From: a virus | Taxonomy: Duplodnaviria; Heunggongvirae; Uroviricota; Caudoviricetes | Reading direction: 5' to 3' (one strand) | Length of the DNA: 16,379 nt | Virus record (IMG/VR): IMGVR_UViG_2602041863_000003 | Location: 1 to 16,379 of that record | In this document: in pieces, positions 1-16,379 of the stretch | How positions within the stretch are numbered: the first letter of the stretch is position 1 | Layout: every line of letters starts with the position of its first letter | Made by a program: the position numbers and the translations under genes | The notes under the pieces: model-generated | Databases searched by the model: none | What the model was told of the DNA's origin: nothing | The model's input: only the letters and a program-made list of their open reading frames with translations

Positions 1-52
1 GAAATCCCTCGCCACCTCTGATGTGTCAGGCATCCTCAACGCACCCGCACTT

Positions 53-78
53 AACCCGCTTCGGCGGGTTTTTCGTCG
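53..78 (+). terminator. Intrinsic terminator-like hairpin (aacccgcttcggcgggttt) followed by T-run
   Basis: GC stem cccgc/gcggg with ttcg loop then ttttt; same 18-nt core recurs at 901-918. Confidence 0.5.
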
Positions 79-199
79 CATAATGAGGTTGTAATTTTAG
101 CTACCATTAGACTATCCTAAGGATCTCAAACAGATCTATTTTGCATCAAATTTGGTGCATGGCTTTGCCAATAATCGGAAAACAAAAGGACTCATTAGT

Positions 200-379
200 A
201 TGAGCTGCCCACTCAAAAAACACACGCGGTTGAGTATTCCGCCTCGCGATAAAAGCGTTGTGGCAGTCCCTCGCCCAGCGATTGATGAAAACTGCGCACA
301 TCGTGAACAAGTGAAAAATGCTTTTGATTTCGGTTTTTCTCGTTATGAGAAAGCCATGGAAGAACTTTCAAAAGTGTAA
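200..379 (+). CDS. Small protein upstream of Doc-family toxin; candidate antitoxin
   Basis: ORF track 152..379 begins at TTG; internal ATG at 200 (MSCPLKKH...) has AAGGA about 10 nt upstream; stop is 19 nt before the toxin ATG; antitoxin role is inferred from position only. Confidence 0.4.
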   Translation: MSCPLKKHTRLSIPPRDKSVVAVPRPAIDENCAHREQVKNAFDFGFSRYEKAMEELSKV

Positions 380-397
380 TGATGGGTATTGTGCTCT

Positions 398-883
398 ATG
401 GCTGAGATTGTTGAAGGAGTGCATTACCTTACGGTTGATGATCTTGTTGAAATCAATCGTTCCCTAATTGAATTACAGACGCCAGATGAGCCCGTTGGTG
501 TTCTGAGTCCAGATAACTTAAGTTCTTCTCAGGCCCGTCCCAGCATGGTTCGATGGTATGAACAGACTAATGACATGTTTGTACTGGCATCGGTATTGAT
601 TGAAAGTCTGATTCAGAATCATCCGTTTGCTAATGCGAACAAACGAACAGCTATGATGGCTGGTTACGTCTTCTTGTTGTTGAATGGCTATGAGTTAACA
701 GCACCAGGCGATGAAATCGTGGAAATGGCAGAGGGACTGGCCTGCAAAACCTATACTCGAGAAGATCTCGAGAACTGGTTGTGTTATTGGTCTCGCGCGT
801 ATGACAGCCGGGAATTATGTAAAACAGGCGCAACTATTGTTTTGTATGAAACTATCAAGCTTAAAATAGAACAGCAAAACTAA
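398..883 (+). CDS. Doc/Fic-family toxin (death-on-curing-like)
   Basis: Translation contains HPFANANKRTA, matching the Doc-type HxFx(D/N)(A/G)NKR motif; ATG at 398 inside the ORF-track 389 TTG start. Confidence 0.75.
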   Translation: MAEIVEGVHYLTVDDLVEINRSLIELQTPDEPVGVLSPDNLSSSQARPSMVRWYEQTNDMFVLASVLIESLIQNHPFANANKRTAMMAGYVFLLLNGYELTAPGDEIVEMAEGLACKTYTREDLENWLCYWSRAYDSRELCKTGATIVLYETIKLKIEQQN

Positions 884-896
884 AGGTGCTTCCAAT

Positions 897-928
897 GAAA
901 ACCCGCTTCGGCGGGTTTTGTTTTTTCC
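897..928 (+). terminator. Intrinsic terminator after Doc-like gene
   Basis: aaaacccgcttcggcgggttttgttttttcc: hairpin plus T-run 14 nt after the stop codon. Confidence 0.6.
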
Positions 929-998
929 TGGCATTCTGGTTTACAATTCGCACGCCAGCCTGAACAACTGGCACCTGCTGCGCCAGCAGAGACAACCG

Positions 999-1271
999 AT
1001 GGCGCACAAAAACAAATTTCACAATTCTGATACCGACCTTGCCATCCGGCACGGGCGGCGTTCACACGCATTTAAAACCGACTGGTACCAACACCCACCA
1101 TGTACTGAAGAACAGGCCGAATGGCTAATTCATAACTACCGCAGGCGCGGATACGAGGTTAAGAAAGCCCTCAGCCTCGATTATCGTCACTGGATAATCT
1201 ATGTCAGGCTCCCTTATTCCGAACGCCCACCGCGTCCGTCCCGCACATTCCAGCAACGCATCTGGAGGTAA
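999..1271 (+). CDS. Hypothetical small basic phage protein (nin region)
   Basis: Part of ORF 918..1271; internal ATG at 999; stop TAA 1269-1271 sits 1 nt before GTG 1273 of the next gene; no motif recognised. Confidence 0.35.
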   Translation: MAHKNKFHNSDTDLAIRHGRRSHAFKTDWYQHPPCTEEQAEWLIHNYRRRGYEVKKALSLDYRHWIIYVRLPYSERPPRPSRTFQQRIWR

Positions 1272-1272
1272 C

Positions 1273-2322
1273 GTGCGGGTATTACTTCGACCTGTTCCGG
1301 TACCGGAACTTGGGCTGGTGGTGCTAAAACCGGGCCGTGAATCCATGCAGGTATTTCATAACCCTCGAGTTCTGGTGGAGCCGGAACCGAAAAGCATGCA
1401 TGGTCTGCCGTCCGGAGTCGTTCCTGCTGTTCGCCAGCCGCTGGCGGAGGATAAATCATTACTGCCATTTTTCAGCGATGAGCGGGTGATTCGTGCTGCT
1501 GGTGGTGCTGGTGCATTGTCTGACTGGCTGTTACGCCACGTTAAATCCTGCCAGTGGCCTCATGGTGACTATCATCACAGTGAAACCGTTATTCACCGTT
1601 ATGGTACTGGCGCAATGGTGTTGTGCTGGTACTGCGACAACCAGCTGCGTGACCAGACTTCTGAATCACTCGGGCAGCTTGCTCACCAAAACCTGTCAGC
1701 ATGGATGATTGATGTCATCCGCCACGCAATGAATGGCACGCAGGAGCGGGAATTATCGCTGGCTGAATTATCCTGGTGGGCGGTCTGCAATCAGGTGGCG
1801 GACGCGCTACCAGAGGCAGCATTACGTCGTTCTCTGGGGTTACGTGCGGAAAAAATTCGCTCAGTATACCGCGAGAGCGACATCGTGCCGGGAGAGCAGA
1901 CCGCCACCAGCATGCTGAAGCAGCGCACAAAAAATCTTGCGCCGCTGCCTCACGCCCACCAGCAACAGAACCCACCACAGGAAAAGACGGTGGTCAGCAT
2001 TGCCGTTGATCCTGAGTCTCCGGAATCTTTCATGAAACGACCTAAACGTCGCCGCTGGGTTAACGAGAAATACACACGCTGGGTGAAGACACAGCCGTGT
2101 GCGTGTTGTGGTAAGCCAGCCGACGATCCCCATCACCTGATTGGTCATGGTCAGGGCGGAATGGGGACAAAATCTCACGATATTTTCACGCTACCGCTGT
2201 GTCGGGGGCATCACAACGAGCTTCATGCGGATCCGCTGGCGTTCGAAGAAAAGCATGGTTCTCAGGTTGATTTAATTTTTCGTTTTCTTGATCACGCCTT
2301 TGCAACTGGCGTGCTTGGGTAA
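1273..2322 (+). CDS. Phage nin-region protein with C-terminal Cys/His-rich HNH-like zinc-binding domain (NinG/YbcO-like)
   Basis: ORF 1201..2322; GGAGG at 1264-1268 then in-frame GTG at 1273 (spacing short, start uncertain; ATG at 1201 or 1345 possible); C-terminus PCACCGKPADDPHHLIGHGQGGMGTKSHD...PLCRGHHNELH; lies directly upstream of rusA as ybcO/ninG do. Confidence 0.55.
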   Translation: MRVLLRPVPVPELGLVVLKPGRESMQVFHNPRVLVEPEPKSMHGLPSGVVPAVRQPLAEDKSLLPFFSDERVIRAAGGAGALSDWLLRHVKSCQWPHGDYHHSETVIHRYGTGAMVLCWYCDNQLRDQTSESLGQLAHQNLSAWMIDVIRHAMNGTQERELSLAELSWWAVCNQVADALPEAALRRSLGLRAEKIRSVYRESDIVPGEQTATSMLKQRTKNLAPLPHAHQQQNPPQEKTVVSIAVDPESPESFMKRPKRRRWVNEKYTRWVKTQPCACCGKPADDPHHLIGHGQGGMGTKSHDIFTLPLCRGHHNELHADPLAFEEKHGSQVDLIFRFLDHAFATGVLG

Positions 2323-2334
2323 AAGAGGTGACTG

Positions 2335-2694
2335 ATGCTCATAGATTTGGTTTTACCTTACCCGCCGACGGTGAACACTTACTGGCGACGCCGTGGCAGC
2401 ACATATTTTATCTCGGAGGAGGGAAAGCGTTATCGCCGGGCTGTGGCGCTTATTGTTCGCCAGCAGCGGCTGAAATTAAACCTGTCCGGAAGGCTGGCGA
2501 TAAAGGTGATTGCAGAGCCACCGGATAAACGTCGTCGTGACCTGGACAATATCCTGAAAGCACCACTGGATGCACTGACACATGCGGGGTTGCTTATCGA
2601 CGACGAGCAGTTTGATGAAATTAATATTGTGCGCGGTCAGCTTGTTCCTGGTGGGCGGTTGGGGATAAAAATCACAGAACTGGAGTGCGCATGA
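2335..2694 (+). CDS. rusA: Crossover junction endodeoxyribonuclease RusA (Holliday junction resolvase)
   Basis: 119 aa; LPYPPTVNTYW...RRRDLDNILKAPLDALT...GGRLGIKITE resembles RusA as recalled; RBS AAGAGGTG upstream. Confidence 0.85.
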   Translation: MLIDLVLPYPPTVNTYWRRRGSTYFISEEGKRYRRAVALIVRQQRLKLNLSGRLAIKVIAEPPDKRRRDLDNILKAPLDALTHAGLLIDDEQFDEINIVRGQLVPGGRLGIKITELECA

Positions 2695-3380
2695 ATAACC
2701 AGTATTTACAGTTTGTTCGTGAGCAACTCATGATTGCCACCGCCGATTTGAGTGGATCAACAAAAGGGCAGCTTGAAGCCTGGCAGGAGAATGCCATGTT
2801 CGATACAGGGCGTTACAGGCGAAAAAAAATCCGGTACCGCGATGAAGTGACTGGAAAAATGATAACGCGGGATAATCCACCAATCCCGGGAAAGCAATCG
2901 CTGGCGAAAGGTTCATCAATTGCCCTGGTCAGTCCGGTTGAGTTTTCGACATCATCATGGCGACGCGCCGTTCTGTCTCTTGAAGAGCATCAGAAGGCGT
3001 GGGTGCTGTGGGTATACAGTGAAAATCCGAGTTGGGATTATCAGGTGGTCATTGCGAAATGGGCGTGGGATAAGTTTCAGGTGCATTTTGGCACCAGAAA
3101 AATTACAGGGAAAACGCTTGAGCGTCTGAAGAAATTAATCTGGCTGGCGGCGCAGGATGTCAGGGGGAGGATTACTGGGCGTGACGTCTACCAGCGACAG
3201 GAACTTGCCAGACTGTGTGGAGTTAAGCCTGACAACTGGAGCCATAATTATGCGAACTACTGGCGTGAGATGTGCGACATTTTTAAGAAACTCGATACAG
3301 AATCCTTGATTTGCACCGTGAAAATGAGATCGCAACAAAAAGCGACCTTTTCACGACGAGATATTGCAAAAGTCAATTAA
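2691..3380 (+). CDS. Late-gene antitermination protein Q (lambdoid Q family)
   Basis: ATG at 2691 overlaps rusA stop (ATGA); 229 aa; position after rusA and before a terminator hairpin is the canonical Q locus; similarity to Q is from recall. Confidence 0.75.
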   Translation: MNNQYLQFVREQLMIATADLSGSTKGQLEAWQENAMFDTGRYRRKKIRYRDEVTGKMITRDNPPIPGKQSLAKGSSIALVSPVEFSTSSWRRAVLSLEEHQKAWVLWVYSENPSWDYQVVIAKWAWDKFQVHFGTRKITGKTLERLKKLIWLAAQDVRGRITGRDVYQRQELARLCGVKPDNWSHNYANYWREMCDIFKKLDTESLICTVKMRSQQKATFSRRDIAKVN

Positions 3381-3426
3381 ATCGCATACATTTTATGTAA
3401 ATGTGATATTTTGCCGTATAGTGTGT

Positions 3427-3451
3427 AAACCCGCTTAAATGCGGGTTTTTT
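3427..3451 (+). terminator. Intrinsic terminator hairpin downstream of Q (candidate tR'-like)
   Basis: aaacccgcttaaatgcgggtttttt: perfect stem cccgc/gcggg, T6 tail; possible -10 TATAGT at 3417-3422 (weak). Confidence 0.55.
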
Positions 3452-3524
3452 GCTTAACTCTGTGGACCTTTTTATCTGTAGTTGTAAGATATGGATATTC
3501 TTACAATTTAGGTCGGTGAGCTTA

Positions 3525-4289
3525 ATGGAAGAACAGCACGGTAATTACTTTATAAAACGAATTCAGTTGATTGGAAGGGGTGCATTTGGCTTTGTTGAAC
3601 ACGTTAAGGTTTACAACCTCAACAAGGGTGAATGTGGGGATTATGCTAGAAAGGTTTTAGCCCCCGAAAAACCAGAGCTTTTGGCGCAAATAGAGCAGTT
3701 TAGAAGGCGTTTTAAAAGGGAGGTCGTGTATCAATCACATTGCGTACATAGCAATATTGTTCCTATTTATTTGTGCGATTTGTTTGCCGAGAATCCATGG
3801 TTCATTATGGATAAAGCAGAATGTGATCTTGAGCACGAAATAACGAACAACCTTCTTACAACAGATCAAAAAATTTCAATAGTGAAAATGGTATTAGATG
3901 GTGTAGCTCACATCCATGCGAAAGGCTATTTACACAGAGATATAAAACCATTTAATGTCTTGCGATTTAGCGACGGAACATACAAGGTGTCTGATTTTGG
4001 TCTGGTAAAAGATACAAATCCCGAAGGGGATACCACTAAATTGACCGAGATCGGTACCCGTATGGGAAGTACAAGATATATGGCTCCCGAGATTTTATAT
4101 AATGCCGAGTATTCAGTTAAGACTGATGTTTATGCGGTGGGGCGGTTAATTGAGGACTTAAATTTAGATGATAAAAAAATAAAGCCTATCATAGCGAAGT
4201 GTACCAGGATGGATAAAGATGATAGATATCAGACAATAGATGATGTGGCGTTTGATTTTGTGCATTCTTTTTTAAGGAGTGAGTCATGA
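3525..4289 (+). CDS. Eukaryotic-like (Hanks-type) Ser/Thr protein kinase, minimal catalytic domain only
   Basis: Gly-rich loop IGRGAFGFV, candidate beta3 Lys in YARKV, HRDIKPFN catalytic loop, DFG (VSDFGL), APE (YMAPE); ATG 3525 with GGTGAG upstream; ORF-track start 3450 is a TTG inside the terminator. Confidence 0.85.
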   Translation: MEEQHGNYFIKRIQLIGRGAFGFVEHVKVYNLNKGECGDYARKVLAPEKPELLAQIEQFRRRFKREVVYQSHCVHSNIVPIYLCDLFAENPWFIMDKAECDLEHEITNNLLTTDQKISIVKMVLDGVAHIHAKGYLHRDIKPFNVLRFSDGTYKVSDFGLVKDTNPEGDTTKLTEIGTRMGSTRYMAPEILYNAEYSVKTDVYAVGRLIEDLNLDDKKIKPIIAKCTRMDKDDRYQTIDDVAFDFVHSFLRSES

Positions 4290-5029
4290 TTCAGCTGATA
4301 GCGACTTCATCATTCTCGTATCCAAAAGAACCAGGTAGGGTCAACGAAGATTCATTGCTTCCTCCCAAAATTGTAGGGGATGGCATCTTATTTGCCGTAG
4401 CTGATGGTGTAGGTTCATACACTGGTGCCAGTCAGGCTTCATCAATGGCAATTGCTGAACTTTCAGCATTGACAAGCTTATCTTTTGACACAGTTCCGGA
4501 TGTATTTGATGAAGTTAAGCGAAAGGTTATGTCGTTAGCTGATGTTAATGATGAGTTCGATAAAGCTGCTACTACACTTACGTTTTGTTATGTTTGTGAT
4601 AGCGGAATTATTATTGGTCATATTGGTGATTGTCGTTTGTATTGCATTGGAGAGAAGAAAGCATACCAATTGACGAAGGACGATACCAGGCATCAGATGC
4701 TAATTGATCAGAATATTTTTAAACCCAGAGATTTGAAGGATAAACCGGGCAAAAATATCTTAACGACGGCTATAGCCTCAAATGTTGATATGGAATACGA
4801 CTGTGATTTTATCACATGGAAAGATTTACCTAGTATTAACGGGGTATATCATCTGTGTATCATGTCTGATGGGGTTCATAACGTTTGGGAAAAACGCCCC
4901 AGATTTACATCAAATACGATGAGTAATAGTCAGAAGTTTTCTAATGGCATTTTGCGTCGTATAGAGAGAGCCGGACCTGATGATGACTTTTCTTTAGTAA
5001 GTATAATGGTGCGTGTGACGTCAGATTAG
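4286..5029 (+). CDS. PP2C-family Ser/Thr protein phosphatase
   Basis: NEDS, AVADGVGS, IGDCR, IMSDGVHN and C-terminal DDD residues match PP2C metal-binding motifs; AAGGAG RBS 6 nt upstream; ATG overlaps kinase stop (ATGA). Confidence 0.8.
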   Translation: MIQLIATSSFSYPKEPGRVNEDSLLPPKIVGDGILFAVADGVGSYTGASQASSMAIAELSALTSLSFDTVPDVFDEVKRKVMSLADVNDEFDKAATTLTFCYVCDSGIIIGHIGDCRLYCIGEKKAYQLTKDDTRHQMLIDQNIFKPRDLKDKPGKNILTTAIASNVDMEYDCDFITWKDLPSINGVYHLCIMSDGVHNVWEKRPRFTSNTMSNSQKFSNGILRRIERAGPDDDFSLVSIMVRVTSD

Positions 5030-5101
5030 TTGTATAAACTCAGTAGGGAATGCTAATTTCACATACAACATAGTTAAAGAAAACTTAATTTTAATGTAAA
5101 A

Positions 5102-5126
5102 AGGCTGCCCTCAGGCGGTCTTTTTA
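5102..5126 (+). terminator. Terminator-like imperfect hairpin plus T-run after phosphatase gene
   Basis: aggctgccctcaggcggtcttttt; 7-bp stem with two G-U pairs, A-run upstream and T-run downstream. Confidence 0.4.
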
Positions 5127-5248
5127 TGCTCGAAAATTGATGCAGTACGTTAAACGCGCTGGTGGTTGCGAATACCGGTCTTTCAGCTTGCTGGCTTTTT
5201 AGACAAGAGTTATTGGTATGTCACGTTAACCAGAAAAGGGAAAAAGAC

Positions 5249-5446
5249 ATGCTAAAACAGCAGGATATGACCGAAACCGCCAGAGTGGTGTTTAATGAAT
5301 TAAGCGTCACCGAACCGGCGACCGTCGGGGAAATTGCGCAGAATACTTACCTTTCACGCGAACGCTGCCAGTTAATCCTGACCCAGCTTGTTATGGCGGG
5401 TCTGGCAGATTATCAGTTCGGTTGTTACAGACGCCTTCTGCAGTGA
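5249..5446 (+). CDS. Small winged-helix-like DNA-binding protein (hypothetical regulator)
   Basis: 65 aa; ATG 5249 with AAGGGA upstream; VGEIAQNTYLSRERCQLILTQLVMAGL looks like a wHTH recognition segment. Confidence 0.45.
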   Translation: MLKQQDMTETARVVFNELSVTEPATVGEIAQNTYLSRERCQLILTQLVMAGLADYQFGCYRRLLQ

Positions 5447-5596
5447 AGGCTTTTTAATTTGTGGTAATGGGCGGCTGGTGGGTGTTAGCGGCACCTGCCA
5501 GCCATCTGCTCATGCGTTGGGGTCACAAGCAAACCTCAGGCCCATCTGCTTTGCGCAAAAGCAGTATGAGCCTATCAGAGAAGTGCTTATTGATCT

Positions 5597-6646
5597 ATGA
5601 CTAATACTGTAAAAATATCCAGTTGTGAGTTAATCAACGCTGATTGCCTGAAATTTATCCAGACCTTACCGGAAAACTCTGTCGATCTGATAGTCACAGA
5701 CCCGCCATACTTTAAAGTGAAGCCCGAGGGCTGGGATAACCAGTGGGAGGGCGACGATGATTACCTGAAATGGCTGGACCAGTGTCTGGCGCAGTTCTGG
5801 CGGGTACTGAAGCCTGCCGGAAGTCTTTACCTGTTCTGTGGTCATCGCCTGGCATCTGACACCGAAATCATGATGCGTGAGCGCTTTAATGTGCTGAACC
5901 ACATTATCTGGGCGAAGCCGTCCGGACGCTGGAACGGGTGCAATAAGGAAAGTCTGCGGGCGTATTTTCCGGCAACAGAGCGCATTCTGTTTGCAGAACA
6001 TTATCAGGGACCGTATCGCCCGAAAGATGATGGCTATGTGGCACAGGGGCGCGAGCTAAAACAGCACGTCATGGCCCCGCTGATTTCTTACTTTCGTGAT
6101 GCGCGTAAATCACTGGGAATAACGTCAAAACAGATAGCGGAAGCCACCGGAAAGAAAAACATGGCTTCGCACTGGTTTGGTACCAGTCAGTGGCAGTTAC
6201 CGAACGAGGGTGATTACAACAAATTGCAGGCGTTGTTTGCGCGTGTTGCGGCAGAAAAACATCAGCGCGGGGAACTGGAAAAGCCACACCACCAGCTGGT
6301 CAGCACATACAGTGAGCTGAACCGGCAGTACACGGAACTGCTGAGTGAATATAAAAATTTGCGGCGGTATTTCGGTGTGACGGCGCAGGTTCCGTACACC
6401 GATGTCTGGACGCATAAACCGGTGCAGTACTATCCAGGAAAACATCCGTGCGAAAAACCGGCAGAAATGCTGCAGCAGATAATCAACGCGAGCAGTCGTC
6501 CGGGAGACCTGGTTGCAGATTTTTTTATGGGTTCAGGTTCAACGGTAAAAGCGGCGATGGCACTGGGGCGTTGTGCGATTGGTGTTGAGCTGGAGACAGG
6601 ACGTTTTGAACAGACAGTCAGGGAAGTTCAGGATTTAATCGTTTGA
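5597..6646 (+). CDS. DNA methyltransferase, beta-class (N6-adenine or N4-cytosine), no adjacent restriction gene
   Basis: VTDPPYF (motif IV) near N-terminus and DFFMGSGST (motif I, AdoMet binding) near C-terminus: beta-class motif order. Confidence 0.85.
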   Translation: MTNTVKISSCELINADCLKFIQTLPENSVDLIVTDPPYFKVKPEGWDNQWEGDDDYLKWLDQCLAQFWRVLKPAGSLYLFCGHRLASDTEIMMRERFNVLNHIIWAKPSGRWNGCNKESLRAYFPATERILFAEHYQGPYRPKDDGYVAQGRELKQHVMAPLISYFRDARKSLGITSKQIAEATGKKNMASHWFGTSQWQLPNEGDYNKLQALFARVAAEKHQRGELEKPHHQLVSTYSELNRQYTELLSEYKNLRRYFGVTAQVPYTDVWTHKPVQYYPGKHPCEKPAEMLQQIINASSRPGDLVADFFMGSGSTVKAAMALGRCAIGVELETGRFEQTVREVQDLIV

Positions 6647-6695
6647 AACGGATGAGATTGCAGAATTAATTACGCACCATTATTATTCTGCTCCC

Positions 6696-6771
6696 GGCCC
6701 TTTAGCTCAGTGGTGAGAGCGAGCGACTCATAATCGCCAGGTCGCTGGTTCAAATCCAGCAAGGGCCACCA
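6696..6771 (+). tRNA. tRNA-Ile2-like (anticodon CAU; Met/Ile-lysidine type)
   Basis: Cloverleaf traced by hand: acceptor ggccctt/aagggcc, anticodon loop cucauaa, T-loop ttcaaat, CCA encoded; close to E. coli ileX as recalled. Confidence 0.85.
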
Positions 6772-6772
6772 A

Positions 6773-6849
6773 CCGTCACCAGTTCATCAGGAAAGAGCGT
6801 CAACCCTTTAAGTTGAGTGTGCGAGGTTCGAGTCCTCGGTGGCGGGCCA
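6773..6849 (+). tRNA. Atypical tRNA-like gene, anticodon read as UUU, with C8 and C33
   Basis: Acceptor ccgtcac/gtggcgg (one G-U), D-arm with G18G19, anticodon stem tcaac/gttga, loop ccuuuaa, T-arm cgagg-ttcgagt-cctcg, CCA encoded; departs from near-universal U8 and U33. Confidence 0.45.
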
Positions 6850-6851
6850 GT

Positions 6852-6927
<76 letters not shown>

Positions 6928-6930
6928 TAT

Positions 6931-7005
<75 letters not shown>

Positions 7006-7282
7006 GCATTTGAAATAAGCCTTATTGTATTGCAGCACTGGCGTATTTTTTATTACGTGGGAGCAGGTTGTTTTAAGAGACATTCTGTTCTCTGGCTATG
7101 ATTTGAGGCCAGGTTAGCCTCAGTGCTGATTTTTTTTACGACAGCAGAATGGTGCATTATCGGTGGAGATTTTGTATTTCCTGGCAGGGTCGGTAATGCA
7201 TCATTCTGATGTTGTAAGCATCGCTCAGAATAACGTTGAGATTAATCGCGTACTAAGCAAAACTTGGAAATACATCCTTAAC

Positions 7283-7305
7283 CGCCGCACCAGGCGGTTT
7301 TTTTT
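7283..7305 (+). terminator. Intrinsic terminator (ccgcc-gcacca-ggcgg + T8)
   Basis: Perfect 5-bp GC stem followed by eight T residues. Confidence 0.6.
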
Positions 7306-7429
7306 ATTCATTTTTTTCATGGCTCGCTACGGCGGGCCTTTTTCATATCCTCGCCACACCCGGCGCATATCACATCAAATAACGCCGCGCAAAAGGCATC
7401 TGCGGGCGCCTTTGACGGGGTGTTTTTAC

Positions 7430-7451
7430 GGGCCGCTGGTGGCCCTTTTTT
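7430..7451 (+). terminator. Terminator-like hairpin directly upstream of the lysis cassette RBS
   Basis: gggcc-gctggt-ggccc followed by T6; ends 7 nt before AGGAG RBS of the 7471 gene. Confidence 0.5.
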
Positions 7452-7470
7452 ATTTACAGGAGAAAAACGT

Positions 7471-7860
7471 ATGTCTGAACCCTTATCTGGTTCCGGCACG
7501 GCTGCGGCGCTCGGTGGGGCGACGGTATTCGGGCTGTTTACCGGAACGGATTTCGGGATTGTGTTTGGTGCGTTCGCCGGGGCGTTATTTGTGGCAACGA
7601 TGCCGCAGGCGCTTTCAATCTGGCGTGTGGTGGCGCATTTTTTGGTGTCGTTTATCGTCGGCGTGCTGGGGGCGCGCGTGCTGTCAGCCTGGATTGCATC
7701 AAAAACAGGGTATGACGGTACATCGGCAGATGCGCTGTGTGCGGTGCTGGTATCGGTGGTGTCGGTGAAGATTCTGTCGTTCATCCACCAGCAGGATATT
7801 GCATCGCTGGTGTCCGGTGTGTTCTCCCGTCTGCGGGGTGGAGGCGGTAATGTTAAGTAA
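7471..7860 (+). CDS. Membrane protein, putative holin (lysis cassette gene 1)
   Basis: 129 aa, AGGAG RBS 8 nt upstream; Gly/Ala-rich hydrophobic segments consistent with 3 TM helices; first gene of block ending in endolysin. Confidence 0.55.
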   Translation: MSEPLSGSGTAAALGGATVFGLFTGTDFGIVFGAFAGALFVATMPQALSIWRVVAHFLVSFIVGVLGARVLSAWIASKTGYDGTSADALCAVLVSVVSVKILSFIHQQDIASLVSGVFSRLRGGGGNVK

Positions 7861-8125
7861 CCTTCCCGGATTACTGAATGTGGTGTTAAGCACGGTTATC
7901 GTGCTGACGCTCTTTTTTTATCGTCGTGGTGATTCCAGACATAAACCGCTGATGTCGTGGCTGGCCTGGCTGCTGATGCTGCTGTATGCCTTTGCGCCAC
8001 TTTGTTATCTGTGTGGTCGCTTTCCACCCGGTAACTGGCTGGTCGTCCTGATTAACCTGGTGTTCTGCGTGCTGGTGATACGAGCACGCGGGAACGTATC
8101 AAAAATCCTTTCATTACGGAGGTGA
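7850..8125 (+). CDS. Small membrane protein, putative holin/antiholin-type lysis protein (lysis cassette gene 2)
   Basis: ATG 7850 with GGAGG 5 nt upstream, overlaps previous stop; 91 aa with 2-3 hydrophobic helices and basic C-terminus. Confidence 0.5.
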   Translation: MLSNLPGLLNVVLSTVIVLTLFFYRRGDSRHKPLMSWLAWLLMLLYAFAPLCYLCGRFPPGNWLVVLINLVFCVLVIRARGNVSKILSLRR

Positions 8126-8127
8126 GT

Positions 8128-8505
8128 ATGCCCGGTAAATTCAGATTCAGTCGTCGAAGTGAGAAAAATCTGGAGGGCGTCAAACCACAGCTGGTTGCTG
8201 TTGTTCGCCGTGCGCTGGAGCTGACGGAGGTTGACTTCGGTATTACGGAAGGCCTGCGCAGTAAGTATCGCCAGAAGCAGCTGGTCGCGGAAGGGAAAAG
8301 CCAGACCATGAACAGCCGCCACCTGACCGGTGATGCGGTGGATGTTGTGGCCTACATTGGTAGCCAGGTGTCATGGGACTGGCCTCTGTACGAGAAAATC
8401 GCGCAGGCATTTAAGCAGGCTGCCGCAGAGCTGGGAACTGCCATCGAATGGGGCGGGGACTGGAAAACACTGAAAGACGGGCCTCACTTTCAGTTGAAGC
8501 GCTAA
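8128..8505 (+). CDS. Endolysin, peptidase M15 family (L-alanyl-D-glutamate peptidase-like)
   Basis: SRHLTGDAVDV (SxHxxGxAxD zinc-binding motif) and DGPHFQ (DxxH); GGAGG RBS; 125 aa. Confidence 0.8.
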   Translation: MPGKFRFSRRSEKNLEGVKPQLVAVVRRALELTEVDFGITEGLRSKYRQKQLVAEGKSQTMNSRHLTGDAVDVVAYIGSQVSWDWPLYEKIAQAFKQAAAELGTAIEWGGDWKTLKDGPHFQLKR

Positions 8506-8519
8506 TAACCAGGTGGTTT

Positions 8520-8702
8520 ATGAGCCGAAAACACTGGACACACAGAATGCCGCGAACGGCGGCGAAATGGGCACTGGTAGCGATACTGGTGCCTTTTTTC
8601 CTGGTGGGATGCGTTAGCCTGGATAAGGTGCGCCAGCTTTTCGATACGGCCTCGCAGGTCTGCGAAATTGTCGAAAGTGCCAGGCAGTGTATGCAGAACT
8701 GA
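8520..8702 (+). CDS. Small lipoprotein, possible lysis accessory/spanin-like protein
   Basis: Basic N-terminus, hydrophobic stretch WALVAILVPFFLVG and lipobox LVGC; AGGTGG RBS; lies where Rz/Rz1 sit in lambda; not proline-rich like typical o-spanins. Confidence 0.4.
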   Translation: MSRKHWTHRMPRTAAKWALVAILVPFFLVGCVSLDKVRQLFDTASQVCEIVESARQCMQN

Positions 8703-8789
8703 TCGCCTGTAAGAGCAGAATATTGTTGAATCTAAATTTACTTTGAACAGTGGCCCGGATGGAAAGGGCATCTAAATAGGAGCAGAAAA

Positions 8790-8999
8790 ATGTTAACTGT
8801 AAAAGTCATGTCTCAAAATGGTGGGGAAGAGCTCCATTGCGGGCGTAGCATTGGCTATCATCCAGAGCAGCGGAGTATTGCCGTATCGGGAAAGGATGGG
8901 AAAGTCATTCTGAAAGATGGAGATATTGCTTATGTAATGAACCAAAACGCTCAAATAATATCTGTTTATCGGCCCAATAATAGTCAGAAAAACATTTGA
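8790..8999 (+). CDS. Hypothetical small protein (69 aa)
   Basis: AGGAG RBS 7 nt upstream of ATG; AT-rich by eye; no motif recognised. Confidence 0.5.
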   Translation: MLTVKVMSQNGGEELHCGRSIGYHPEQRSIAVSGKDGKVILKDGDIAYVMNQNAQIISVYRPNNSQKNI

Positions 9000-9122
9000 A
9001 TTTCGCAAGTCCAAAGTTCAGTGGTGATCGTTATCAACTAATTGAAATAACAAGCTTATGTTTGTGTAATTGGTGATATAGCATGTTAATGCTGAATATC
9101 AGCGTCAACATGGAGTTATACA

Positions 9123-9338
9123 ATGGTTTTTAAACACTATTACGTGAACAAAAATGCTCAGAGCAATGGCGATCATGAGGTGCATGCTGAGGAATGTTCA
9201 TATCTTCCTTCTGTAGCTAACCGCGATTACCTTGGTTACTATAGTGATTGTTCTTCGGCGGTAACAGAGGCAAAGGCCAAAGGATATTCCCGGGTGAATG
9301 GTTGCTATTGGTGTGCCAATAAGTGCCACACGTCTTAA
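9123..9338 (+). CDS. Hypothetical small Cys-rich protein (71 aa)
   Basis: GGAG RBS; five Cys plus His (C..C, CxxCxxxC near C-terminus) suggest a metal-binding knuckle; terminator follows. Confidence 0.5.
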   Translation: MVFKHYYVNKNAQSNGDHEVHAEECSYLPSVANRDYLGYYSDCSSAVTEAKAKGYSRVNGCYWCANKCHTS

Positions 9339-9357
9339 TCAATTGTCAATAAACCAT

Positions 9358-9381
9358 AAAGGCCGCTCTGCGGCCTTTTTC
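9358..9381 (+). terminator. Intrinsic terminator (ggccgc-tct-gcggcc + T5)
   Basis: Perfect 6-bp GC stem, 3-nt loop, T-run, 20 nt after stop of the 9123 gene. Confidence 0.65.
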
Positions 9382-9649
9382 ATGTTAAAAAAGATTGCGG
9401 CATTACAGCAGCCCTTCACACTGAGTGGCTGCGATAATGTGAGAAATAAAAAACCGGCAGGGGAAATCCATTGAAGATTTGCCGGTGGCAAAAAGATGGC
9501 CATGCTTTCAACCTTAGTCGCAGGGTTACGGAGTGCAACTACGAATGCTGCCGGTATATGGCTGAATGGCGTTTCAATGATGTACGTCATCTTATCTGTA
9601 AATGTTAATGATAAAAGCTCTCATTTGTGCGGGTCCTTCCGGTGGGGTG

Positions 9650-9680
9650 GCCTGCCACGGGGCGGGAGCGTCGCGGAAAA
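9650..9680 (+). other. Candidate cos site (cosN-like), with cosB-like region extending to the terminase small-subunit gene
   Basis: ccacggggcgggagcgtcgcgg resembles lambda cosN (acggggcggcgacctcgcgg) as recalled; sits about 170 bp upstream of the Nu1-like gene; downstream has ttcgtcat like the lambda cosB region. Confidence 0.5.
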
Positions 9681-9845
9681 AGGCTAGTTTTTGAAATTTT
9701 ATTCGTCATCACCATCACTGTAATTGATTGATATTACAGTGATTTTATTTTTATGGTGTCGATTCTGATTGTTTTTTGTTCATCACTAACACCGTTTGCC
9801 TAAAGTTGTTCGCAAGATGCATGTTTAAAACATTCTGGAGCGGGT

Positions 9846-10340
9846 ATGGATCGAGAGTTAAAAAATCTGACGCTGAATATCAGTCAACTGGCGGCATTGT
9901 CAGGTGTACATCGCCAGACTGCTGCGGCAAGGCTGCAAAATCTACCCGTTGCAGGGGGGCATGAAAGCAACCTCAAGCTTTATCGGGTGGTTGATATTGT
10001 GTCGGCATTTCTGGCATTACCACCGCCGGTTGCAGAAGGCGAAATGGACGCGCATGAGCGCAAAGCCTGGTATCAGTCTGAACGTGAGCGTCTTAAGTTC
10101 GAACAGGAAACGGCGCAACTCATTCCGGCCAGTGATGTCAGACGGGAGTTTGCCATCTGGGCAAAAGCGGTCGTGCAGGTGCTGGAGACATTACCGGATA
10201 TTCTTGAACGTGACTGCGGTCTGCAGCCTGCCGCTGTGAGCCGTGTTCAGTCCATTATTGATGATCTGCGCGATCAGATAGCCCTGCGGGTGACCGAAGC
10301 AGGTGCGGATGATGAGGAGGAATTACAGCAGGAGGAGTAA
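9846..10340 (+). CDS. Terminase small subunit (Nu1-like DNA packaging protein)
   Basis: N-terminal wHTH-like LTLNISQLAALSGVHRQTAAARL, acidic C-terminus; GGAG RBS; stop overlaps large-subunit ATG. Confidence 0.75.
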   Translation: MDRELKNLTLNISQLAALSGVHRQTAAARLQNLPVAGGHESNLKLYRVVDIVSAFLALPPPVAEGEMDAHERKAWYQSERERLKFEQETAQLIPASDVRREFAIWAKAVVQVLETLPDILERDCGLQPAAVSRVQSIIDDLRDQIALRVTEAGADDEEELQQEE

Positions 10341-12442
10341 TGCTGAATCAGGAAACCGCAAAGGCAGCACGAACCGATTCAGGTTATATCCTTCGCGCAC
10401 CGAGACGAATGCAGGTTGCTGATGCCGTTGCTCAATATATGCGGGTGCCCATGGGGGCCGGGAACTCAGTCCCGTGGGATCCGCTGGTGGCACCGTATGT
10501 TATTGAGCCGATGAACTGCCTGGCCTCGCGTGAATACGACGCAGTGATATTTGTTGGCCCGGCACGAACCGGCAAGACTATCGGCCTGATTGACGGCTGG
10601 GTGATTTACAACGTGATTTGCGATCCTGCGGATATGCTGATCATTCAGATGACGGAGGAAAAAGCCCGCGAACACTCCAAAAAACGACTTGCCAGAACGT
10701 TTCGCGTCAGCCCGGAAGTGGTCAGTCGCCTGAGTCCGAACAAAAATGACAACAACGTTTATGACAGAACATTCCTTGCTGGTAACTACCTGAAAATCGG
10801 CTGGCCGTCAGTCAATATCATGTCCTCATCAGATTATAAATGCGTCGCGCTGACGGATTATGACCGTTTTCCGGAAGATATTGATGGCGAGGGGGATGCT
10901 TTCTCTCTTGCCTCAAAACGTACCACAACATTTATGTCCAGTGGTATGACGCTGGTGGAGAGTTCCCCCGGCAGGGATGTGAAGGATGTGAAATGGCGAC
11001 GGACTTCACCGCATGAGGCTCCACCAACCACGGGGATCCTGTCGCTCTATAACCGTGGTGATCGCCGTCGCTGGTACTGGCCCTGTCCACACTGTGGTGA
11101 GTATTTTCAGCCCTGCGGCGATGTGGTTGCTGATTTCCGTGATATTGCCGATCCCGTGCTGGCAAGTGAGGCGGCTTATATTCAGTGTCCTTCCTGTTCA
11201 GGACGGATTATGCCTGAACAAAAACGTGAGCTGAACGGACGTGGGGTCTGGTTGCGGGATGGTGAATCCATCAATGCGGATGGCAGTCGTTATGGTGATC
11301 CCCGACGCTCACGTATTGCGTCATTCTGGATGGAGGGTCCGGCAGCTGCTTACCAGACACTCTCGCAACTCGTTTACAAACTGCTTACTGCAGAACAGGA
11401 ATACGAGACAACCGGAAGTGAAGAAACACTCAAGACGGTTATCAATACCGACTGGGGATTACCTTATCTTCCCCGTGCCAGCATGGAGCAACGAAAAAGT
11501 GAACTGCTTGAGCAGCGGGCAGAGCCAGTTCTTTCCCGCAGTGTGCCGGATGGCGTTAATTTCCTTGTGGCGACAGTGGATGTGCAGGCGGGACGTCATC
11601 GCCGTTTTGTGGTTCAGGTAACGGGCTATGGCAGCCGTGGCGAACGCTGGATTATTGATCGTTACAACATCACGCAGTCATTGCGCGGTGACAGCGACGG
11701 GGAGAGCCAGCGAATTGATCCGGCCAGCTACCCGGAAGACTGGGATGTCCTGCTGACGGATGTTTTTCATAAAAGCTGGCCGCTGGCCTCCGATCCTTCT
11801 CAACAAATGCGACTGATGGCAATGGCGGTGGACTCCGGCGGTGAAGACGGGGTCACTGATAATGCCTATAAATTCTGGCGTCGTTGCCGTCGTGATGGCC
11901 TTGGTAAACGTATTTACCTGTTTAAGGGTGACAGCATCCGGCGCGCAAAACTGATCAGCCGTACATTCCCTGATAACACCGGACGAACGGGCCGCCGGGC
12001 GCAGGCCGCAGGTGATGTGCCGCTCTGGCTTCTTCAGACGGATGCCCTGAAAGACCGGGTGAATAACGCGTTATGGCGTGACTCGCCAGGTCCCGGCTAT
12101 GTGCATTTCCCTGACTGGCTGGGGAGCTGGTTTTACGACGAACTGACGTATGAAGAGCGGAGCAGTGACGGGAAATGGAGTAAGCCGGGTCGCGGTGCCA
12201 ACGAAGCTTTTGACCTGATGGTGTATGCCGAGGCTCTGGTCATTCTGCATGGATACGAAAAGATCCGCTGGCCGGATGCACCGGAGTGGGCGAGCCGGGA
12301 AACCTGGCTGGAGTGTGTCCCGGACAGTACCGAACCGTCACCCTCACCGGAACCGGTATCCACGCCTGTTAAAAAACAAAAACGGAAGAAAACAGTAACT
12401 GACGATGTTAACCCCTGGCTGACTTCCGGAGGATGGTTATGA
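10340..12442 (+). CDS. Terminase large subunit (lambda gpA-like)
   Basis: 700 aa; Walker A VGPARTGKT; CPHCGEYF zinc-finger-like motif as in lambda gpA (CPHCGE). Confidence 0.9.
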   Translation: MLNQETAKAARTDSGYILRAPRRMQVADAVAQYMRVPMGAGNSVPWDPLVAPYVIEPMNCLASREYDAVIFVGPARTGKTIGLIDGWVIYNVICDPADMLIIQMTEEKAREHSKKRLARTFRVSPEVVSRLSPNKNDNNVYDRTFLAGNYLKIGWPSVNIMSSSDYKCVALTDYDRFPEDIDGEGDAFSLASKRTTTFMSSGMTLVESSPGRDVKDVKWRRTSPHEAPPTTGILSLYNRGDRRRWYWPCPHCGEYFQPCGDVVADFRDIADPVLASEAAYIQCPSCSGRIMPEQKRELNGRGVWLRDGESINADGSRYGDPRRSRIASFWMEGPAAAYQTLSQLVYKLLTAEQEYETTGSEETLKTVINTDWGLPYLPRASMEQRKSELLEQRAEPVLSRSVPDGVNFLVATVDVQAGRHRRFVVQVTGYGSRGERWIIDRYNITQSLRGDSDGESQRIDPASYPEDWDVLLTDVFHKSWPLASDPSQQMRLMAMAVDSGGEDGVTDNAYKFWRRCRRDGLGKRIYLFKGDSIRRAKLISRTFPDNTGRTGRRAQAAGDVPLWLLQTDALKDRVNNALWRDSPGPGYVHFPDWLGSWFYDELTYEERSSDGKWSKPGRGANEAFDLMVYAEALVILHGYEKIRWPDAPEWASRETWLECVPDSTEPSPSPEPVSTPVKKQKRKKTVTDDVNPWLTSGGWL

Positions 12443-12633
12443 ACCAGAATGATATCGAAGCCATGATTCAGCGTTATACGGAAGCTGAAATGGCGGTGCT
12501 GGACGGAAAATCCGTCACCTTTAATGGTCAGCAGATGACCATGGAAAACTTATCTGAGATCCGGCAGGGACGGCAGGAGTGGGAGCGCCGCCTTGCGGCT
12601 CTGATTACACGACGACGGGGGCATCCCGGGTAG
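12439..12633 (+). CDS. Head-tail joining protein W-like (gpW family)
   Basis: About 64 aa ending ...ITRRRGHPG, like the lambda gpW C-terminus (...RRRGPAGFYV) as recalled; start overlaps terminase stop (ATG at 12433 or 12439). Confidence 0.65.
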   Translation: MNQNDIEAMIQRYTEAEMAVLDGKSVTFNGQQMTMENLSEIRQGRQEWERRLAALITRRRGHPG

Positions 12634-12688
12634 CGGTGTTTATGATGCAGATATCAGTGGTGCATCGACATTAATCCTCCACTTCAAT

Positions 12689-13063
12689 ATGAATGCGGGG
12701 AGTTGCCCTGCTGTACAGTTCCGCGTGAATTACAGGAACGGCGGTATTTTTTATCGTTCAGCGCGTGATGGTTATGGCTTTGAAGCTAACTGGTCAGAGT
12801 TTTACACCACAACACGCAAACCCTCTGCGGGGGATGTTGGTGCATATACGCAGGCAGAATGTAACTCAAGGTTTATTACAGGTATTCGCCTTGGCGGTCT
12901 GTCATCTGTTCAGACATGGAAAGGCCCCGGCTGGTCTGACAGGTCAGGTTATGTCGTTACGGGTTCAGTTAACGGAAACCGTGATGAATTAATTGATACA
13001 ACTCAGGCAAGGCCAATTCAGTATTGCATTAATGGGACGTGGTATAACGCGGGGAGTATTTAA
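12689..13063 (+). pseudogene. Side tail fibre C-terminal fragment (5'-truncated remnant fused downstream of W)
   Basis: Lies immediately upstream of a tail-fibre assembly gene; the frame stays open upstream of ATG 12689 to at least 12623 with no start, indicating a truncated gene at a deletion junction. Confidence 0.55.
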
Positions 13064-13065
13064 CG

Positions 13066-13599
13066 ATGATGCACTTAAAAAACATTACTGCTGGCAACCC
13101 TAAAACAAAAGAGCAATACCAGCTAACAAAGCAATTTAACATCAAATGGCTTTATTCAGATGATGGAAAAAACTGGTATGAGGAACAAAAGAATTTCCAG
13201 CCAGACACTTTGAAAATGGTCTATGACCATAACGGCGTTATTATTTGTATTGAAAAGGATGTTTCAGCAATTAATCCAGAGGGTGCAAGCGTCGTTGAAT
13301 TACCTGATATTACAGCAAATCGCCGGGCTGATATTTCGGGGAAATGGATGTTCAAAGATGGCGTAGTGATAAAGCGAACTTATACCGAGGAAGAGCAGAG
13401 GCAACAAGCGGAAAATGAAAAGCAAAGCCTGTTGCAACTTGTCAGGGATAAAACCCAGCTATGGGACTCACAGCTACGGCTGGGCATCATTTCCGACGAG
13501 AATAAACAAAAATTAACCGAGTGGATGCTCTATGCGCAGAAAGTCGAATCTACAGACACCTCCAGCCTGCCAGTAACATTTCCAGAACAACCAGCATGA
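13066..13599 (+). CDS. tfa: Tail fibre assembly protein (Tfa)
   Basis: 177 aa; N-terminus MMHLKNITAGNP; C-terminal LTEWMLYAQKVESTDTSSLPVTFPEQPA typical of lambdoid/e14 Tfa. Confidence 0.8.
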   Translation: MMHLKNITAGNPKTKEQYQLTKQFNIKWLYSDDGKNWYEEQKNFQPDTLKMVYDHNGVIICIEKDVSAINPEGASVVELPDITANRRADISGKWMFKDGVVIKRTYTEEEQRQQAENEKQSLLQLVRDKTQLWDSQLRLGIISDENKQKLTEWMLYAQKVESTDTSSLPVTFPEQPA

Positions 13600-13627
13600 A
13601 ACAAGGCCCGATAGCGGGCCTTAATTT

Positions 13628-13981
13628 TTATTCAGGCTTTTGTGGCCATTCAGGATTTGCCGTATCCACACGGCTGACCAGAACACTGTAGCGTCCCCAT
13701 GCTTCCAGTCGTGTGCGTTCCTCGTCTGTTGCCATATTCAGCCTGACAGCGCGTTCCAGCGGCCGAATAACGCTTTCTGCTTCGGAAAGTAACGCGGCCT
13801 TTTGTGATTCGGCCTGTTGTTGCTGTTCGTCAGCCGTATAAATCCGTTTAACGACTGCGTCGTCCTTAAACATCCACTTTCCGGAATCATCAGCGCGGCG
13901 GTTGGCTGGTGAACTTTCGATAGTGCGAGTATTGAATGATTTCCAGCCGTTATCGATTTTATATAACTGCCGTGGAATTAT
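13628..13981 (-). pseudogene. Inverted tail fibre assembly gene fragment (tfa', 5'-truncated)
   Basis: Minus-strand translation ...[31 protein letters not shown]...[25 protein letters not shown] parallels the plus-strand Tfa ([31 protein letters not shown]); frame extends upstream of Met 13873 to an in-frame stop at 13982-13984 with no start. Confidence 0.7.
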
Positions 13982-14391
13982 TCAACACACAGGAAAAACG
14001 GAATAAGCTGAGAAAAAAGCGTGCTTTCCCAATCTGGGGCAAATCACGTCTGAATGACACCTGAAAATTTCCCGTCCGTTAAGTGTCCGCCCCGAGAGAA
14101 GTGGGAACCATAACACCCTGTCGGGACGCAGAAAGAAACAATACAACTTGCAGGGATATTTTCTTGATAAAGCATGAATGAGCAAGTGATTGTTTGTGCT
14201 GGCGGGGATTTTAGGAATTTTTCTTCATTTTAATGTATAGAATTCAAACAGCAAGCGAGAGAAAGTCTTTCTGCAAAACTAAAAGAGATTTCAATAAAAT
14301 CAAGCAGTTAAAAACACGGGAAAACGGTATAAAAAAGCATCTCAAAATCCTGTTTTTTCTTTTATGTACAATGTGTTATTGCATTTTTTAA

Positions 14392-14517
14392 AATCTATCA
14401 GTGTGGTACATGGATATCGATACCACCGCCAATTATAAGCTGGGCGGTGCACAGCAACACGATAGCGTACGCCTCGATCCGTGGGTGTTTATGTTCTCAG
14501 CAGGATATCGTTTTTAA
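14392..14517 (+). pseudogene. ompW: ompW 3'-terminal fragment (likely attR-side remnant of prophage insertion)
   Basis: Frame translates NLSVWYMDIDTTANYKLGGAQQHDSVRLDPWVFMFSAGYRF*, matching the OmpW C-terminus as recalled; in-frame stop at 14389-14391 just upstream; no upstream ompW sequence. Confidence 0.75.
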
Positions 14518-14530
14518 TTCCGCACAAAAA

Positions 14531-14553
14531 CGACCCCGTAATATACGGGGTCA
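14531..14553. terminator. Bidirectional terminator between ompW remnant and yciE
   Basis: gaccccgta-atat-acggggtc hairpin flanked by A-run and T-containing sequence, between convergent genes. Confidence 0.55.
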
Positions 14554-14576
14554 ATAAGGACATTGTATAAAGGGTA

Positions 14577-15083
14577 TTATTTCTTCGCTTCTACGCCATC
14601 AGTTTCAGAGCGAATTAAAAATTTCTCAGTTGTTTGCGGAATATTCTGAATCAGCCAGTCGGCCATTTGCTTTTCCTCATTTAAAATCGCTTCGATGGTT
14701 GGAATTGAAGCTGTATCACCGGCATTTTTTGCTGCTGCTAATAGTGAGGTGTAACAGGCGATTTCAAATTGCTCGAAGACATATCCGCTAATAGAGCCTT
14801 TGACTATTTCATCAGAAGGGAATATACCACCGATTGACTGCCCAAGCGCAGCCATTTTACTCATGGAATCTTTAATGACTGAACGTGAAATGTCATTACG
14901 ATCAAGAATAGTTTCCAGTTGAACAATCTGGTTTTTGGTTTCACTAAGATGTTGTTCAATACGAGCGCGTAGTTCAGGATAATTATCTATACGGCTGGCC
15001 ATGGATTCAAGCATAGATTCGGCTTGCTTTTCCATTGCGTGGGCGTCACGTAACCAGTCATGATAATGTTCAATACGATTCAT
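14577..15083 (-). CDS. yciE: YciE (DUF892 ferritin-like stress protein)
   Basis: 168-aa translation MNRIEHYHDWLRDAHAMEKQAE... matches E. coli YciE as recalled; AGAGGA RBS. Confidence 0.9.
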   Translation of the reverse strand: MNRIEHYHDWLRDAHAMEKQAESMLESMASRIDNYPELRARIEQHLSETKNQIVQLETILDRNDISRSVIKDSMSKMAALGQSIGGIFPSDEIVKGSISGYVFEQFEIACYTSLLAAAKNAGDTASIPTIEAILNEEKQMADWLIQNIPQTTEKFLIRSETDGVEAKK

Positions 15084-15128
15084 GAAAATATCCTCTTTAT
15101 AAAATGACTAAAAGTTAAAATTCATATT

Positions 15129-15629
15129 TCAGGCTTTATTTTCGGCTTTCTTATTTACGTTATTAATGGCCAGATCAGTCAGTTTGATGTCGGTGGCCTT
15201 TTCTTCTTCCAGGGTTTCTTTCAGAAGCTTCGCTGCTTTACGGTAACCTAATTGTTCAGCCAGCGTCGCTAATGTCCCGTAACTGGCAATCTCATAATGC
15301 TCGACTTTCTGTGCTGCGGCAATCAGTGCGGCATCACGCACTTCGTTTTTCTCGGTACTTTCGATGACCTCATTAGCTTCTTCAATAAGACCTTCCATTG
15401 CCACACATTTCATGCGCTTAATTTTCAGGTTCGATTCGGACTCCACAACTTGATCAATACGTTCAATCTGTCCATGAGTTTCCTCGAGGTGCGCATGAAA
15501 AGCCTGACTTAATTTTTCATTTGATGTTGCTCTTGCGAGTTTTGCCAGTGCCCGGGTTAATTGTTTTTCTGCGCTGTAGGTATCTGAAAGCAGGTGAATA
15601 AATACATCTTCAATGGTCTTCATATTCAT
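15129..15629 (-). CDS. yciF: YciF (DUF892 ferritin-like stress protein)
   Basis: Translation from MNMKTIEDVFIHLLSDTYSAEKQ... matches E. coli YciF as recalled; start chosen at internal ATG with GGAG RBS rather than ORF-track 15677. Confidence 0.9.
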   Translation of the reverse strand: MNMKTIEDVFIHLLSDTYSAEKQLTRALAKLARATSNEKLSQAFHAHLEETHGQIERIDQVVESESNLKIKRMKCVAMEGLIEEANEVIESTEKNEVRDAALIAAAQKVEHYEIASYGTLATLAEQLGYRKAAKLLKETLEEEKATDIKLTDLAINNVNKKAENKA

Positions 15630-15714
15630 ATTTTTCTCCAGTGAAATCACTGCGAGCCATACGGCCCGCAGATGCAATTATCTTTATCAGCTGATATTAA
15701 TAATTAACGGTGAA

Positions 15715-15894
15715 TCAGGATTTGCCTGATTTATTACCACCGCTTTGTTGACCGCCTTTTTTACCCGCTTCAGATGCGCGTTGCGGATCATTTTTAAAAT
15801 TACCGCCGCTATGCTGACCGCCTTTACGGCCTGCGTCGGATGCCTTCTCACGGTCTTCGGCGAAATTTCCTGAACCACCACGATGTTCGGCCAT
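15715..15894 (-). CDS. yciG: YciG (KGG-repeat stress-induced protein)
   Basis: MAEHRGGSGNFAEDREKASDAGRKGGQHSGGNFKNDPQRASEAGKKGGQQSGGNKSGKS; KGG repeats; start at internal ATG 15894. Confidence 0.85.
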   Translation of the reverse strand: MAEHRGGSGNFAEDREKASDAGRKGGQHSGGNFKNDPQRASEAGKKGGQQSGGNKSGKS

Positions 15895-16243
15895 GTTATT
15901 TCTCCCGTTGCGTTGCATTGTTTCATTAATATGTGTGTTGTGTGTCGACACTCATTAAAATTAGTCGCTAATGAGAATTAGTCAAATTAAGCGCAGCGAG
16001 AAGATAGAGGGAAAATATATTTTGAGGAACATTCTGGATATATTAACAATTACCTGAGGAATAAGTGACTTAGAGAAAATTATTGATTTTACTGGTGTTA
16101 TGTTGCGGGATTAATTTGTTTGATTATATTACTGTTGGGCGGAAAAATGACGTAAGTTGACGTTCGACCGGGGTAAGCGAAACGGTAAAAAGATAAATAT
16201 TAAATGAATTTAGGATTTTTCCGGCTTCATTAAAGAAAGTTAA

Positions 16244-16270
16244 AATGCCGCCAGCGGAACTGGCGGCTGT
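16244..16270 (-). terminator. Terminator downstream of trpA (trp operon terminator-like)
   Basis: Minus-strand hairpin gccgccag-ttcc-gctggcggc followed by attttt right after the trpA stop. Confidence 0.55.
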
Positions 16271-16274
16271 GGGA

Positions 16275-16379
16275 TTAACTGCGCGTCGCCGCTTTCATCG
16301 GTTGTACAAAAACTTTCAGTGCCGCCAGCATTTTCTCTGGCTCATTAATATGTTGCTCGATGATTTTAACAATGGCCGA
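16275..16379 (-). CDS. trpA: Tryptophan synthase alpha subunit, 3' end (partial, runs off window)
   Basis: Reverse-complement translation ...[34 protein letters not shown] matches the TrpA C-terminus as recalled. Confidence 0.85.

Follow-up and report, generated by a model that had tools for sequence, protein, structure and literature searches.

A candidate hairpin-bounded toxin–antitoxin cassette of the Doc family located downstream of hokD in a lambdoid prophage of Escherichia coli

The closest described relative of the locus reported here is Phd/Doc of bacteriophage P1 and Salmonella Typhimurium, a type II toxin–antitoxin system in which the toxin Doc phosphorylates EF-Tu at Thr382. In the Qin prophage of E. 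coli K-12, another type II module, relBE, is located upstream of hokD and in one operon with it (relBEF). Doc toxins are also found with antitoxins other than Phd, as in TasA/TasB and other MazE(AbrB)-Doc modules, and Fico and Mahillon (2006) listed as "group 2" composite Doc loci a pairing from Pseudomonas aeruginosa PAO1, Salmonella Typhi Ty2, and Yersinia pestis (CO92, KIM, and 91001), a bioinformatic listing that came without a name, a structure, or a function. Two further precedents concern the organization of phage genomes. These are the lambdoid morons (the Hendrix/Juhala concept), extra units with their own terminator that are present or absent between collinear phages, and the defense hot spots of P2/P4 prophages (Rousset 2022), in which a single slot holds alternative toxin–antitoxin or defense cargo. 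Here we analyze a doc gene and its small upstream partner, gene X, at the beginning of a 16,379-nucleotide stretch of a Caudoviricetes genome (IMG/VR record IMGVR_UViG_2602041863_000003, positions 1 to 16,379; hereafter the window). All of the features discussed are on the plus strand.

By profile and motif, the open reading frame at 398–883 encodes an intact Doc-family toxin of 161 residues, a predicted EF-Tu kinase. Its product matched three families: Fic/DOC of Pfam (PF02661) at E = 6.6e-12, scoring 46.6 bits where the cut-off is 24; DOC_P1 of NCBIfam (TIGR01550) at E = 1.5e-37, scoring 128.5 bits where the cut-off is 38.65; and the Doc-like toxins of phrog_577 at E = 1.8e-51. The initial annotation had recognized the gene by an exact Doc-type motif, HPFANANKR, which we find at residues 75–83 (620–646), and the Pfam and NCBIfam matches, both above their curated cut-offs, confirm that assignment. 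The motif is of the Doc type, HxFx(D/N)(A/G)NKR, and not of the Fic type, HxFx(D/E)GNGRxxR. It aligns with HCFYNANKR of the Doc chain in PDB entry 9vzc (E = 4.7e-13, the alignment extending across the motif) and with HIFNDANKR of P1 Doc (3k33), and its residues H75, F77, N79, N81, K82, and R83 are invariant in 22 members of the subfamily. The resemblance to P1 Doc is of low identity (E = 5.6e-5) and the alignment covers only residues 50–115. Unlike P1 Doc, which has 126 residues, the protein belongs to a subfamily with a C-terminal extension of about 30 residues. An AlphaFold model of Doc alone was all-helical and of low confidence (pLDDT 59), and neither Doc nor X had a significant match among the PADLOC defense families.

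Upstream of doc is gene X (200–379), which is preceded at a distance of 8 nt by the sequence AAGGA and whose product of 59 residues belongs to PHROG 2208 (E = 6.9e-41 against phrog_2208). Its dN/dS ratio of 0.07 to 0.14 (about 0.1), at saturated dS, indicates purifying selection, and on this sequence evidence the open reading frame is a genuine gene. The family is compact; a set of 1.84 billion proteins yielded 38 representatives, of which almost all have 47 to 62 residues. AlphaFold predicts that residues 1–33 of X are without regular structure and that residues 34–57 form a helix (pLDDT 91–93). The N-terminal segment, of about 33 residues, is proline-rich and basic and carries a conserved RLxIPPRDK motif; the amphipathic C-terminal helix is the most conserved part of the protein. 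No match to X was obtained in Pfam or NCBIfam even at E values up to 1, and searches of the PDB with the single sequence and with a 25-sequence profile returned noise only (ribosomal S25 and TPPP, E > 0.4). Neither the profile searches nor the AlphaFold model revealed a recognizable DNA-binding domain. The initial annotation had described X as a 59-residue reading frame, lacking a Phd/YefM signature, 19 nt upstream of doc in the position of an antitoxin; all of this agrees with our results except the distance, as X ends 18 nt before the doc ATG.

The pairing of X with this subfamily of Doc is widespread. In all of the gammaproteobacterial relatives that we examined, an X-family reading frame immediately precedes doc; these relatives have 38–76% Doc identity and come from Serratia, Providencia, Y. 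pestis, Xenorhabdus, Gilliamella, Pseudomonas, Halomonas, Kushneria, and Marinobacter. The end of the upstream reading frame ranges from 60 nt before the inferred start of doc to a slight overlap with it, and the distance is 25 nt or less in nearly all cases (about 33 loci from many genera). The pair is present in 125 of 5426 complete E. coli genomes and in at least four unrelated genomic contexts; carriers of this Doc subfamily with its 59-residue partner include Y. pestis, Salmonella, and E. coli O104:H4, O121, O157, and ETEC. One exception was encountered, a locus (L008) in which an X homolog is followed by a reading frame that is not doc. The pair thus has the generic type II layout of small, co-oriented, and tightly spaced genes with the antitoxin position first, conserved as a pair across taxa. 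It is also the pair of Fico and Mahillon (2006): their supplementary alignment of group 2 proteins from PAO1, Typhi Ty2, and Y. pestis ends in ...QVKNAFxFGFxRYEKAMEELSKV, the C-terminal block of X shows the same pattern, and the Y. pestis locus recovered here (L018) has an X-family reading frame. X is a member of the same family of putative antitoxins.

How might so small a protein neutralize Doc? Neutralization by Phd depends on the experimentally mapped hot spots F56, I59, M60, H63, L67, and L70, of which F56 and L70 are "gatekeepers" (PMC9207808); their counterparts in X would be F42 and L56. When the X family was aligned from its C-terminus, hydrophobic columns fell at five of these six positions. 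F56 corresponds to a phenylalanine in 17 of 25 X sequences (hydrophobic in 80%), M60 to a phenylalanine in 19 of 25 (hydrophobic in 92%), H63 to a tyrosine (96%), L67 to methionine, tyrosine, or isoleucine (100%), and L70 to an invariant leucine, and both X and Phd end three residues past the last leucine. This end-anchored register, a match that we noticed post hoc, scored 0.78, and every other register scored 0.49 or less. X nevertheless differs from Phd in its length (59 residues against 73), in having no match to the PhdYeFM profile, and in lacking a folded N-terminal dimerization and DNA-binding domain, as judged from Pfam, NCBIfam, a sequence search of the PDB, and AlphaFold. Conditional cooperativity on an operator is not to be assumed for X and its Doc.

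In Firmicutes and cyanobacteria, relatives of this Doc are accompanied by MazE-type partners (PF04014), which terminate in a similar helix. Matches to PF04014 had E values of 6e-6 (Listeria) and 2e-7 (cyanobacteria), and the extreme C-termini of the Streptococcus, Listeria, and cyanobacterial partners align end to end with X. Unlike them, X is about 20 residues shorter and has no swapped-hairpin domain, PF04014 matching neither X nor the diverged members of its family. Sequence statistics do not establish homology of X to Phd or to the MazE-type antitoxins. Local alignment gave p = 0.36 against Phd and end-anchored alignment p = 0.03; an HMM built from the C-terminus of the X family retrieved neither Phd nor the MazE-type partners among 5209 reading frames; and hhalign of the X family against the MazE-type partners yielded a C-terminal match of just 21 columns, with P = 0.007 but a probability of 5%, which leaves a derivation of X from a MazE-type antitoxin by internal deletion unproven. 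An earlier suggestion, that X might represent an unrelated antitoxin fold, holds insofar as no Phd/YefM profile is detectable; X would not be a wholly unrelated solution, because its C-terminal helix looks Phd-like in pattern.

Taking the synteny and the predicted helix together, we consider a minimal Doc antitoxin to be the most likely identity of X. Alternatively, X might be a small regulator or chaperone-like accessory, with Doc being non-toxic or controlled in some other way, for example by its C-terminal extension. The extra 30 or so residues of this Doc subfamily and the pairing at L008 of an X homolog with a different reading frame would suit such an arrangement, but the strict upstream synteny across the Gammaproteobacteria, with its tight or overlapping spacing, the invariance of the catalytic residues of Doc, and the amphipathic helix in the register of the Phd hot spots would not. 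The failure of X to match any antitoxin family and its want of a DNA-binding domain could likewise be counted in favor of an accessory. On the other side, disordered antitoxins that fold upon binding are the norm in type II systems (PMC4803016). We regard the accessory role as quite unlikely and return to X as a probable antitoxin below.

The two genes are bracketed by hairpins. An exact 20-mer, AACCCGCTTCGGCGGGTTTT, is present at 53–72 and again at 900–919, a spacing of 847 nt; no such match was expected from 200 shuffles. Each copy folds into a hairpin with a UUCG tetraloop and is followed by a run of T. The shared core had been placed, as an 18-mer, at 55–72 and 901–918; the second position is correct, whereas the first should read 54–71, and the full repeat is the 20-mer. 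The right hairpin (898–929, with a 9-bp stem, the UUCG loop, and the T run TTTTGTTTTTT) folds with an energy of −18.1 kcal/mol (z = −2.4) and would serve as the terminator of the cassette and as a mosaic joint; it alone, and not the left copy, was reported by a stringent terminator scan. Matches to Rfam over the hairpins were all below threshold (isrK at 27 bits against 50, rsmX, and RydC) and were set aside as terminator noise.

The left hairpin has a different owner. In the identical record NZ_CP024232 (locus L001), the hokD coding sequence ends at 5984 and position 1 of the window corresponds to 6001, and Rfam identifies sok (RF01794, 121.6 bits) just upstream of the window. Positions 1–52 are thus the segment that follows the hokD coding sequence, a segment that occurs 8963 times in E. 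coli, in 4404 of the 5426 genomes, and the left hairpin with its T run (53–77) appears from folding to be the intrinsic terminator of hokD. It is kept after hok whether or not X and doc are present; Evi and PPompW, two phages without the cassette, have it, and so do 32 IMG/VR contigs. The proposal that the pair is bracketed by identical hairpins is right as to their identity but not as to a bracket specific to the cassette: the left hairpin is part of the hokD (hok/sok) transcript, and the sequence is generic.

What, then, is the evidence that 73–919 (847 bp, including one copy of the hairpin) is a unit? In an alignment with phage Evi, positions 1–72 of the window are joined straight to position 920 and onward, with a single hairpin and no bases extra or missing. 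Likewise, the order hok, hairpin, X-doc, hairpin, rem in one locus (L004) corresponds to hok, hairpin, rem in PPompW; rem and ydfU were confirmed as neighbors in this prophage region. Moreover, the same cassette is joined to at least six downstream contexts. In all six E. coli contexts compared the right hairpin is conserved and the sequences diverge immediately past it. These comparisons among related prophages, in which the module is present or absent between the same flanks, uphold the initial view of a self-contained inserted module, although the empty site could be either ancestral or the product of a deletion.

X-doc is not the only cargo of this slot. Following hok, and again from hairpin to hairpin, we found RosmerTA (RmrT, E = 4.6e-25; RmrA, E = 6.2e-105) and a pair consisting of an HTH gene and a Peptidase_M78 gene. 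Each cargo is followed by one of two continuations, both of which are also known from cassette-free phages. Exact 20-nt direct repeats around an insert, at a site shared by different cargoes, might bring to mind a transposon- or integron-like element that inserts site-specifically with a 20-bp target duplication. We reject this idea as highly improbable because the 847 bp contain no transposase or integrase and no terminal inverted repeats; in addition, the repeat is itself a terminator that is generic elsewhere, and the second hairpin of the RosmerTA cassette differs at two positions, which is unlike a fresh target duplication.

A more serious competitor treats the two hairpins as a popular terminator design used twice over, independently and with no bearing on mobility; the cassette, or the block hok-X-doc, would move only by ordinary homologous recombination in long flanks, and the cassette-free phages would never have had it or would have lost it by unrelated deletions. 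Since the same 20-mer is a generic terminator in many unrelated phages, an exact match between the two copies means less than it might seem to and could be convergence. At least 120 IMG/VR contigs carry the 20-mer, and of 125 copies tallied over all of the loci collected, 92 are in unrelated contexts. It follows doc in Xenorhabdus, where there is no hok at all, and three X-doc contexts (L009, L010, and the Salmonella locus L005) use other terminators or none. This explanation accounts poorly, however, for a cassette-free allele that joins exactly at one hairpin, for three cargoes that occupy one slot with a hairpin on both sides and with continuations also seen without cargo, and for six downstream contexts that break exactly past the right hairpin. 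On balance we think it unlikely, and we favor a role for the hairpins as joints.

The leader of the cassette offers few signals. A default promoter scan of the plus strand of 73–199 reported nothing, and default and relaxed scans together found no strong promoter for X-doc. A relaxed hexamer scan picked out a candidate weak σ70 promoter at 89–118 (TTGTAA, an 18-nt spacer, and TATCCT; 8 of 12 matches), whose position is kept in both types of E. coli leader (TTGTGA-N18-TATGCT in type B). A repeat scan revealed an imperfect palindrome, TGCATCAAATTTGGTGCA, at 142–159, a candidate operator, with TGCACTAATTTAGTGCA at the equivalent place in the leader of the Salmonella cassette. Autoregulation by X is doubtful and the role of the palindrome unproven, because type B leaders lack the palindrome even though their X proteins are 90% identical.

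Based on the family membership of Doc, the coding status and synteny of X, the helix prediction, the presence/absence polymorphism, and the alternative cargoes, we consider it probable that 73–919 is a self-contained type II toxin–antitoxin cassette, or moron, with a mechanism, and with mobility at its hairpin joints, that we infer to be as follows. The cassette sits directly behind the hokD terminator of a defective lambdoid prophage of E. coli that resembles PPompW and Qin, in the region equivalent to nin. Doc, with its intact HxFxNANKR motif, would be toxic by phosphorylating EF-Tu and so arresting translation. X would be co-transcribed with doc and would neutralize its product, with helix 34–57 folding into the groove of Doc in the manner of Phd residues 52–73 and with the segment bearing RLxIPPRDK taking the place of the globular DNA-binding domain of Phd/YefM or MazE. 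Should synthesis of X stop, because the prophage is lost or an infecting phage shuts it off, Doc would be freed, and the cassette would therefore serve to stabilize the prophage, to abort infections, or to do both. At its right end is a copy of the generic terminator hairpin that also ends hokD, and the 20-nt repeats would act as joints for short-homology recombination, through which this cassette and other cargoes would be acquired or lost or would pass from one prophage to another.

We offer more tentatively, as a possibility that we would not call likely, a bolder version of this scheme. The hokD hairpin would mark a dedicated slot in prophages of the Qin/PPompW type, in which X-Doc, RosmerTA, and HTH/M78 modules, each with a 20-nt hairpin at its 3' end, are swapped by short-homology recombination (by a phage recombinase, for example); X-Doc would serve in abortive-infection defense instead of or besides addiction; and X would represent a class of minimal, domain-less Doc antitoxins that use a Phd-like helix alone.

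In sum, the locus resembles Phd/Doc of P1 and S. Typhimurium in its toxin family, its catalytic motif, its close and co-oriented upstream partner, its prophage location, and the hydrophobic register at the C-terminus of that partner, and it resembles the MazE(AbrB)-Doc modules in combining Doc with a non-Phd partner. As in K-12 Qin, a type II module adjoins hokD in the same kind of prophage region, but X-Doc is of a different family from relBE and sits downstream of the hokD terminator. Of the traits of a lambdoid moron, presence or absence between collinear phages and a terminator were found and a promoter is weakly predicted, and PHROGs classes Doc-like toxins as "moron". The slot, like that of the P2/P4 hot spots, accepts alternative cargo; it differs from both precedents in being defined by the hokD terminator and not by conserved flanking core genes, in cargoes that share a 20-nt hairpin at both borders, and in the weak prediction of a promoter of its own. 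This kind of X-Doc pair was already predicted in 2006, whereas the E. coli prophage copies, the linkage to hokD, and the hairpin-bounded cassette were not described then, and we found no account in the literature of a Doc beside hokD or of this hot spot. What is modestly new is the existence at this site of interchangeable toxin and defense cassettes that share a terminator hairpin.

X is still annotated as "hypothetical" and is missing from Pfam and NCBIfam, and its recognition would improve the annotation of toxin–antitoxin systems. It would also offer a naturally minimal inhibitor of Doc, of relevance to the current design of Phd-mimetic peptides. Finally, the hairpin-bounded slot after hokD, with its 8963 sites in E. 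coli, would provide a simple and testable case in which short terminators join the modules of mosaic phage genomes, and new defense cargo might be sought there.

Among the ORFs in the first 1.3 kb of the window, the one at 398-883 (doc) encodes a 161-aa protein of the Doc family, as judged by its matches to Pfam Fic/DOC (E 6.6e-12, exceeding the gathering score), NCBIfam TIGR01550 DOC_P1 (E 1.5e-37; 128.5 bits, cut-off 38.65), and PHROG 577 "Doc-like toxin" (E 1.8e-51). Residues 75-83 are HPFANANKR, which lines up with the catalytic loop in Doc proteins of known structure (9vzc, E 4.7e-13; P1 Doc 3k33, E 5.6e-5), and H75, F77, N79, N81, K82, and R83 are invariant among 22 members of the Doc subfamily. 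The initial annotation had proposed a Doc-type toxin from this motif, and the profile searches bear out a Doc-family toxin. A RefSeq gene call on the minus strand at 861-1052, for a 63-aa hypothetical protein (WP_001394303), runs across the doc stop codon and the hairpin beyond it and is probably spurious.

Directly upstream lies a 59-aa ORF (200-379; here called X), which has an AAGGA Shine-Dalgarno sequence and whose stop codon is 18 nt ahead of the doc ATG; the close spacing noted earlier holds, with 18 nt replacing the 19 nt first given. X matched no Pfam or NCBIfam profile, in keeping with the earlier failure to recognize a Phd/YefM signature in it. Comparison with homologs from Salmonella, metagenomes, and other E. 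coli lineages gave dN/dS values of 0.07-0.14, with synonymous sites saturated. The X family (phrog_2208 in PHROGs, "unknown function") is small and compact: a word-indexed search returned only 15 clusters of homologs, and an exhaustive HMM search found 38 representatives among 1.84 billion, nearly all of 47-62 aa. Two blocks stand out as conserved in its alignment: RLxIPPRDK, close to the N-terminus, and QVxNAFxFGFxRYEKAMEELSKV, at the C-terminus.

We retrieved 79 loci encoding relatives of this Doc and examined the ORF immediately 5' of each. An X-family ORF was present upstream of doc at every gammaproteobacterial locus surveyed, at Doc identities of 38-76% and in genera that include Serratia, Providencia, Yersinia (Y. 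pestis), Morganella, Xenorhabdus, Gilliamella, Pseudomonas, Halomonas, Kushneria, and Marinobacter; its stop codon lay up to 60 nt ahead of the inferred doc start or slightly overlapped it, the distance being 25 nt or less in nearly all. The ORF is both conserved and, as had been proposed, placed like an antitoxin. Obligate X-Doc pairing across the Gammaproteobacteria, demonstrated on these loci, is a modest addition of the present analysis. The partners of more distant Doc relatives (Streptococcus, Listeria, and a cyanobacterium) are of the MazE type (PF04014).

The pair also recurs in unrelated surroundings: alongside ParDE and VapBC in a toxin-antitoxin island of Salmonella, at a chromosomal site close to fliE and fliF, and in another phage, with tail genes on one side and the repressor on the other. 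In a chromosomal copy near fliE/fliF (L009, 3188-3684), a frameshift splits doc into ORFs of 67 and 105 aa and X is intact, a case of toxin decay with the putative antitoxin retained. At a further locus (L008, 853-1286), a 62-aa X homolog (66% identical, with the same C-terminal block) lies 3' of a phage tail-fibre gene and is followed by an unrelated 76-aa non-Doc ORF; the locus is a decayed module, or else its X protein has a different partner.

The pairing is not new to the bioinformatic record. In the catalogue of Doc/TasB homologs by Fico and Mahillon (2006; PMC1626090), the upstream ORFs fall into ten unrelated groups, and the alignment of group 2 (P. aeruginosa PAO1, S. Typhi Ty2, and three Y. 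pestis strains) displays exactly the C-terminal block of X, so the pairing has been on record since 2006. We found no experimental studies of it in the literature. The well-studied Salmonella Phd-Doc is of the canonical type, with a 73-aa Phd (PMC9207808), in contrast to the 59-aa putative antitoxin of the present cassette.

An AlphaFold model of X, computed from a 13-sequence alignment, has no regular structure at residues 1-33 (pLDDT 62-70) and a confident helix at residues 34-57 (pLDDT 91-93); so modeled, X would have no room for a DNA-binding domain of the Phd/YefM or MazE kind. Sequence statistics did not establish homology to Phd or the MazE-type partners: sequence alignment with Phd gave p values of 0.36 (local) and 0.03 (end-anchored), hhalign of the X family against MazE-type partners aligned the last 21 columns only (P 0.007, 5% probability), and a C-terminal HMM of the family retrieved neither Phd nor MazE-type partners. 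Alanine scanning of residues 52-73 of Salmonella Phd identified F56, I59, M60, H63, L67, and L70 as hot spots, with F56 and L70 as "gatekeepers" (PMC9207808). When the X family and Phd are aligned from the C-terminus, both terminate three residues past position 70, and the X-family columns hold F at position 56 in 17 of 25 sequences (hydrophobic in 80%), F at position 60 in 19 of 25 (hydrophobic in 92%), Y at 63 (96%), M/Y/I/F/L at 67 (100%), and an invariant L at 70. Hydrophobic occupancy of the hot-spot register is 0.78, as against 0.49 or less at any shift. From this match, which is one of pattern and was noticed post hoc, we infer that X may carry a Phd-like neutralising helix, through distant homology or convergence; the register is a modest addition of the present analysis.

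Two diverged types of leader separate the left hairpin from the X start codon. A promoter scan found no strong promoter for the cassette; a weak candidate, TTGTAA-N18-TATCCT (89-118), keeps its place in the two E. coli leader types. The palindrome at 142-159 is matched by a symmetric one in the Salmonella cassette and by none in the leaders of one E. coli type (type B). Given that type B X proteins are nevertheless 90% identical, autoregulation by X seems doubtful.

The cassette (73-919, one hairpin copy included) is bracketed by an exact 20-mer, AACCCGCTTCGGCGGGTTTT, at 53-72 and 900-919 (none expected in shuffled sequence), each copy forming a UUCG-tetraloop hairpin followed by a T run; the shared core described in the initial annotation is real, with its coordinates corrected for one-base slips. 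The 20-mer is a generic terminator. It is present in at least 120 IMG/VR contigs, and of 125 copies counted over all retrieved loci, 92 had unrelated flanks, 32 followed a hok 3' end, and one followed doc; two Xenorhabdus genomes also have it 3' of doc. Hence the identity of the two copies alone proves little. The hokD 3' end and hairpin (window 1-74; 5993-6074 of the identical record's locus, L001) gave a sub-threshold match to Rfam IsrK, a Salmonella prophage sRNA (27 bits; gathering score, 50), for which the terminator is probably responsible.

Comparison of related prophages did uphold a self-contained module. In phage Evi, one hairpin links window positions 1-72 straight to 920 onward; in PPompW phages the order is hok, hairpin, rem, and in other ETEC strains it is hok, hairpin, X-doc, hairpin, rem. 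Of 5426 complete E. coli genomes, 125 carry the cassette, at 129 places in total and always on the chromosome; it lies directly 3' of hokD in every context inspected, including O104:H4, O121:H19, O157:H7, and APEC O1. At least six different sequences follow it, and in the E. coli contexts compared homology extends through the right hairpin's T run and no further. Since 4404 genomes together have 8963 copies of the hok 3' end with its hairpin, the cassette fills about 1.4% of these sites.

At least eight different continuations follow hok and the hairpin. Two further cargoes lie between two hairpins in the same slot (equivalent to window site 72/73): in one IMG/VR contig (L103, 2815-4680), a RosmerTA defence system (RmrT, E 4.6e-25; RmrA, E 6.2e-105), then a near-identical hairpin and a rem-type continuation; in another (L170, 334-1701), an HTH protein and a Peptidase_M78/ImmA-like protein, then the hairpin and a ydfU-type continuation. 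Both continuations occur in cassette-free phages too. With three cargoes, two backgrounds, and the junction at the hairpin every time, recombination there, leading to gain, loss, or exchange, is the best explanation of the pattern. The slot after hokD is a real hot spot, though its terminator is generic, and its sharing by X-doc, RosmerTA, and the M78-peptidase pair is another modest addition of the present analysis.

The window, which matches ETEC O6:H16 chromosomes at 100% identity, starts 16 nt past the hokD stop codon, inside the hok/sok locus (Rfam sok, 121.6 bits, just 5' of it). The gene order is repressor, cro, replication genes, hokD, X, doc, a PHROG-1212 gene, DUF968 (YdfU), RusA, and Q; this corresponds to the nin region, where the module had been placed. 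Directly 3' of Q are serine/threonine protein kinase and PP2C phosphatase genes (3525-5029), then a DNA methyltransferase gene (5597-6646) and tRNA-Ile, tRNA-Lys, and tRNA-Gly (6696-7005), another accessory block in the late-promoter region. At 7471-8847 a truncated holin gene abuts a partial tail-tip gene, and lysis, terminase, and head genes are absent. An ompW fragment (approximately 12946-13071) precedes yciE, yciF, yciG, trpA, and trpB, which extend to the window end. The host prophage is a defective PPompW-type element at ompW.

Type II toxin-antitoxin pairs adjoin X-doc elsewhere: an HTH and RelE/ParE pair in E. coli O104:H4 (L013, 3735-4313) and ParDE and VapBC in Salmonella (L005, 4728-6009). 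The original interpretation is supported, with the corrections noted. The window holds an intact type II toxin-antitoxin cassette that pairs a Doc-family toxin with a putative minimal, non-Phd antitoxin, of a class already predicted; the cassette is probably a moron, lying beyond the terminator of hokD in a cryptic prophage. Together, hok/sok, X-doc, and neighbouring type II pairs form small toxin-antitoxin clusters within prophages.

Follow-up and report, generated by a model that had tools for sequence, protein, structure and literature searches.

Gene content and signals at the locus

The window (the whole stretch of 16,379 nucleotides that was analyzed, taken from IMG/VR virus record IMGVR_UViG_2602041863_000003) belongs to an E. 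coli prophage that is lambda-like and defective. Tightly coupled genes for a protein kinase and a protein phosphatase are found directly downstream of the gene for the antiterminator Q. The coordinates of the cassette, its signals and its neighbors are given in Table 1.

Table 1. Features in and around the kinase-phosphatase cassette (window coordinates).
Feature	Position	Strand	Evidence or remark
Antiterminator Q gene, phage-82/PF06323 type	2691..3380	+	Pfam Phage_antiter_Q E=5e-84; Q in E24377A and ML35 annotation
Candidate late promoter pR' at the end of Q, TTGCAA-17 nt-TACATT	3364..3392	+	Position, conservation
Left intrinsic-terminator hairpin, AAACCCGC-6 nt-GCGGGTTT with T-run	3427..3454	+	-13.8 kcal/mol, z=-3.9
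Cassette leader with inverted repeat and Shine-Dalgarno-like AGGT..GGTGA	3455..3524	+	Sequence
Hanks-type RD Ser/Thr kinase, 254 aa	3525..4289	+	ATG 3525, stop 4289; no accessory domain
PP2C (PPM) Ser/Thr phosphatase, 247 aa	4286..5029	+	ATG 4286, stop 5029; ATGA overlap with kinase
AT-rich cassette trailer	5030..5096	+	In window and ML35; missing from empty site
Right terminator hairpin	5097..5126	+	-18.3 kcal/mol, z=-4.4
Small conserved winged-helix-like ORF	5249..5446	+	phrog_331; weak TrmB match; backbone, outside cassette
N6/N4 DNA methyltransferase, backbone	5597..6646	+	Profile matches
tRNA cluster Met/Ile-CAU, Lys, Lys, Gly, backbone	6696..7005	+	

In lambdoid phages, the late promoter pR' follows Q. 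The candidate block that overlaps the end of Q shows 8/12 matches, is not called by the promoter scan and is kept in four prophages with differing cargo; its position and conservation make it likely that this block is pR'. Two terminator-like hairpins flanking the cassette had been described in an earlier note, which was made from the sequence alone, and the folding energies bear both of them out (z-scores in Table 1). The left hairpin (3427-3448 plus T-run) is missing from the empty site of a sibling prophage in the alignment, and this terminator came in with the cargo. The right hairpin is homologous to the lone tR'-like terminator of the empty site and represents the right junction of the insertion, close to which the conserved flank common to more than 3000 E. 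coli genomes begins. The insertion sits within the pR'-tR' leader.

A weak promoter had been proposed for the cassette leader, consisting of TTGTAA (3482-3487) and TACAAT (3502-3507). A perfect 8-bp inverted repeat (TTGTAAGA/TCTTACAA, 3482-3489 and 3499-3506) has these hexamers as its arms; their spacer of 14 nt gives a non-functional geometry and the scan did not match them, so that this assignment was abandoned. The promoter scan detected no sigma-70-like site across positions 3450-3525. In the ML35 allele, a G-C pair of the repeat is replaced by U-G, so that the pairing is retained. Folding of the leader as a whole is no better than that of shuffled sequences (z=-1.35 and -0.84) and therefore no claim of a structured RNA is made for it. 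The location of the cassette had also been equated with the slot that carries stx in Stx phages. In those phages, stx lies downstream of the tRNAs. The cassette is found upstream of both the methyltransferase gene and the tRNA cluster, which places it in the Q-proximal late leader and not at the stx site.

Two compact enzymes with conserved catalytic residues

The kinase matches Pfam Pkinase PF00069 with E=2e-33 (116.3 bits vs a cutoff of 31.7). An alignment of 46 homologues revealed that the glycine-rich loop (G17/G19/G22), K43, E66, the catalytic loop H137-R138-D139-x-K141-x-x-N144, D157-F158-G159, the APE motif (187-189), D201 and the subdomain XI arginine R234 are invariant or nearly so. 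The stretches HRDIKPFN and GSTRYMAPE are signatures of the Ser/Thr type, and Thr174 of the activation loop is nearly invariant among the homologues. Approximately 29 residues of the alphaG region between subdomains IX and XI are missing. The AlphaFold2 model (pLDDT 91.9) consists of one globular domain, and Foldseek comparison with the PDB yielded a bilobal fold with TM scores of 0.71-0.81 to PknB and eukaryotic kinase domains. All 254 residues belong to the kinase fold, and neither the Pfam profiles nor the AlphaFold2 model indicated an extra domain.

The phosphatase is recognized by Pfam PP2C_2 PF13672 (E=2e-14, 54 bits vs a cutoff of 24), and N20/D22, D40-G41-x-G43, G114-D115-x-R117, D132, D195-G196 and D233-D234 are invariant in 45 homologues. 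Its AlphaFold2 model (pLDDT 94.1) places the entire protein in one globular domain with the PP2C beta-sandwich fold, for which TM scores of 0.75-0.80 to PstP, Stp1 and tPphA in the PDB were obtained; here, too, Pfam profiles and AlphaFold2 model gave no extra domain. Profile matches above the cut-offs together with intact catalytic motifs exclude a spurious assignment of the two proteins. The description in the earlier note of a compact kinase with intact motifs and no additional domain agrees with the Pfam match, the homologue alignment and the AlphaFold2 model, and that of a PP2C phosphatase with intact metal-binding Asp motifs is borne out by the profile match and the invariant residues. 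Between the two E. coli alleles, the kinase gene has a dN/dS of 0.04 and the phosphatase gene one of 0.12. Together with the invariant residues, these values show that both are genuine, intact enzymes under strong purifying selection. The two reading frames share 4 nt (ATGA), as had been noted before, with the kinase stop at 4289 and the phosphatase start at 4286; translation of the phosphatase is predicted to be coupled to that of the kinase through this overlap.

Linkage and genomic slots of the gene pair

Conservation of the gene pair, which had been put forward as a check, was found throughout: a kinase gene followed by a directly adjacent phosphatase gene on the same strand was present in 89/89 loci examined, mostly with a 4-nt overlap. 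The pairwise identities of kinase and phosphatase co-vary (r=0.87; Mantel 0/999). The generic feature of toxin-antitoxin systems, adjacent genes that are inherited as a unit, is therefore seen here in the ATGA overlap, the fixed order and this correlation. Both enzymes are conserved and co-inherited. The kinase is internally disrupted next to an intact phosphatase at four loci (L024, L025, L055 and L083) and the reverse was found at 0 loci, a weak asymmetry with a one-sided binomial probability of ~0.06 among loci that are possibly non-independent. No conserved third gene was detected beside the pair among related loci. Candidates for such a gene are a small terminase gene, an ORF with a weak, sub-threshold glycosyltransferase match, one of no family and one for a PNP protein; as the ORFs abutting the phosphatase (L029, L084 and L085) and the PNP_UDP_1 gene of P. 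putida are mutually unrelated, a three-gene system was rejected.

The pair is distributed among Gammaproteobacteria, where it is carried by temperate phages of Enterobacterales, Vibrio, Pseudomonas, Aeromonas and Pasteurellaceae, including the viable phages phiES15 and Flotzy. A census of slots covered 57 non-redundant loci in an IMG/VR sample that is biased towards phage contexts. The slot between Rz/lysozyme and the small terminase was used most often (~19/57), followed by the slot after Q (~11-12/57), which involves three unrelated Q families. Overall, ~30 of 41 classifiable loci are found in the late, lysis-proximal region, a distribution that is equally compatible with a role in the lytic cycle. 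At five to eight of the 57 loci, the pair is located just downstream of a cI-type repressor gene and co-directional with it, with a divergent Cro-like gene. In lambda, rexAB is positioned behind cI. Placement behind cI, in the position of rexAB and stk, implies expression in lysogens. Outside phages, the pair adjoins genes for a NACHT/STAND NTPase and for a SymE toxin in Xanthomonas, and transposases and the PNP_UDP_1 protein in P. putida.

The cassette as exchangeable cargo

That the cassette is AT-richer than its surroundings had been judged by eye; the computed GC content is 0.382 vs 0.48 for Q and 0.51 for the methyltransferase gene, and GC3 reaches 0.34-0.37 in the cassette vs 0.52-0.56 in the flanks. 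One sibling prophage has an empty site at the cassette position and another one carries a PemK/MazF toxin gene there. This variation substantiates the earlier view of cargo in a late-operon slot and marks the cassette as horizontally moving. The cassette diverged less (dS 0.14-0.16) than the flanking Q gene (dS 0.59). Insertion between conserved backbone genes, deviant GC content and terminators on both sides are the marks of a moron. The unit is mobile cargo whose slots include the repressor operon.

The pair was detected in 50/5426 genomes in the form of two alleles, one of which is concentrated in ETEC genomes such as E24377A, TW10573 and O6:H16. A DNA search with the cassette against 50,697 phage records did not yield a match, and phage homologues of the pair were found by protein-level searches only. 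Two different defective prophages (window and E24377A) contain the cassette in intact form. The Q and lysis genes of the defective prophage are likewise intact, and cassette intactness alone is therefore no proof of domestication.

Possible functions of the kinase-phosphatase pair

The best explanation of the pair is a moron that is self-contained and moves horizontally, and that codes for a minimal phosphorylation switch. The best reading of this switch, tentative at somewhat less than an even chance, is a minimal exclusion module composed of a kinase toxin and a phosphatase antidote. We infer that the kinase is toxic, that the phosphatase serves as its antidote and that the outcome is anti-phage. 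The RD-type kinase would activate itself by phosphorylation of its activation loop (Thr174) and, if unchecked, would arrest the cell by phosphorylating a large number of host or phage proteins. The phosphatase, produced from the same message via the coupled ATGA start, would constantly reverse this phosphorylation. A competing phage, or any event that inhibits the phosphatase, activates the kinase or changes expression, could let the kinase dominate, and the infection would then be aborted or excluded. As the window copy lies behind a terminator in a Q-controlled leader, its expression from a resting prophage would require either terminator read-through or Q, the source of which might be induction or a superinfecting phage that is related. 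In favor of the toxin/antidote reading are the intact and constrained enzymes, their obligate linkage, the cargo-like behavior, the accessory-gene slots including the one behind cI, the weak kinase-first decay, the neighbors of the copies outside phages, the presence of an intact cassette in two defective prophages, the precedents of KKP and 933W Stk (see below) and the kinase-domain matches to mad6, PD-T4-6 and Stk2. Against it, the window copy has no convincing promoter of its own and a strong terminator upstream, so that its expression in the lysogen is uncertain. The PP2C without a match to a defence model and the domain-level matches of the kinase speak against a defence role.

The strongest rival, judged rather unlikely, is a late-lytic module for host takeover or tuning of lysis that benefits the phage and would be transcribed from pR', through antitermination by Q, along with the genes for lysis and morphogenesis. 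The pair would remodel host phosphorylation late in infection, e.g., in proteins of cell division, envelope, transcription or RNA turnover, like T7 gp0.7, and the phosphatase would limit or sharpen the action of the kinase or strip the phosphates added by host kinases. The placement of the window cassette behind a terminator in a Q-controlled leader, with no recognizable promoter, favors this reading. In the lysis-proximal loci, the pair flanks the lysis cassette (Q-[K-P]-holin or Rz-[K-P]-terS) and is co-directional with the late operon, and its presence in the viable temperate phages points the same way. Such kinases can also reach the division machinery: in the prophage-encoded KKP system, composed of the kinases PfkA/PfkB and the PP2C phosphatase PfpC, the kinases phosphorylate FtsZ and MinC/E and filamentation results (Guo et al. 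2024, PMC11341870). Nevertheless, the pair also occurs in the repressor operon of at least five phages and outside phages, where a late-lytic role would be senseless, and stays intact in remnant prophages unable to produce virions. Low GC content and exchange with a MazF toxin gene are the mark of an accessory element and not of a lytic programme.

It is unlikely that the pair is a module of lysogenic conversion or regulation, in which the balance of the two enzymes tunes host or prophage regulators (e.g., nucleoid silencers that control induction) or physiology and colonization traits of ETEC. The concentration of one allele in E24377A, TW10573 and O6:H16 would fit such a role; however, this association with ETEC strains may reflect clonal descent, given the small number of genomes and alleles that carry the pair. 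The repressor-adjacent slot suits any function expressed in lysogens and the pair persists in cryptic prophages. A precedent is provided by KKP, which governs prophage activation by phosphorylating the silencer MvaU (PMC11341870). On the other hand, the pair is devoid of a sensor or DNA-binding domain and of a conserved third partner, and the great diversity of hosts and phage types speaks against a single host-specific target.

A more specific form of the exclusion reading is regarded as quite improbable. The pair would represent an unnamed, minimal two-gene immune or toxin-antidote family of temperate phages of Gammaproteobacteria that is independent of KKP, and the copies in a pR'-tR' leader would form a Q-gated trap. 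The pair would be silent behind its terminator until Q from induction, or from a superinfecting lambdoid phage of the same Q specificity, switches it on; the resident prophage would thereby use the intruder's own antiterminator against the intruder. Least probable of all is a purely selfish addiction pair that stabilizes the prophage or cassette by post-segregational killing and has no role in phage conflict or in the host, a proposal that accommodates the toxin/antidote logic, the tight coupling, the kinase-first decay and the MazF toxin in the same slot of a sibling prophage, but in its classical form requires an unstable antidote, of which the 247-aa globular PP2C (pLDDT 94) shows no sign. 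This proposal overlaps the exclusion module, because many prophage toxin-antitoxin systems prove defensive.

If the exclusion reading is true, no simpler phosphorylation-based toxin/antidote or anti-phage module would be known than this pair of a bare kinase and a bare PP2C, which have ~250 residues each. [quoted passage not shown] As the family is widespread and has the rexAB position among its slots, it may be a common, unannotated determinant of phage host range. Should the late-lytic reading be true, the pair would be a rare example of host reprogramming by a temperate phage that supplies the kinase as well as the opposing phosphatase. The Q-proximal site looks like an exchangeable cargo joint that is empty or occupied by a MazF toxin gene or by the kinase-phosphatase pair. 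It lies near the toxin-gene site of Stx phages and could be mined for further cargo.

Comparison with known systems

PADLOC, NCBIfam, a comparison with KKP and the literature did not assign the pair to a described system. The literature search returned only generic annotation and no functional paper for the pair itself, and only KKP and its follow-up papers for two-gene kinase/PP2C phage systems. The validated DefensePredictor systems do not include a Hanks kinase/PP2C pair. The PADLOC check suggested in the earlier note was positive for the kinase domain, for which the best matches were mad6 (9e-40), PD-T4-6 (1e-34) and Stk2 (5e-28), and gave no assignment at the system level. For the phosphatase no PADLOC defence model was significant (best E=0.0074), including the match to PDC-M21C. 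The kinase matches are confined to the kinase core: they span positions 11-201 of 327 (PD-T4-6), 160-347 of 500 (Stk2) and 51-243 of 659 (mad6) and cover 58-65% of the best three PD-T4-6 profiles. As the NCBIfam MAD6 score (66.7 bits vs a cutoff of 460) is likewise low, full-length membership in these families was rejected. PD-T4-6, Stk2 and mad6 of the MADS system share the Hanks-type kinase domain, but contain additional regions and have no cognate phosphatase, whereas the window kinase is bare and accompanied by a PP2C.

The TerY-P triad, which consists of a vWA protein, a PP2C and a Ser/Thr kinase, shares the combination of the two enzymes and is linked to defence. The pair could not be counted among these triads, as its neighbors are Q and the small winged-helix ORF and not a TerY/vWA gene, and a TerY-P match was not obtained in PADLOC. 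The chromosomal pairs PknB/PstP, Stk1/Stp1 and PrkC/PrpC have the same two folds (PDB TM scores of 0.7-0.8) and the same opposing chemistry. Their kinases are receptors in the membrane that bear PASTA or other sensor domains, in contrast to the bare, soluble 254-aa domain encoded on mobile DNA, and they are core housekeeping regulators in which the phosphatase gene usually precedes the kinase gene, while the kinase comes first here. Identity with housekeeping Stk1/Stp1 was rejected, since NCBIfam gave sub-threshold matches only, and the scores of the kinase are far below the family cutoffs (104 vs 450 and 94 vs 230).

Among single kinases, Stk of phage 933W is likewise encoded by a lambdoid E. 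coli prophage. It is activated by HK97 infection and mediates exclusion of this phage (PMC3681748). Annotations in phage records assign stk to the immunity region, and the slot directly behind cI is occupied by several members of the pair family. Stk is a single gene that lacks a phosphatase partner, whereas the pair includes a PP2C. The window kinase is 25.7% identical to Stk over 68% of its length and the window pair follows Q instead of lying in the immunity region, so that it was not placed in the Stk family.

KKP is found in Pf, P2, P4 and Mu-like prophages and was shown experimentally to be a kinase-toxin/PP2C-antitoxin system that defends against lytic phages, with toxicity requiring both kinases (PMC11341870). 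Its three genes are arranged as phosphatase-kinase-kinase and encode proteins of ~300-430 aa each, whereas the pair has the order kinase-phosphatase and proteins of ~250 aa each. In KKP, the PfkA-like kinase bears a cold-shock domain and the PfkB-like kinase an FHA domain, in contrast to the absence of accessory domains in the pair, which is also carried by lambdoid and other phages rather than by P2, P4, Mu or Pf. A cluster with KKP gene order in Klebsiella phage Kp4865-2 gave BLASTP identities of 29-39% to the window kinase over part of its length and a non-significant result for the PP2C. Cold-shock and FHA domains were not detected in this cluster, which is therefore KKP-like by gene order only. 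Membership of the pair in KKP was rejected, as the window and 89/89 related loci each have a single kinase gene with a single PP2C gene behind it, and as cold-shock and FHA domains are lacking from the window proteins. Even so, both are prophage cargo that combines Hanks-type kinase activity with a PP2C_2 phosphatase in one operon, and KKP is the closest known counterpart of the pair in its logic.

Identity and integrity of the two enzymes

Pfam matches, alignments of homologues and AlphaFold2 models confirmed the protein kinase and the PP2C phosphatase, with intact motifs, that an earlier note had called. The stop codon of the kinase gene and the start codon of the phosphatase gene overlap as ATGA. 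A longer TTG-initiated ORF from 3450 was rejected as the kinase start because all 46 homologues begin at the Met of MEEQHGNY. Across the 46 aligned kinases (43-75% identity), the G-loop glycines, K43, E66, HRDxKxxN (137-144), DFG (157-159), D201 and G206 are invariant and APE and R234 nearly so, and 45 phosphatases all retain N20/D22, DGxG (40-43), GDxR (114-117), D132, DG (195-196) and DD (233-234). The models (pLDDT 91.9 for the kinase, 94.1 for the phosphatase) match PknB-type kinase domains and PstP/Stp1/tPphA, respectively, with TM values of 0.7-0.8. Both enzymes are constrained: comparison with the ML35 allele of E. coli, 95% identical to that of the window, gave a dN/dS of 0.04 (kinase) and 0.12 (phosphatase). 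In the kinase, which is unusually compact, the alphaG region is missing (about 29 residues from between subdomains IX and XI), and the only poorly predicted part of its model is the activation loop (approximately 165-180). Thr174 in this loop is nearly invariant, and the enzyme belongs to the RD kinases, a combination that suggests regulation through loop phosphorylation. The loop bearing Thr174 would then be a natural target for the partner phosphatase.

Features of the window and intervals compared at the cargo joint
Feature	Position	Remarks
Q	end 3380	PF06323 type
Protein kinase, 254 aa	ATG 3525 to stop 4289	Pkinase E=2e-33
PP2C phosphatase, 247 aa	ATG 4286 to stop 5029	PP2C_2 E=2e-14
Small ORF	5249-5446	phrog_331; weak TrmB-like winged helix; between cassette and methylase
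Large terminase	10340-12442	
66-aa ORF		between large terminase and tail-fibre fragment
Tail-fibre C-terminal fragment	12689-13063	
Tail-fibre assembly gene	13066-13599	
Inverted partial copy	13628-13873	minus strand; downstream of tail-fibre assembly gene
Host DUF892 genes	14577-15677	yciE/yciF-like
Cargo joint, window	3416-3460, 5090-5130	
Cargo joint, sibling prophage L090	1980-2100	
Cargo joint, sibling prophage L091	2000-2180, 2800-2900	

Distribution, linkage and decay

Among 5426 complete E. coli genomes, 50 carry the pair at the DNA level, all of them on the chromosome. It comes in two alleles, of at least 99% and of about 95% identity, and many of the carriers are ETEC, for example E24377A. 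PGAP gives both genes generic names only, and the PHROGs are phrog_2361 for the kinase and phrog_5650 for the phosphatase (function annotated as unknown). None of 50,697 phage records matched the cassette at the DNA level. Pairs homologous to it at 40-45% identity lie right after Q in Cronobacter phage phiES15 and between Rz and the small terminase in Escherichia phage Flotzy. Protein searches yielded approximately 200 homologues for each protein, all of about 240-265 aa and repeatedly on the same contigs, from Enterobacterales, Vibrionaceae, Pseudomonas, Aeromonas, Pasteurellaceae, Xanthomonas and other hosts. The two-gene cassette is real as an observation and coherent across loci, and with no paper on it found among open-access papers and preprints it is apparently an uncharacterised family.

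Coupling of the two genes is obligate: the phosphatase directly follows the kinase on the same strand, mostly with a 4-nt overlap, at 80 IMG/VR loci and nine others without exception. Their pairwise identities (55 distinct pairs, mean approximately 47% for each protein) co-vary (r=0.87, Mantel 0/999), and no conserved third gene was found near the pair. Decay seems to affect the kinase first. It is frameshifted or truncated beside an intact phosphatase at four loci (L024, L025, L055 and L083) and the reverse was seen at none, a pattern that a toxic kinase and a protective phosphatase would predict, though in small numbers. On one IMG/VR contig (L086, 1-2534) three kinase fragments overlap and the phosphatase, 366 aa long, consists of two partial PP2C copies; an assembly artefact or else a local duplication is the probable cause.

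An exchangeable cargo next to Q

The gene order of the window, a lambdoid prophage region, is a Fic/DOC gene, DUF968, RusA, Q, kinase, phosphatase, the small winged-helix ORF, the DNA methyltransferase gene, four tRNAs, two holins, an M15 endolysin and the small and large terminases. Only a tail-fibre fragment, the tail-fibre assembly gene and host DUF892 genes lie beyond the terminases, with no other head or tail genes left in the window (region 12433-14200 examined), so this prophage is defective and truncated. The Fic/DOC-family ORF (389-883, Pfam Fic E=7e-12) follows a small ORF (152-379), possibly as a Doc/Phd-like toxin-antitoxin pair of the early region. More than 3000 of the 5426 E. 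coli genomes, O157:H7 prophages included, retain both the small ORF behind the cassette and the start of the methylase. Four tandem tRNA genes (6696-7005) comprise one with a CAU anticodon, called Met by ARAGORN and annotated as tRNA-Ile in E24377A, followed by Lys, Lys and Gly; sibling prophages carry other sets at this place (Ile-Thr-Gly in E24377A, Ile-Arg-Arg in ML35).

The AT-richness of the pair, previously judged by eye, was borne out by computation (GC 38% versus 48-51% for Q and methylase), as were the two flanking terminator-like hairpins at 3427-3448 (z=-3.9) and 5097-5126 (-18.3 kcal/mol, z=-4.4). A composite query of both cassette flanks retrieved sibling prophages that share Q and the methylase with the window but differ in what lies between the two. 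Strain SMN152SH1 has an empty site consisting of Q, a conserved promoter-like block, a single terminator hairpin, the small ORF and the methylase, and in strain PSS-15 a PemK/MazF toxin gene occupies the site. Alignments revealed that the right hairpin of the window is homologous to the terminator of the empty site and that the left hairpin, a 70-nt leader, both genes and a 67-nt trailer were inserted; this places the cassette within the short leader that runs from the presumed late promoter to its terminator. Both cargos have a terminator hairpin on each side and share GGGTTTTTTG..GCTTAAC just past the left one, and the leader next to Q has the look of a joint for exchangeable cargo, which may be empty or filled by either toxin or kinase-phosphatase genes. 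When the window is compared with ML35, the neighbouring Q has a dS of 0.59 and the cassette one of 0.14-0.16; transfer of the cassette between prophage backbones is therefore more recent than the divergence of the backbones. Being upstream of the methylase and tRNAs, the cassette is near, not at, the stx position where it had been placed.

Expression signals and genomic slots

The presumed late promoter (TTGCAA-17 nt-TACATT, 3364-3392) was read by eye and is below the promoter-scan threshold; the block is conserved in all four prophages compared. In lambdoid phages, Q antitermination carries late transcription past terminators. Transcripts from this promoter would meet the cassette's own terminator before the kinase, and Q antitermination would permit passage. 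The weak kinase promoter TTGTAA...TACAAT of the earlier note had to be abandoned, as its hexamers are 14 nt apart, the scan found no promoter-like site in 3450-3525, and the hexamers are arms of a perfect 8-bp inverted repeat. This repeat (TTGTAAGA-9 nt-TCTTACAA, 3482-3506), immediately 5' of the ribosome-binding site of the kinase gene, might serve as an operator or form an RNA hairpin; both arms are altered in ML35 (G to T, C to G) with the RNA pair retained as U-G, and the whole-leader fold around it is not significant.

Slots were classified for 57 non-redundant loci by Pfam scans of neighbours and iterative searches. The Q-proximal location occurs at approximately 11-12 loci, behind three unrelated Q families (PF06323, PF03589, PF06530), and two further slots emerged. 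At about 19 loci the pair separates the small terminase from lysis genes (lysozyme, Rz), and at 5-8 it immediately follows, in the same direction, a cI-type repressor (HTH and S24 peptidase) flanked on the far side by a divergent Cro/YdaS-like gene (Pfam-confirmed at L032, L036, L053, L070 and L081); 16 loci were unclassified. The position behind cI, which rexAB occupies in lambda, implies expression in the lysogen, and phage records label 933W-type stk an immunity-region gene. Copies in bacterial genomes agree with these slots: after a lambda-type Q in Yersinia, between lysis genes and terminase in Enterobacter and Serratia, in a prophage early region in Haemophilus and at the edge of a PM2-like prophage in Vibrio. 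Two non-phage surroundings look like defence-island neighbourhoods, namely a transposase-rich island of P. putida (L008, 2995-4518), where the pair adjoins a 507-aa PNP_UDP_1 (phosphorylase-superfamily) protein, and the chromosome of Xanthomonas arboricola (L095, 8682-10646), where it adjoins a 654-aa NACHT/STAND NTPase and a SymE toxin.

Possible functions and comparison with known systems

We tentatively favour, at slightly less than an even chance, a minimal phosphorylation-based toxin/antidote module for superinfection exclusion or abortive infection. What the sequences show are two intact, constrained and obligately coupled enzymes that behave as cargo, in slots including the repressor operon, with a MazF toxin as alternative cargo and with disruption, at a few loci, of the kinase first; the steps that follow are inferred. 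The kinase would be toxic to the cell, the phosphatase would neutralise it and infection would act as the trigger. Q-proximal copies in a resting prophage might be expressed by terminator read-through, or through Q supplied by induction or by a related superinfecting phage. The main rival, a late function beneficial to the phage, draws on most copies lying in the late operon next to the lysis cassette and on the lack of a recognisable promoter in the window copy; we consider it unlikely. A regulatory or lysogenic-conversion role is slightly less probable still, and a pure addiction pair is quite improbable.

Membership in several known systems was rejected. The 933W Stk kinase is activated by HK97 infection and involved in exclusion (PMC3681748). 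It shares 25.7% identity over 68% of the window kinase and has no phosphatase partner. Among PADLOC models, mad6, PD-T4-6 and Stk2 did match the kinase, in its core only, which does not amount to membership, and the phosphatase had no significant match. TerY-P is excluded by the lack of a vWA gene adjoining the pair. A KKP-order cluster of a P2-like Klebsiella phage, in which cold-shock and FHA domains were not detected, resembles the pair at the domain level only. The closest system in logic is KKP, a prophage cluster that joins a PP2C phosphatase to two kinases, of which one bears a cold-shock and the other an FHA domain (PMC11341870). In KKP the kinases are toxic in combination, with the phosphatase as antitoxin. 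Defence sets in when a replication protein of the phage inhibits the phosphatase, and prophage activation is likewise under the control of the kinase/phosphatase balance. The pair differs from KKP in gene number, gene order, accessory domains and protein sizes and is not a member of it. The kinase/phosphatase concept has a recent and well-studied precedent.

What the first reader, a model, noticed from the sequence alone, without database searches (positions are those of the whole stretch)
5249..6646. Orphan beta-class DNA methyltransferase preceded by a small winged-helix protein
The methyltransferase has DPPY before the FxGxG motif (beta-class order) and no restriction endonuclease gene nearby. 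The 65-aa wHTH-like ORF about 150 bp upstream could be a dedicated regulator. Sitting between the kinase/phosphatase cassette and the tRNAs in the late operon, it may protect progeny DNA or act epigenetically.
Basis: partly seen in the sequence, partly recalled or inferred. Interest (0 to 1): 0.45.

Follow-up and report, generated by a model that had tools for sequence, protein, structure and literature searches.

The report
M.EcoGII-type phage methylase with conserved control module
The gene is a close relative of M.EcoGII, a well-known prophage enzyme that methylates every adenine regardless of sequence. It is ordinary in itself, but it travels with a small winged-helix gene and an undescribed structured RNA leader that may explain how this toxic enzyme is kept silent.

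Summary
A 65-aa ORF lies at 5249-5446, followed by a 150-nt spacer and a 349-aa beta-class methyltransferase at 5597-6646 (DPPY 35-38, FxGxG 310-314). No restriction enzyme is encoded in the window. The module sits between Q and the lysis genes of a defective E. coli lambdoid prophage.

The methyltransferase is not a new orphan. [quoted passage not shown] No sequence motif should therefore be expected. About half of complete E. coli genomes carry the module.

The small ORF is a real gene (dN/dS about 0.01-0.09). It is predicted to be a minimal winged helix and precedes the methyltransferase in 56/78 diverged genome loci and 102/109 viral loci. It has its own conserved promoter-like element, but its role as a regulator is untested.

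The most novel item is the spacer. It is a conserved structured leader of about 131 nt, always followed by this methyltransferase, with compensatory base changes and no Rfam match. It has two competing folds, one of which hides the ribosome-binding region, which lacks a canonical Shine-Dalgarno sequence. This is a testable candidate mechanism for silencing.

The parts
2691..3380 (+). Q antiterminator gene (context: it defines the start of the late operon)
   Evidence: Pfam Phage_antiter_Q PF06323 at E=5e-84. RefSeq annotation of the identical segment agrees.
3402..3454 (+). Putative late promoter PR' followed by the tR' terminator. It comprises an extended -10 (TGTGATATT, 3402-3410), a -10-like TATAGT (3417-3422), and a hairpin 3427-3448 with a U-run.
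   Evidence: The terminator was found by the scan and folds at -13.8 kcal/mol, z=-3.9. The promoter and pause elements were read by eye and are an inference only.
5103..5125 (+). Intrinsic terminator after the PP2C gene, upstream of the small-ORF cassette
   Evidence: The fold is -18.3 kcal/mol with z=-5.1, followed by UUUUU. A GC hairpin plus T-run occupies the same place in most related loci (alignment).
5187..5224 (+). Conserved promoter-like or operator-like element of the small-ORF cassette: CTTGCTG-N16-TTATTG within ...AGAGTTATTGGTATGTCAC
   Evidence: It is conserved from E. coli to Xenorhabdus upstream of the small ORF. The core AGAGYT..TGTRTG lies 329-398 nt before the methyltransferase ATG in 148 loci and is absent from every locus that lacks the small ORF. 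The sigma-70 consensus scan did not flag it.
5249..5446 (+). Small winged-helix protein gene (65 aa; PHROG 331, 'unknown function')
   Evidence: It is under purifying selection and predicted to be a winged helix. Helix 3 (RCQLILTQLVMAGL) is the most conserved part. The family has only 498 protein clusters; the hits that carry an organism name are almost all Enterobacterales.
5433..5455 (+). Hairpin P0 with a T-run that overlaps the stop codon of the small ORF. It is terminator-like.
   Evidence: Found by the terminator scan; folds at -10.2 kcal/mol, z=-2.8. A hairpin of varying sequence sits at the same place in all loci that have the leader, including those without the small ORF.
5466..5596 (+). 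Conserved structured 5' leader RNA of the methyltransferase. Elements: S1 AAUGGGCG 5466-5473; long hairpin P1b 5473-5503; P2 5507-5510 with 5528-5531; invariant GGUCA 5521-5525; S3 GGCCCA 5539-5544; hairpin P3 5546-5564; S4 UGAGCC 5567-5572; GCUU 5585-5588; UGAUC 5591-5595.
   Evidence: The length from AAUGGGCG to three bases past the ATG is 134-138 nt. Several helices show compensatory changes, and G.U pairs occur only on the + strand. There is no Rfam match. The element is followed by this methyltransferase in 114/114 viral loci.
5597..6646 (+). M.EcoGII-family beta-class N6-adenine methyltransferase (349 aa)
6696..7005 (+). tRNA cluster that follows the methyltransferase: CAU anticodon (annotated Ile) 6696-6771, Lys-UUU 6852-6927, Gly-UCC 6931-7005
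   Evidence: ARAGORN, Rfam and RefSeq annotation.
7280..8505 (+). Downstream end of the unit: terminator-like hairpins (7280-7345), then holin, second holin and endolysin

Best explanation
The 349-aa gene encodes a member of the M.EcoGII family. This is a prophage-borne beta-class methyltransferase that converts adenines to N6-methyladenine in any sequence context. It lies in the Q-dependent late transcription unit of a lambdoid prophage, which here is defective. In the lysogen it is kept off by a series of intrinsic terminators downstream of Q (3427-3454, 5103-5125, 5433-5455). It is also kept off by a structured leader of about 131 nt that lacks a Shine-Dalgarno sequence. The most stable fold of this leader pairs the invariant GGUCA-CAAGC segment with GCUU..UGAUC immediately 5' of the AUG. 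After induction, Q-modified RNA polymerase reads through the terminators. The leader then adopts, or is driven into, its alternative three-way-junction fold, which frees the start region, and the enzyme hypermethylates phage DNA so that it resists many restriction systems. The 65-aa winged-helix gene is a conserved companion cassette with its own promoter-like element. It most likely encodes a nucleic-acid-binding regulator of the module. What is shown: the family assignment, the gene order, the linkage, the purifying selection and the conservation and covariation of the leader. What is inferred: non-specific activity of this allele, late-only expression, the on/off model of the leader, and any regulatory action of the winged-helix protein.
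For: Identity: 316/350 residues match M.EcoGII, with the same length of 349 aa (the sequence comes from PMC11551740 Table S1). In the recognition domain (residues 160-237), 65/78 residues are identical. [quoted passage not shown] Homologues at about 93% similarity are listed as 'nonspecific' and gave no motif in lysogens (PMC6602927). [quoted passage not shown] A locus whose enzyme is 96.9% identical to M.EcoGII has the same small ORF, hairpin and leader. Context: Q lies upstream, lysis genes lie downstream, and terminators are predicted in between. The same module lies between Q and the tRNAs and stx genes in phiP27, and downstream of Q in phage 1720a-02; Stx2 phages and SfV carry the small ORF-methyltransferase pair. 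It is present in 2877 of 5426 complete E. coli genomes. Leader: it is present in about 50 of 52 genome loci outside Xenorhabdus and Photorhabdus, and is followed by the methyltransferase in 114/114 viral loci. The junction fold is 94.3% paired on a MAFFT alignment, with 12 pairs changed on both sides, and 0/500 shuffles reach this. One P2 pair shows CG, UA, AU and UG in 27, 11, 9 and 4 sequences. The minimum-energy fold is -63.1 kcal/mol with z=-5.8. In 31/52 independent folds the GUCA:GAUC helix forms. The two folds differ by a median of 4.1 kcal/mol. Both folds are 93-94% paired on the model-based alignment. Small ORF.
Against: No expression or methylation data exist for this allele. Thirteen of 78 recognition-domain residues differ from M.EcoGII. 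The M.EcoGII sequence I used was read by machine from a PDF and contains a few obvious errors. This prophage lacks head and tail genes, so protection of its own progeny cannot be the current function here. The helix that would hide the start region consists mostly of invariant bases, so covariation cannot confirm it. One diverged member (L031) has lost both of its strands. The leader exists without the small ORF. Xenorhabdus and Photorhabdus loci have the small ORF but only a shortened leader. The late promoter was assigned by eye.
Confidence: 0.72

Rival explanations
1. The winged-helix protein is a DNA-binding transcription factor, analogous to the C proteins of restriction-modification systems. 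It would bind the conserved element upstream of its own gene (5187-5224), autoregulate the cassette, and thereby set how much transcription reaches the methyltransferase.
For: The fold is typical of bacterial repressors such as IclR, ArsR and MarR. The recognition helix is the most conserved segment. The conserved upstream element occurs only together with the ORF. Linkage with the methyltransferase is tight.
Against: A hairpin with a T-run and about 130 nt of structured RNA separate it from the methyltransferase. No clear dyad operator was found. The sigma-70 scan did not call a promoter. The methyltransferase and leader persist without the ORF in about 20 loci.
Confidence: 0.35
2. The winged-helix protein acts after transcription, like Com of phage Mu on mom. 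It would bind the leader RNA and shift it from the closed fold to the open fold, switching on translation of a toxic DNA-modification enzyme only late in infection.
For: A small gene lies immediately upstream of a toxic modification gene. The leader has two competing conserved folds, one of which hides the start region. Winged helices that bind RNA, such as SelB and Zalpha, are among the structural neighbours. [quoted passage not shown]
Against: The protein is not a zinc finger like Com. The leader occurs without the ORF, and the ORF occurs with a shortened leader. There is no direct evidence of RNA binding.
Confidence: 0.2
3. The small ORF is an independent moron with its own promoter and terminator. 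It would sit next to the methyltransferase only because both occupy the same insertion hot spot downstream of Q.
For: It has its own promoter-like element and is flanked by terminators. The two units can be separated. PHROGs lists the family as function unknown.
Against: The position and spacing are fixed (the ORF ends 130-160 nt before the methyltransferase ATG) across genera in which the ORF has diverged to 38-50% identity. In 75/76 loci the methyltransferase follows. The family is small and, among hits that carry an organism name, almost confined to Enterobacterales; in every locus examined but one it sits upstream of this methyltransferase.
Confidence: 0.15
4. The methyltransferase is an ordinary sequence-specific orphan enzyme, like YhdJ or CcrM, with a regulatory or epigenetic role in the lysogen.
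For: NCBI names it 'site-specific DNA-methyltransferase'. Thirteen recognition-domain residues differ from M.EcoGII.
Against: [quoted passage not shown] Homologues give no motif in lysogens. The best equivalog models score far below their cut-offs: YhdJ-like PRK11524 at 110 versus 292 bits, and CcrM at 71 versus 830 bits.
Confidence: 0.07
5. The conserved spacer is not a regulatory switch. It might be conserved for mRNA stability or processing of the methyltransferase-tRNA transcript, or for a signal at the DNA level.
For: The start-hiding helix lacks covariation. No ligand or factor is known. tRNA genes that need processing follow directly.
Against: Compensatory changes and strand-specific G.U pairs indicate that selection acts on an RNA structure. 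Two mutually exclusive sets of helices each have some support. The element keeps a fixed distance to a start codon that has no canonical Shine-Dalgarno sequence.
Confidence: 0.2

Closest known systems
M.EcoGII and M.EcoGI of E. coli O104:H4 C227-11 (Murray et al. 2018, PMC5778455)
   Same: Same length (349 aa), about 90% identity, beta-class motif order, a central helical recognition domain, and a lambdoid prophage location. Native loci with a 97%-identical enzyme carry the same upstream ORF, hairpin and leader.
   Different: This is a different allele with 34 differences, 13 of them in the recognition domain. Its activity has not been measured. None of the M.EcoGII papers I read mention the upstream ORF or the leader.
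Phage Mu com-mom module
   Same: A toxic DNA-modification gene is expressed only late, is preceded by a small gene, and has an mRNA structure that hides its start site. [quoted passage not shown] The details of Com action come from my own knowledge.
   Different: Com is a zinc-finger protein and Mom is not a SAM-dependent methyltransferase. There is no sequence or fold relationship. Action of the winged-helix protein on RNA is untested.
Controller (C) proteins of type II restriction-modification systems
   Same: A small DNA-binding protein gene lies upstream of a modification or restriction gene and could time its expression.
   Different: C proteins are Xre-type helix-turn-helix proteins with C-box operators, and they control a restriction enzyme. 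Here the fold is a winged helix, no restriction enzyme is present, and no C-box-like dyad was found.
Other phage anti-restriction methyltransferases (P1 Dmt, T4 Dam, alpha-class promiscuous enzymes such as Hia5)
   Same: Phage-encoded adenine methyltransferases with relaxed or broad specificity, thought to protect phage DNA.
   Different: They belong to a different class (alpha or Dam-like), have defined or relaxed motifs, and occur in different gene contexts.
Morons downstream of Q and PR' in lambdoid and Stx phages (stx genes, the sRNAs StxS, AgvB and AsxR)
   Same: The location in the phage genome is the same. In phiP27 and phage 1720a-02 the same small ORF-methyltransferase module lies upstream of stx.
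   Different: StxS is the PR'-tR' transcript of phages with a short Q. AgvB and AsxR lie 3' of the moron. None of these corresponds to the leader described here.

Membership tests
M.EcoGII family (non-specific beta-class N6-adenine methyltransferases) | Beta-class order: catalytic DPPY motif N-terminal, SAM-binding FxGxG motif C-terminal | tested here: met
   D35PPY38 and F310MGSG314. PF01555 matches at E=2e-44.
M.EcoGII family (non-specific beta-class N6-adenine methyltransferases) | Full-length close similarity to M.EcoGII, including the central recognition domain (residues 160-237) | tested here: met
   316/350 residues are identical and the length is the same. In residues 160-237, 65/78 are identical. 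The protein is 85% identical to the reconstructed ancestor Anc291. The reference sequence was machine-read from a PDF.
M.EcoGII family (non-specific beta-class N6-adenine methyltransferases) | Methylates adenine in any sequence context (DNA, ssDNA, RNA) | not testable with these tools
   This needs expression followed by LC-MS or long-read methylome analysis.
M.EcoGII family (non-specific beta-class N6-adenine methyltransferases) | Carried by a lambdoid prophage and not expressed in the lysogen | tested here: inconclusive
   The prophage late-region location is confirmed. Silence is only inferred from terminators and the closed leader fold.
Type II restriction-modification system | A cognate restriction endonuclease gene next to the methyltransferase | tested here: not met
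   No ORF of the window has a restriction-endonuclease domain. The neighbours vary between loci.
TrmB family transcriptional regulators (PF01978) | Score above the Pfam gathering threshold | tested here: not met
   The score is 18.3 bits against a cut-off of 25.6, E=0.002. NCBIfam gives no hit. The name in RefSeq rests on this weak similarity.
Winged helix-turn-helix fold | H1-S1-H2-H3-S2-wing-S3 topology | tested here: met
Zalpha (Z-DNA/Z-RNA binding) domains | Signature Asn and Tyr in helix 3 and Trp in the wing | tested here: not met
C-protein controllers of restriction-modification systems | Xre-type HTH protein with a dyad C-box operator upstream of its own gene | tested here: not met
   The fold is a winged helix, not Xre. 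The conserved upstream element has no clear dyad.
Known RNA families (Rfam 15) | A match of the leader to any covariance model | tested here: not met
   At gathering thresholds the window yields only tRNAs. With E up to 10 on 5380-5680 there are only two chance hits, to a miRNA and a snoRNA.
Cis-regulatory RNA switch (riboswitch-like or protein-actuated) | Conserved multi-helix structure with covariation, fixed position before a start codon, and alternative folds affecting the start region | tested here: inconclusive
   Structure and covariation are shown. The position is fixed. Two competing folds are supported. The effector and the effect on translation are unknown.
Mu Com/Mom-type translational activation | A small upstream-encoded protein binds the leader and opens a hairpin that hides the start site | not testable with these tools
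   Only the gene order and the predicted start-hiding helix are observed.

The most novel reading that the evidence does not exclude
The terminator-like hairpin, the leader of about 131 nt and the winged-helix gene together form an undescribed post-transcriptional safety circuit for M.EcoGII-type enzymes. The leader would be a new class of bistable RNA switch. Its closed state has GGUCA-CAAGC paired to GCUU-UGAUC at the start codon. Its open state is a three-way junction of P1, P1b and P2. It would be flipped late in infection by the winged-helix protein, in the manner of Com on mom, or by another late signal. This would explain how a methyltransferase lethal to its host is carried silently by about half of E. 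coli genomes.
Probability: 0.3. Interest if true: 0.62.

Novelty: new member of a known kind. Interest (0 to 1): 0.42.

Why it matters
M.EcoGII is a widely used reagent for chromatin and RNA footprinting and a model for the beta-class methyltransferases. How its natural gene is kept silent yet ready is not explained in the papers I could read. The module described here is very common. It is present in 2877 of 5426 complete E. coli genomes, with up to 8 copies, and lies next to the Shiga toxin genes in many Stx phages. A conserved companion protein and a structured leader give concrete, cheap experiments on that question. They also add a candidate new cis-regulatory RNA to a well-studied organism. 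For the finding as originally worded, the practical message is that no sequence motif should be expected and that lysogen methylomes will look empty.

Tried and rejected
- **Known RNA families for the spacer.** The Rfam gathering scan and a permissive scan found nothing.
- **Published prophage sRNAs.** I checked whether the spacer equals AgvB, AsxR, EcOnc, StxS or the Pas sRNAs. Their described positions are different: 3' of the moron, PR'-tR' of short-Q phages, or near structural genes.
- **Leader peptide or attenuator.** The invariant AUG in AAUGGGCG opens MGGWWVL-stop in most loci. In this window it opens a 45-codon frame that ends at UAA overlapping the methyltransferase AUG. The peptide length and sequence are not conserved, Trp-Trp is lost in L060, L073 and L081, and there is no Shine-Dalgarno sequence. 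I rejected this as a general mechanism.
- **Local hairpin AUCAG/CUGAU over the start region.** It is broken by C.A and A.G mismatches in about a third of sequences.
- **RfaH ops and lambda boxA similarity** of GGCGGCUGG and CGCUCAU. The key positions do not match (by inspection).
- **Zalpha-type function for the small protein.** The signature residues are absent.
- **Restriction or defence partner for the methyltransferase.** None was found. The kinase resembles the defence kinases PD-T4-6 and mad6, but it is not conserved next to the methyltransferase in other loci.
- **The exact M.EcoGII protein in the search results.** It is hidden inside 90% clusters. The closest locus is 96.9% identical.
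- **Covariance model on Xenorhabdus and Photorhabdus loci.** No hit. A manual alignment shows that they keep only the P1b-like hairpin and a similar 3' part.
- **Reverse search with the small protein.** It returned only near-identical viral loci, so the frequency of the methyltransferase given the winged-helix gene is measured only among close relatives.
Full report
**What is there.** The window is part of an E. coli lambdoid prophage. Bases 5100-6700 are 100% identical to ETEC O6:H16 strain 2014EL-1346-6 and 99.8% identical to E24377A.

The + strand carries the following, in order:
- a Doc/Fic toxin, a DUF968 protein and RusA;
- the Q antiterminator (2691-3380);
- a terminator-like hairpin (3427-3448);
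- a Ser/Thr kinase (3525-4289) and a PP2C phosphatase (4286-5029);
- the 65-aa ORF (5249-5446) and a 150-nt spacer;
- the 349-aa methyltransferase (5597-6646);
- three tRNA genes (6696-7005) and several terminator-like hairpins;
- two holins and an endolysin (7420-8505);
- terminase genes (9846-12442);
- directly afterwards, tail-fibre fragments and the host genes yciE and yciF.

The prophage has therefore lost its head and tail genes.

**What the methyltransferase is.** The same small ORF, methyltransferase and tRNA module occurs in phiP27, many Stx2 phages, phage 1720a-02 and SfV. In phiP27 and phage 1720a-02 it lies between Q (or a moron downstream of Q) and the tRNA and stx genes. It is present in 2877 of 5426 complete E. 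coli genomes.

Murray et al. (PMC5778455) name the phage 1720a-02 enzyme as very similar to M.EcoGII. M.EcoGII is the 349-aa non-specific adenine methyltransferase of E. coli O104:H4. It sits on a prophage, is not expressed in normal growth and is harmful when expressed constitutively. The M.EcoGII sequence printed in the SUPREM paper (PMC11551740, Table S1, machine-read) matches the window protein at 316 of 350 positions over the full length. Within the recognition domain (residues 160-237), 65 of 78 positions are identical.

The window protein is also 85% identical to the reconstructed ancestor Anc291, whose DNA- and RNA-methylating activity was measured. [quoted passage not shown] At several recognition-domain positions where the window protein differs from M.EcoGII, it agrees with Anc291. 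Homologues at about 93% similarity in O111 STEC are listed as 'nonspecific' and gave no detectable motif in lysogens.

I therefore file the gene in the M.EcoGII family. I expect motif-free m6A formation and silence in the lysogen. Activity itself cannot be tested here.

**The small ORF.** It is a real gene.
- Against 44 distinct alleles, dN/dS is 0-0.09 with dS up to 0.37.
- It is PHROG 331, 'unknown function'. PADLOC and NCBIfam give no hit.
- Pfam TrmB matches only below threshold.
- The AlphaFold2 model from a shallow alignment has a classic winged-helix topology. The best model has pLDDT 88.7 and the other four score 54-70.
- The family is small: 498 protein clusters among 5.8 billion proteins. 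The hits that carry an organism name are almost all Enterobacterales.
- Helix 3 (RCQLILTQLVMAGL) is the most conserved segment.

**Linkage of the small ORF and the methyltransferase.** I examined 80 genome loci that encode methyltransferases 64-91% identical to the window's. Seventy-eight of them have upstream sequence. In 56 of these, a homologue of the small ORF (38-100% identical) ends 130-160 nt before the methyltransferase start. This includes Xenorhabdus and Photorhabdus. In viral contigs, 102 of 109 loci have the ORF. Conversely, 75 of 76 loci found through the small protein have the methyltransferase 154-160 nt downstream, although those loci are close relatives.

Upstream of the ORF there is a GC hairpin with a T-run (window 5103-5125; -18.3 kcal/mol). 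There is also a conserved element, CTTGCTG-N16/17-...AGAGTTAYNTGTRTGTCA (window 5187-5224). This element is found only where the ORF is present. It looks like a weak sigma-70 promoter, possibly with a binding site, but the consensus scan did not call it.

So the small ORF is a self-contained cassette that is strongly but not obligatorily linked to the methyltransferase. Whether it regulates the methyltransferase is untested.

**The spacer is a conserved structured RNA.** The 150-nt gap is far more conserved than expected for an intergenic region. It stays with the methyltransferase even in the roughly 20 loci that lack the small ORF. From the invariant AAUGGGCG to three bases past the ATG the element measures 134-138 nt. 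It is followed by this methyltransferase in 114 of 114 viral loci. It is found in about 50 of 52 genome loci outside Xenorhabdus and Photorhabdus. Rfam 15 has no match at gathering thresholds or at E up to 10.

Compensatory changes are plain in the long hairpin P1b (for example GGCUGG/CCAGCC becomes GAUCGG/CCGAUC, ACCGGG/CCCGGU or GGCAGA/UCUGCC). They are also plain in P2, where one pair occurs as CG, UA, AU and UG in 27, 11, 9 and 4 sequences. G.U pairs are frequent on the + strand only, so selection acts on the RNA that forms the 5' leader of the methyltransferase mRNA.

**Two competing folds of the leader.** A three-way-junction fold (P1, P1b and P2, followed by the hairpin P3) is 94.3% paired on a plain MAFFT alignment. 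It has 12 pairs changed on both sides, 0/500 column shuffles reach this, and the values are far above slid controls.

A second, mutually exclusive fold is equally compatible. In it S1 pairs with S2, which extends P1b, and S3 pairs with S4 around P3. It shows some two-sided changes of its own.

Thermodynamic folding of the window leader gives this second fold at -63.1 kcal/mol with z=-5.8. It adds a long-range helix in which the invariant GGUCA-CAAGC (5521-5531) pairs with GCUU..UGAUC (5585-5595). The latter lies immediately before an AUG that has no canonical Shine-Dalgarno sequence. That helix appears in 31 of 52 independent minimum-energy folds. Forcing the junction fold costs a median of only 4.1 kcal/mol and leaves more of the start region unpaired.

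This is the anatomy of a translational switch. However, the start-hiding helix is made of nearly invariant bases, so covariation cannot confirm it. One diverged member (L031) has lost both of its strands. Xenorhabdus and Photorhabdus loci keep only the P1b-like hairpin and a similar 3' part.

**How it most likely works.** Downstream of Q, an extended -10 (TGTGATATT) is followed by a -10-like TATAGT and a strong terminator (3402-3454). This resembles a lambdoid PR'/tR' unit. I read it by eye; the terminator is supported.

In the lysogen, transcription would stop there. Any transcript that escapes, or that starts at the small-ORF cassette, would meet further terminators at 5103-5125 and 5433-5455 and a leader folded in its closed state. 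After induction, Q-modified polymerase would read through. The leader would open, either by a kinetic route or with the help of a factor, and the enzyme would methylate adenines throughout replicating phage DNA. This would blunt many restriction systems, which is the role proposed for M.EcoGII.

[quoted passage not shown] In Mu, the small protein Com, encoded just upstream of mom, opens a start-hiding hairpin; this detail is from my own knowledge. That makes a Com-like role for the winged-helix protein an attractive rival to the more conventional idea of a DNA-binding regulator. I rate the two at about 0.2 and 0.35.

**Novelty and verdict.** The enzyme is a new allele of a well-characterised family, and the gene pair is already annotated in RefSeq. 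As worded, the finding is of modest interest, and its proposed test is ill-posed.

What I could not find in the M.EcoGII papers I read is any mention of the conserved winged-helix companion, its own promoter-like element, or the structured leader with two competing folds. Two full-text literature searches did not surface one either. These features give a concrete hypothesis for how a host-toxic methyltransferase is carried silently by half of E. coli genomes. They lift the interest to a moderate level.

Noticed in passing
window 3525-5029 (+): The Ser/Thr kinase resembles anti-phage defence kinases: PADLOC mad6 at E=1e-39, PD-T4-6 at E=1e-34, and Stk2. It overlaps by 4 bases with a PP2C phosphatase gene. 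The pair looks like a kinase/phosphatase moron between Q and the methyltransferase module. It is not conserved next to the methyltransferase in other phages.
   Followed up: partly
window 6773-6849 (+): ARAGORN calls a fourth tRNA (Lys-UUU, 77 nt) between the Ile and Lys genes. Rfam's tRNA model and RefSeq do not. It is probably a degenerate tRNA-like remnant.
   Followed up: no
window 9846-15677: The prophage is defective. The terminase genes (9846-12442) are followed directly by a tail-fibre C-terminal fragment and a tail-fibre assembly gene (12689-13599). Then come the host genes yciE and yciF on the minus strand (14577-15677). Portal, capsid and tail genes are missing.
   Followed up: partly
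window 3402-3454 (+): Just after Q there is an extended -10 (TGTGATATT), a -10-like TATAGT about 7 nt further on, and a strong terminator. This resembles a PR' promoter with a sigma-dependent pause element and tR', and would give a transcript of only about 35 nt. I read it by eye.
   Followed up: partly
window 5592-5595 (+): A GATC (Dam site) is nearly invariant 1 nt before the methyltransferase start codon (UGAUCUAUG) in E. coli-type loci. It may simply be part of the RNA element or of a non-canonical pairing with the 16S rRNA 3' end. A DNA-level role, as in Dam control of Mu mom, was not examined.
   Followed up: no
window 5461-5604 (+): In this window and its closest relatives (phiP27, some Stx2 phages) a 47-codon frame runs through the whole leader and stops at UAA overlapping the methyltransferase AUG (AUGACUAA). 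This layout would allow translational coupling. In most other loci the same frame stops after 7 codons (MGGWWVL), so it is not conserved.
   Followed up: partly
L052-L083 (Xenorhabdus and Photorhabdus loci), about 80-100 nt before the methyltransferase start: These loci have the small ORF and the methyltransferase but a shorter spacer. It keeps the AAAUGGGCGGCUGGUGG...CCAGCC hairpin, here flanked by GGUGAA/UUCACC, and a related 3' part. It lacks P2, S3 and P3. The central part of the E. coli-type leader therefore looks like an insertion, or has been deleted here.
   Followed up: partly
window 7280-7445 (+): Three or four terminator-like hairpins with T-runs are clustered between the tRNAs and the first holin, one of them inside the start of the holin ORF. 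The region 2600-7600 has 15 terminator-like sites against 4.2 expected from shuffles.
   Followed up: no
window 389-883 (+) and L003 4730-5784: A Doc/Fic-family toxin gene lies in the early-late region. The identical strain also has hokD and a YdaT-like toxin just upstream. Several toxin-type morons sit in one prophage.
   Followed up: no

What the first reader, a model, noticed from the sequence alone, without database searches (positions are those of the whole stretch)
8790..9338. Two small AT-rich ORFs between the lysis cassette and cos
Both have good RBSs and a terminator after the second; one is Cys-rich (C..C, CxxCxxxC). They occupy the position where lambda carries bor, so they may be lysogenic-conversion or host-interaction factors. 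No function is recognisable from sequence.
Basis: seen in the sequence. Interest (0 to 1): 0.35.

Follow-up and report, generated by a model that had tools for sequence, protein, structure and literature searches.

The report
Two uncharacterised small prophage accessory genes
Both small ORFs between the lysis genes and cos of this E. coli lambdoid prophage are real, conserved protein genes of unknown function; the second is a self-contained unit encoding a Cys/His-rich mini-protein found across many bacterial phyla, and the first belongs to a small all-beta family known only from enterobacterial phages.

Summary
ORF1 (8790-8999, 69 aa) and ORF2 (9123-9338, 71 aa) have Shine-Dalgarno sites 7 nt upstream and lie in a low-GC segment, and ORF2 is followed by an intrinsic terminator. 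Both are under purifying selection (dN/dS 0.19 and 0.05-0.13).

They form a roughly 670-bp cargo cassette in the variable slot between the lysis cassette and cos. It occurs in 45 of 5,426 complete E. coli genomes.

- **ORF2:** it has 801 homologue clusters, found in at least 582 species of many phyla, at about 65% identity. Five Cys and two His are invariant. The AF2 model is confident (pLDDT 95) but has no PDB, Pfam or NCBIfam match. PGAP leaves it unannotated in the two E. coli records inspected. Comparative evidence shows its own -10 element, a covarying 5' stem-loop and a terminator, so it looks like a classic moron.
- **ORF1:** it is confined to Enterobacterales prophages and virulent phages (T5-like and phages of 135-147 kb). 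It shows no promoter of its own and is probably a late, lytic-phase accessory protein.
- **Linkage:** the two genes travel together in both gene orders across many different flanks, yet each also occurs alone.

The biochemical function of both proteins is still unknown.

The parts
8729..9398 (.). Variable cargo cassette (ORF1 + ORF2 unit) between the lysis module and the cos/terminase module
   Evidence: In E. coli genomes, homology to the lysis cassette ends at query 1329 (window about 8728). Homology to the terminase side begins at window about 9399 (H72) or about 9627 (most records). The 751-bp cassette query is present in 45 of 5,426 genomes. GC drops to 0.32-0.45.
8778..8782 (+). Shine-Dalgarno (AGGAG) of ORF1, 7 nt before the ATG
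   Evidence: Read directly from the sequence.
8790..8999 (+). ORF1: 69-aa cytoplasmic all-beta protein, member of phrog_3909 (unknown function)
   Evidence: ORF listed. phrog_3909 E=3.2e-36. tblastn finds it in 252 phage records. 128 homologue clusters, all from Enterobacterales or their phages where a source names them, plus one Pseudomonas. dN/dS 0.19. AF2 pLDDT 91 with seven strands. No significant PDB fold match. The fold is shared with uncharacterised small phage proteins in BFVD.
9079..9084 (+). -10-like hexamer TAGCAT of the putative ORF2 promoter (weak -35 TTATGT at 9056-9061)
   Evidence: A TAnnnT hexamer with at least 4/6 matches lies 6-7 nt upstream of the hairpin in 21 of 21 unique enterobacterial ORF2 upstream regions. 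T1, A2 and T6 are invariant and the middle positions vary. These blocks are conserved in the window/Salmonella alignment even where ORF1 has diverged to 51%. The generic promoter scan did not call it, and it has not been tested experimentally.
9089..9105 (+). Conserved 5' stem-loop ahead of the ORF2 ribosome-binding site (core GCTGA-ATA-TCAGC, 9091-9103)
   Evidence: Present in all 21 unique enterobacterial homologues, ending 19-20 nt before the ATG. 92.7% of cells are paired, against 86.8% in shuffles (0 of 500 reach the observed value). Three pairs show changes on both sides. Sliding the partners gives 13-64% paired. The G.U pairs are possible only on the sense strand.
9112..9115 (+). Shine-Dalgarno (GGAG) of ORF2, 7 nt before the ATG
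   Evidence: Read directly from the sequence.
9123..9338 (+). ORF2: 71-aa Cys/His-rich mini-protein, member of phrog_4298, part of a cross-phylum family absent from Pfam and NCBIfam
   Evidence: phrog_4298 E=3.6e-32. 801 homologue clusters. At least 582 species genomes. Invariant Y6 Y7 N9 Q13 N15 D17 E19 V20 H21 C25 P29 N33 G38 C43 A46 G60 C61 C64 C68 H69. AF2 pLDDT 95, topology beta-beta-beta-alpha-beta. Best Foldseek PDB E=4.3. dN/dS 0.05-0.13. Not annotated in RefSeq E24377A or CP025856.
9358..9383 (+). Intrinsic terminator directly after ORF2 (9-bp GC-rich stem, 3-nt loop, T run); also scores on the - strand
   Evidence: An equivalent terminator follows ORF2 in Salmonella and in the alternative gene order.

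Best explanation
The segment is a roughly 670-bp accessory cassette in the hypervariable slot between the lysis genes and cos of a lambdoid prophage. It carries two real but uncharacterised genes with different expression logic.

**ORF2.** It is an autonomous transcription unit, a moron. It has a weak sigma-70 promoter whose -10 element sits 6-7 nt before a conserved 5'-terminal RNA stem-loop. A Shine-Dalgarno site, the 71-codon ORF and an intrinsic terminator follow. Its product is a cytoplasmic mini-protein of about 68 aa. Eight (near-)invariant Cys/His residues (H18, H21, C25, C43, C61, C64, C68, H69) most likely hold one or two metal ions, with Zn more likely than Fe-S. This would present an invariant polar loop (YYVNKNAQxNGDHEVH) to a target conserved across bacteria. 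I infer that it is expressed from the prophage in the lysogen and serves the host-prophage pair, for example in stress protection or in interference with incoming elements.

**ORF1.** It is a 69-aa all-beta protein of a family restricted to phages of Enterobacterales. No promoter of its own is evident, so I infer that it is read from the Q-antiterminated late transcript. Because it is also found in unrelated virulent phages, it most likely acts during lytic growth on an enterobacterial host factor.

**Shown versus inferred.** Shown: both are coding, conserved and cargo-like; ORF2 has the architecture of its own transcription unit; the two genes are linked; neither has a known relative. Inferred: metal binding, the timing of expression and any cellular target.
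For: **Coding and selection**
- Both ORFs match PHROG families and have many homologues.
- dN/dS is well below 1 for both.

**Cargo status**
- The cassette is in 45 of 5,426 E. coli genomes, while 2,331 match some part of the 3-kb query spanning it and its flanks.
- The same ORF1-ORF2 pair sits in Salmonella prophages that have other lysis and terminase modules.

**ORF2 as its own transcription unit**
- A -10-like TAnnnT is at a fixed distance in 21 of 21 unique sequences.
- The stem-loop covaries.
- A terminator follows ORF2 in every enterobacterial arrangement examined.
- In Streptococcus phage Javan231 and Staphylococcus phage 187 the homologue is a lone gene opposed to the early lytic genes; in Javan231 it is co-oriented with cI and int. 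It is likewise opposed to the Q/lysis genes in a Photobacterium prophage and lies in the variable region of a Vibrio inovirus.

**ORF2 protein**
- The Cys/His pattern is invariant and identity across phyla is about 65%.
- The model is confident but orphan.

**ORF1 as a late, lytic gene**
- In the ORF2->ORF1 order it begins about 25 nt after the terminator's T run.
- It is found in T5-like, 135-147-kb and 74-kb virulent phages.
- In other lambdoid phages it occupies the same lysis-to-terminase slot, co-oriented with the late genes.
Against: - No expression data were available. The promoter has a poor -35 (2-3 of 6) and the generic scan did not call it.
- Metal binding is inferred from the conservation pattern alone. 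I could not inspect the model's coordinates.
- In Bacteroidota the ORF2 homologue is not a moron. It is an internal gene of a tightly packed operon downstream of a TPR-histidine kinase and a response regulator. Its role is therefore not intrinsically phage-related.
- The strong ORF1-ORF2 linkage (61 of 79 viral ORF2 loci, both orders, many flanks) suggests the two may not be functionally independent.
Confidence: 0.55

Rival explanations
1. ORF1 and ORF2 are a functional two-gene module. ORF2 is a lysogen-expressed effector, for example one that excludes superinfecting phages or modulates a host process. ORF1 is its phage-encoded partner or antagonist. ORF1 would be made only when late transcription reads through the terminator, so that the induced prophage is spared. 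Virulent phages would carry ORF1 alone as a counter-measure.
For: - Of 79 viral-contig loci with an ORF2 homologue, 61 have an ORF1 homologue within 1.5 kb. 23 are in the order ORF1->ORF2 with a 127-bp gap, 36 are in the order ORF2->terminator->ORF1 with a 71-78 bp gap, and 2 are 1.3-1.4 kb apart.
- The ORF2->ORF1 pair is kept intact among at least 9 different upstream and at least 19 different downstream flank types.
- Salmonella L090 keeps the adjacency even though its ORF1 has diverged to 51-58% identity.
- A terminator follows ORF2 in both gene orders, so it separates the genes in the ORF2->ORF1 order, and ORF1 shows no evident promoter.
- ORF1 occurs alone in virulent phages of the same hosts. 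ORF2 occurs alone in chromosomes, including next to an nSTAND3 NTPase, an Mrr_N protein, a relaxase and IS elements.
Against: - Each gene is common without the other. 42 of 56 diverged ORF1 prophage loci lack ORF2. ORF2 loci L198 and L200 (82-85% identical) lack ORF1. Gram-positive phage, Vibrio inovirus and Bacteroidota homologues have no ORF1.
- The linked loci may descend from only a few ancestral cassettes, and genes less than 130 bp apart are rarely separated by recombination.
- There is no PADLOC hit.
Confidence: 0.2
2. ORF2 is a small sequence-specific nucleic-acid-binding regulator. It would be a zinc-stabilised three-stranded sheet packed on a helix, like the AP2/ERF, Tn916-Int or lambda-Int N-terminal DNA-binding fold, and would control host or phage genes in the lysogen.
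For: - The predicted topology is beta-beta-beta-alpha.
- Three of the 27 weak Foldseek matches are AP2 domains: 1gcc, 7wq5 and 7et5.
- hhalign aligns NRxYLGxFsxCxxAV with ARVWLGTFETAEDAA of AtERF1, at the equivalent strand-3-to-helix position.
Against: - The hhalign probability is only 15.8% over 15 columns.
- Foldseek E-values are 5.9-6.8 with TM 0.26-0.29.
- By my residue count the protein is about neutral in charge (7 K/R against 7 D/E).
- Its invariant residues are Asn, Gln, Asp and His, not the Arg and Trp that AP2 domains use.
Confidence: 0.1
3. The ORFs encode envelope-targeted lysogenic-conversion factors analogous to lambda Bor or Lom.
For: Only the genomic position, between the lysis genes and cos.
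Against: - Neither protein has a signal peptide, lipobox or hydrophobic segment (read from the translations).
- No Pfam family was found for either ORF.
- Both are on the + strand; from my own knowledge, lambda bor is on the opposite strand.
- ORF1 is abundant in virulent phages.
Confidence: 0.02
4. One or both ORFs are chance open frames in AT-rich spacer DNA.
For: The ORFs are short. PGAP does not annotate ORF2 in the two E. coli RefSeq records inspected.
Against: - PHROG matches at E<=1e-32.
- Hundreds of homologues with conserved length and residues.
- dN/dS of 0.05-0.19 with saturated dS.
- AF2 pLDDT of 91-95.
Confidence: 0.01

Closest known systems
Morons of lambdoid phages (autonomous promoter-gene-terminator units between conserved late genes, as described for HK97/HK022; lambda bor sits in this very slot). 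This comparison rests on my own knowledge of the phage literature.
   Same: Same slot between the lysis genes and cos. Deviant base composition. Present or absent among otherwise similar prophages. The ORF2 unit has its own -10-like element and terminator.
   Different: The products are not envelope proteins like Bor or Lom. ORF1 shows no promoter of its own and also occurs in virulent phages. ORF2's family is mainly chromosomal and spans many phyla.
PHROG families phrog_3909 (ORF1) and phrog_4298 (ORF2)
   Same: Full-length matches at E=3e-36 and E=4e-32.
   Different: Both PHROGs are listed as 'unknown function', so membership says nothing about mechanism. phrog_4298 under-represents the family, which is mostly cellular.
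AP2/ERF-type DNA-binding domain (three-stranded sheet plus helix)
   Same: Same order of secondary-structure elements, and a shared local motif (W/Y)LGxF followed by an Ala-rich helix.
   Different: No significant sequence or fold match. ORF2 adds a C-terminal CxxCxxxCH segment and lacks the basic DNA-contacting residues.
Small phage-encoded inhibitor proteins such as anti-CRISPRs (e.g. AcrIF9)
   Same: ORF1 is a phage-borne compact beta protein of 60-70 aa that has spread horizontally among unrelated phages of one host group. AcrIF9 (7c78) appears among the weak fold matches with TM 0.46.
   Different: That match is not significant (E=2.9, probability 0.21). There is no evidence for any inhibitory activity.
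Ferredoxin-type 4Fe-4S domains
   Same: The CxxCxxxC spacing gives weak hits to PsaC and to the Fer4 Pfam models.
   Different: E-values are 3.8-10 against the PDB, and only 2 of 121 members hit Fer4. By inspection of the family consensus, the canonical CxxCxxCxxxCP motif is absent, and the invariant His residues suggest Zn.

Membership tests
Moron (autonomous accessory transcription unit in a phage late region) | Presence/absence polymorphism between otherwise homologous phage genomes | tested here: met
   45 of 5,426 E. coli genomes carry the cassette, against 2,331 that match some part of the 3-kb query spanning it and its flanks. Homology breaks at about 8728 and at about 9399/9627.
Moron (autonomous accessory transcription unit in a phage late region) | Own terminator downstream of the gene | tested here: met
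   Terminator at 9358-9378. It is conserved after ORF2 in Salmonella and in the alternative gene order. It applies to ORF2, not to ORF1.
Moron (autonomous accessory transcription unit in a phage late region) | Own promoter upstream of the gene | tested here: inconclusive
   For ORF2, TAnnnT lies 6-7 nt before the 5' hairpin in 21 of 21 unique sequences. However, the -35 is weak, the generic scan is negative and there are no transcript data. For ORF1 no promoter is evident, and there is no room for one in the ORF2->ORF1 arrangement.
Moron (autonomous accessory transcription unit in a phage late region) | Base composition different from the flanking phage genes | tested here: met
   GC 0.32-0.45 against 0.52-0.58.
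Lambda Bor-like lipoprotein | Signal peptide with lipobox; Bor Pfam family | tested here: not met
   No Pfam hit at E<=1. No hydrophobic N-terminus or lipobox in either translation.
Type II toxin-antitoxin pair | Two small genes co-transcribed with overlap or a few bp of spacing, and obligately co-occurring | tested here: not met
   Gaps are 71-127 bp, with a terminator between the genes in one order. Each gene is common alone. No toxin or antitoxin Pfam or PADLOC match.
Known anti-phage defence systems (PADLOC-DB v2) | Match to a defence-protein model | tested here: not met
   No family at E<=1 for either ORF.
AP2/ERF-like DNA-binding domain | Significant profile or fold similarity to AP2 domains | tested here: not met
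   hhalign probability 15.8% over 15 columns. Foldseek E 5.9-6.8, TM 0.26-0.29.
Zinc-binding mini-protein (generic) | Four or more invariant Cys/His ligands arranged around a metal | tested here: inconclusive
   H21, C25, C43, C61, C64, C68 and H69 are invariant, and H18 is at least 90% conserved, in 121 sequences. Ligand geometry and metal content could not be examined.
phrog_3909 / phrog_4298 | Full-length HMM match | tested here: met
   E=3.2e-36 (residues 1-64 of 64 profile positions) and E=3.6e-32 (residues 3-70, profile 1-69 of 70).

The most novel reading that the evidence does not exclude
ORF2 founds a new, cross-phylum family of metal-binding mini-proteins with an unrecognised fold, which temperate phages of both Gram-negative and Gram-positive bacteria have repeatedly captured as a lysogen-expressed moron. 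In enterobacterial prophages it would form a two-gene module with ORF1, a phage-specific late protein that neutralises or partners it. Virulent T5-like and other large phages would carry ORF1 alone as a counter-measure. That would make this a previously undescribed pair of prophage effector and phage antagonist.
Probability: 0.15. Interest if true: 0.75.

Novelty: new member of a known kind. Interest (0 to 1): 0.42.

Why it matters
The slot and the moron logic are textbook, so the genome organisation itself is ordinary. The gene content is what deserves attention.

- **ORF2 family.** This 68-aa family is about 65% identical from E. coli prophages to Bacteroidota, Acidobacteriota and Planctomycetota. 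It has an invariant Cys/His set and a confident predicted structure with no PDB relative. It is missing from Pfam and NCBIfam and is left unannotated in the two E. coli RefSeq records inspected. Such strong constraint in a mobile small protein implies a conserved target or ligand that nobody has identified.
- **Linkage with ORF1.** The repeated physical coupling with a phage-only protein that also occurs alone in virulent phages gives a concrete, cheap hypothesis to test: effector plus antagonist.
- **Annotation.** The results also flag a systematic gap and one mis-called overlapping ORF.

Tried and rejected
- **Family libraries.** Pfam, NCBIfam and PADLOC scans of both ORFs gave no family. 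Scanning every member of both alignments against Pfam at E<=5 gave only scattered weak hits: Fer4 in 2 of 121, SlipAM in 6 of 121, DUF3060 in 15 of 86. None was consistent enough to use.
- **PDB sequence search.** The profile search gave only PsaC at E>3 for ORF2 and WD40 repeat proteins at E=0.005-0.3 for ORF1. I read both as motif or repeat artefacts. The big WD40-like proteins in the 1.8-billion-representative search match through many short stretches and were set aside for the same reason.
- **Foldseek against the PDB.** Best E was 4.3 for ORF2 and 0.95 for ORF1.
- **Foldseek against BFVD (ORF1 only).** All matches were uncharacterised phage proteins.
- **AP2-domain hypothesis for ORF2.** An AP2 alignment was built from PDB-verified sequences and compared by hhalign. 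The probability was 15.8%, so I rejected membership.
- **Conserved partner for ORF2 in cellular genomes.** The only recurrent context is Bacteroidota synteny with a TPR-histidine kinase, a response regulator and a variable set of small genes. No universal partner emerged.
- **Literature.** Searches for the PHROG ids, the accession and locus tags, and the sequence motifs returned nothing. A DUF4236/DUF1508 search returned nothing relevant.
- **Rfam.** Only three tRNAs were found in the window, and no known RNA family in the cassette.
- **Other frames.** The minus-strand ORFs 8793-9014 and 9339-9590 have no PHROG match and were dropped.
- **Near-identical phage DNA.** There is none in INPHARED.
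Full report
**1. The observation**

The window is a lambdoid prophage of E. coli. Bases 8700-9450 are 99.9% identical to E. coli E24377A and occur in 45 of 5,426 complete E. coli genomes, always on the chromosome.

The local gene order is as follows:
- two holins (7420-7860 and 7799-8125);
- an M15 endolysin (8122-8505);
- a 60-aa lipoprotein-like ORF (8520-8702);
- ORF1 (8790-8999, 69 aa);
- ORF2 (9123-9338, 71 aa);
- a terminator;
- terS (DUF1441, 9846-10340) and terL (10340-12442).

Each ORF has a Shine-Dalgarno sequence 7 nt before its ATG. The stem-loop at 9358-9378 followed by a T run is recognised as an intrinsic terminator on both strands. GC falls to 0.32-0.45 across the segment, against 0.52-0.58 in the flanks.

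A sequence resembling lambda cosN (GGGCGGGAGCGT; the lambda sequence is from my own knowledge) lies at about 9660-9671. The record of phage mEp460_4F5 begins at the position matching window 9655.

**2. Both ORFs are real genes**

- ORF1 matches phrog_3909 (E=3e-36) and ORF2 matches phrog_4298 (E=4e-32). Both PHROGs are listed as 'unknown function'.
- Against Salmonella homologues, dN/dS is 0.19 for ORF1 and 0.07-0.13 for ORF2. Among ORF2 copies in other enterobacterial prophages the median is 0.05.
- AlphaFold2 models built on family alignments are confident. ORF2 has pLDDT 95 with topology beta-beta-beta-alpha-beta. ORF1 has pLDDT 91 with seven strands.
- RefSeq does not annotate ORF2 in E24377A or in CP025856. 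In the latter, an out-of-frame 58-aa ORF (window 9298-9474) that runs through the terminator is annotated instead.

**3. The segment is cargo in a variable slot**

A 3-kb query (7400-10400) matches 2,331 E. coli genomes in part. Lysis-cassette homology ends at about window 8728. Terminase-side homology begins at about 9399 in some genomes and at about 9627 in most. Only one complete genome covers at least 80% of the query.

The cassette is therefore about 8729-9398. The same ORF1-ORF2 pair is found in Salmonella prophages that carry different lysis genes (a GH19 endolysin with DUF2514) and lambda-type Nu1/gpA terminases.

**4. ORF2**

*Distribution.*
- The family has 801 homologue clusters, typically 68 aa and 58-76% identical to the window protein.
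By record title they span Bacteroidota (the majority of the best 80), Acidobacteriota, Gemmatimonadota, Planctomycetota, Verrucomicrobiota, Actinomycetota, Myxococcota, Fusobacteriota, Patescibacteria, and Alpha- and Gammaproteobacteria.
- tblastn also finds it in temperate Streptococcus, Staphylococcus and Erysipelothrix phages and in a Vibrio inovirus.

*Conserved residues.* The consensus is MxxYYVNKNAQSNGDHEVHxxxCSYLPxxxNRxYLGxFSxCxxAVxEAKKxYxQxNGCYYCSNxCHTS. Twenty positions are invariant in 121 sequences, including H21, C25, C43, C61, C64, C68 and H69. H18 is at least 90% conserved. Eight potential ligands in 68 residues suggest one or two bound metal ions. This is an inference, because I could not inspect the coordinates.

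*No known relative.* There is no Pfam, NCBIfam or PADLOC match. The PDB sequence search gave only PsaC at E>3, caused by the CxxCxxxC spacing. The best Foldseek E against the PDB is 4.3.

*AP2 lead.* Three AP2 domains appear among the weak fold hits, and ORF2 shares with them the motif (W/Y)LGxF followed by an Ala-rich helix. I therefore built an AP2 alignment from PDB-verified sequences and ran hhalign. The probability was 15.8% over 15 columns. This is a topological resemblance at most.

**5. ORF2 is a self-contained transcription unit**

*Conserved upstream blocks.* In the alignment of the window with two Salmonella cassettes, the region upstream of ORF2 keeps conserved blocks even where ORF1 has diverged to 51%.

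*5' stem-loop.* Across 21 unique enterobacterial upstream regions there is a stem-loop of the form (G/A)CTGN-loop-N'CAG(C/T). Its 3' end lies 19-20 nt before the ATG. On an 18-sequence alignment:
- 92.7% of cells are paired, and 0 of 500 shuffles reach this value;
- three pairs show changes on both sides (for example A-U, C-G and U-A at the innermost pair);
- sliding the partners drops pairing to 13-64%.

The G.U pairs are compatible only with the sense strand, which favours an RNA element.

*Promoter element.* A TAnnnT hexamer with at least 4/6 matches to TATAAT lies 6-7 nt upstream of the stem in 21 of 21 sequences. T1, A2 and T6 are invariant and the middle positions vary. This is the conservation pattern expected of a -10 element, and it would place the transcription start at the foot of the hairpin. 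The -35 is weak, and the generic promoter scan did not call this site.

*Terminator.* An intrinsic terminator follows the stop codon in every enterobacterial arrangement examined.

*Orientation in other phages.* In Streptococcus phage Javan231 and Staphylococcus phage 187 the homologue is a solitary gene facing against the early lytic genes. In Javan231 it faces the same way as the cI-like repressor and the integrase. In a Photobacterium prophage it faces against the Q-like and lysis genes.

Together this supports expression in the lysogen, but it does not prove it.

**6. ORF2 in cellular genomes**

I clustered the neighbouring ORFs of 80 loci. In about 32 of them, mostly Bacteroidota, the gene lies 80-300 bp downstream of, and co-oriented with, a TPR-containing histidine kinase and a response regulator. 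A variable set of co-oriented genes follows:
- DUF4236;
- YegP/DUF1508;
- an HsdR_N / PD-(D/E)XK protein;
- a TerB-like protein;
- an SH3 lipoprotein;
- membrane proteins.

One metagenomic example shows an operon with gaps of only 3-16 bp. Elsewhere the gene sits beside IS1595 transposases and an Mrr_N protein, or beside an nSTAND3 NTPase and a relaxase fragment. No universal partner emerges.

**7. ORF1**

*Distribution.* A profile search gave 128 clusters. Where a source names them they come from Enterobacterales or their phages, plus one Pseudomonas. tblastn finds ORF1 in 252 phage records. These include T5-like Sugarlandvirus, phages of 135-147 kb, a 74-kb phage and lambdoid phages. In the T5-like example it lies among small hypothetical genes, nearly all on the same strand. 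In the lambdoid phage Fraca and a Klebsiella prophage it occupies the same lysis-to-terminase slot.

*Sequence and fold.* The consensus is MLTVKVMSPxGGEEIHxGxSVGFNPxQQSIAVSGMDQNIFLKEGEVAYVMNQNGKTISxY. A search of 1.8 billion representatives adds about 80 more distant proteins of 60-100 aa sharing MLTVK...YVMN..GKT. No PDB fold match is significant. In BFVD the fold recurs in uncharacterised small proteins of phages Av-05, ZL19, Serbin, Rtp and 201phi2-1, with TM 0.6-0.85.

*Expression.* In the ORF2->ORF1 arrangement, ORF1's ribosome-binding site starts about 25 nt after the terminator's T run, leaving no room for a promoter. I infer that ORF1 is read from the antiterminated late transcript and acts in lytic growth.

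**8. Linkage of the two genes**

Among 79 viral-contig loci with an ORF2 homologue, 61 also have an ORF1 homologue:
- 23 in the window's order with a 127-bp gap;
- 36 in the reverse order (ORF2, terminator, ORF1) with gaps of 71-78 bp;
- 2 separated by 1.3-1.4 kb.

The reverse-order pair is embedded in at least 9 upstream and at least 19 downstream flank types, so it moves as a unit through mosaic genomes.

Against an obligate partnership:
- 42 of 56 diverged ORF1 loci lack ORF2;
- ORF2 loci L198 and L200 lack ORF1;
- ORF2 outside Enterobacterales never has ORF1.

The linkage is real. Whether it reflects function or shared descent is open. I give the effector-plus-antagonist reading about 0.2.

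**9. Verdict**

The organisation is a textbook moron slot, so I file the finding as a new member of a known kind. The position and the unrecognisable function are right. Lysogenic conversion is plausible for ORF2 but not for ORF1, and neither protein resembles Bor.

The most noteworthy point is the ORF2 family itself. It is a strongly constrained, cross-phylum Cys/His mini-protein with a confident orphan fold, absent from the curated family libraries and unannotated in the two E. coli RefSeq records inspected.

Noticed in passing
window 8520-8702 (+): A 60-aa ORF directly after the M15 endolysin has a signal peptide and a lipobox (LVGC) and matches phrog_7528, 'unknown function'. It looks like an o-spanin/Rz1-type lipoprotein, but I saw no i-spanin (Rz-like) ORF in this lysis cassette.
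   Followed up: no
window 9298-9474 (+); NZ_CP025856.1 888131-888307: RefSeq annotates a 58-aa 'hypothetical protein' (WP_001382523.1) that is out of frame with the 3' end of ORF2 and runs through the terminator. ORF2 itself is left unannotated there and in E24377A. This is probably a mis-call.
   Followed up: partly
window 9626-9693: A 64-68-bp piece of the cos region matches unannotated chromosomal spots at 90-98% identity in further E. coli genomes, including HS and MRE162 (H97-H105). These may be cos remnants of cryptic prophages.
   Followed up: no
window 9496-9687 (+): A 63-aa ORF spanning the cos site hits phrog_17397 (E=5e-8) and is annotated as hypothetical in related phages. It is probably a family of annotation artefacts over conserved cos DNA.
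   Followed up: no
window 3450-5029 (+): A Ser/Thr protein kinase and a PP2C phosphatase sit as a pair downstream of the Q antiterminator, followed by a DNA methyltransferase (5597-6646), according to the E24377A annotation of the matching region.
   Followed up: no
window 6696-7002 (+): Three tRNA genes lie between the methyltransferase and the lysis cassette. They are annotated Ile, Thr and Gly in E24377A.
   Followed up: no
L090 3740-5790 (Salmonella prophage): The cassette DUF465 - ORF1 homologue - ORF2 homologue lies between two copies of a DUF2514 (Rz-like) gene. This suggests insertion by recombination within the spanin gene.
   Followed up: no
Enterobacter hormaechei proteins AIE64449.1/AIE64450.1 and similar pairs: Two ORF1-family proteins of 75 and 67 aa carry consecutive accession numbers in several Enterobacter genomes. 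This implies tandem paralogues of ORF1.
   Followed up: no
L259 770-8097 (Bacteroidota metagenome contig): A tightly packed operon reads: TPR-histidine kinase, response regulator, a 240-aa protein, the ORF2 homologue, DUF4236, an Excalibur-domain protein, a TerB-like protein, a 421-aa membrane protein and more. Gaps downstream of the 240-aa gene are mostly 3-16 bp. Versions of it recur in about 32 of 80 loci. I did not identify it as a known regulon.
   Followed up: partly
E24377A locus L001 10149-10900: In E24377A the prophage is truncated right after terS. A partial Ail/Lom gene and tail-fibre genes follow. The cassette therefore survives in a defective prophage there.
   Followed up: no

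Follow-up and report, generated by a model that had tools for sequence, protein, structure and literature searches.

A microhomology-level late-region deletion in an ompW-integrated lambdoid prophage of Escherichia coli and the repeated use of its adaptor-gene breakpoint

The 16,379 nt of DNA analysed here (the window) contain the right half of a lambda-like prophage that is inserted in E. coli ompW. In our reading, to which we assign a probability of roughly 0.9, this is one half of a prophage of the mEp460/cdtI type that has lost about 18.8 kb by illegitimate recombination at the level of microhomology, and its breakpoint on the side of the W-like adaptor gene is reused in other prophages. 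The joint connects the truncated adaptor gene (W') to the last part of a side tail-fibre gene (stf), and the odd open frame at this locus is settled as a dead 3' piece of a tail-fibre gene.

Prophage layout and deletion forms at the ompW locus

The prophage fills the window leftward of the chromosomal genes (Table 1). The 3' remnant of ompW marks the right prophage-chromosome junction (attR side), after which yciE, yciF and yciG follow. According to the ORFs of the window and the family scans, the late order Q, lysis, terminase and adaptor is lambdoid, and the large terminase has the same length as in mEp460. From 12634 to the ompW remnant, neither the ORF list nor the Pfam and PHROG scans gave any ORF of portal, capsid or tail type, and this agrees with the earlier note, which had described these genes as absent after terminase and W from the letters alone. 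Structural genes located elsewhere in the prophage would have spoken against such a loss; the left prophage arm, as read in the closest relative (strain 2014EL-1346-6), contains early genes only. With its host junctions, its lambdoid late order and its missing particle genes the element is a defective lambdoid prophage.

Table 1. Features of the window with their positions (nt), strand and supporting matches
Feature	Position	Strand	Remarks
Leftmost listed prophage genes: Doc/Fic toxin, DUF968, RusA, Q			
Q antiterminator	2685-3380		profile assignment
Eukaryote-type Ser/Thr kinase (Pkinase) and PP2C phosphatase pair	3450-5029		directly downstream of Q
DNA methyltransferase and four tRNA genes	tRNAs 6696-7005		tRNAs between methyltransferase and holins
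Two holins	7420-8125		full length; Pfam/PHROG scans
M15 endolysin	8122-8505		full length; Pfam/PHROG scans
Small terminase, DUF1441 type	9846-10340	+	full length; Pfam DUF1441 E=2.7e-41, phrog_141
Large terminase, GpA type, 700 aa	10340-12442	+	full length; Pfam GpA_ATPase and GpA_nuclease, phrog_15
W' (truncated W-like head-tail adaptor)	12439-12633, alternative ATG 12433	+	phrog_118 positions 1-66/76
Side tail-fibre gene (stf), 3' fragment	12632-13063	+	stf codons 847-989 of 989 plus stop; no own start before 12689
Tail-fibre assembly chaperone, U'/Tfa type, 177 aa	13066-13599	+	full length; Caudo_TAP E=8e-37, phrog_136 2-177/178
Second tail-fibre assembly gene, C-terminal half	13628-13909	-	Caudo_TAP positions 44-131/131
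ompW, displaced 3' end, 41 codons	14392-14517	+	Pfam OmpW 155-195/195, E=1e-14; relatives' annotation
yciE, yciF, yciG	right end of window, after ompW remnant		chromosomal ORFs

Three further observations concern the prophage as a whole. It enters ompW at the 3' end of the gene, with a full-length ompW regenerated at attL (L212 17614-18252) and only the tail left at attR. The pair of kinase and PP2C phosphatase is kept in every variant of the ompW prophage and also in the intact IrN prophage. For the four phage tRNA genes ARAGORN predicts the anticodons CAT, TTT, TTT and TCC, and RefSeq relatives annotate three tRNAs only (Ile, Lys, Gly), one Lys-type call at 6773-6849 being unannotated there.

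The same ompW prophage is present in O6:H16-type and other diarrhoeal isolates with flanks that are 99.9-100% identical, and its late-region deletion differs from strain to strain (window 7381-13612 compared with L003, L007, L009 and L010). W' is fused to stf in the window and in the independent assembly L060, whereas L1_E925 has a truncated endolysin gene (window 8243) fused to the same stf point. A truncated holin gene (7773) is fused to a truncated J in 2014EL-1346-6, position 7381 to a truncated lom in E1739, and a truncated holin gene (7756) to the end of tfa (13612) in E1316; stf is complete in 2014EL-1346-6 as well as in E1739, where it encodes 989 aa. The joints of these forms carry 2-4 nt of microhomology (AT, GATT, TA, TA within TA.CGG). 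As the window form and the 2014EL form each keep DNA that is missing from the other, neither derives from the other, and five late-region deletions on near-identical flanks thus indicate several independent and very recent losses.

A separate peculiarity of L1_E925 (L007) is its tfa gene with 17 clustered SNPs at window-equivalent 13199-13413, compared to 3 in the other 3.5 kb right of the joint. This pattern points to a gene conversion from the cassette of another prophage.

The joint and its two parents

BLAST similarity of the mEp460 type ends at 12636 and tail-fibre similarity begins at 12631. Because the alignments of the W parent and of the stf parent both fit the window across TA, the crossover is this shared TA at 12631-12632, with 12630 as the last base that belongs to W only and 12633 as the first one that belongs to stf only. 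The W parent reads ...CATCCCGGG-TA-CCGGCTGG, the stf parent ...AACTGGAA-TA-GCGGTGTT and the window ...CATCCCGGG-TA-GCGGTGTT. At the joint this corresponds to GGGTACCGG in W, GGAATAGCGG in stf and GGGTAGCGG in the window, and the stf-derived sequence that follows the W allele there is TAGCGGTGTTTATG.... The shared TA sits inside an imperfect 6-mer (TACCGG versus TAGCGG) with five of six bases the same. With few shared bases, no long homology and no recombinase site, the joint has the features of an illegitimate deletion mediated by microhomology.

The left parent is represented by mEp460, Ayreon, phi458 and 569R4, whose DNA is 98.9-99.2% identical to the window in a stretch that begins ahead of the small terminase gene and ends at the joint, past which they run on into portal; for cdtI the DNA identity over both terminase genes and the part of W before the joint is 86.9%. 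The right parent is the intact stf-tfa region of E. coli prophages with 98.8-100% identity from 12631 onward; the matches of 100% include the same ompW locus in strains 2014EL-1346-6 and E1739. Mu/D108 S' (96.5%) and the P1-like D6 and RCS47 are 96-97% identical to the tail-fibre side at DNA level. In mEp460 and IrN, which are both intact, W is followed by portal and by the remaining structural genes through J, lom and stf. The alignment to intact lambdoid phages, which the earlier note had proposed, thus places the breakpoint at 12631-12632, and the large internal deletion that it had postulated between the packaging genes and the tail-fibre end is supported by the mapped joint and by both parents, which are intact elsewhere.

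With the annotated start W' encodes 64 aa, and with the ATG at 12433 it encodes 66 aa. The W protein of mEp460 (2618-2830) has 70 aa and ends in GHPGYRLARF, of which W' has lost the last six codons (YRLARF), and its TAG stop is made by the joint. The designation W, taken over from the earlier note, agrees with the adaptor position and with phrog_118, but the W-like ORF showed no match to the Pfam gpW profile (its sole Pfam hit is DUF6148 with 18.5 bits, under the cut-off of 27) and 'W' is therefore a name by position only. Many W proteins in the databases (P0038, P0045, P0046, P0053, P0079, P0088, P0089) are frameshifted in the ACGACGACGGGGG run just upstream of the breakpoint, which could be genuine slippage or homopolymer sequencing error.

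On the other side of the joint, the open frame begins at 12605, just behind a TGA (12602-12604), and is closed by a TAA (13061-13063). No ATG, GTG or TTG in this frame precedes the internal ATG at 12689, from which gene callers annotate a 124-aa ORF. The earlier note had already recognized a start-less frame from at least 12623 that leads into a tail-fibre-type region and ends at 13063; fibre DNA begins only at 12631, and 12605-12630 is W DNA in a different reading frame. The translation matches Pfam gp37_C (26.1 bits, cut-off 22.5), phrog_454 (E=4e-32) and seven more tail-fibre PHROGs, so that, together with the DNA identity of 96-100%, the predicted tail-fibre homology holds. The fragment represents the C-terminal, receptor-binding part of a tail fibre of the Mu S / P1 S / T4 gp37 type.

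Such a boundary might in principle also be a natural mosaic one, in which a tail-fibre host-range module was gained beside W by modular exchange, and indeed a conserved C-terminal module of the fibre starts ~25 nt upstream of the joint (KAVGWNWNSGVYDA...) with upstream sequences that differ among phages. However, the fragment is start-less and out of frame with W, the last codons of W are gone, ~19 kb of essential genes lie between both points in every intact relative, and 38 of 38 IMG/VR hits to the stf side are in an intact fibre context, which makes a mosaic origin hardly conceivable.

For the deletion that we favour instead, the missing stretch of ~18.8 kb is the sum of ~16.3 kb that separate the W break and the start of stf in mEp460 or IrN and 2.5 kb of stf; as no fully intact ompW copy of this prophage was recovered, this size is a composite of mEp460/IrN and E1739. 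The lost DNA reaches from 18 nt before the end of the W-like gene into stf and includes the first 846 codons of the latter as well as the genes in between, namely portal, protease-capsid, connectors, tail tube, tape measure, tip genes, J and lom. At the same time the joint has provided W' with its new stop codon and left the tail-fibre 3' piece without promoter and start.

The joint is not an assembly artefact, since 13,941 nt that span it are 100% identical between the window and the independent assembly L060 (GCA_014583555.1). A search of 5,426 complete E. coli genomes gave no copy of this joint. Taken by itself the deletion scar is a further example of the familiar decay of prophages, and its exact sequence is already present in public assemblies.

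Recurrent breakpoints in W and stf

Public assemblies of E. coli contain at least 30 different deletions whose left end is the W 3' end CGGGTACCGG, with right ends from portal to the start of tfa (loci L059-L068, L180 and L213-L215; proteins P0002-P0029 and P0121; window 12625-12636). The exact 64-aa W' is encoded on 239 contigs, and in the 10 of these 239 places that were read ...CATCCCGGGTA is followed by nine different sequences: one portal-internal, one in the tape-measure gene, the tfa start codon, five stf sites and the window's own. L180 fuses W' to J and L213-L215 add one more partner; in all, 11 right partners of the W site were verified at DNA level (portal, tape measure, J, several stf sites and the tfa start). 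In seven of eight cases the native right partner has TA (or GTA, GGTA) just before the joint.

Look-ups with the exact W' protein confine the joint to a 3-nt window by construction, and because of this bias we also searched W homologues by similarity. Among the best 120 clusters, W-fusions diverge at codons 64-66 (GGG TAC CGG) in 21 cases, at codons 51-63 in three and at codons 67-70 in none; this distribution, which sees codons ~51 to 70 only, is the less biased evidence. All located partners of the W-fusions lie downstream in the same orientation. They share TACCGG, GGTACCG, CGGGTAC, TACCG, GGTA, TAC or TA with CGGGTACCGG, and the microhomology across the W-site joints amounts to 0-7 nt. Exact truncated W proteins of 59-69 aa were looked up as a control; they exist in all lengths, at least part of them being 'partial' at contig ends (7 of the 10 places read for 65 aa).

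Two other counts are less in favour of a preferred site: among complete E. coli genomes the intact W-portal junction is the best match in 1864 of 1929 matching records, and in 120 IMG/VR contigs only one of about eight breaks is located at the W site. Scans of viral and metagenome sequences for non-intact followers of GGGTA returned the synonymous TAT allele only. W-site joints seem to arise on the TAT allele as well as on TAC.

On the tail-fibre side, the point GGAA-TA-GCGG (window 12631-12633; L007 9243; L004 6006) is fused to three left partners, which are W in the window, the M15 endolysin gene in L1_E925 and ynaK of a Rac remnant in strain Combat13F7, an intact ynaK being found in ST2747. 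All three partners read CGG(G)TA and all three joints fit one switch point within ATA. A prophage at the prfC locus breaks 25 nt further upstream in stf, again at TA. Further stf-side joints were not detected in the scan of genome contigs. A similarity of the flanks beyond the microhomology (GG-TA-NCGG) was also considered for the ETEC joints and is not above expectation for the few pairs. As a side observation, another site inside stf, ..CCGCGCTGACAGACAATACGC (L066 10195; L162, portal position 678), is the right end of a W joint and of a portal joint that lie 1 nt apart, and it may be a second reused right-hand point.

We propose that these deletions would start from a fixed DNA end or a stalled (nascent) 3' end within CGGGTACCGG, which would be rejoined downstream wherever a few bases match, either by template switch or by microhomology-mediated end joining, and in one step or in several that are anchored at the same W point. 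Since re-pairing at the W site may recur, the present joint may be the last of several steps.

The joint might also go back to two or more successive deletions. An earlier and shorter one, anchored at W' and reaching, for instance, portal or the tape-measure gene, might later have been extended rightward to stf, or the fusions of endolysin and ynaK to stf might have been derived leftward from the fusion of W' to stf. There are many W' joints with nested right ends, three of them within 60 nt of one partner region, and ynaK (GCCCGGTA) shares 4-7 nt with the W' joint (CCCGGGTA) and 2 nt only with intact stf. In L1_E925, however, the agreement of the joint (CGGTATAGCGG) with intact stf is longer by one base than its agreement with the W' joint, a crossover at GGTA, as would be expected, should have given CGGTAGCGG and not CGGTATAGCGG, and no intermediate is recorded in the window. 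Successive deletions are thus conceivable, though we think them rather unlikely.

Another way to obtain one fixed end, one variable end and short microhomology would be an IS element that was once inserted at the W site and was removed together with a variable part of its flank by its transposase and the IS-excision enhancer (IEE), followed by rejoining at microhomology. In PMC9943667, which cites Kusumoto et al. 2011, IEE-dependent IS excision is reported to cause one-sided deletions of a few nt to >40 kb beside the IS; the enzyme joins DNA ends at microhomology and occurs in >30% of E. coli assemblies (PMC9943667). IS1203 is carried by related ETEC prophages. These and other microhomology-associated one-sided deletions likewise have one end fixed and the other varying to tens of kb, with 0-7 nt at the joint. 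What distinguishes the W-site deletions is that no IS is present at or near the fixed end: about 40 contexts were read without an IS or a fragment of it at the W site, and contigs that end at this site stop at GGGTAC(C), with no IS sequence present. Moreover, the site is reused at several chromosomal loci and probably on both W alleles, which would need repeated insertion at one and the same nucleotide. An IS/IEE origin is therefore improbable to us, and recombination at the level of microhomology from a W-side end remains the preferred explanation.

Several candidates for the cause of such an end were tried and rejected. Folding of both parental sites as DNA gave stabilities that do not exceed those of shuffled sequences (z = 0.2-0.7), which does not suggest pausing at a hairpin or palindrome. 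A cos or pseudo-cos at the W site was discarded, as ACGGGG is all that the W site has in common with the cos-like, GC-rich stretch at ~9630-9680; the records of cdtI-type phages begin ~235 nt ahead of the small terminase gene. A DNA end directed by Chi was also dismissed, there being no Chi and only the nearby GCTGGCGA on the deleted side. A role of restriction sites (KpnI GGTACC, RCCGGY, CCGG) was dropped on weak evidence, namely their absence from the other left partners and the joints that seem to occur on the TAT allele too.

The chances are about evenly balanced that the W 3' end (CGGGTACCGG, 18-24 nt before the portal start) is truly fragile or targeted by an enzyme in widespread E. coli lambdoid prophages. 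One-sided deletions of 0.5-20 kb would then repeatedly strip the morphogenesis genes, so that domestication would be channelled and not random, and the stf point GGAA-TA-GCGG would be reused in the same manner. We found no description of a recurrent use of the W and stf breakpoints in the searchable literature. Deletions with one exact shared endpoint and variable others were reportedly described for lambda by Davis and Parkinson in 1971, where they are said to be promoted by Int and anchored at attP; the W-site deletions differ from these as their fixed point is not att and no recombinase is implicated.

The remnant cassette and the capacities of the prophage

The DNA of D108 that matches the tail-fibre side of the window is the S'-U'-U part of the invertible G segment, and the chaperone gene at 13066-13599 corresponds to U' of D108. 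The second assembly gene (13628-13909), which relatives annotate as 'partial, missing N-terminus', forms the inverted repeat I1 with the first tfa. Of the opposed Sv-U sets, one Sv fragment with U' and only the C-terminal half of the opposed U are thus left in the window. This Sv', U' and opposed U layout is the same as in the G segment of Mu/D108 (Gin), the C segment of P1 (Cin) and the P segment of e14 (Pin), from which the window differs in that crossover site and invertase are missing and the second chaperone gene is reduced to one half. Crossover sites were searched with a Hin/Gin/Cin/Pin consensus, which recovers both annotated repeats of D108, at a threshold of 14/18. At this threshold no site was detected in the window, while the same scan finds those of D108 and of the relatives: where stf of the ompW prophage is intact, a gix-like site precedes the position of the joint by 538 nt (L003 5463, L009 10192), and Rac-type and prfC-type relatives have a second one at the distal end of their cassette. 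From the truncated tfa to the ompW remnant no ORF gave a Pfam hit; an invertase ORF is absent there, and relatives at the same locus annotate none. Without crossover site, invertase and one half of the second chaperone gene the cassette of the window cannot invert, and the tail-fibre piece is an inert remnant of an invertible host-range cassette of the Mu G-segment / P1 C-segment type. Its left crossover site was lost in the deletion, and its right half and the invertase are gone too.

Given this origin, one could ask whether the cassette's own invertase of the Pin/Gin type has caused the deletion by acting between directly oriented crossover sites or quasi-sites. The right-hand DNA is a cassette of the Mu/D108/P1 S'-U'-U type, pin adjoins the cassette in related prophages, and a 2-bp TA overlap resembles the products of serine recombinases. 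The D108-validated scan, however, finds no site at the joint, in W, in ynaK or in the endolysin gene, and the real left site in intact stf has the core TC and not TA. In addition, the microhomology is variable (0-7 nt), the L1_E925 joint is offset by 1 nt and the joint sequence has no inverted-repeat partner. As crossover sites are absent at the joint and the remnant is inert, the joint is not regarded as an invertase product, an origin that we consider very improbable.

The earlier note had further concluded that the prophage cannot lose its cargo, including the kinase and phosphatase, by excision and lysis on its own. This part is not supported, since the loss of virion genes does not block excision: strain 2014EL-1346-6, which is 100% identical to the window over the 6.3 kb shared, has full-length integrase and excisionase genes beside ompW, and the lysis and terminase genes of the window itself are full length. 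It is safe to state that the element cannot form particles unaided. Probably the prophage is still inducible, lyses its host and cuts cos; excision, host killing and helper-assisted transfer may still take place. A transfer of defective prophages was reportedly documented for O157 by Asadulghani and co-workers in 2009.

The closest phages, mEp460, Ayreon, phi458 and cdtI, are lambdoid siphoviruses whose small terminase is of the DUF1441 type, whose large terminase is of the GpA type and whose protease and capsid are fused, and they have the same late gene order as the window, from which portal, J, lom and the genes up to stf are missing. Loss of morphogenesis genes with retention of cargo and of regulatory, lysis or packaging remnants is known from Qin, Rac, DLP12 and e14 of E. 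coli K-12 and from the Sp prophages of O157 Sakai. These cryptic prophages resemble the window in having packaging-gene remnants beside remnants of stf, tfa and pin, and relatives at the Qin locus carry this exact W'. In contrast to them, both terminase subunits of the window are intact, its break is mapped to the base and its decay is very recent.

In summary, the deletion has removed the formation of particles from this prophage but not necessarily its excision or the killing of its host, and a helper phage could still mobilise the element. Near-identical diarrhoeal E. coli carry five deletions of one and the same prophage, and in dozens of other prophages the break falls on the same few bases of this gene for the adaptor. 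It is this repeated use of the adaptor-gene bases and of one stf point that was not anticipated and that is worth pursuing. If the site preference is mutational, it would offer a concrete sequence with which to test how functional prophages so quickly turn into defective ones.

Follow-up and report, generated by a model that had tools for sequence, protein, structure and literature searches.

Gene content and decay of the prophage

The window, i.e., the whole stretch of 16,379 nucleotides that was analyzed, hosts phage genes assigned by PHROG profiles on its left and, beyond a short fragment of ompW, the host gene yciE and its neighbors on its right (Table 1). In its left part, a gene for a Doc (death-on-curing) toxin was recognized at 389-883 and neighboring ORFs (8047-8730 in locus L001), preceded by a small ORF. 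With hokD in the early region, the defective prophage thus holds several addiction-type modules. Just downstream of antiterminator Q follow two overlapping genes, one for a Ser/Thr protein kinase (3450-4289) and one for a PP2C-family phosphatase (4286-5029). This pair occupies a moron-like position and, by analogy, is reminiscent of phage-exclusion kinases. A phage tRNA cluster (6696-7005) follows downstream of a DNA methyltransferase gene; ARAGORN assigned four tRNAs to it (CAT-anticodon Met/Ile2, Lys-TTT, Lys-TTT, and Gly-TCC), whereas only three are recognized by Rfam and in the RefSeq annotation of the relatives; the one called at 6773-6849 is doubtful.

Table 1. Prophage genes, attachment-site elements, and host features at the right end of the prophage (window coordinates)
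Feature	Position	Strand	Basis
Endolysin and holin	7799-8505		PHROG
Terminase small subunit	9846-10340		PHROG
Terminase large subunit	10340-12442		PHROG
Truncated head-tail adaptor	12433-12633		PHROG
Tail-fiber C-terminal fragment, 124 aa	12689-13063		PHROG
Tail fiber assembly, last intact phage gene before the junction	13066-13599	+	PHROG 136, E 6e-75; annotated in NZ_CP024232.1
Truncated, inverted tail fiber assembly pseudogene	13628-13909	-	PHROG 136 positions 94-177; annotated without N-terminus
Candidate secondary att, ~70 bp with homology to the ykgJ-ecpE intergenic region of K-12	13896-13965		Roughly 95% identity
P arm of attP	14267-14397	+	PPompW_132418 and P-EibA similar from CTGCAAAAC up to the core
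Candidate arm-type Int site TCTGCAAAAC, P arm	14270-14279	+	Sole exact copy in the window
Putative IHF site, consensus match AATCAAGCAGTTA (WATCAANNNNTTR)	14298-14310	+	Perfect match
In-frame TAA ending the ompW frame on the phage side	14389-14391	+	Translation
attR core, 29 bp common to attL, attR, and attB	14398-14426	+	Three-way and five-way alignments
Orphan ompW 3' stub, nt 520-639	14398-14517	+	Nucleotide and protein match, Pfam
Inverted repeat GTGGTA (14403-14408)/TACCAC (14421-14426) around 12 bp	14403-14426		Perfect over 6 bp
Native ompW-yciE hairpin, staying with the stub	14531-14553		Terminator-like site; fold -16 kcal/mol, z -3.3
yciE, first intact host gene rightward	14577-15083	-	DUF892; annotated yciE

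Collinearity with the window reached at most 73% in any of 5,426 complete E. coli genomes, none covering ≥80% of it in one place. The closest complete genome is that of ETEC O6:H16 2014EL-1346-6 (NZ_CP024232.1), with 100% identity to positions 12631-16379 and 99.99% to positions 1-7773. A second relative, the ETEC isolate L1_E925 (NZ_LR883050.1), is 99.95% identical over 1-8243 and 99.5% over 12631-16379.

The terminase genes are followed by an adaptor gene running straight into the C-terminal part of a tail-fiber gene, with its TAG stop codon (12631-12633) created at the deletion junction. Genes for portal, protease/scaffold, capsid, tail tube, tape-measure, and J are all missing from the window, and the endolysin ORF spans only positions 38-166 of the 292-position profile. 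The deletions of the relatives differ: 2014EL-1346-6 has the holin fused to the tail tip, L1_E925 the endolysin fused to the tail fiber. Within the region of window positions 7774-12631 (compare 15620-19032 in L001 and 22243 in L009), these three near-identical ETEC prophages carry different internal deletions. The variants of the window and of L1_E925 share the right deletion junction (12631, in the tail-fiber gene) with left ends at 12630 and 8243, respectively, and 2014EL-1346-6 keeps the whole fiber gene, its deletion reaching from 7773 into the tail-tip gene. The common endpoint at 12631 could go back to deletions nested in one another, to a hot spot of recombination, or to an IS since lost.

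Judged by its gene content, the element is a decaying prophage which would not be able to form virions on its own. It appears very unlikely that the element is a temperate phage still complete and inducible: the window or its relatives contain int, xis, the two att sites, a repressor/Cro region, Q, holin, endolysin, and terminase, but the adaptor leads straight into the 124-aa fiber fragment, portal, capsid, tail tube, tape-measure, and J are absent, and the endolysin covers its profile only in part. Furthermore, the inferred size of ~22-26 kb compares with ~44 kb for the GenBank records of PPompW, a published family of ompW-integrating prophages. The element may still be able to excise, with int, xis, and both att sites looking intact in the sequences of the relatives.

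Between the phage genes and the junction, the intact (+) and the truncated (-) tail fiber assembly genes face each other (13066-13909), separated by a hairpin at 13603-13622. The truncated copy is probably the remnant of an invertible tail-fiber host-range segment; an invertase gene is not present. Overlapping its end, the stretch homologous to the ykgJ-ecpE intergenic region of K-12 resembles the “attB-in-PP_2” of PPompW and may, going by this resemblance, serve as a landing site for another phage. PPompW prophages carry ykgJ/ecpE-derived att sequences, the published sequence having 96 bp (PMC8112680). A CDT-I prophage that strain MS20654 carries near zinT ends with the same module.

The small ORFs at 13982-14185 (-), 13936-14064, 14044-14175 (-), and 14233-14391 gave no PHROG or Pfam match. 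The first of them, a 67-aa minus-strand ORF, begins the interval of the original prediction at 13982; it is without a family match, and this start has no special meaning. The four ORFs, lying between the truncated tail fiber assembly gene and attR, were treated as non-coding. A small RNA at the prophage end was not detected either at the Rfam gathering threshold over the whole window or at E ≤ 1 on 13600-14650, the output of both scans consisting of tRNAs and two sub-threshold chance matches only.

Both junctions of the prophage with ompW

According to the original prediction, the frame ending at 14517 encodes the C-terminus of OmpW behind an upstream in-frame stop, with phage-type sequence to the left, yciE to the right, and no upstream ompW in the window, so that the phage/host junction was placed at 14390-14410 and integration in the ompW 3' end was proposed. 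All of this was borne out. Translation of 14380-14517 reads CIF, a stop codon (the TAA at 14389-14391), and NLSVWYMDIDTTANYKLGGAQQHDSVRLDPWVFMFSAGYRF, followed by the final stop of the open frame 14392-14517. Residues 172-212 of K-12 OmpW are matched by the frame 14392-14514 with 40 of 41 identical positions (E 8e-30), and Pfam OmpW positions 155-195 of 195 by the stub frame with 55.5 bits (cut-off 24). On the nucleotide level, 14398-14517 is identical to K-12 ompW nt 520-639, i.e., codons 174-212 and the stop, at 120 out of 120 positions. Alignment to an uninterrupted ompW-yciE region, as had been suggested, set the breakpoint at 14397/14398. From the stub, the identity with K-12 runs rightward through the ompW/yciE hairpin into yciE, yciF, and yciG, and the gene order corresponds to that of K-12 (native hairpin, yciE, yciF, yciG, trpA); the stub is native and continuous with yciE. 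Sensitive blastn and tblastn searches with the whole ompW gene and protein found no further ompW sequence in the window. Equivalents of the stub in the relatives are annotated as OmpW-family pseudogenes without N-terminus.

The opposite junction attL as well as int and xis are located ~10 kb left of the window and are described here from the near-identical relatives. In NZ_CP024232.1 and NZ_LR883050.1 alike, the attL end consists of an intact 212-aa ompW, followed by int and then xis. The integrase has 376 aa in both relatives, and the complete ompW lies 45 bp past the int stop. Outside the rebuilt ompW, both carry the host genes yciC, yciB, yciA, and tonB in K-12 order. Leftward through the prophage, a Cro/CI-type regulator, a LexA-family repressor-like protein, dicB, an exonuclease, the excisionase, and the integrase are encoded in both. 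The original prediction had presumed an intact ompW rebuilt at the other junction and had suggested looking there for a matching repeat and an integrase; rebuilt gene, core, int, and xis were all found in the two closest genomes. We infer that the genome of the window carries the same attL as the relatives, and its prophage would have ~26.3 kb if the left part is the same.

Three-way and five-way alignments showed attL, attR, and attB to be identical only over the 29 bp TCAGTGTGGTACATGGATATCGATACCAC, corresponding to 14398-14426. At attL, host sequence lies to the left and phage sequence to the right of this core, at attR phage sequence to the left and host sequence to the right. Divergence on opposite sides of the 29-bp identity is the pattern predicted by a reciprocal site-specific exchange, and, as read from the sequences, strand exchange must have occurred within 14398-14426. 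The att sites of PPompW_132418 have 28 of the 29 core bases in common (14399-14426). This 28-bp core occurs once in the window; L1_E925 (L009) contains exactly two core copies, 21,958 bp apart, and in 2014EL-1346-6 the copies are 24,892 bp apart. Beyond the core, the phage-borne ompW end at attL differs from the native one at 29 of 91 positions.

These findings bear on two other ways of reading the stub. A non-site-specific truncation of ompW by deletion, IS rearrangement, or homologous recombination between prophages, with phage DNA merely abutting the remnant, would be in line with the clear internal deletions that differ among the three relatives, and inter-prophage recombination and inversions at ompW and ydfJ have been reported (PMC8112680). 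However, the breakpoint agrees to the base with the core at which an integrase family specific for this site recombines, the adjoining P arm is conserved at the same position in >500 genomes, and the reciprocal junction with the same 29-bp core exists in the relatives, which makes such a truncation extremely improbable. The stub might also be read as an ompW-like att copy brought in by the phage, or as the junction in the middle of two tandem prophages, with the host boundary elsewhere, but hardly any weight can be given to this. A phage-borne ompW 3' copy (“attB-in-PP_3”) with ~81% identity to ompW is known (PMC8112680), and in fragments such as P0006 and P0013 a phage-type ompW end is joined to sequence other than ompW. 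The stub, however, is identical to K-12 ompW at 120/120 positions and continues unbroken into the native hairpin, yciE, yciF, yciG, and trpA, whereas the phage-borne copy at attL differs at 29/91 post-core positions. Window positions 14267-14517 are almost certainly the attR junction of a lambdoid prophage that is defective and belongs to the PPompW family of ompW integrators.

Under this site-specific reading, a lambda-type tyrosine integrase would recombine attP with a 28-29-bp site in ompW codons 174-183, which encode the highly conserved peptide SVWYMDIDTT. The attP would bring along a diverged copy of ompW codons 184-212 with the stop codon and a hairpin with a T-run, and integration would in this way rebuild a full-length ompW at attL beside int and xis. 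The displaced native 3' end would be left behind at attR, as a promoterless 120-nt stub beside yciE. A full-length ompW at attL and a stub at attR are what follows from an attP carrying its own ompW 3' end.

Architecture of the attachment site and relation to known systems

The integrase of the relatives contains an Arm-DNA-binding domain (PF09003, 78.3 bits) and a Phage_integrase domain (PF00589, 60.9 bits). It shares 97.9% aa identity at 100% coverage with PPompW intE (PPompW_14040, PPompW_EH1992). Integrases of PPompW were defined as >90% identical over >90% of the length (PMC8112680), and that of the closest genomes lies within these bounds, measured at the amino-acid level. Identity amounts to ~50% toward a group of lambda-like phages and to 36-38% toward the Int proteins of lambda and HK022. 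In the alignment with lambda Int, the TGQR, KTG, FHExR, LLGH, and Y motifs with the catalytic R, K, H, R, H, and Y are kept. An annotated xis lies beside int in the relatives.

For analysis of the attP, this was reconstructed from the phage sides of attR and attL. Exact copies of TCTGCAAAAC are located at -128, +125, +136, and +149 from the core start, so the repeated motif is present on both attP arms. Three tandem copies are packed into the 45 bp that separate the stop codons of the rebuilt ompW and of int, and the four copies are the only exact ones in ~36 kb (the 16.4-kb window and the 20-kb locus L003). By analogy with lambda, TCTGCAAAAC may be the arm-type site bound by Int. The sequence CTGCAAAAC is invariant in the three aligned P arms (window, PPompW_132418, and P-EibA), and their similarity starts exactly there. 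The P arm was matched in 565 E. coli genomes, and among the matches listed most begin at ~14267. An IHF consensus occurs only three times on both strands of the window; the match at 14298-14310 is conserved in all three P arms and suggests, on the level of sequence, IHF binding at this position. Within the core, GTGGTA and TACCAC, separated by 12 bp, may by analogy represent core-type Int sites bracketing the overlap, with the exchange taking place in the 12 bp between them; a 6-bp inverted repeat is weak evidence for such sites.

Prophages of the PPompW type (Nakamura et al. 2021, PLoS Pathog) are integrated in ompW, are typically defective, and have attL/R of 121 bp (PMC8112680). Our fine map of the att region, comprising the 28-29-bp core, 1 + 3 copies of TCTGCAAAAC, and the IHF consensus, goes somewhat past the “121-bp att” description found in the literature. 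The PPompW of STEC/EPEC (GenBank LC567818-LC567841) use the same target, the ompW 3' end, with an att of ~121 bp up to the ompW stop, and show the same 28-bp core and the same three CTGCAAAAC repeats beside int. The P arm is 85.7% identical over 160 bp (eight PPompW records). They are likewise lambda-like and usually defective, with a ykgJ/ecpE-derived sequence near the right end. In contrast to these STEC/EPEC elements, the prophage of the window belongs to an ETEC O6:H16 lineage and differs in its cargo, i.e., Ser/Thr kinase and PP2C phosphatase, Doc, HokD, and the tRNA cluster, as well as in the phage-borne OmpW loop (SYKSNGTPVKDA in the relatives of the window versus KYKSGVTTVKDS in PPompW). 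Toward their right end, STEC/EPEC PPompW typically carry an exchangeable locus of T3SS effectors (nleG and others) as well as attB-in-PP_1 of 21 bp, neither being strictly defining. Allowing up to three mismatches, attB-in-PP_1 (GTCATGCAGTTAAAGTGGCGG) had no match in the window, and no effector gene is situated between the tail fiber assembly genes and attR.

The prophage P-EibA (E. coli ECOR-9, AF151091.1) has the same P arm and core at its right end (82.7% over 161 bp), but carries eibA/eaaA cargo before attR. Att sequences derived from ompW, yecE, and ykgJ/ecpE have been described inside prophages (PMC8112680). The ompW gene is among the most occupied integration hot spots (Bobay et al. 2013, citing Creuzburg et al. 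2011; PMC3603311) and is a named integration site in many STEC genome papers. The junction is hence an ordinary one, that of a known family at a known site.

Lambda resembles the system in its integrase, a tyrosine recombinase that has an arm-binding domain at the N-terminus and shares the conserved catalytic residues, in an xis overlapping int, in an attP core flanked by arms with repeated arm-type motifs and an IHF consensus, and in the prophage order attL-int-xis...tail fiber-attR. In contrast, the two Int proteins have only 36-38% identity, the arm sites differ in sequence, and the target is here a coding sequence rather than the intergenic gal-bio region. One P-arm copy was found here compared with two in lambda, and the P' arm-type sites are ~125-158 bp away from the core, since 91 bp of substitute ompW coding sequence lie in between.

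A parallel to the rebuilt gene end is given by e14 and phage 21 in icd, which also insert in the 3' end of a protein gene and supply a diverged substitute end. There, icd ORF length and function are kept, and a duplicated orphan 3' fragment remains at the other junction. The ompW system likewise preserves the ORF length, its phage-borne 3' end again giving 212 aa. Gene and integrase specificity are different, and icd encodes a cytoplasmic enzyme, whereas the changes in ompW cluster between the last two strands of an outer-membrane protein, in a segment that should, going by topology, be surface-exposed. Integration replacing a 3' end has been described in general terms (PMC3603311).

The rebuilt OmpW and occupancy of ompW

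The rebuilt OmpW of 212 aa is identical to the K-12 protein at 204 residues. All changes of the encoded protein fall into codons 185-196, with eight aa replacements converting NYKLGGAQQHDS into SYKSNGTPVKDA, while codons 197-212 for the conserved C-terminal strand VRLDPWVFMFSAGYRF show seven synonymous and no non-synonymous changes. This clustering is significant (Fisher's exact p = 1.6e-4). The rebuilt gene is followed by a hairpin with a T-run (-15.4 kcal/mol, z -5.5) overlapping the int stop codon; the consensus terminator scan missed it, though folding supports the hairpin.

The protein aligns over its entire length with 2F1T and 2MHL, two solved structures of OmpW. Both termini of outer-membrane proteins of this topology are periplasmic, and the link from the penultimate to the last strand should lie outside the cell, as loop L4. 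The residues changed by the phage end lie in the segment joining the last two strands and should, by this analogy, belong to a surface loop. OmpW is an eight-stranded barrel and the receptor of colicin S4 (PMC2649078), and it was recently reported as the receptor of the E. coli T-even phage RB68 (bioRxiv 10.64898/2026.04.02.716166).

Across Enterobacteriaceae (loci L010-L089), OmpW segment 183-197 is hypervariable, with at least four sequence classes, and one class is five residues longer. The segment is bordered by WYMDIDT and RLDPWVFMFSAGYRF, both of which hardly vary. Its variability fits a prophage-independent selection acting on a surface-exposed receptor loop. With the flanks being almost invariant, the att core lies within coding sequence that is highly conserved, in keeping with a broad host range. 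A native OmpW with SYKSNGTPVKDA or KYKSGVTTVKDS was not found among the best 80 species-level ompW loci; the phage loops come nearest to the longer “KYKSNGAVLPAGRYSDN” class, which occurs in E. albertii and Citrobacter amalonaticus. With the 41-aa C-terminus as a protein query, short OmpW fragments only were returned, which showed the diversity of stubs but gave no lead to where the loop came from.

The loop alleles of ompW-integrating phages might be taken as lysogenic-conversion modules that re-type the receptor and protect against OmpW-dependent colicins and phages, with the final beta-strand kept under purifying selection as part of that reading; we regard this idea as improbable. As an alternative to a selected loop swap, the diverged end might be a historical by-product, dating from a different host in which the phage acquired its att region. 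The nature of this “repair” of ompW, i.e., a loop swap, is not obviously described in the literature searched.

Regarding the frequency of such integrations, 3,433 of the 5,426 complete E. coli genomes contain an uninterrupted ompW-yciE region, and 1,729 show ompW abutted by int-proximal attL sequence. The share of the 5,426 genomes in which ompW is occupied is about a quarter to a third. In terms of P-arm classes, 565 genomes carry the one of the window and 524 the O157/O145 class; these two queried classes (~1,060 genomes) fall short of the 1,729 with int beside ompW. The surplus is likely to be made up of more P-arm classes or prophages with deleted right ends.

Beyond E. coli, two Kluyvera loci (L054, Kluyvera georgiana; L057, a Kluyvera MAG) host integrase homologues of ~69% aa identity together with three CTGCAAAAC repeats directly downstream of ompW. 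Loci of Citrobacter, Kluyvera, and Raoultella (L019, L045, L047, L050, and L084) have two to three CTGCAAAAC repeats after ompW, and no integrase was detected within their 2.5-kb flanks; such repeats lacking an integrase may be traces of earlier integration events. Annotation also lists orphan C-terminal stubs of OmpW for Salmonella, Citrobacter, Kluyvera, and E. marmotae.

The value of these results lies mainly in annotation: the right prophage boundary is fixed to the base (14397/14398), the orphan “OmpW family, partial” pseudogene is explained by the attR stub, and the element is placed in the published PPompW family, in an ETEC O6:H16-type rather than an STEC/EPEC background. In addition, the fine map of the att region could aid automated prophage delimitation. 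The loop swap itself would matter if the chimeric OmpW alters the sensitivity of the lysogen to colicins or phages, and otherwise not.
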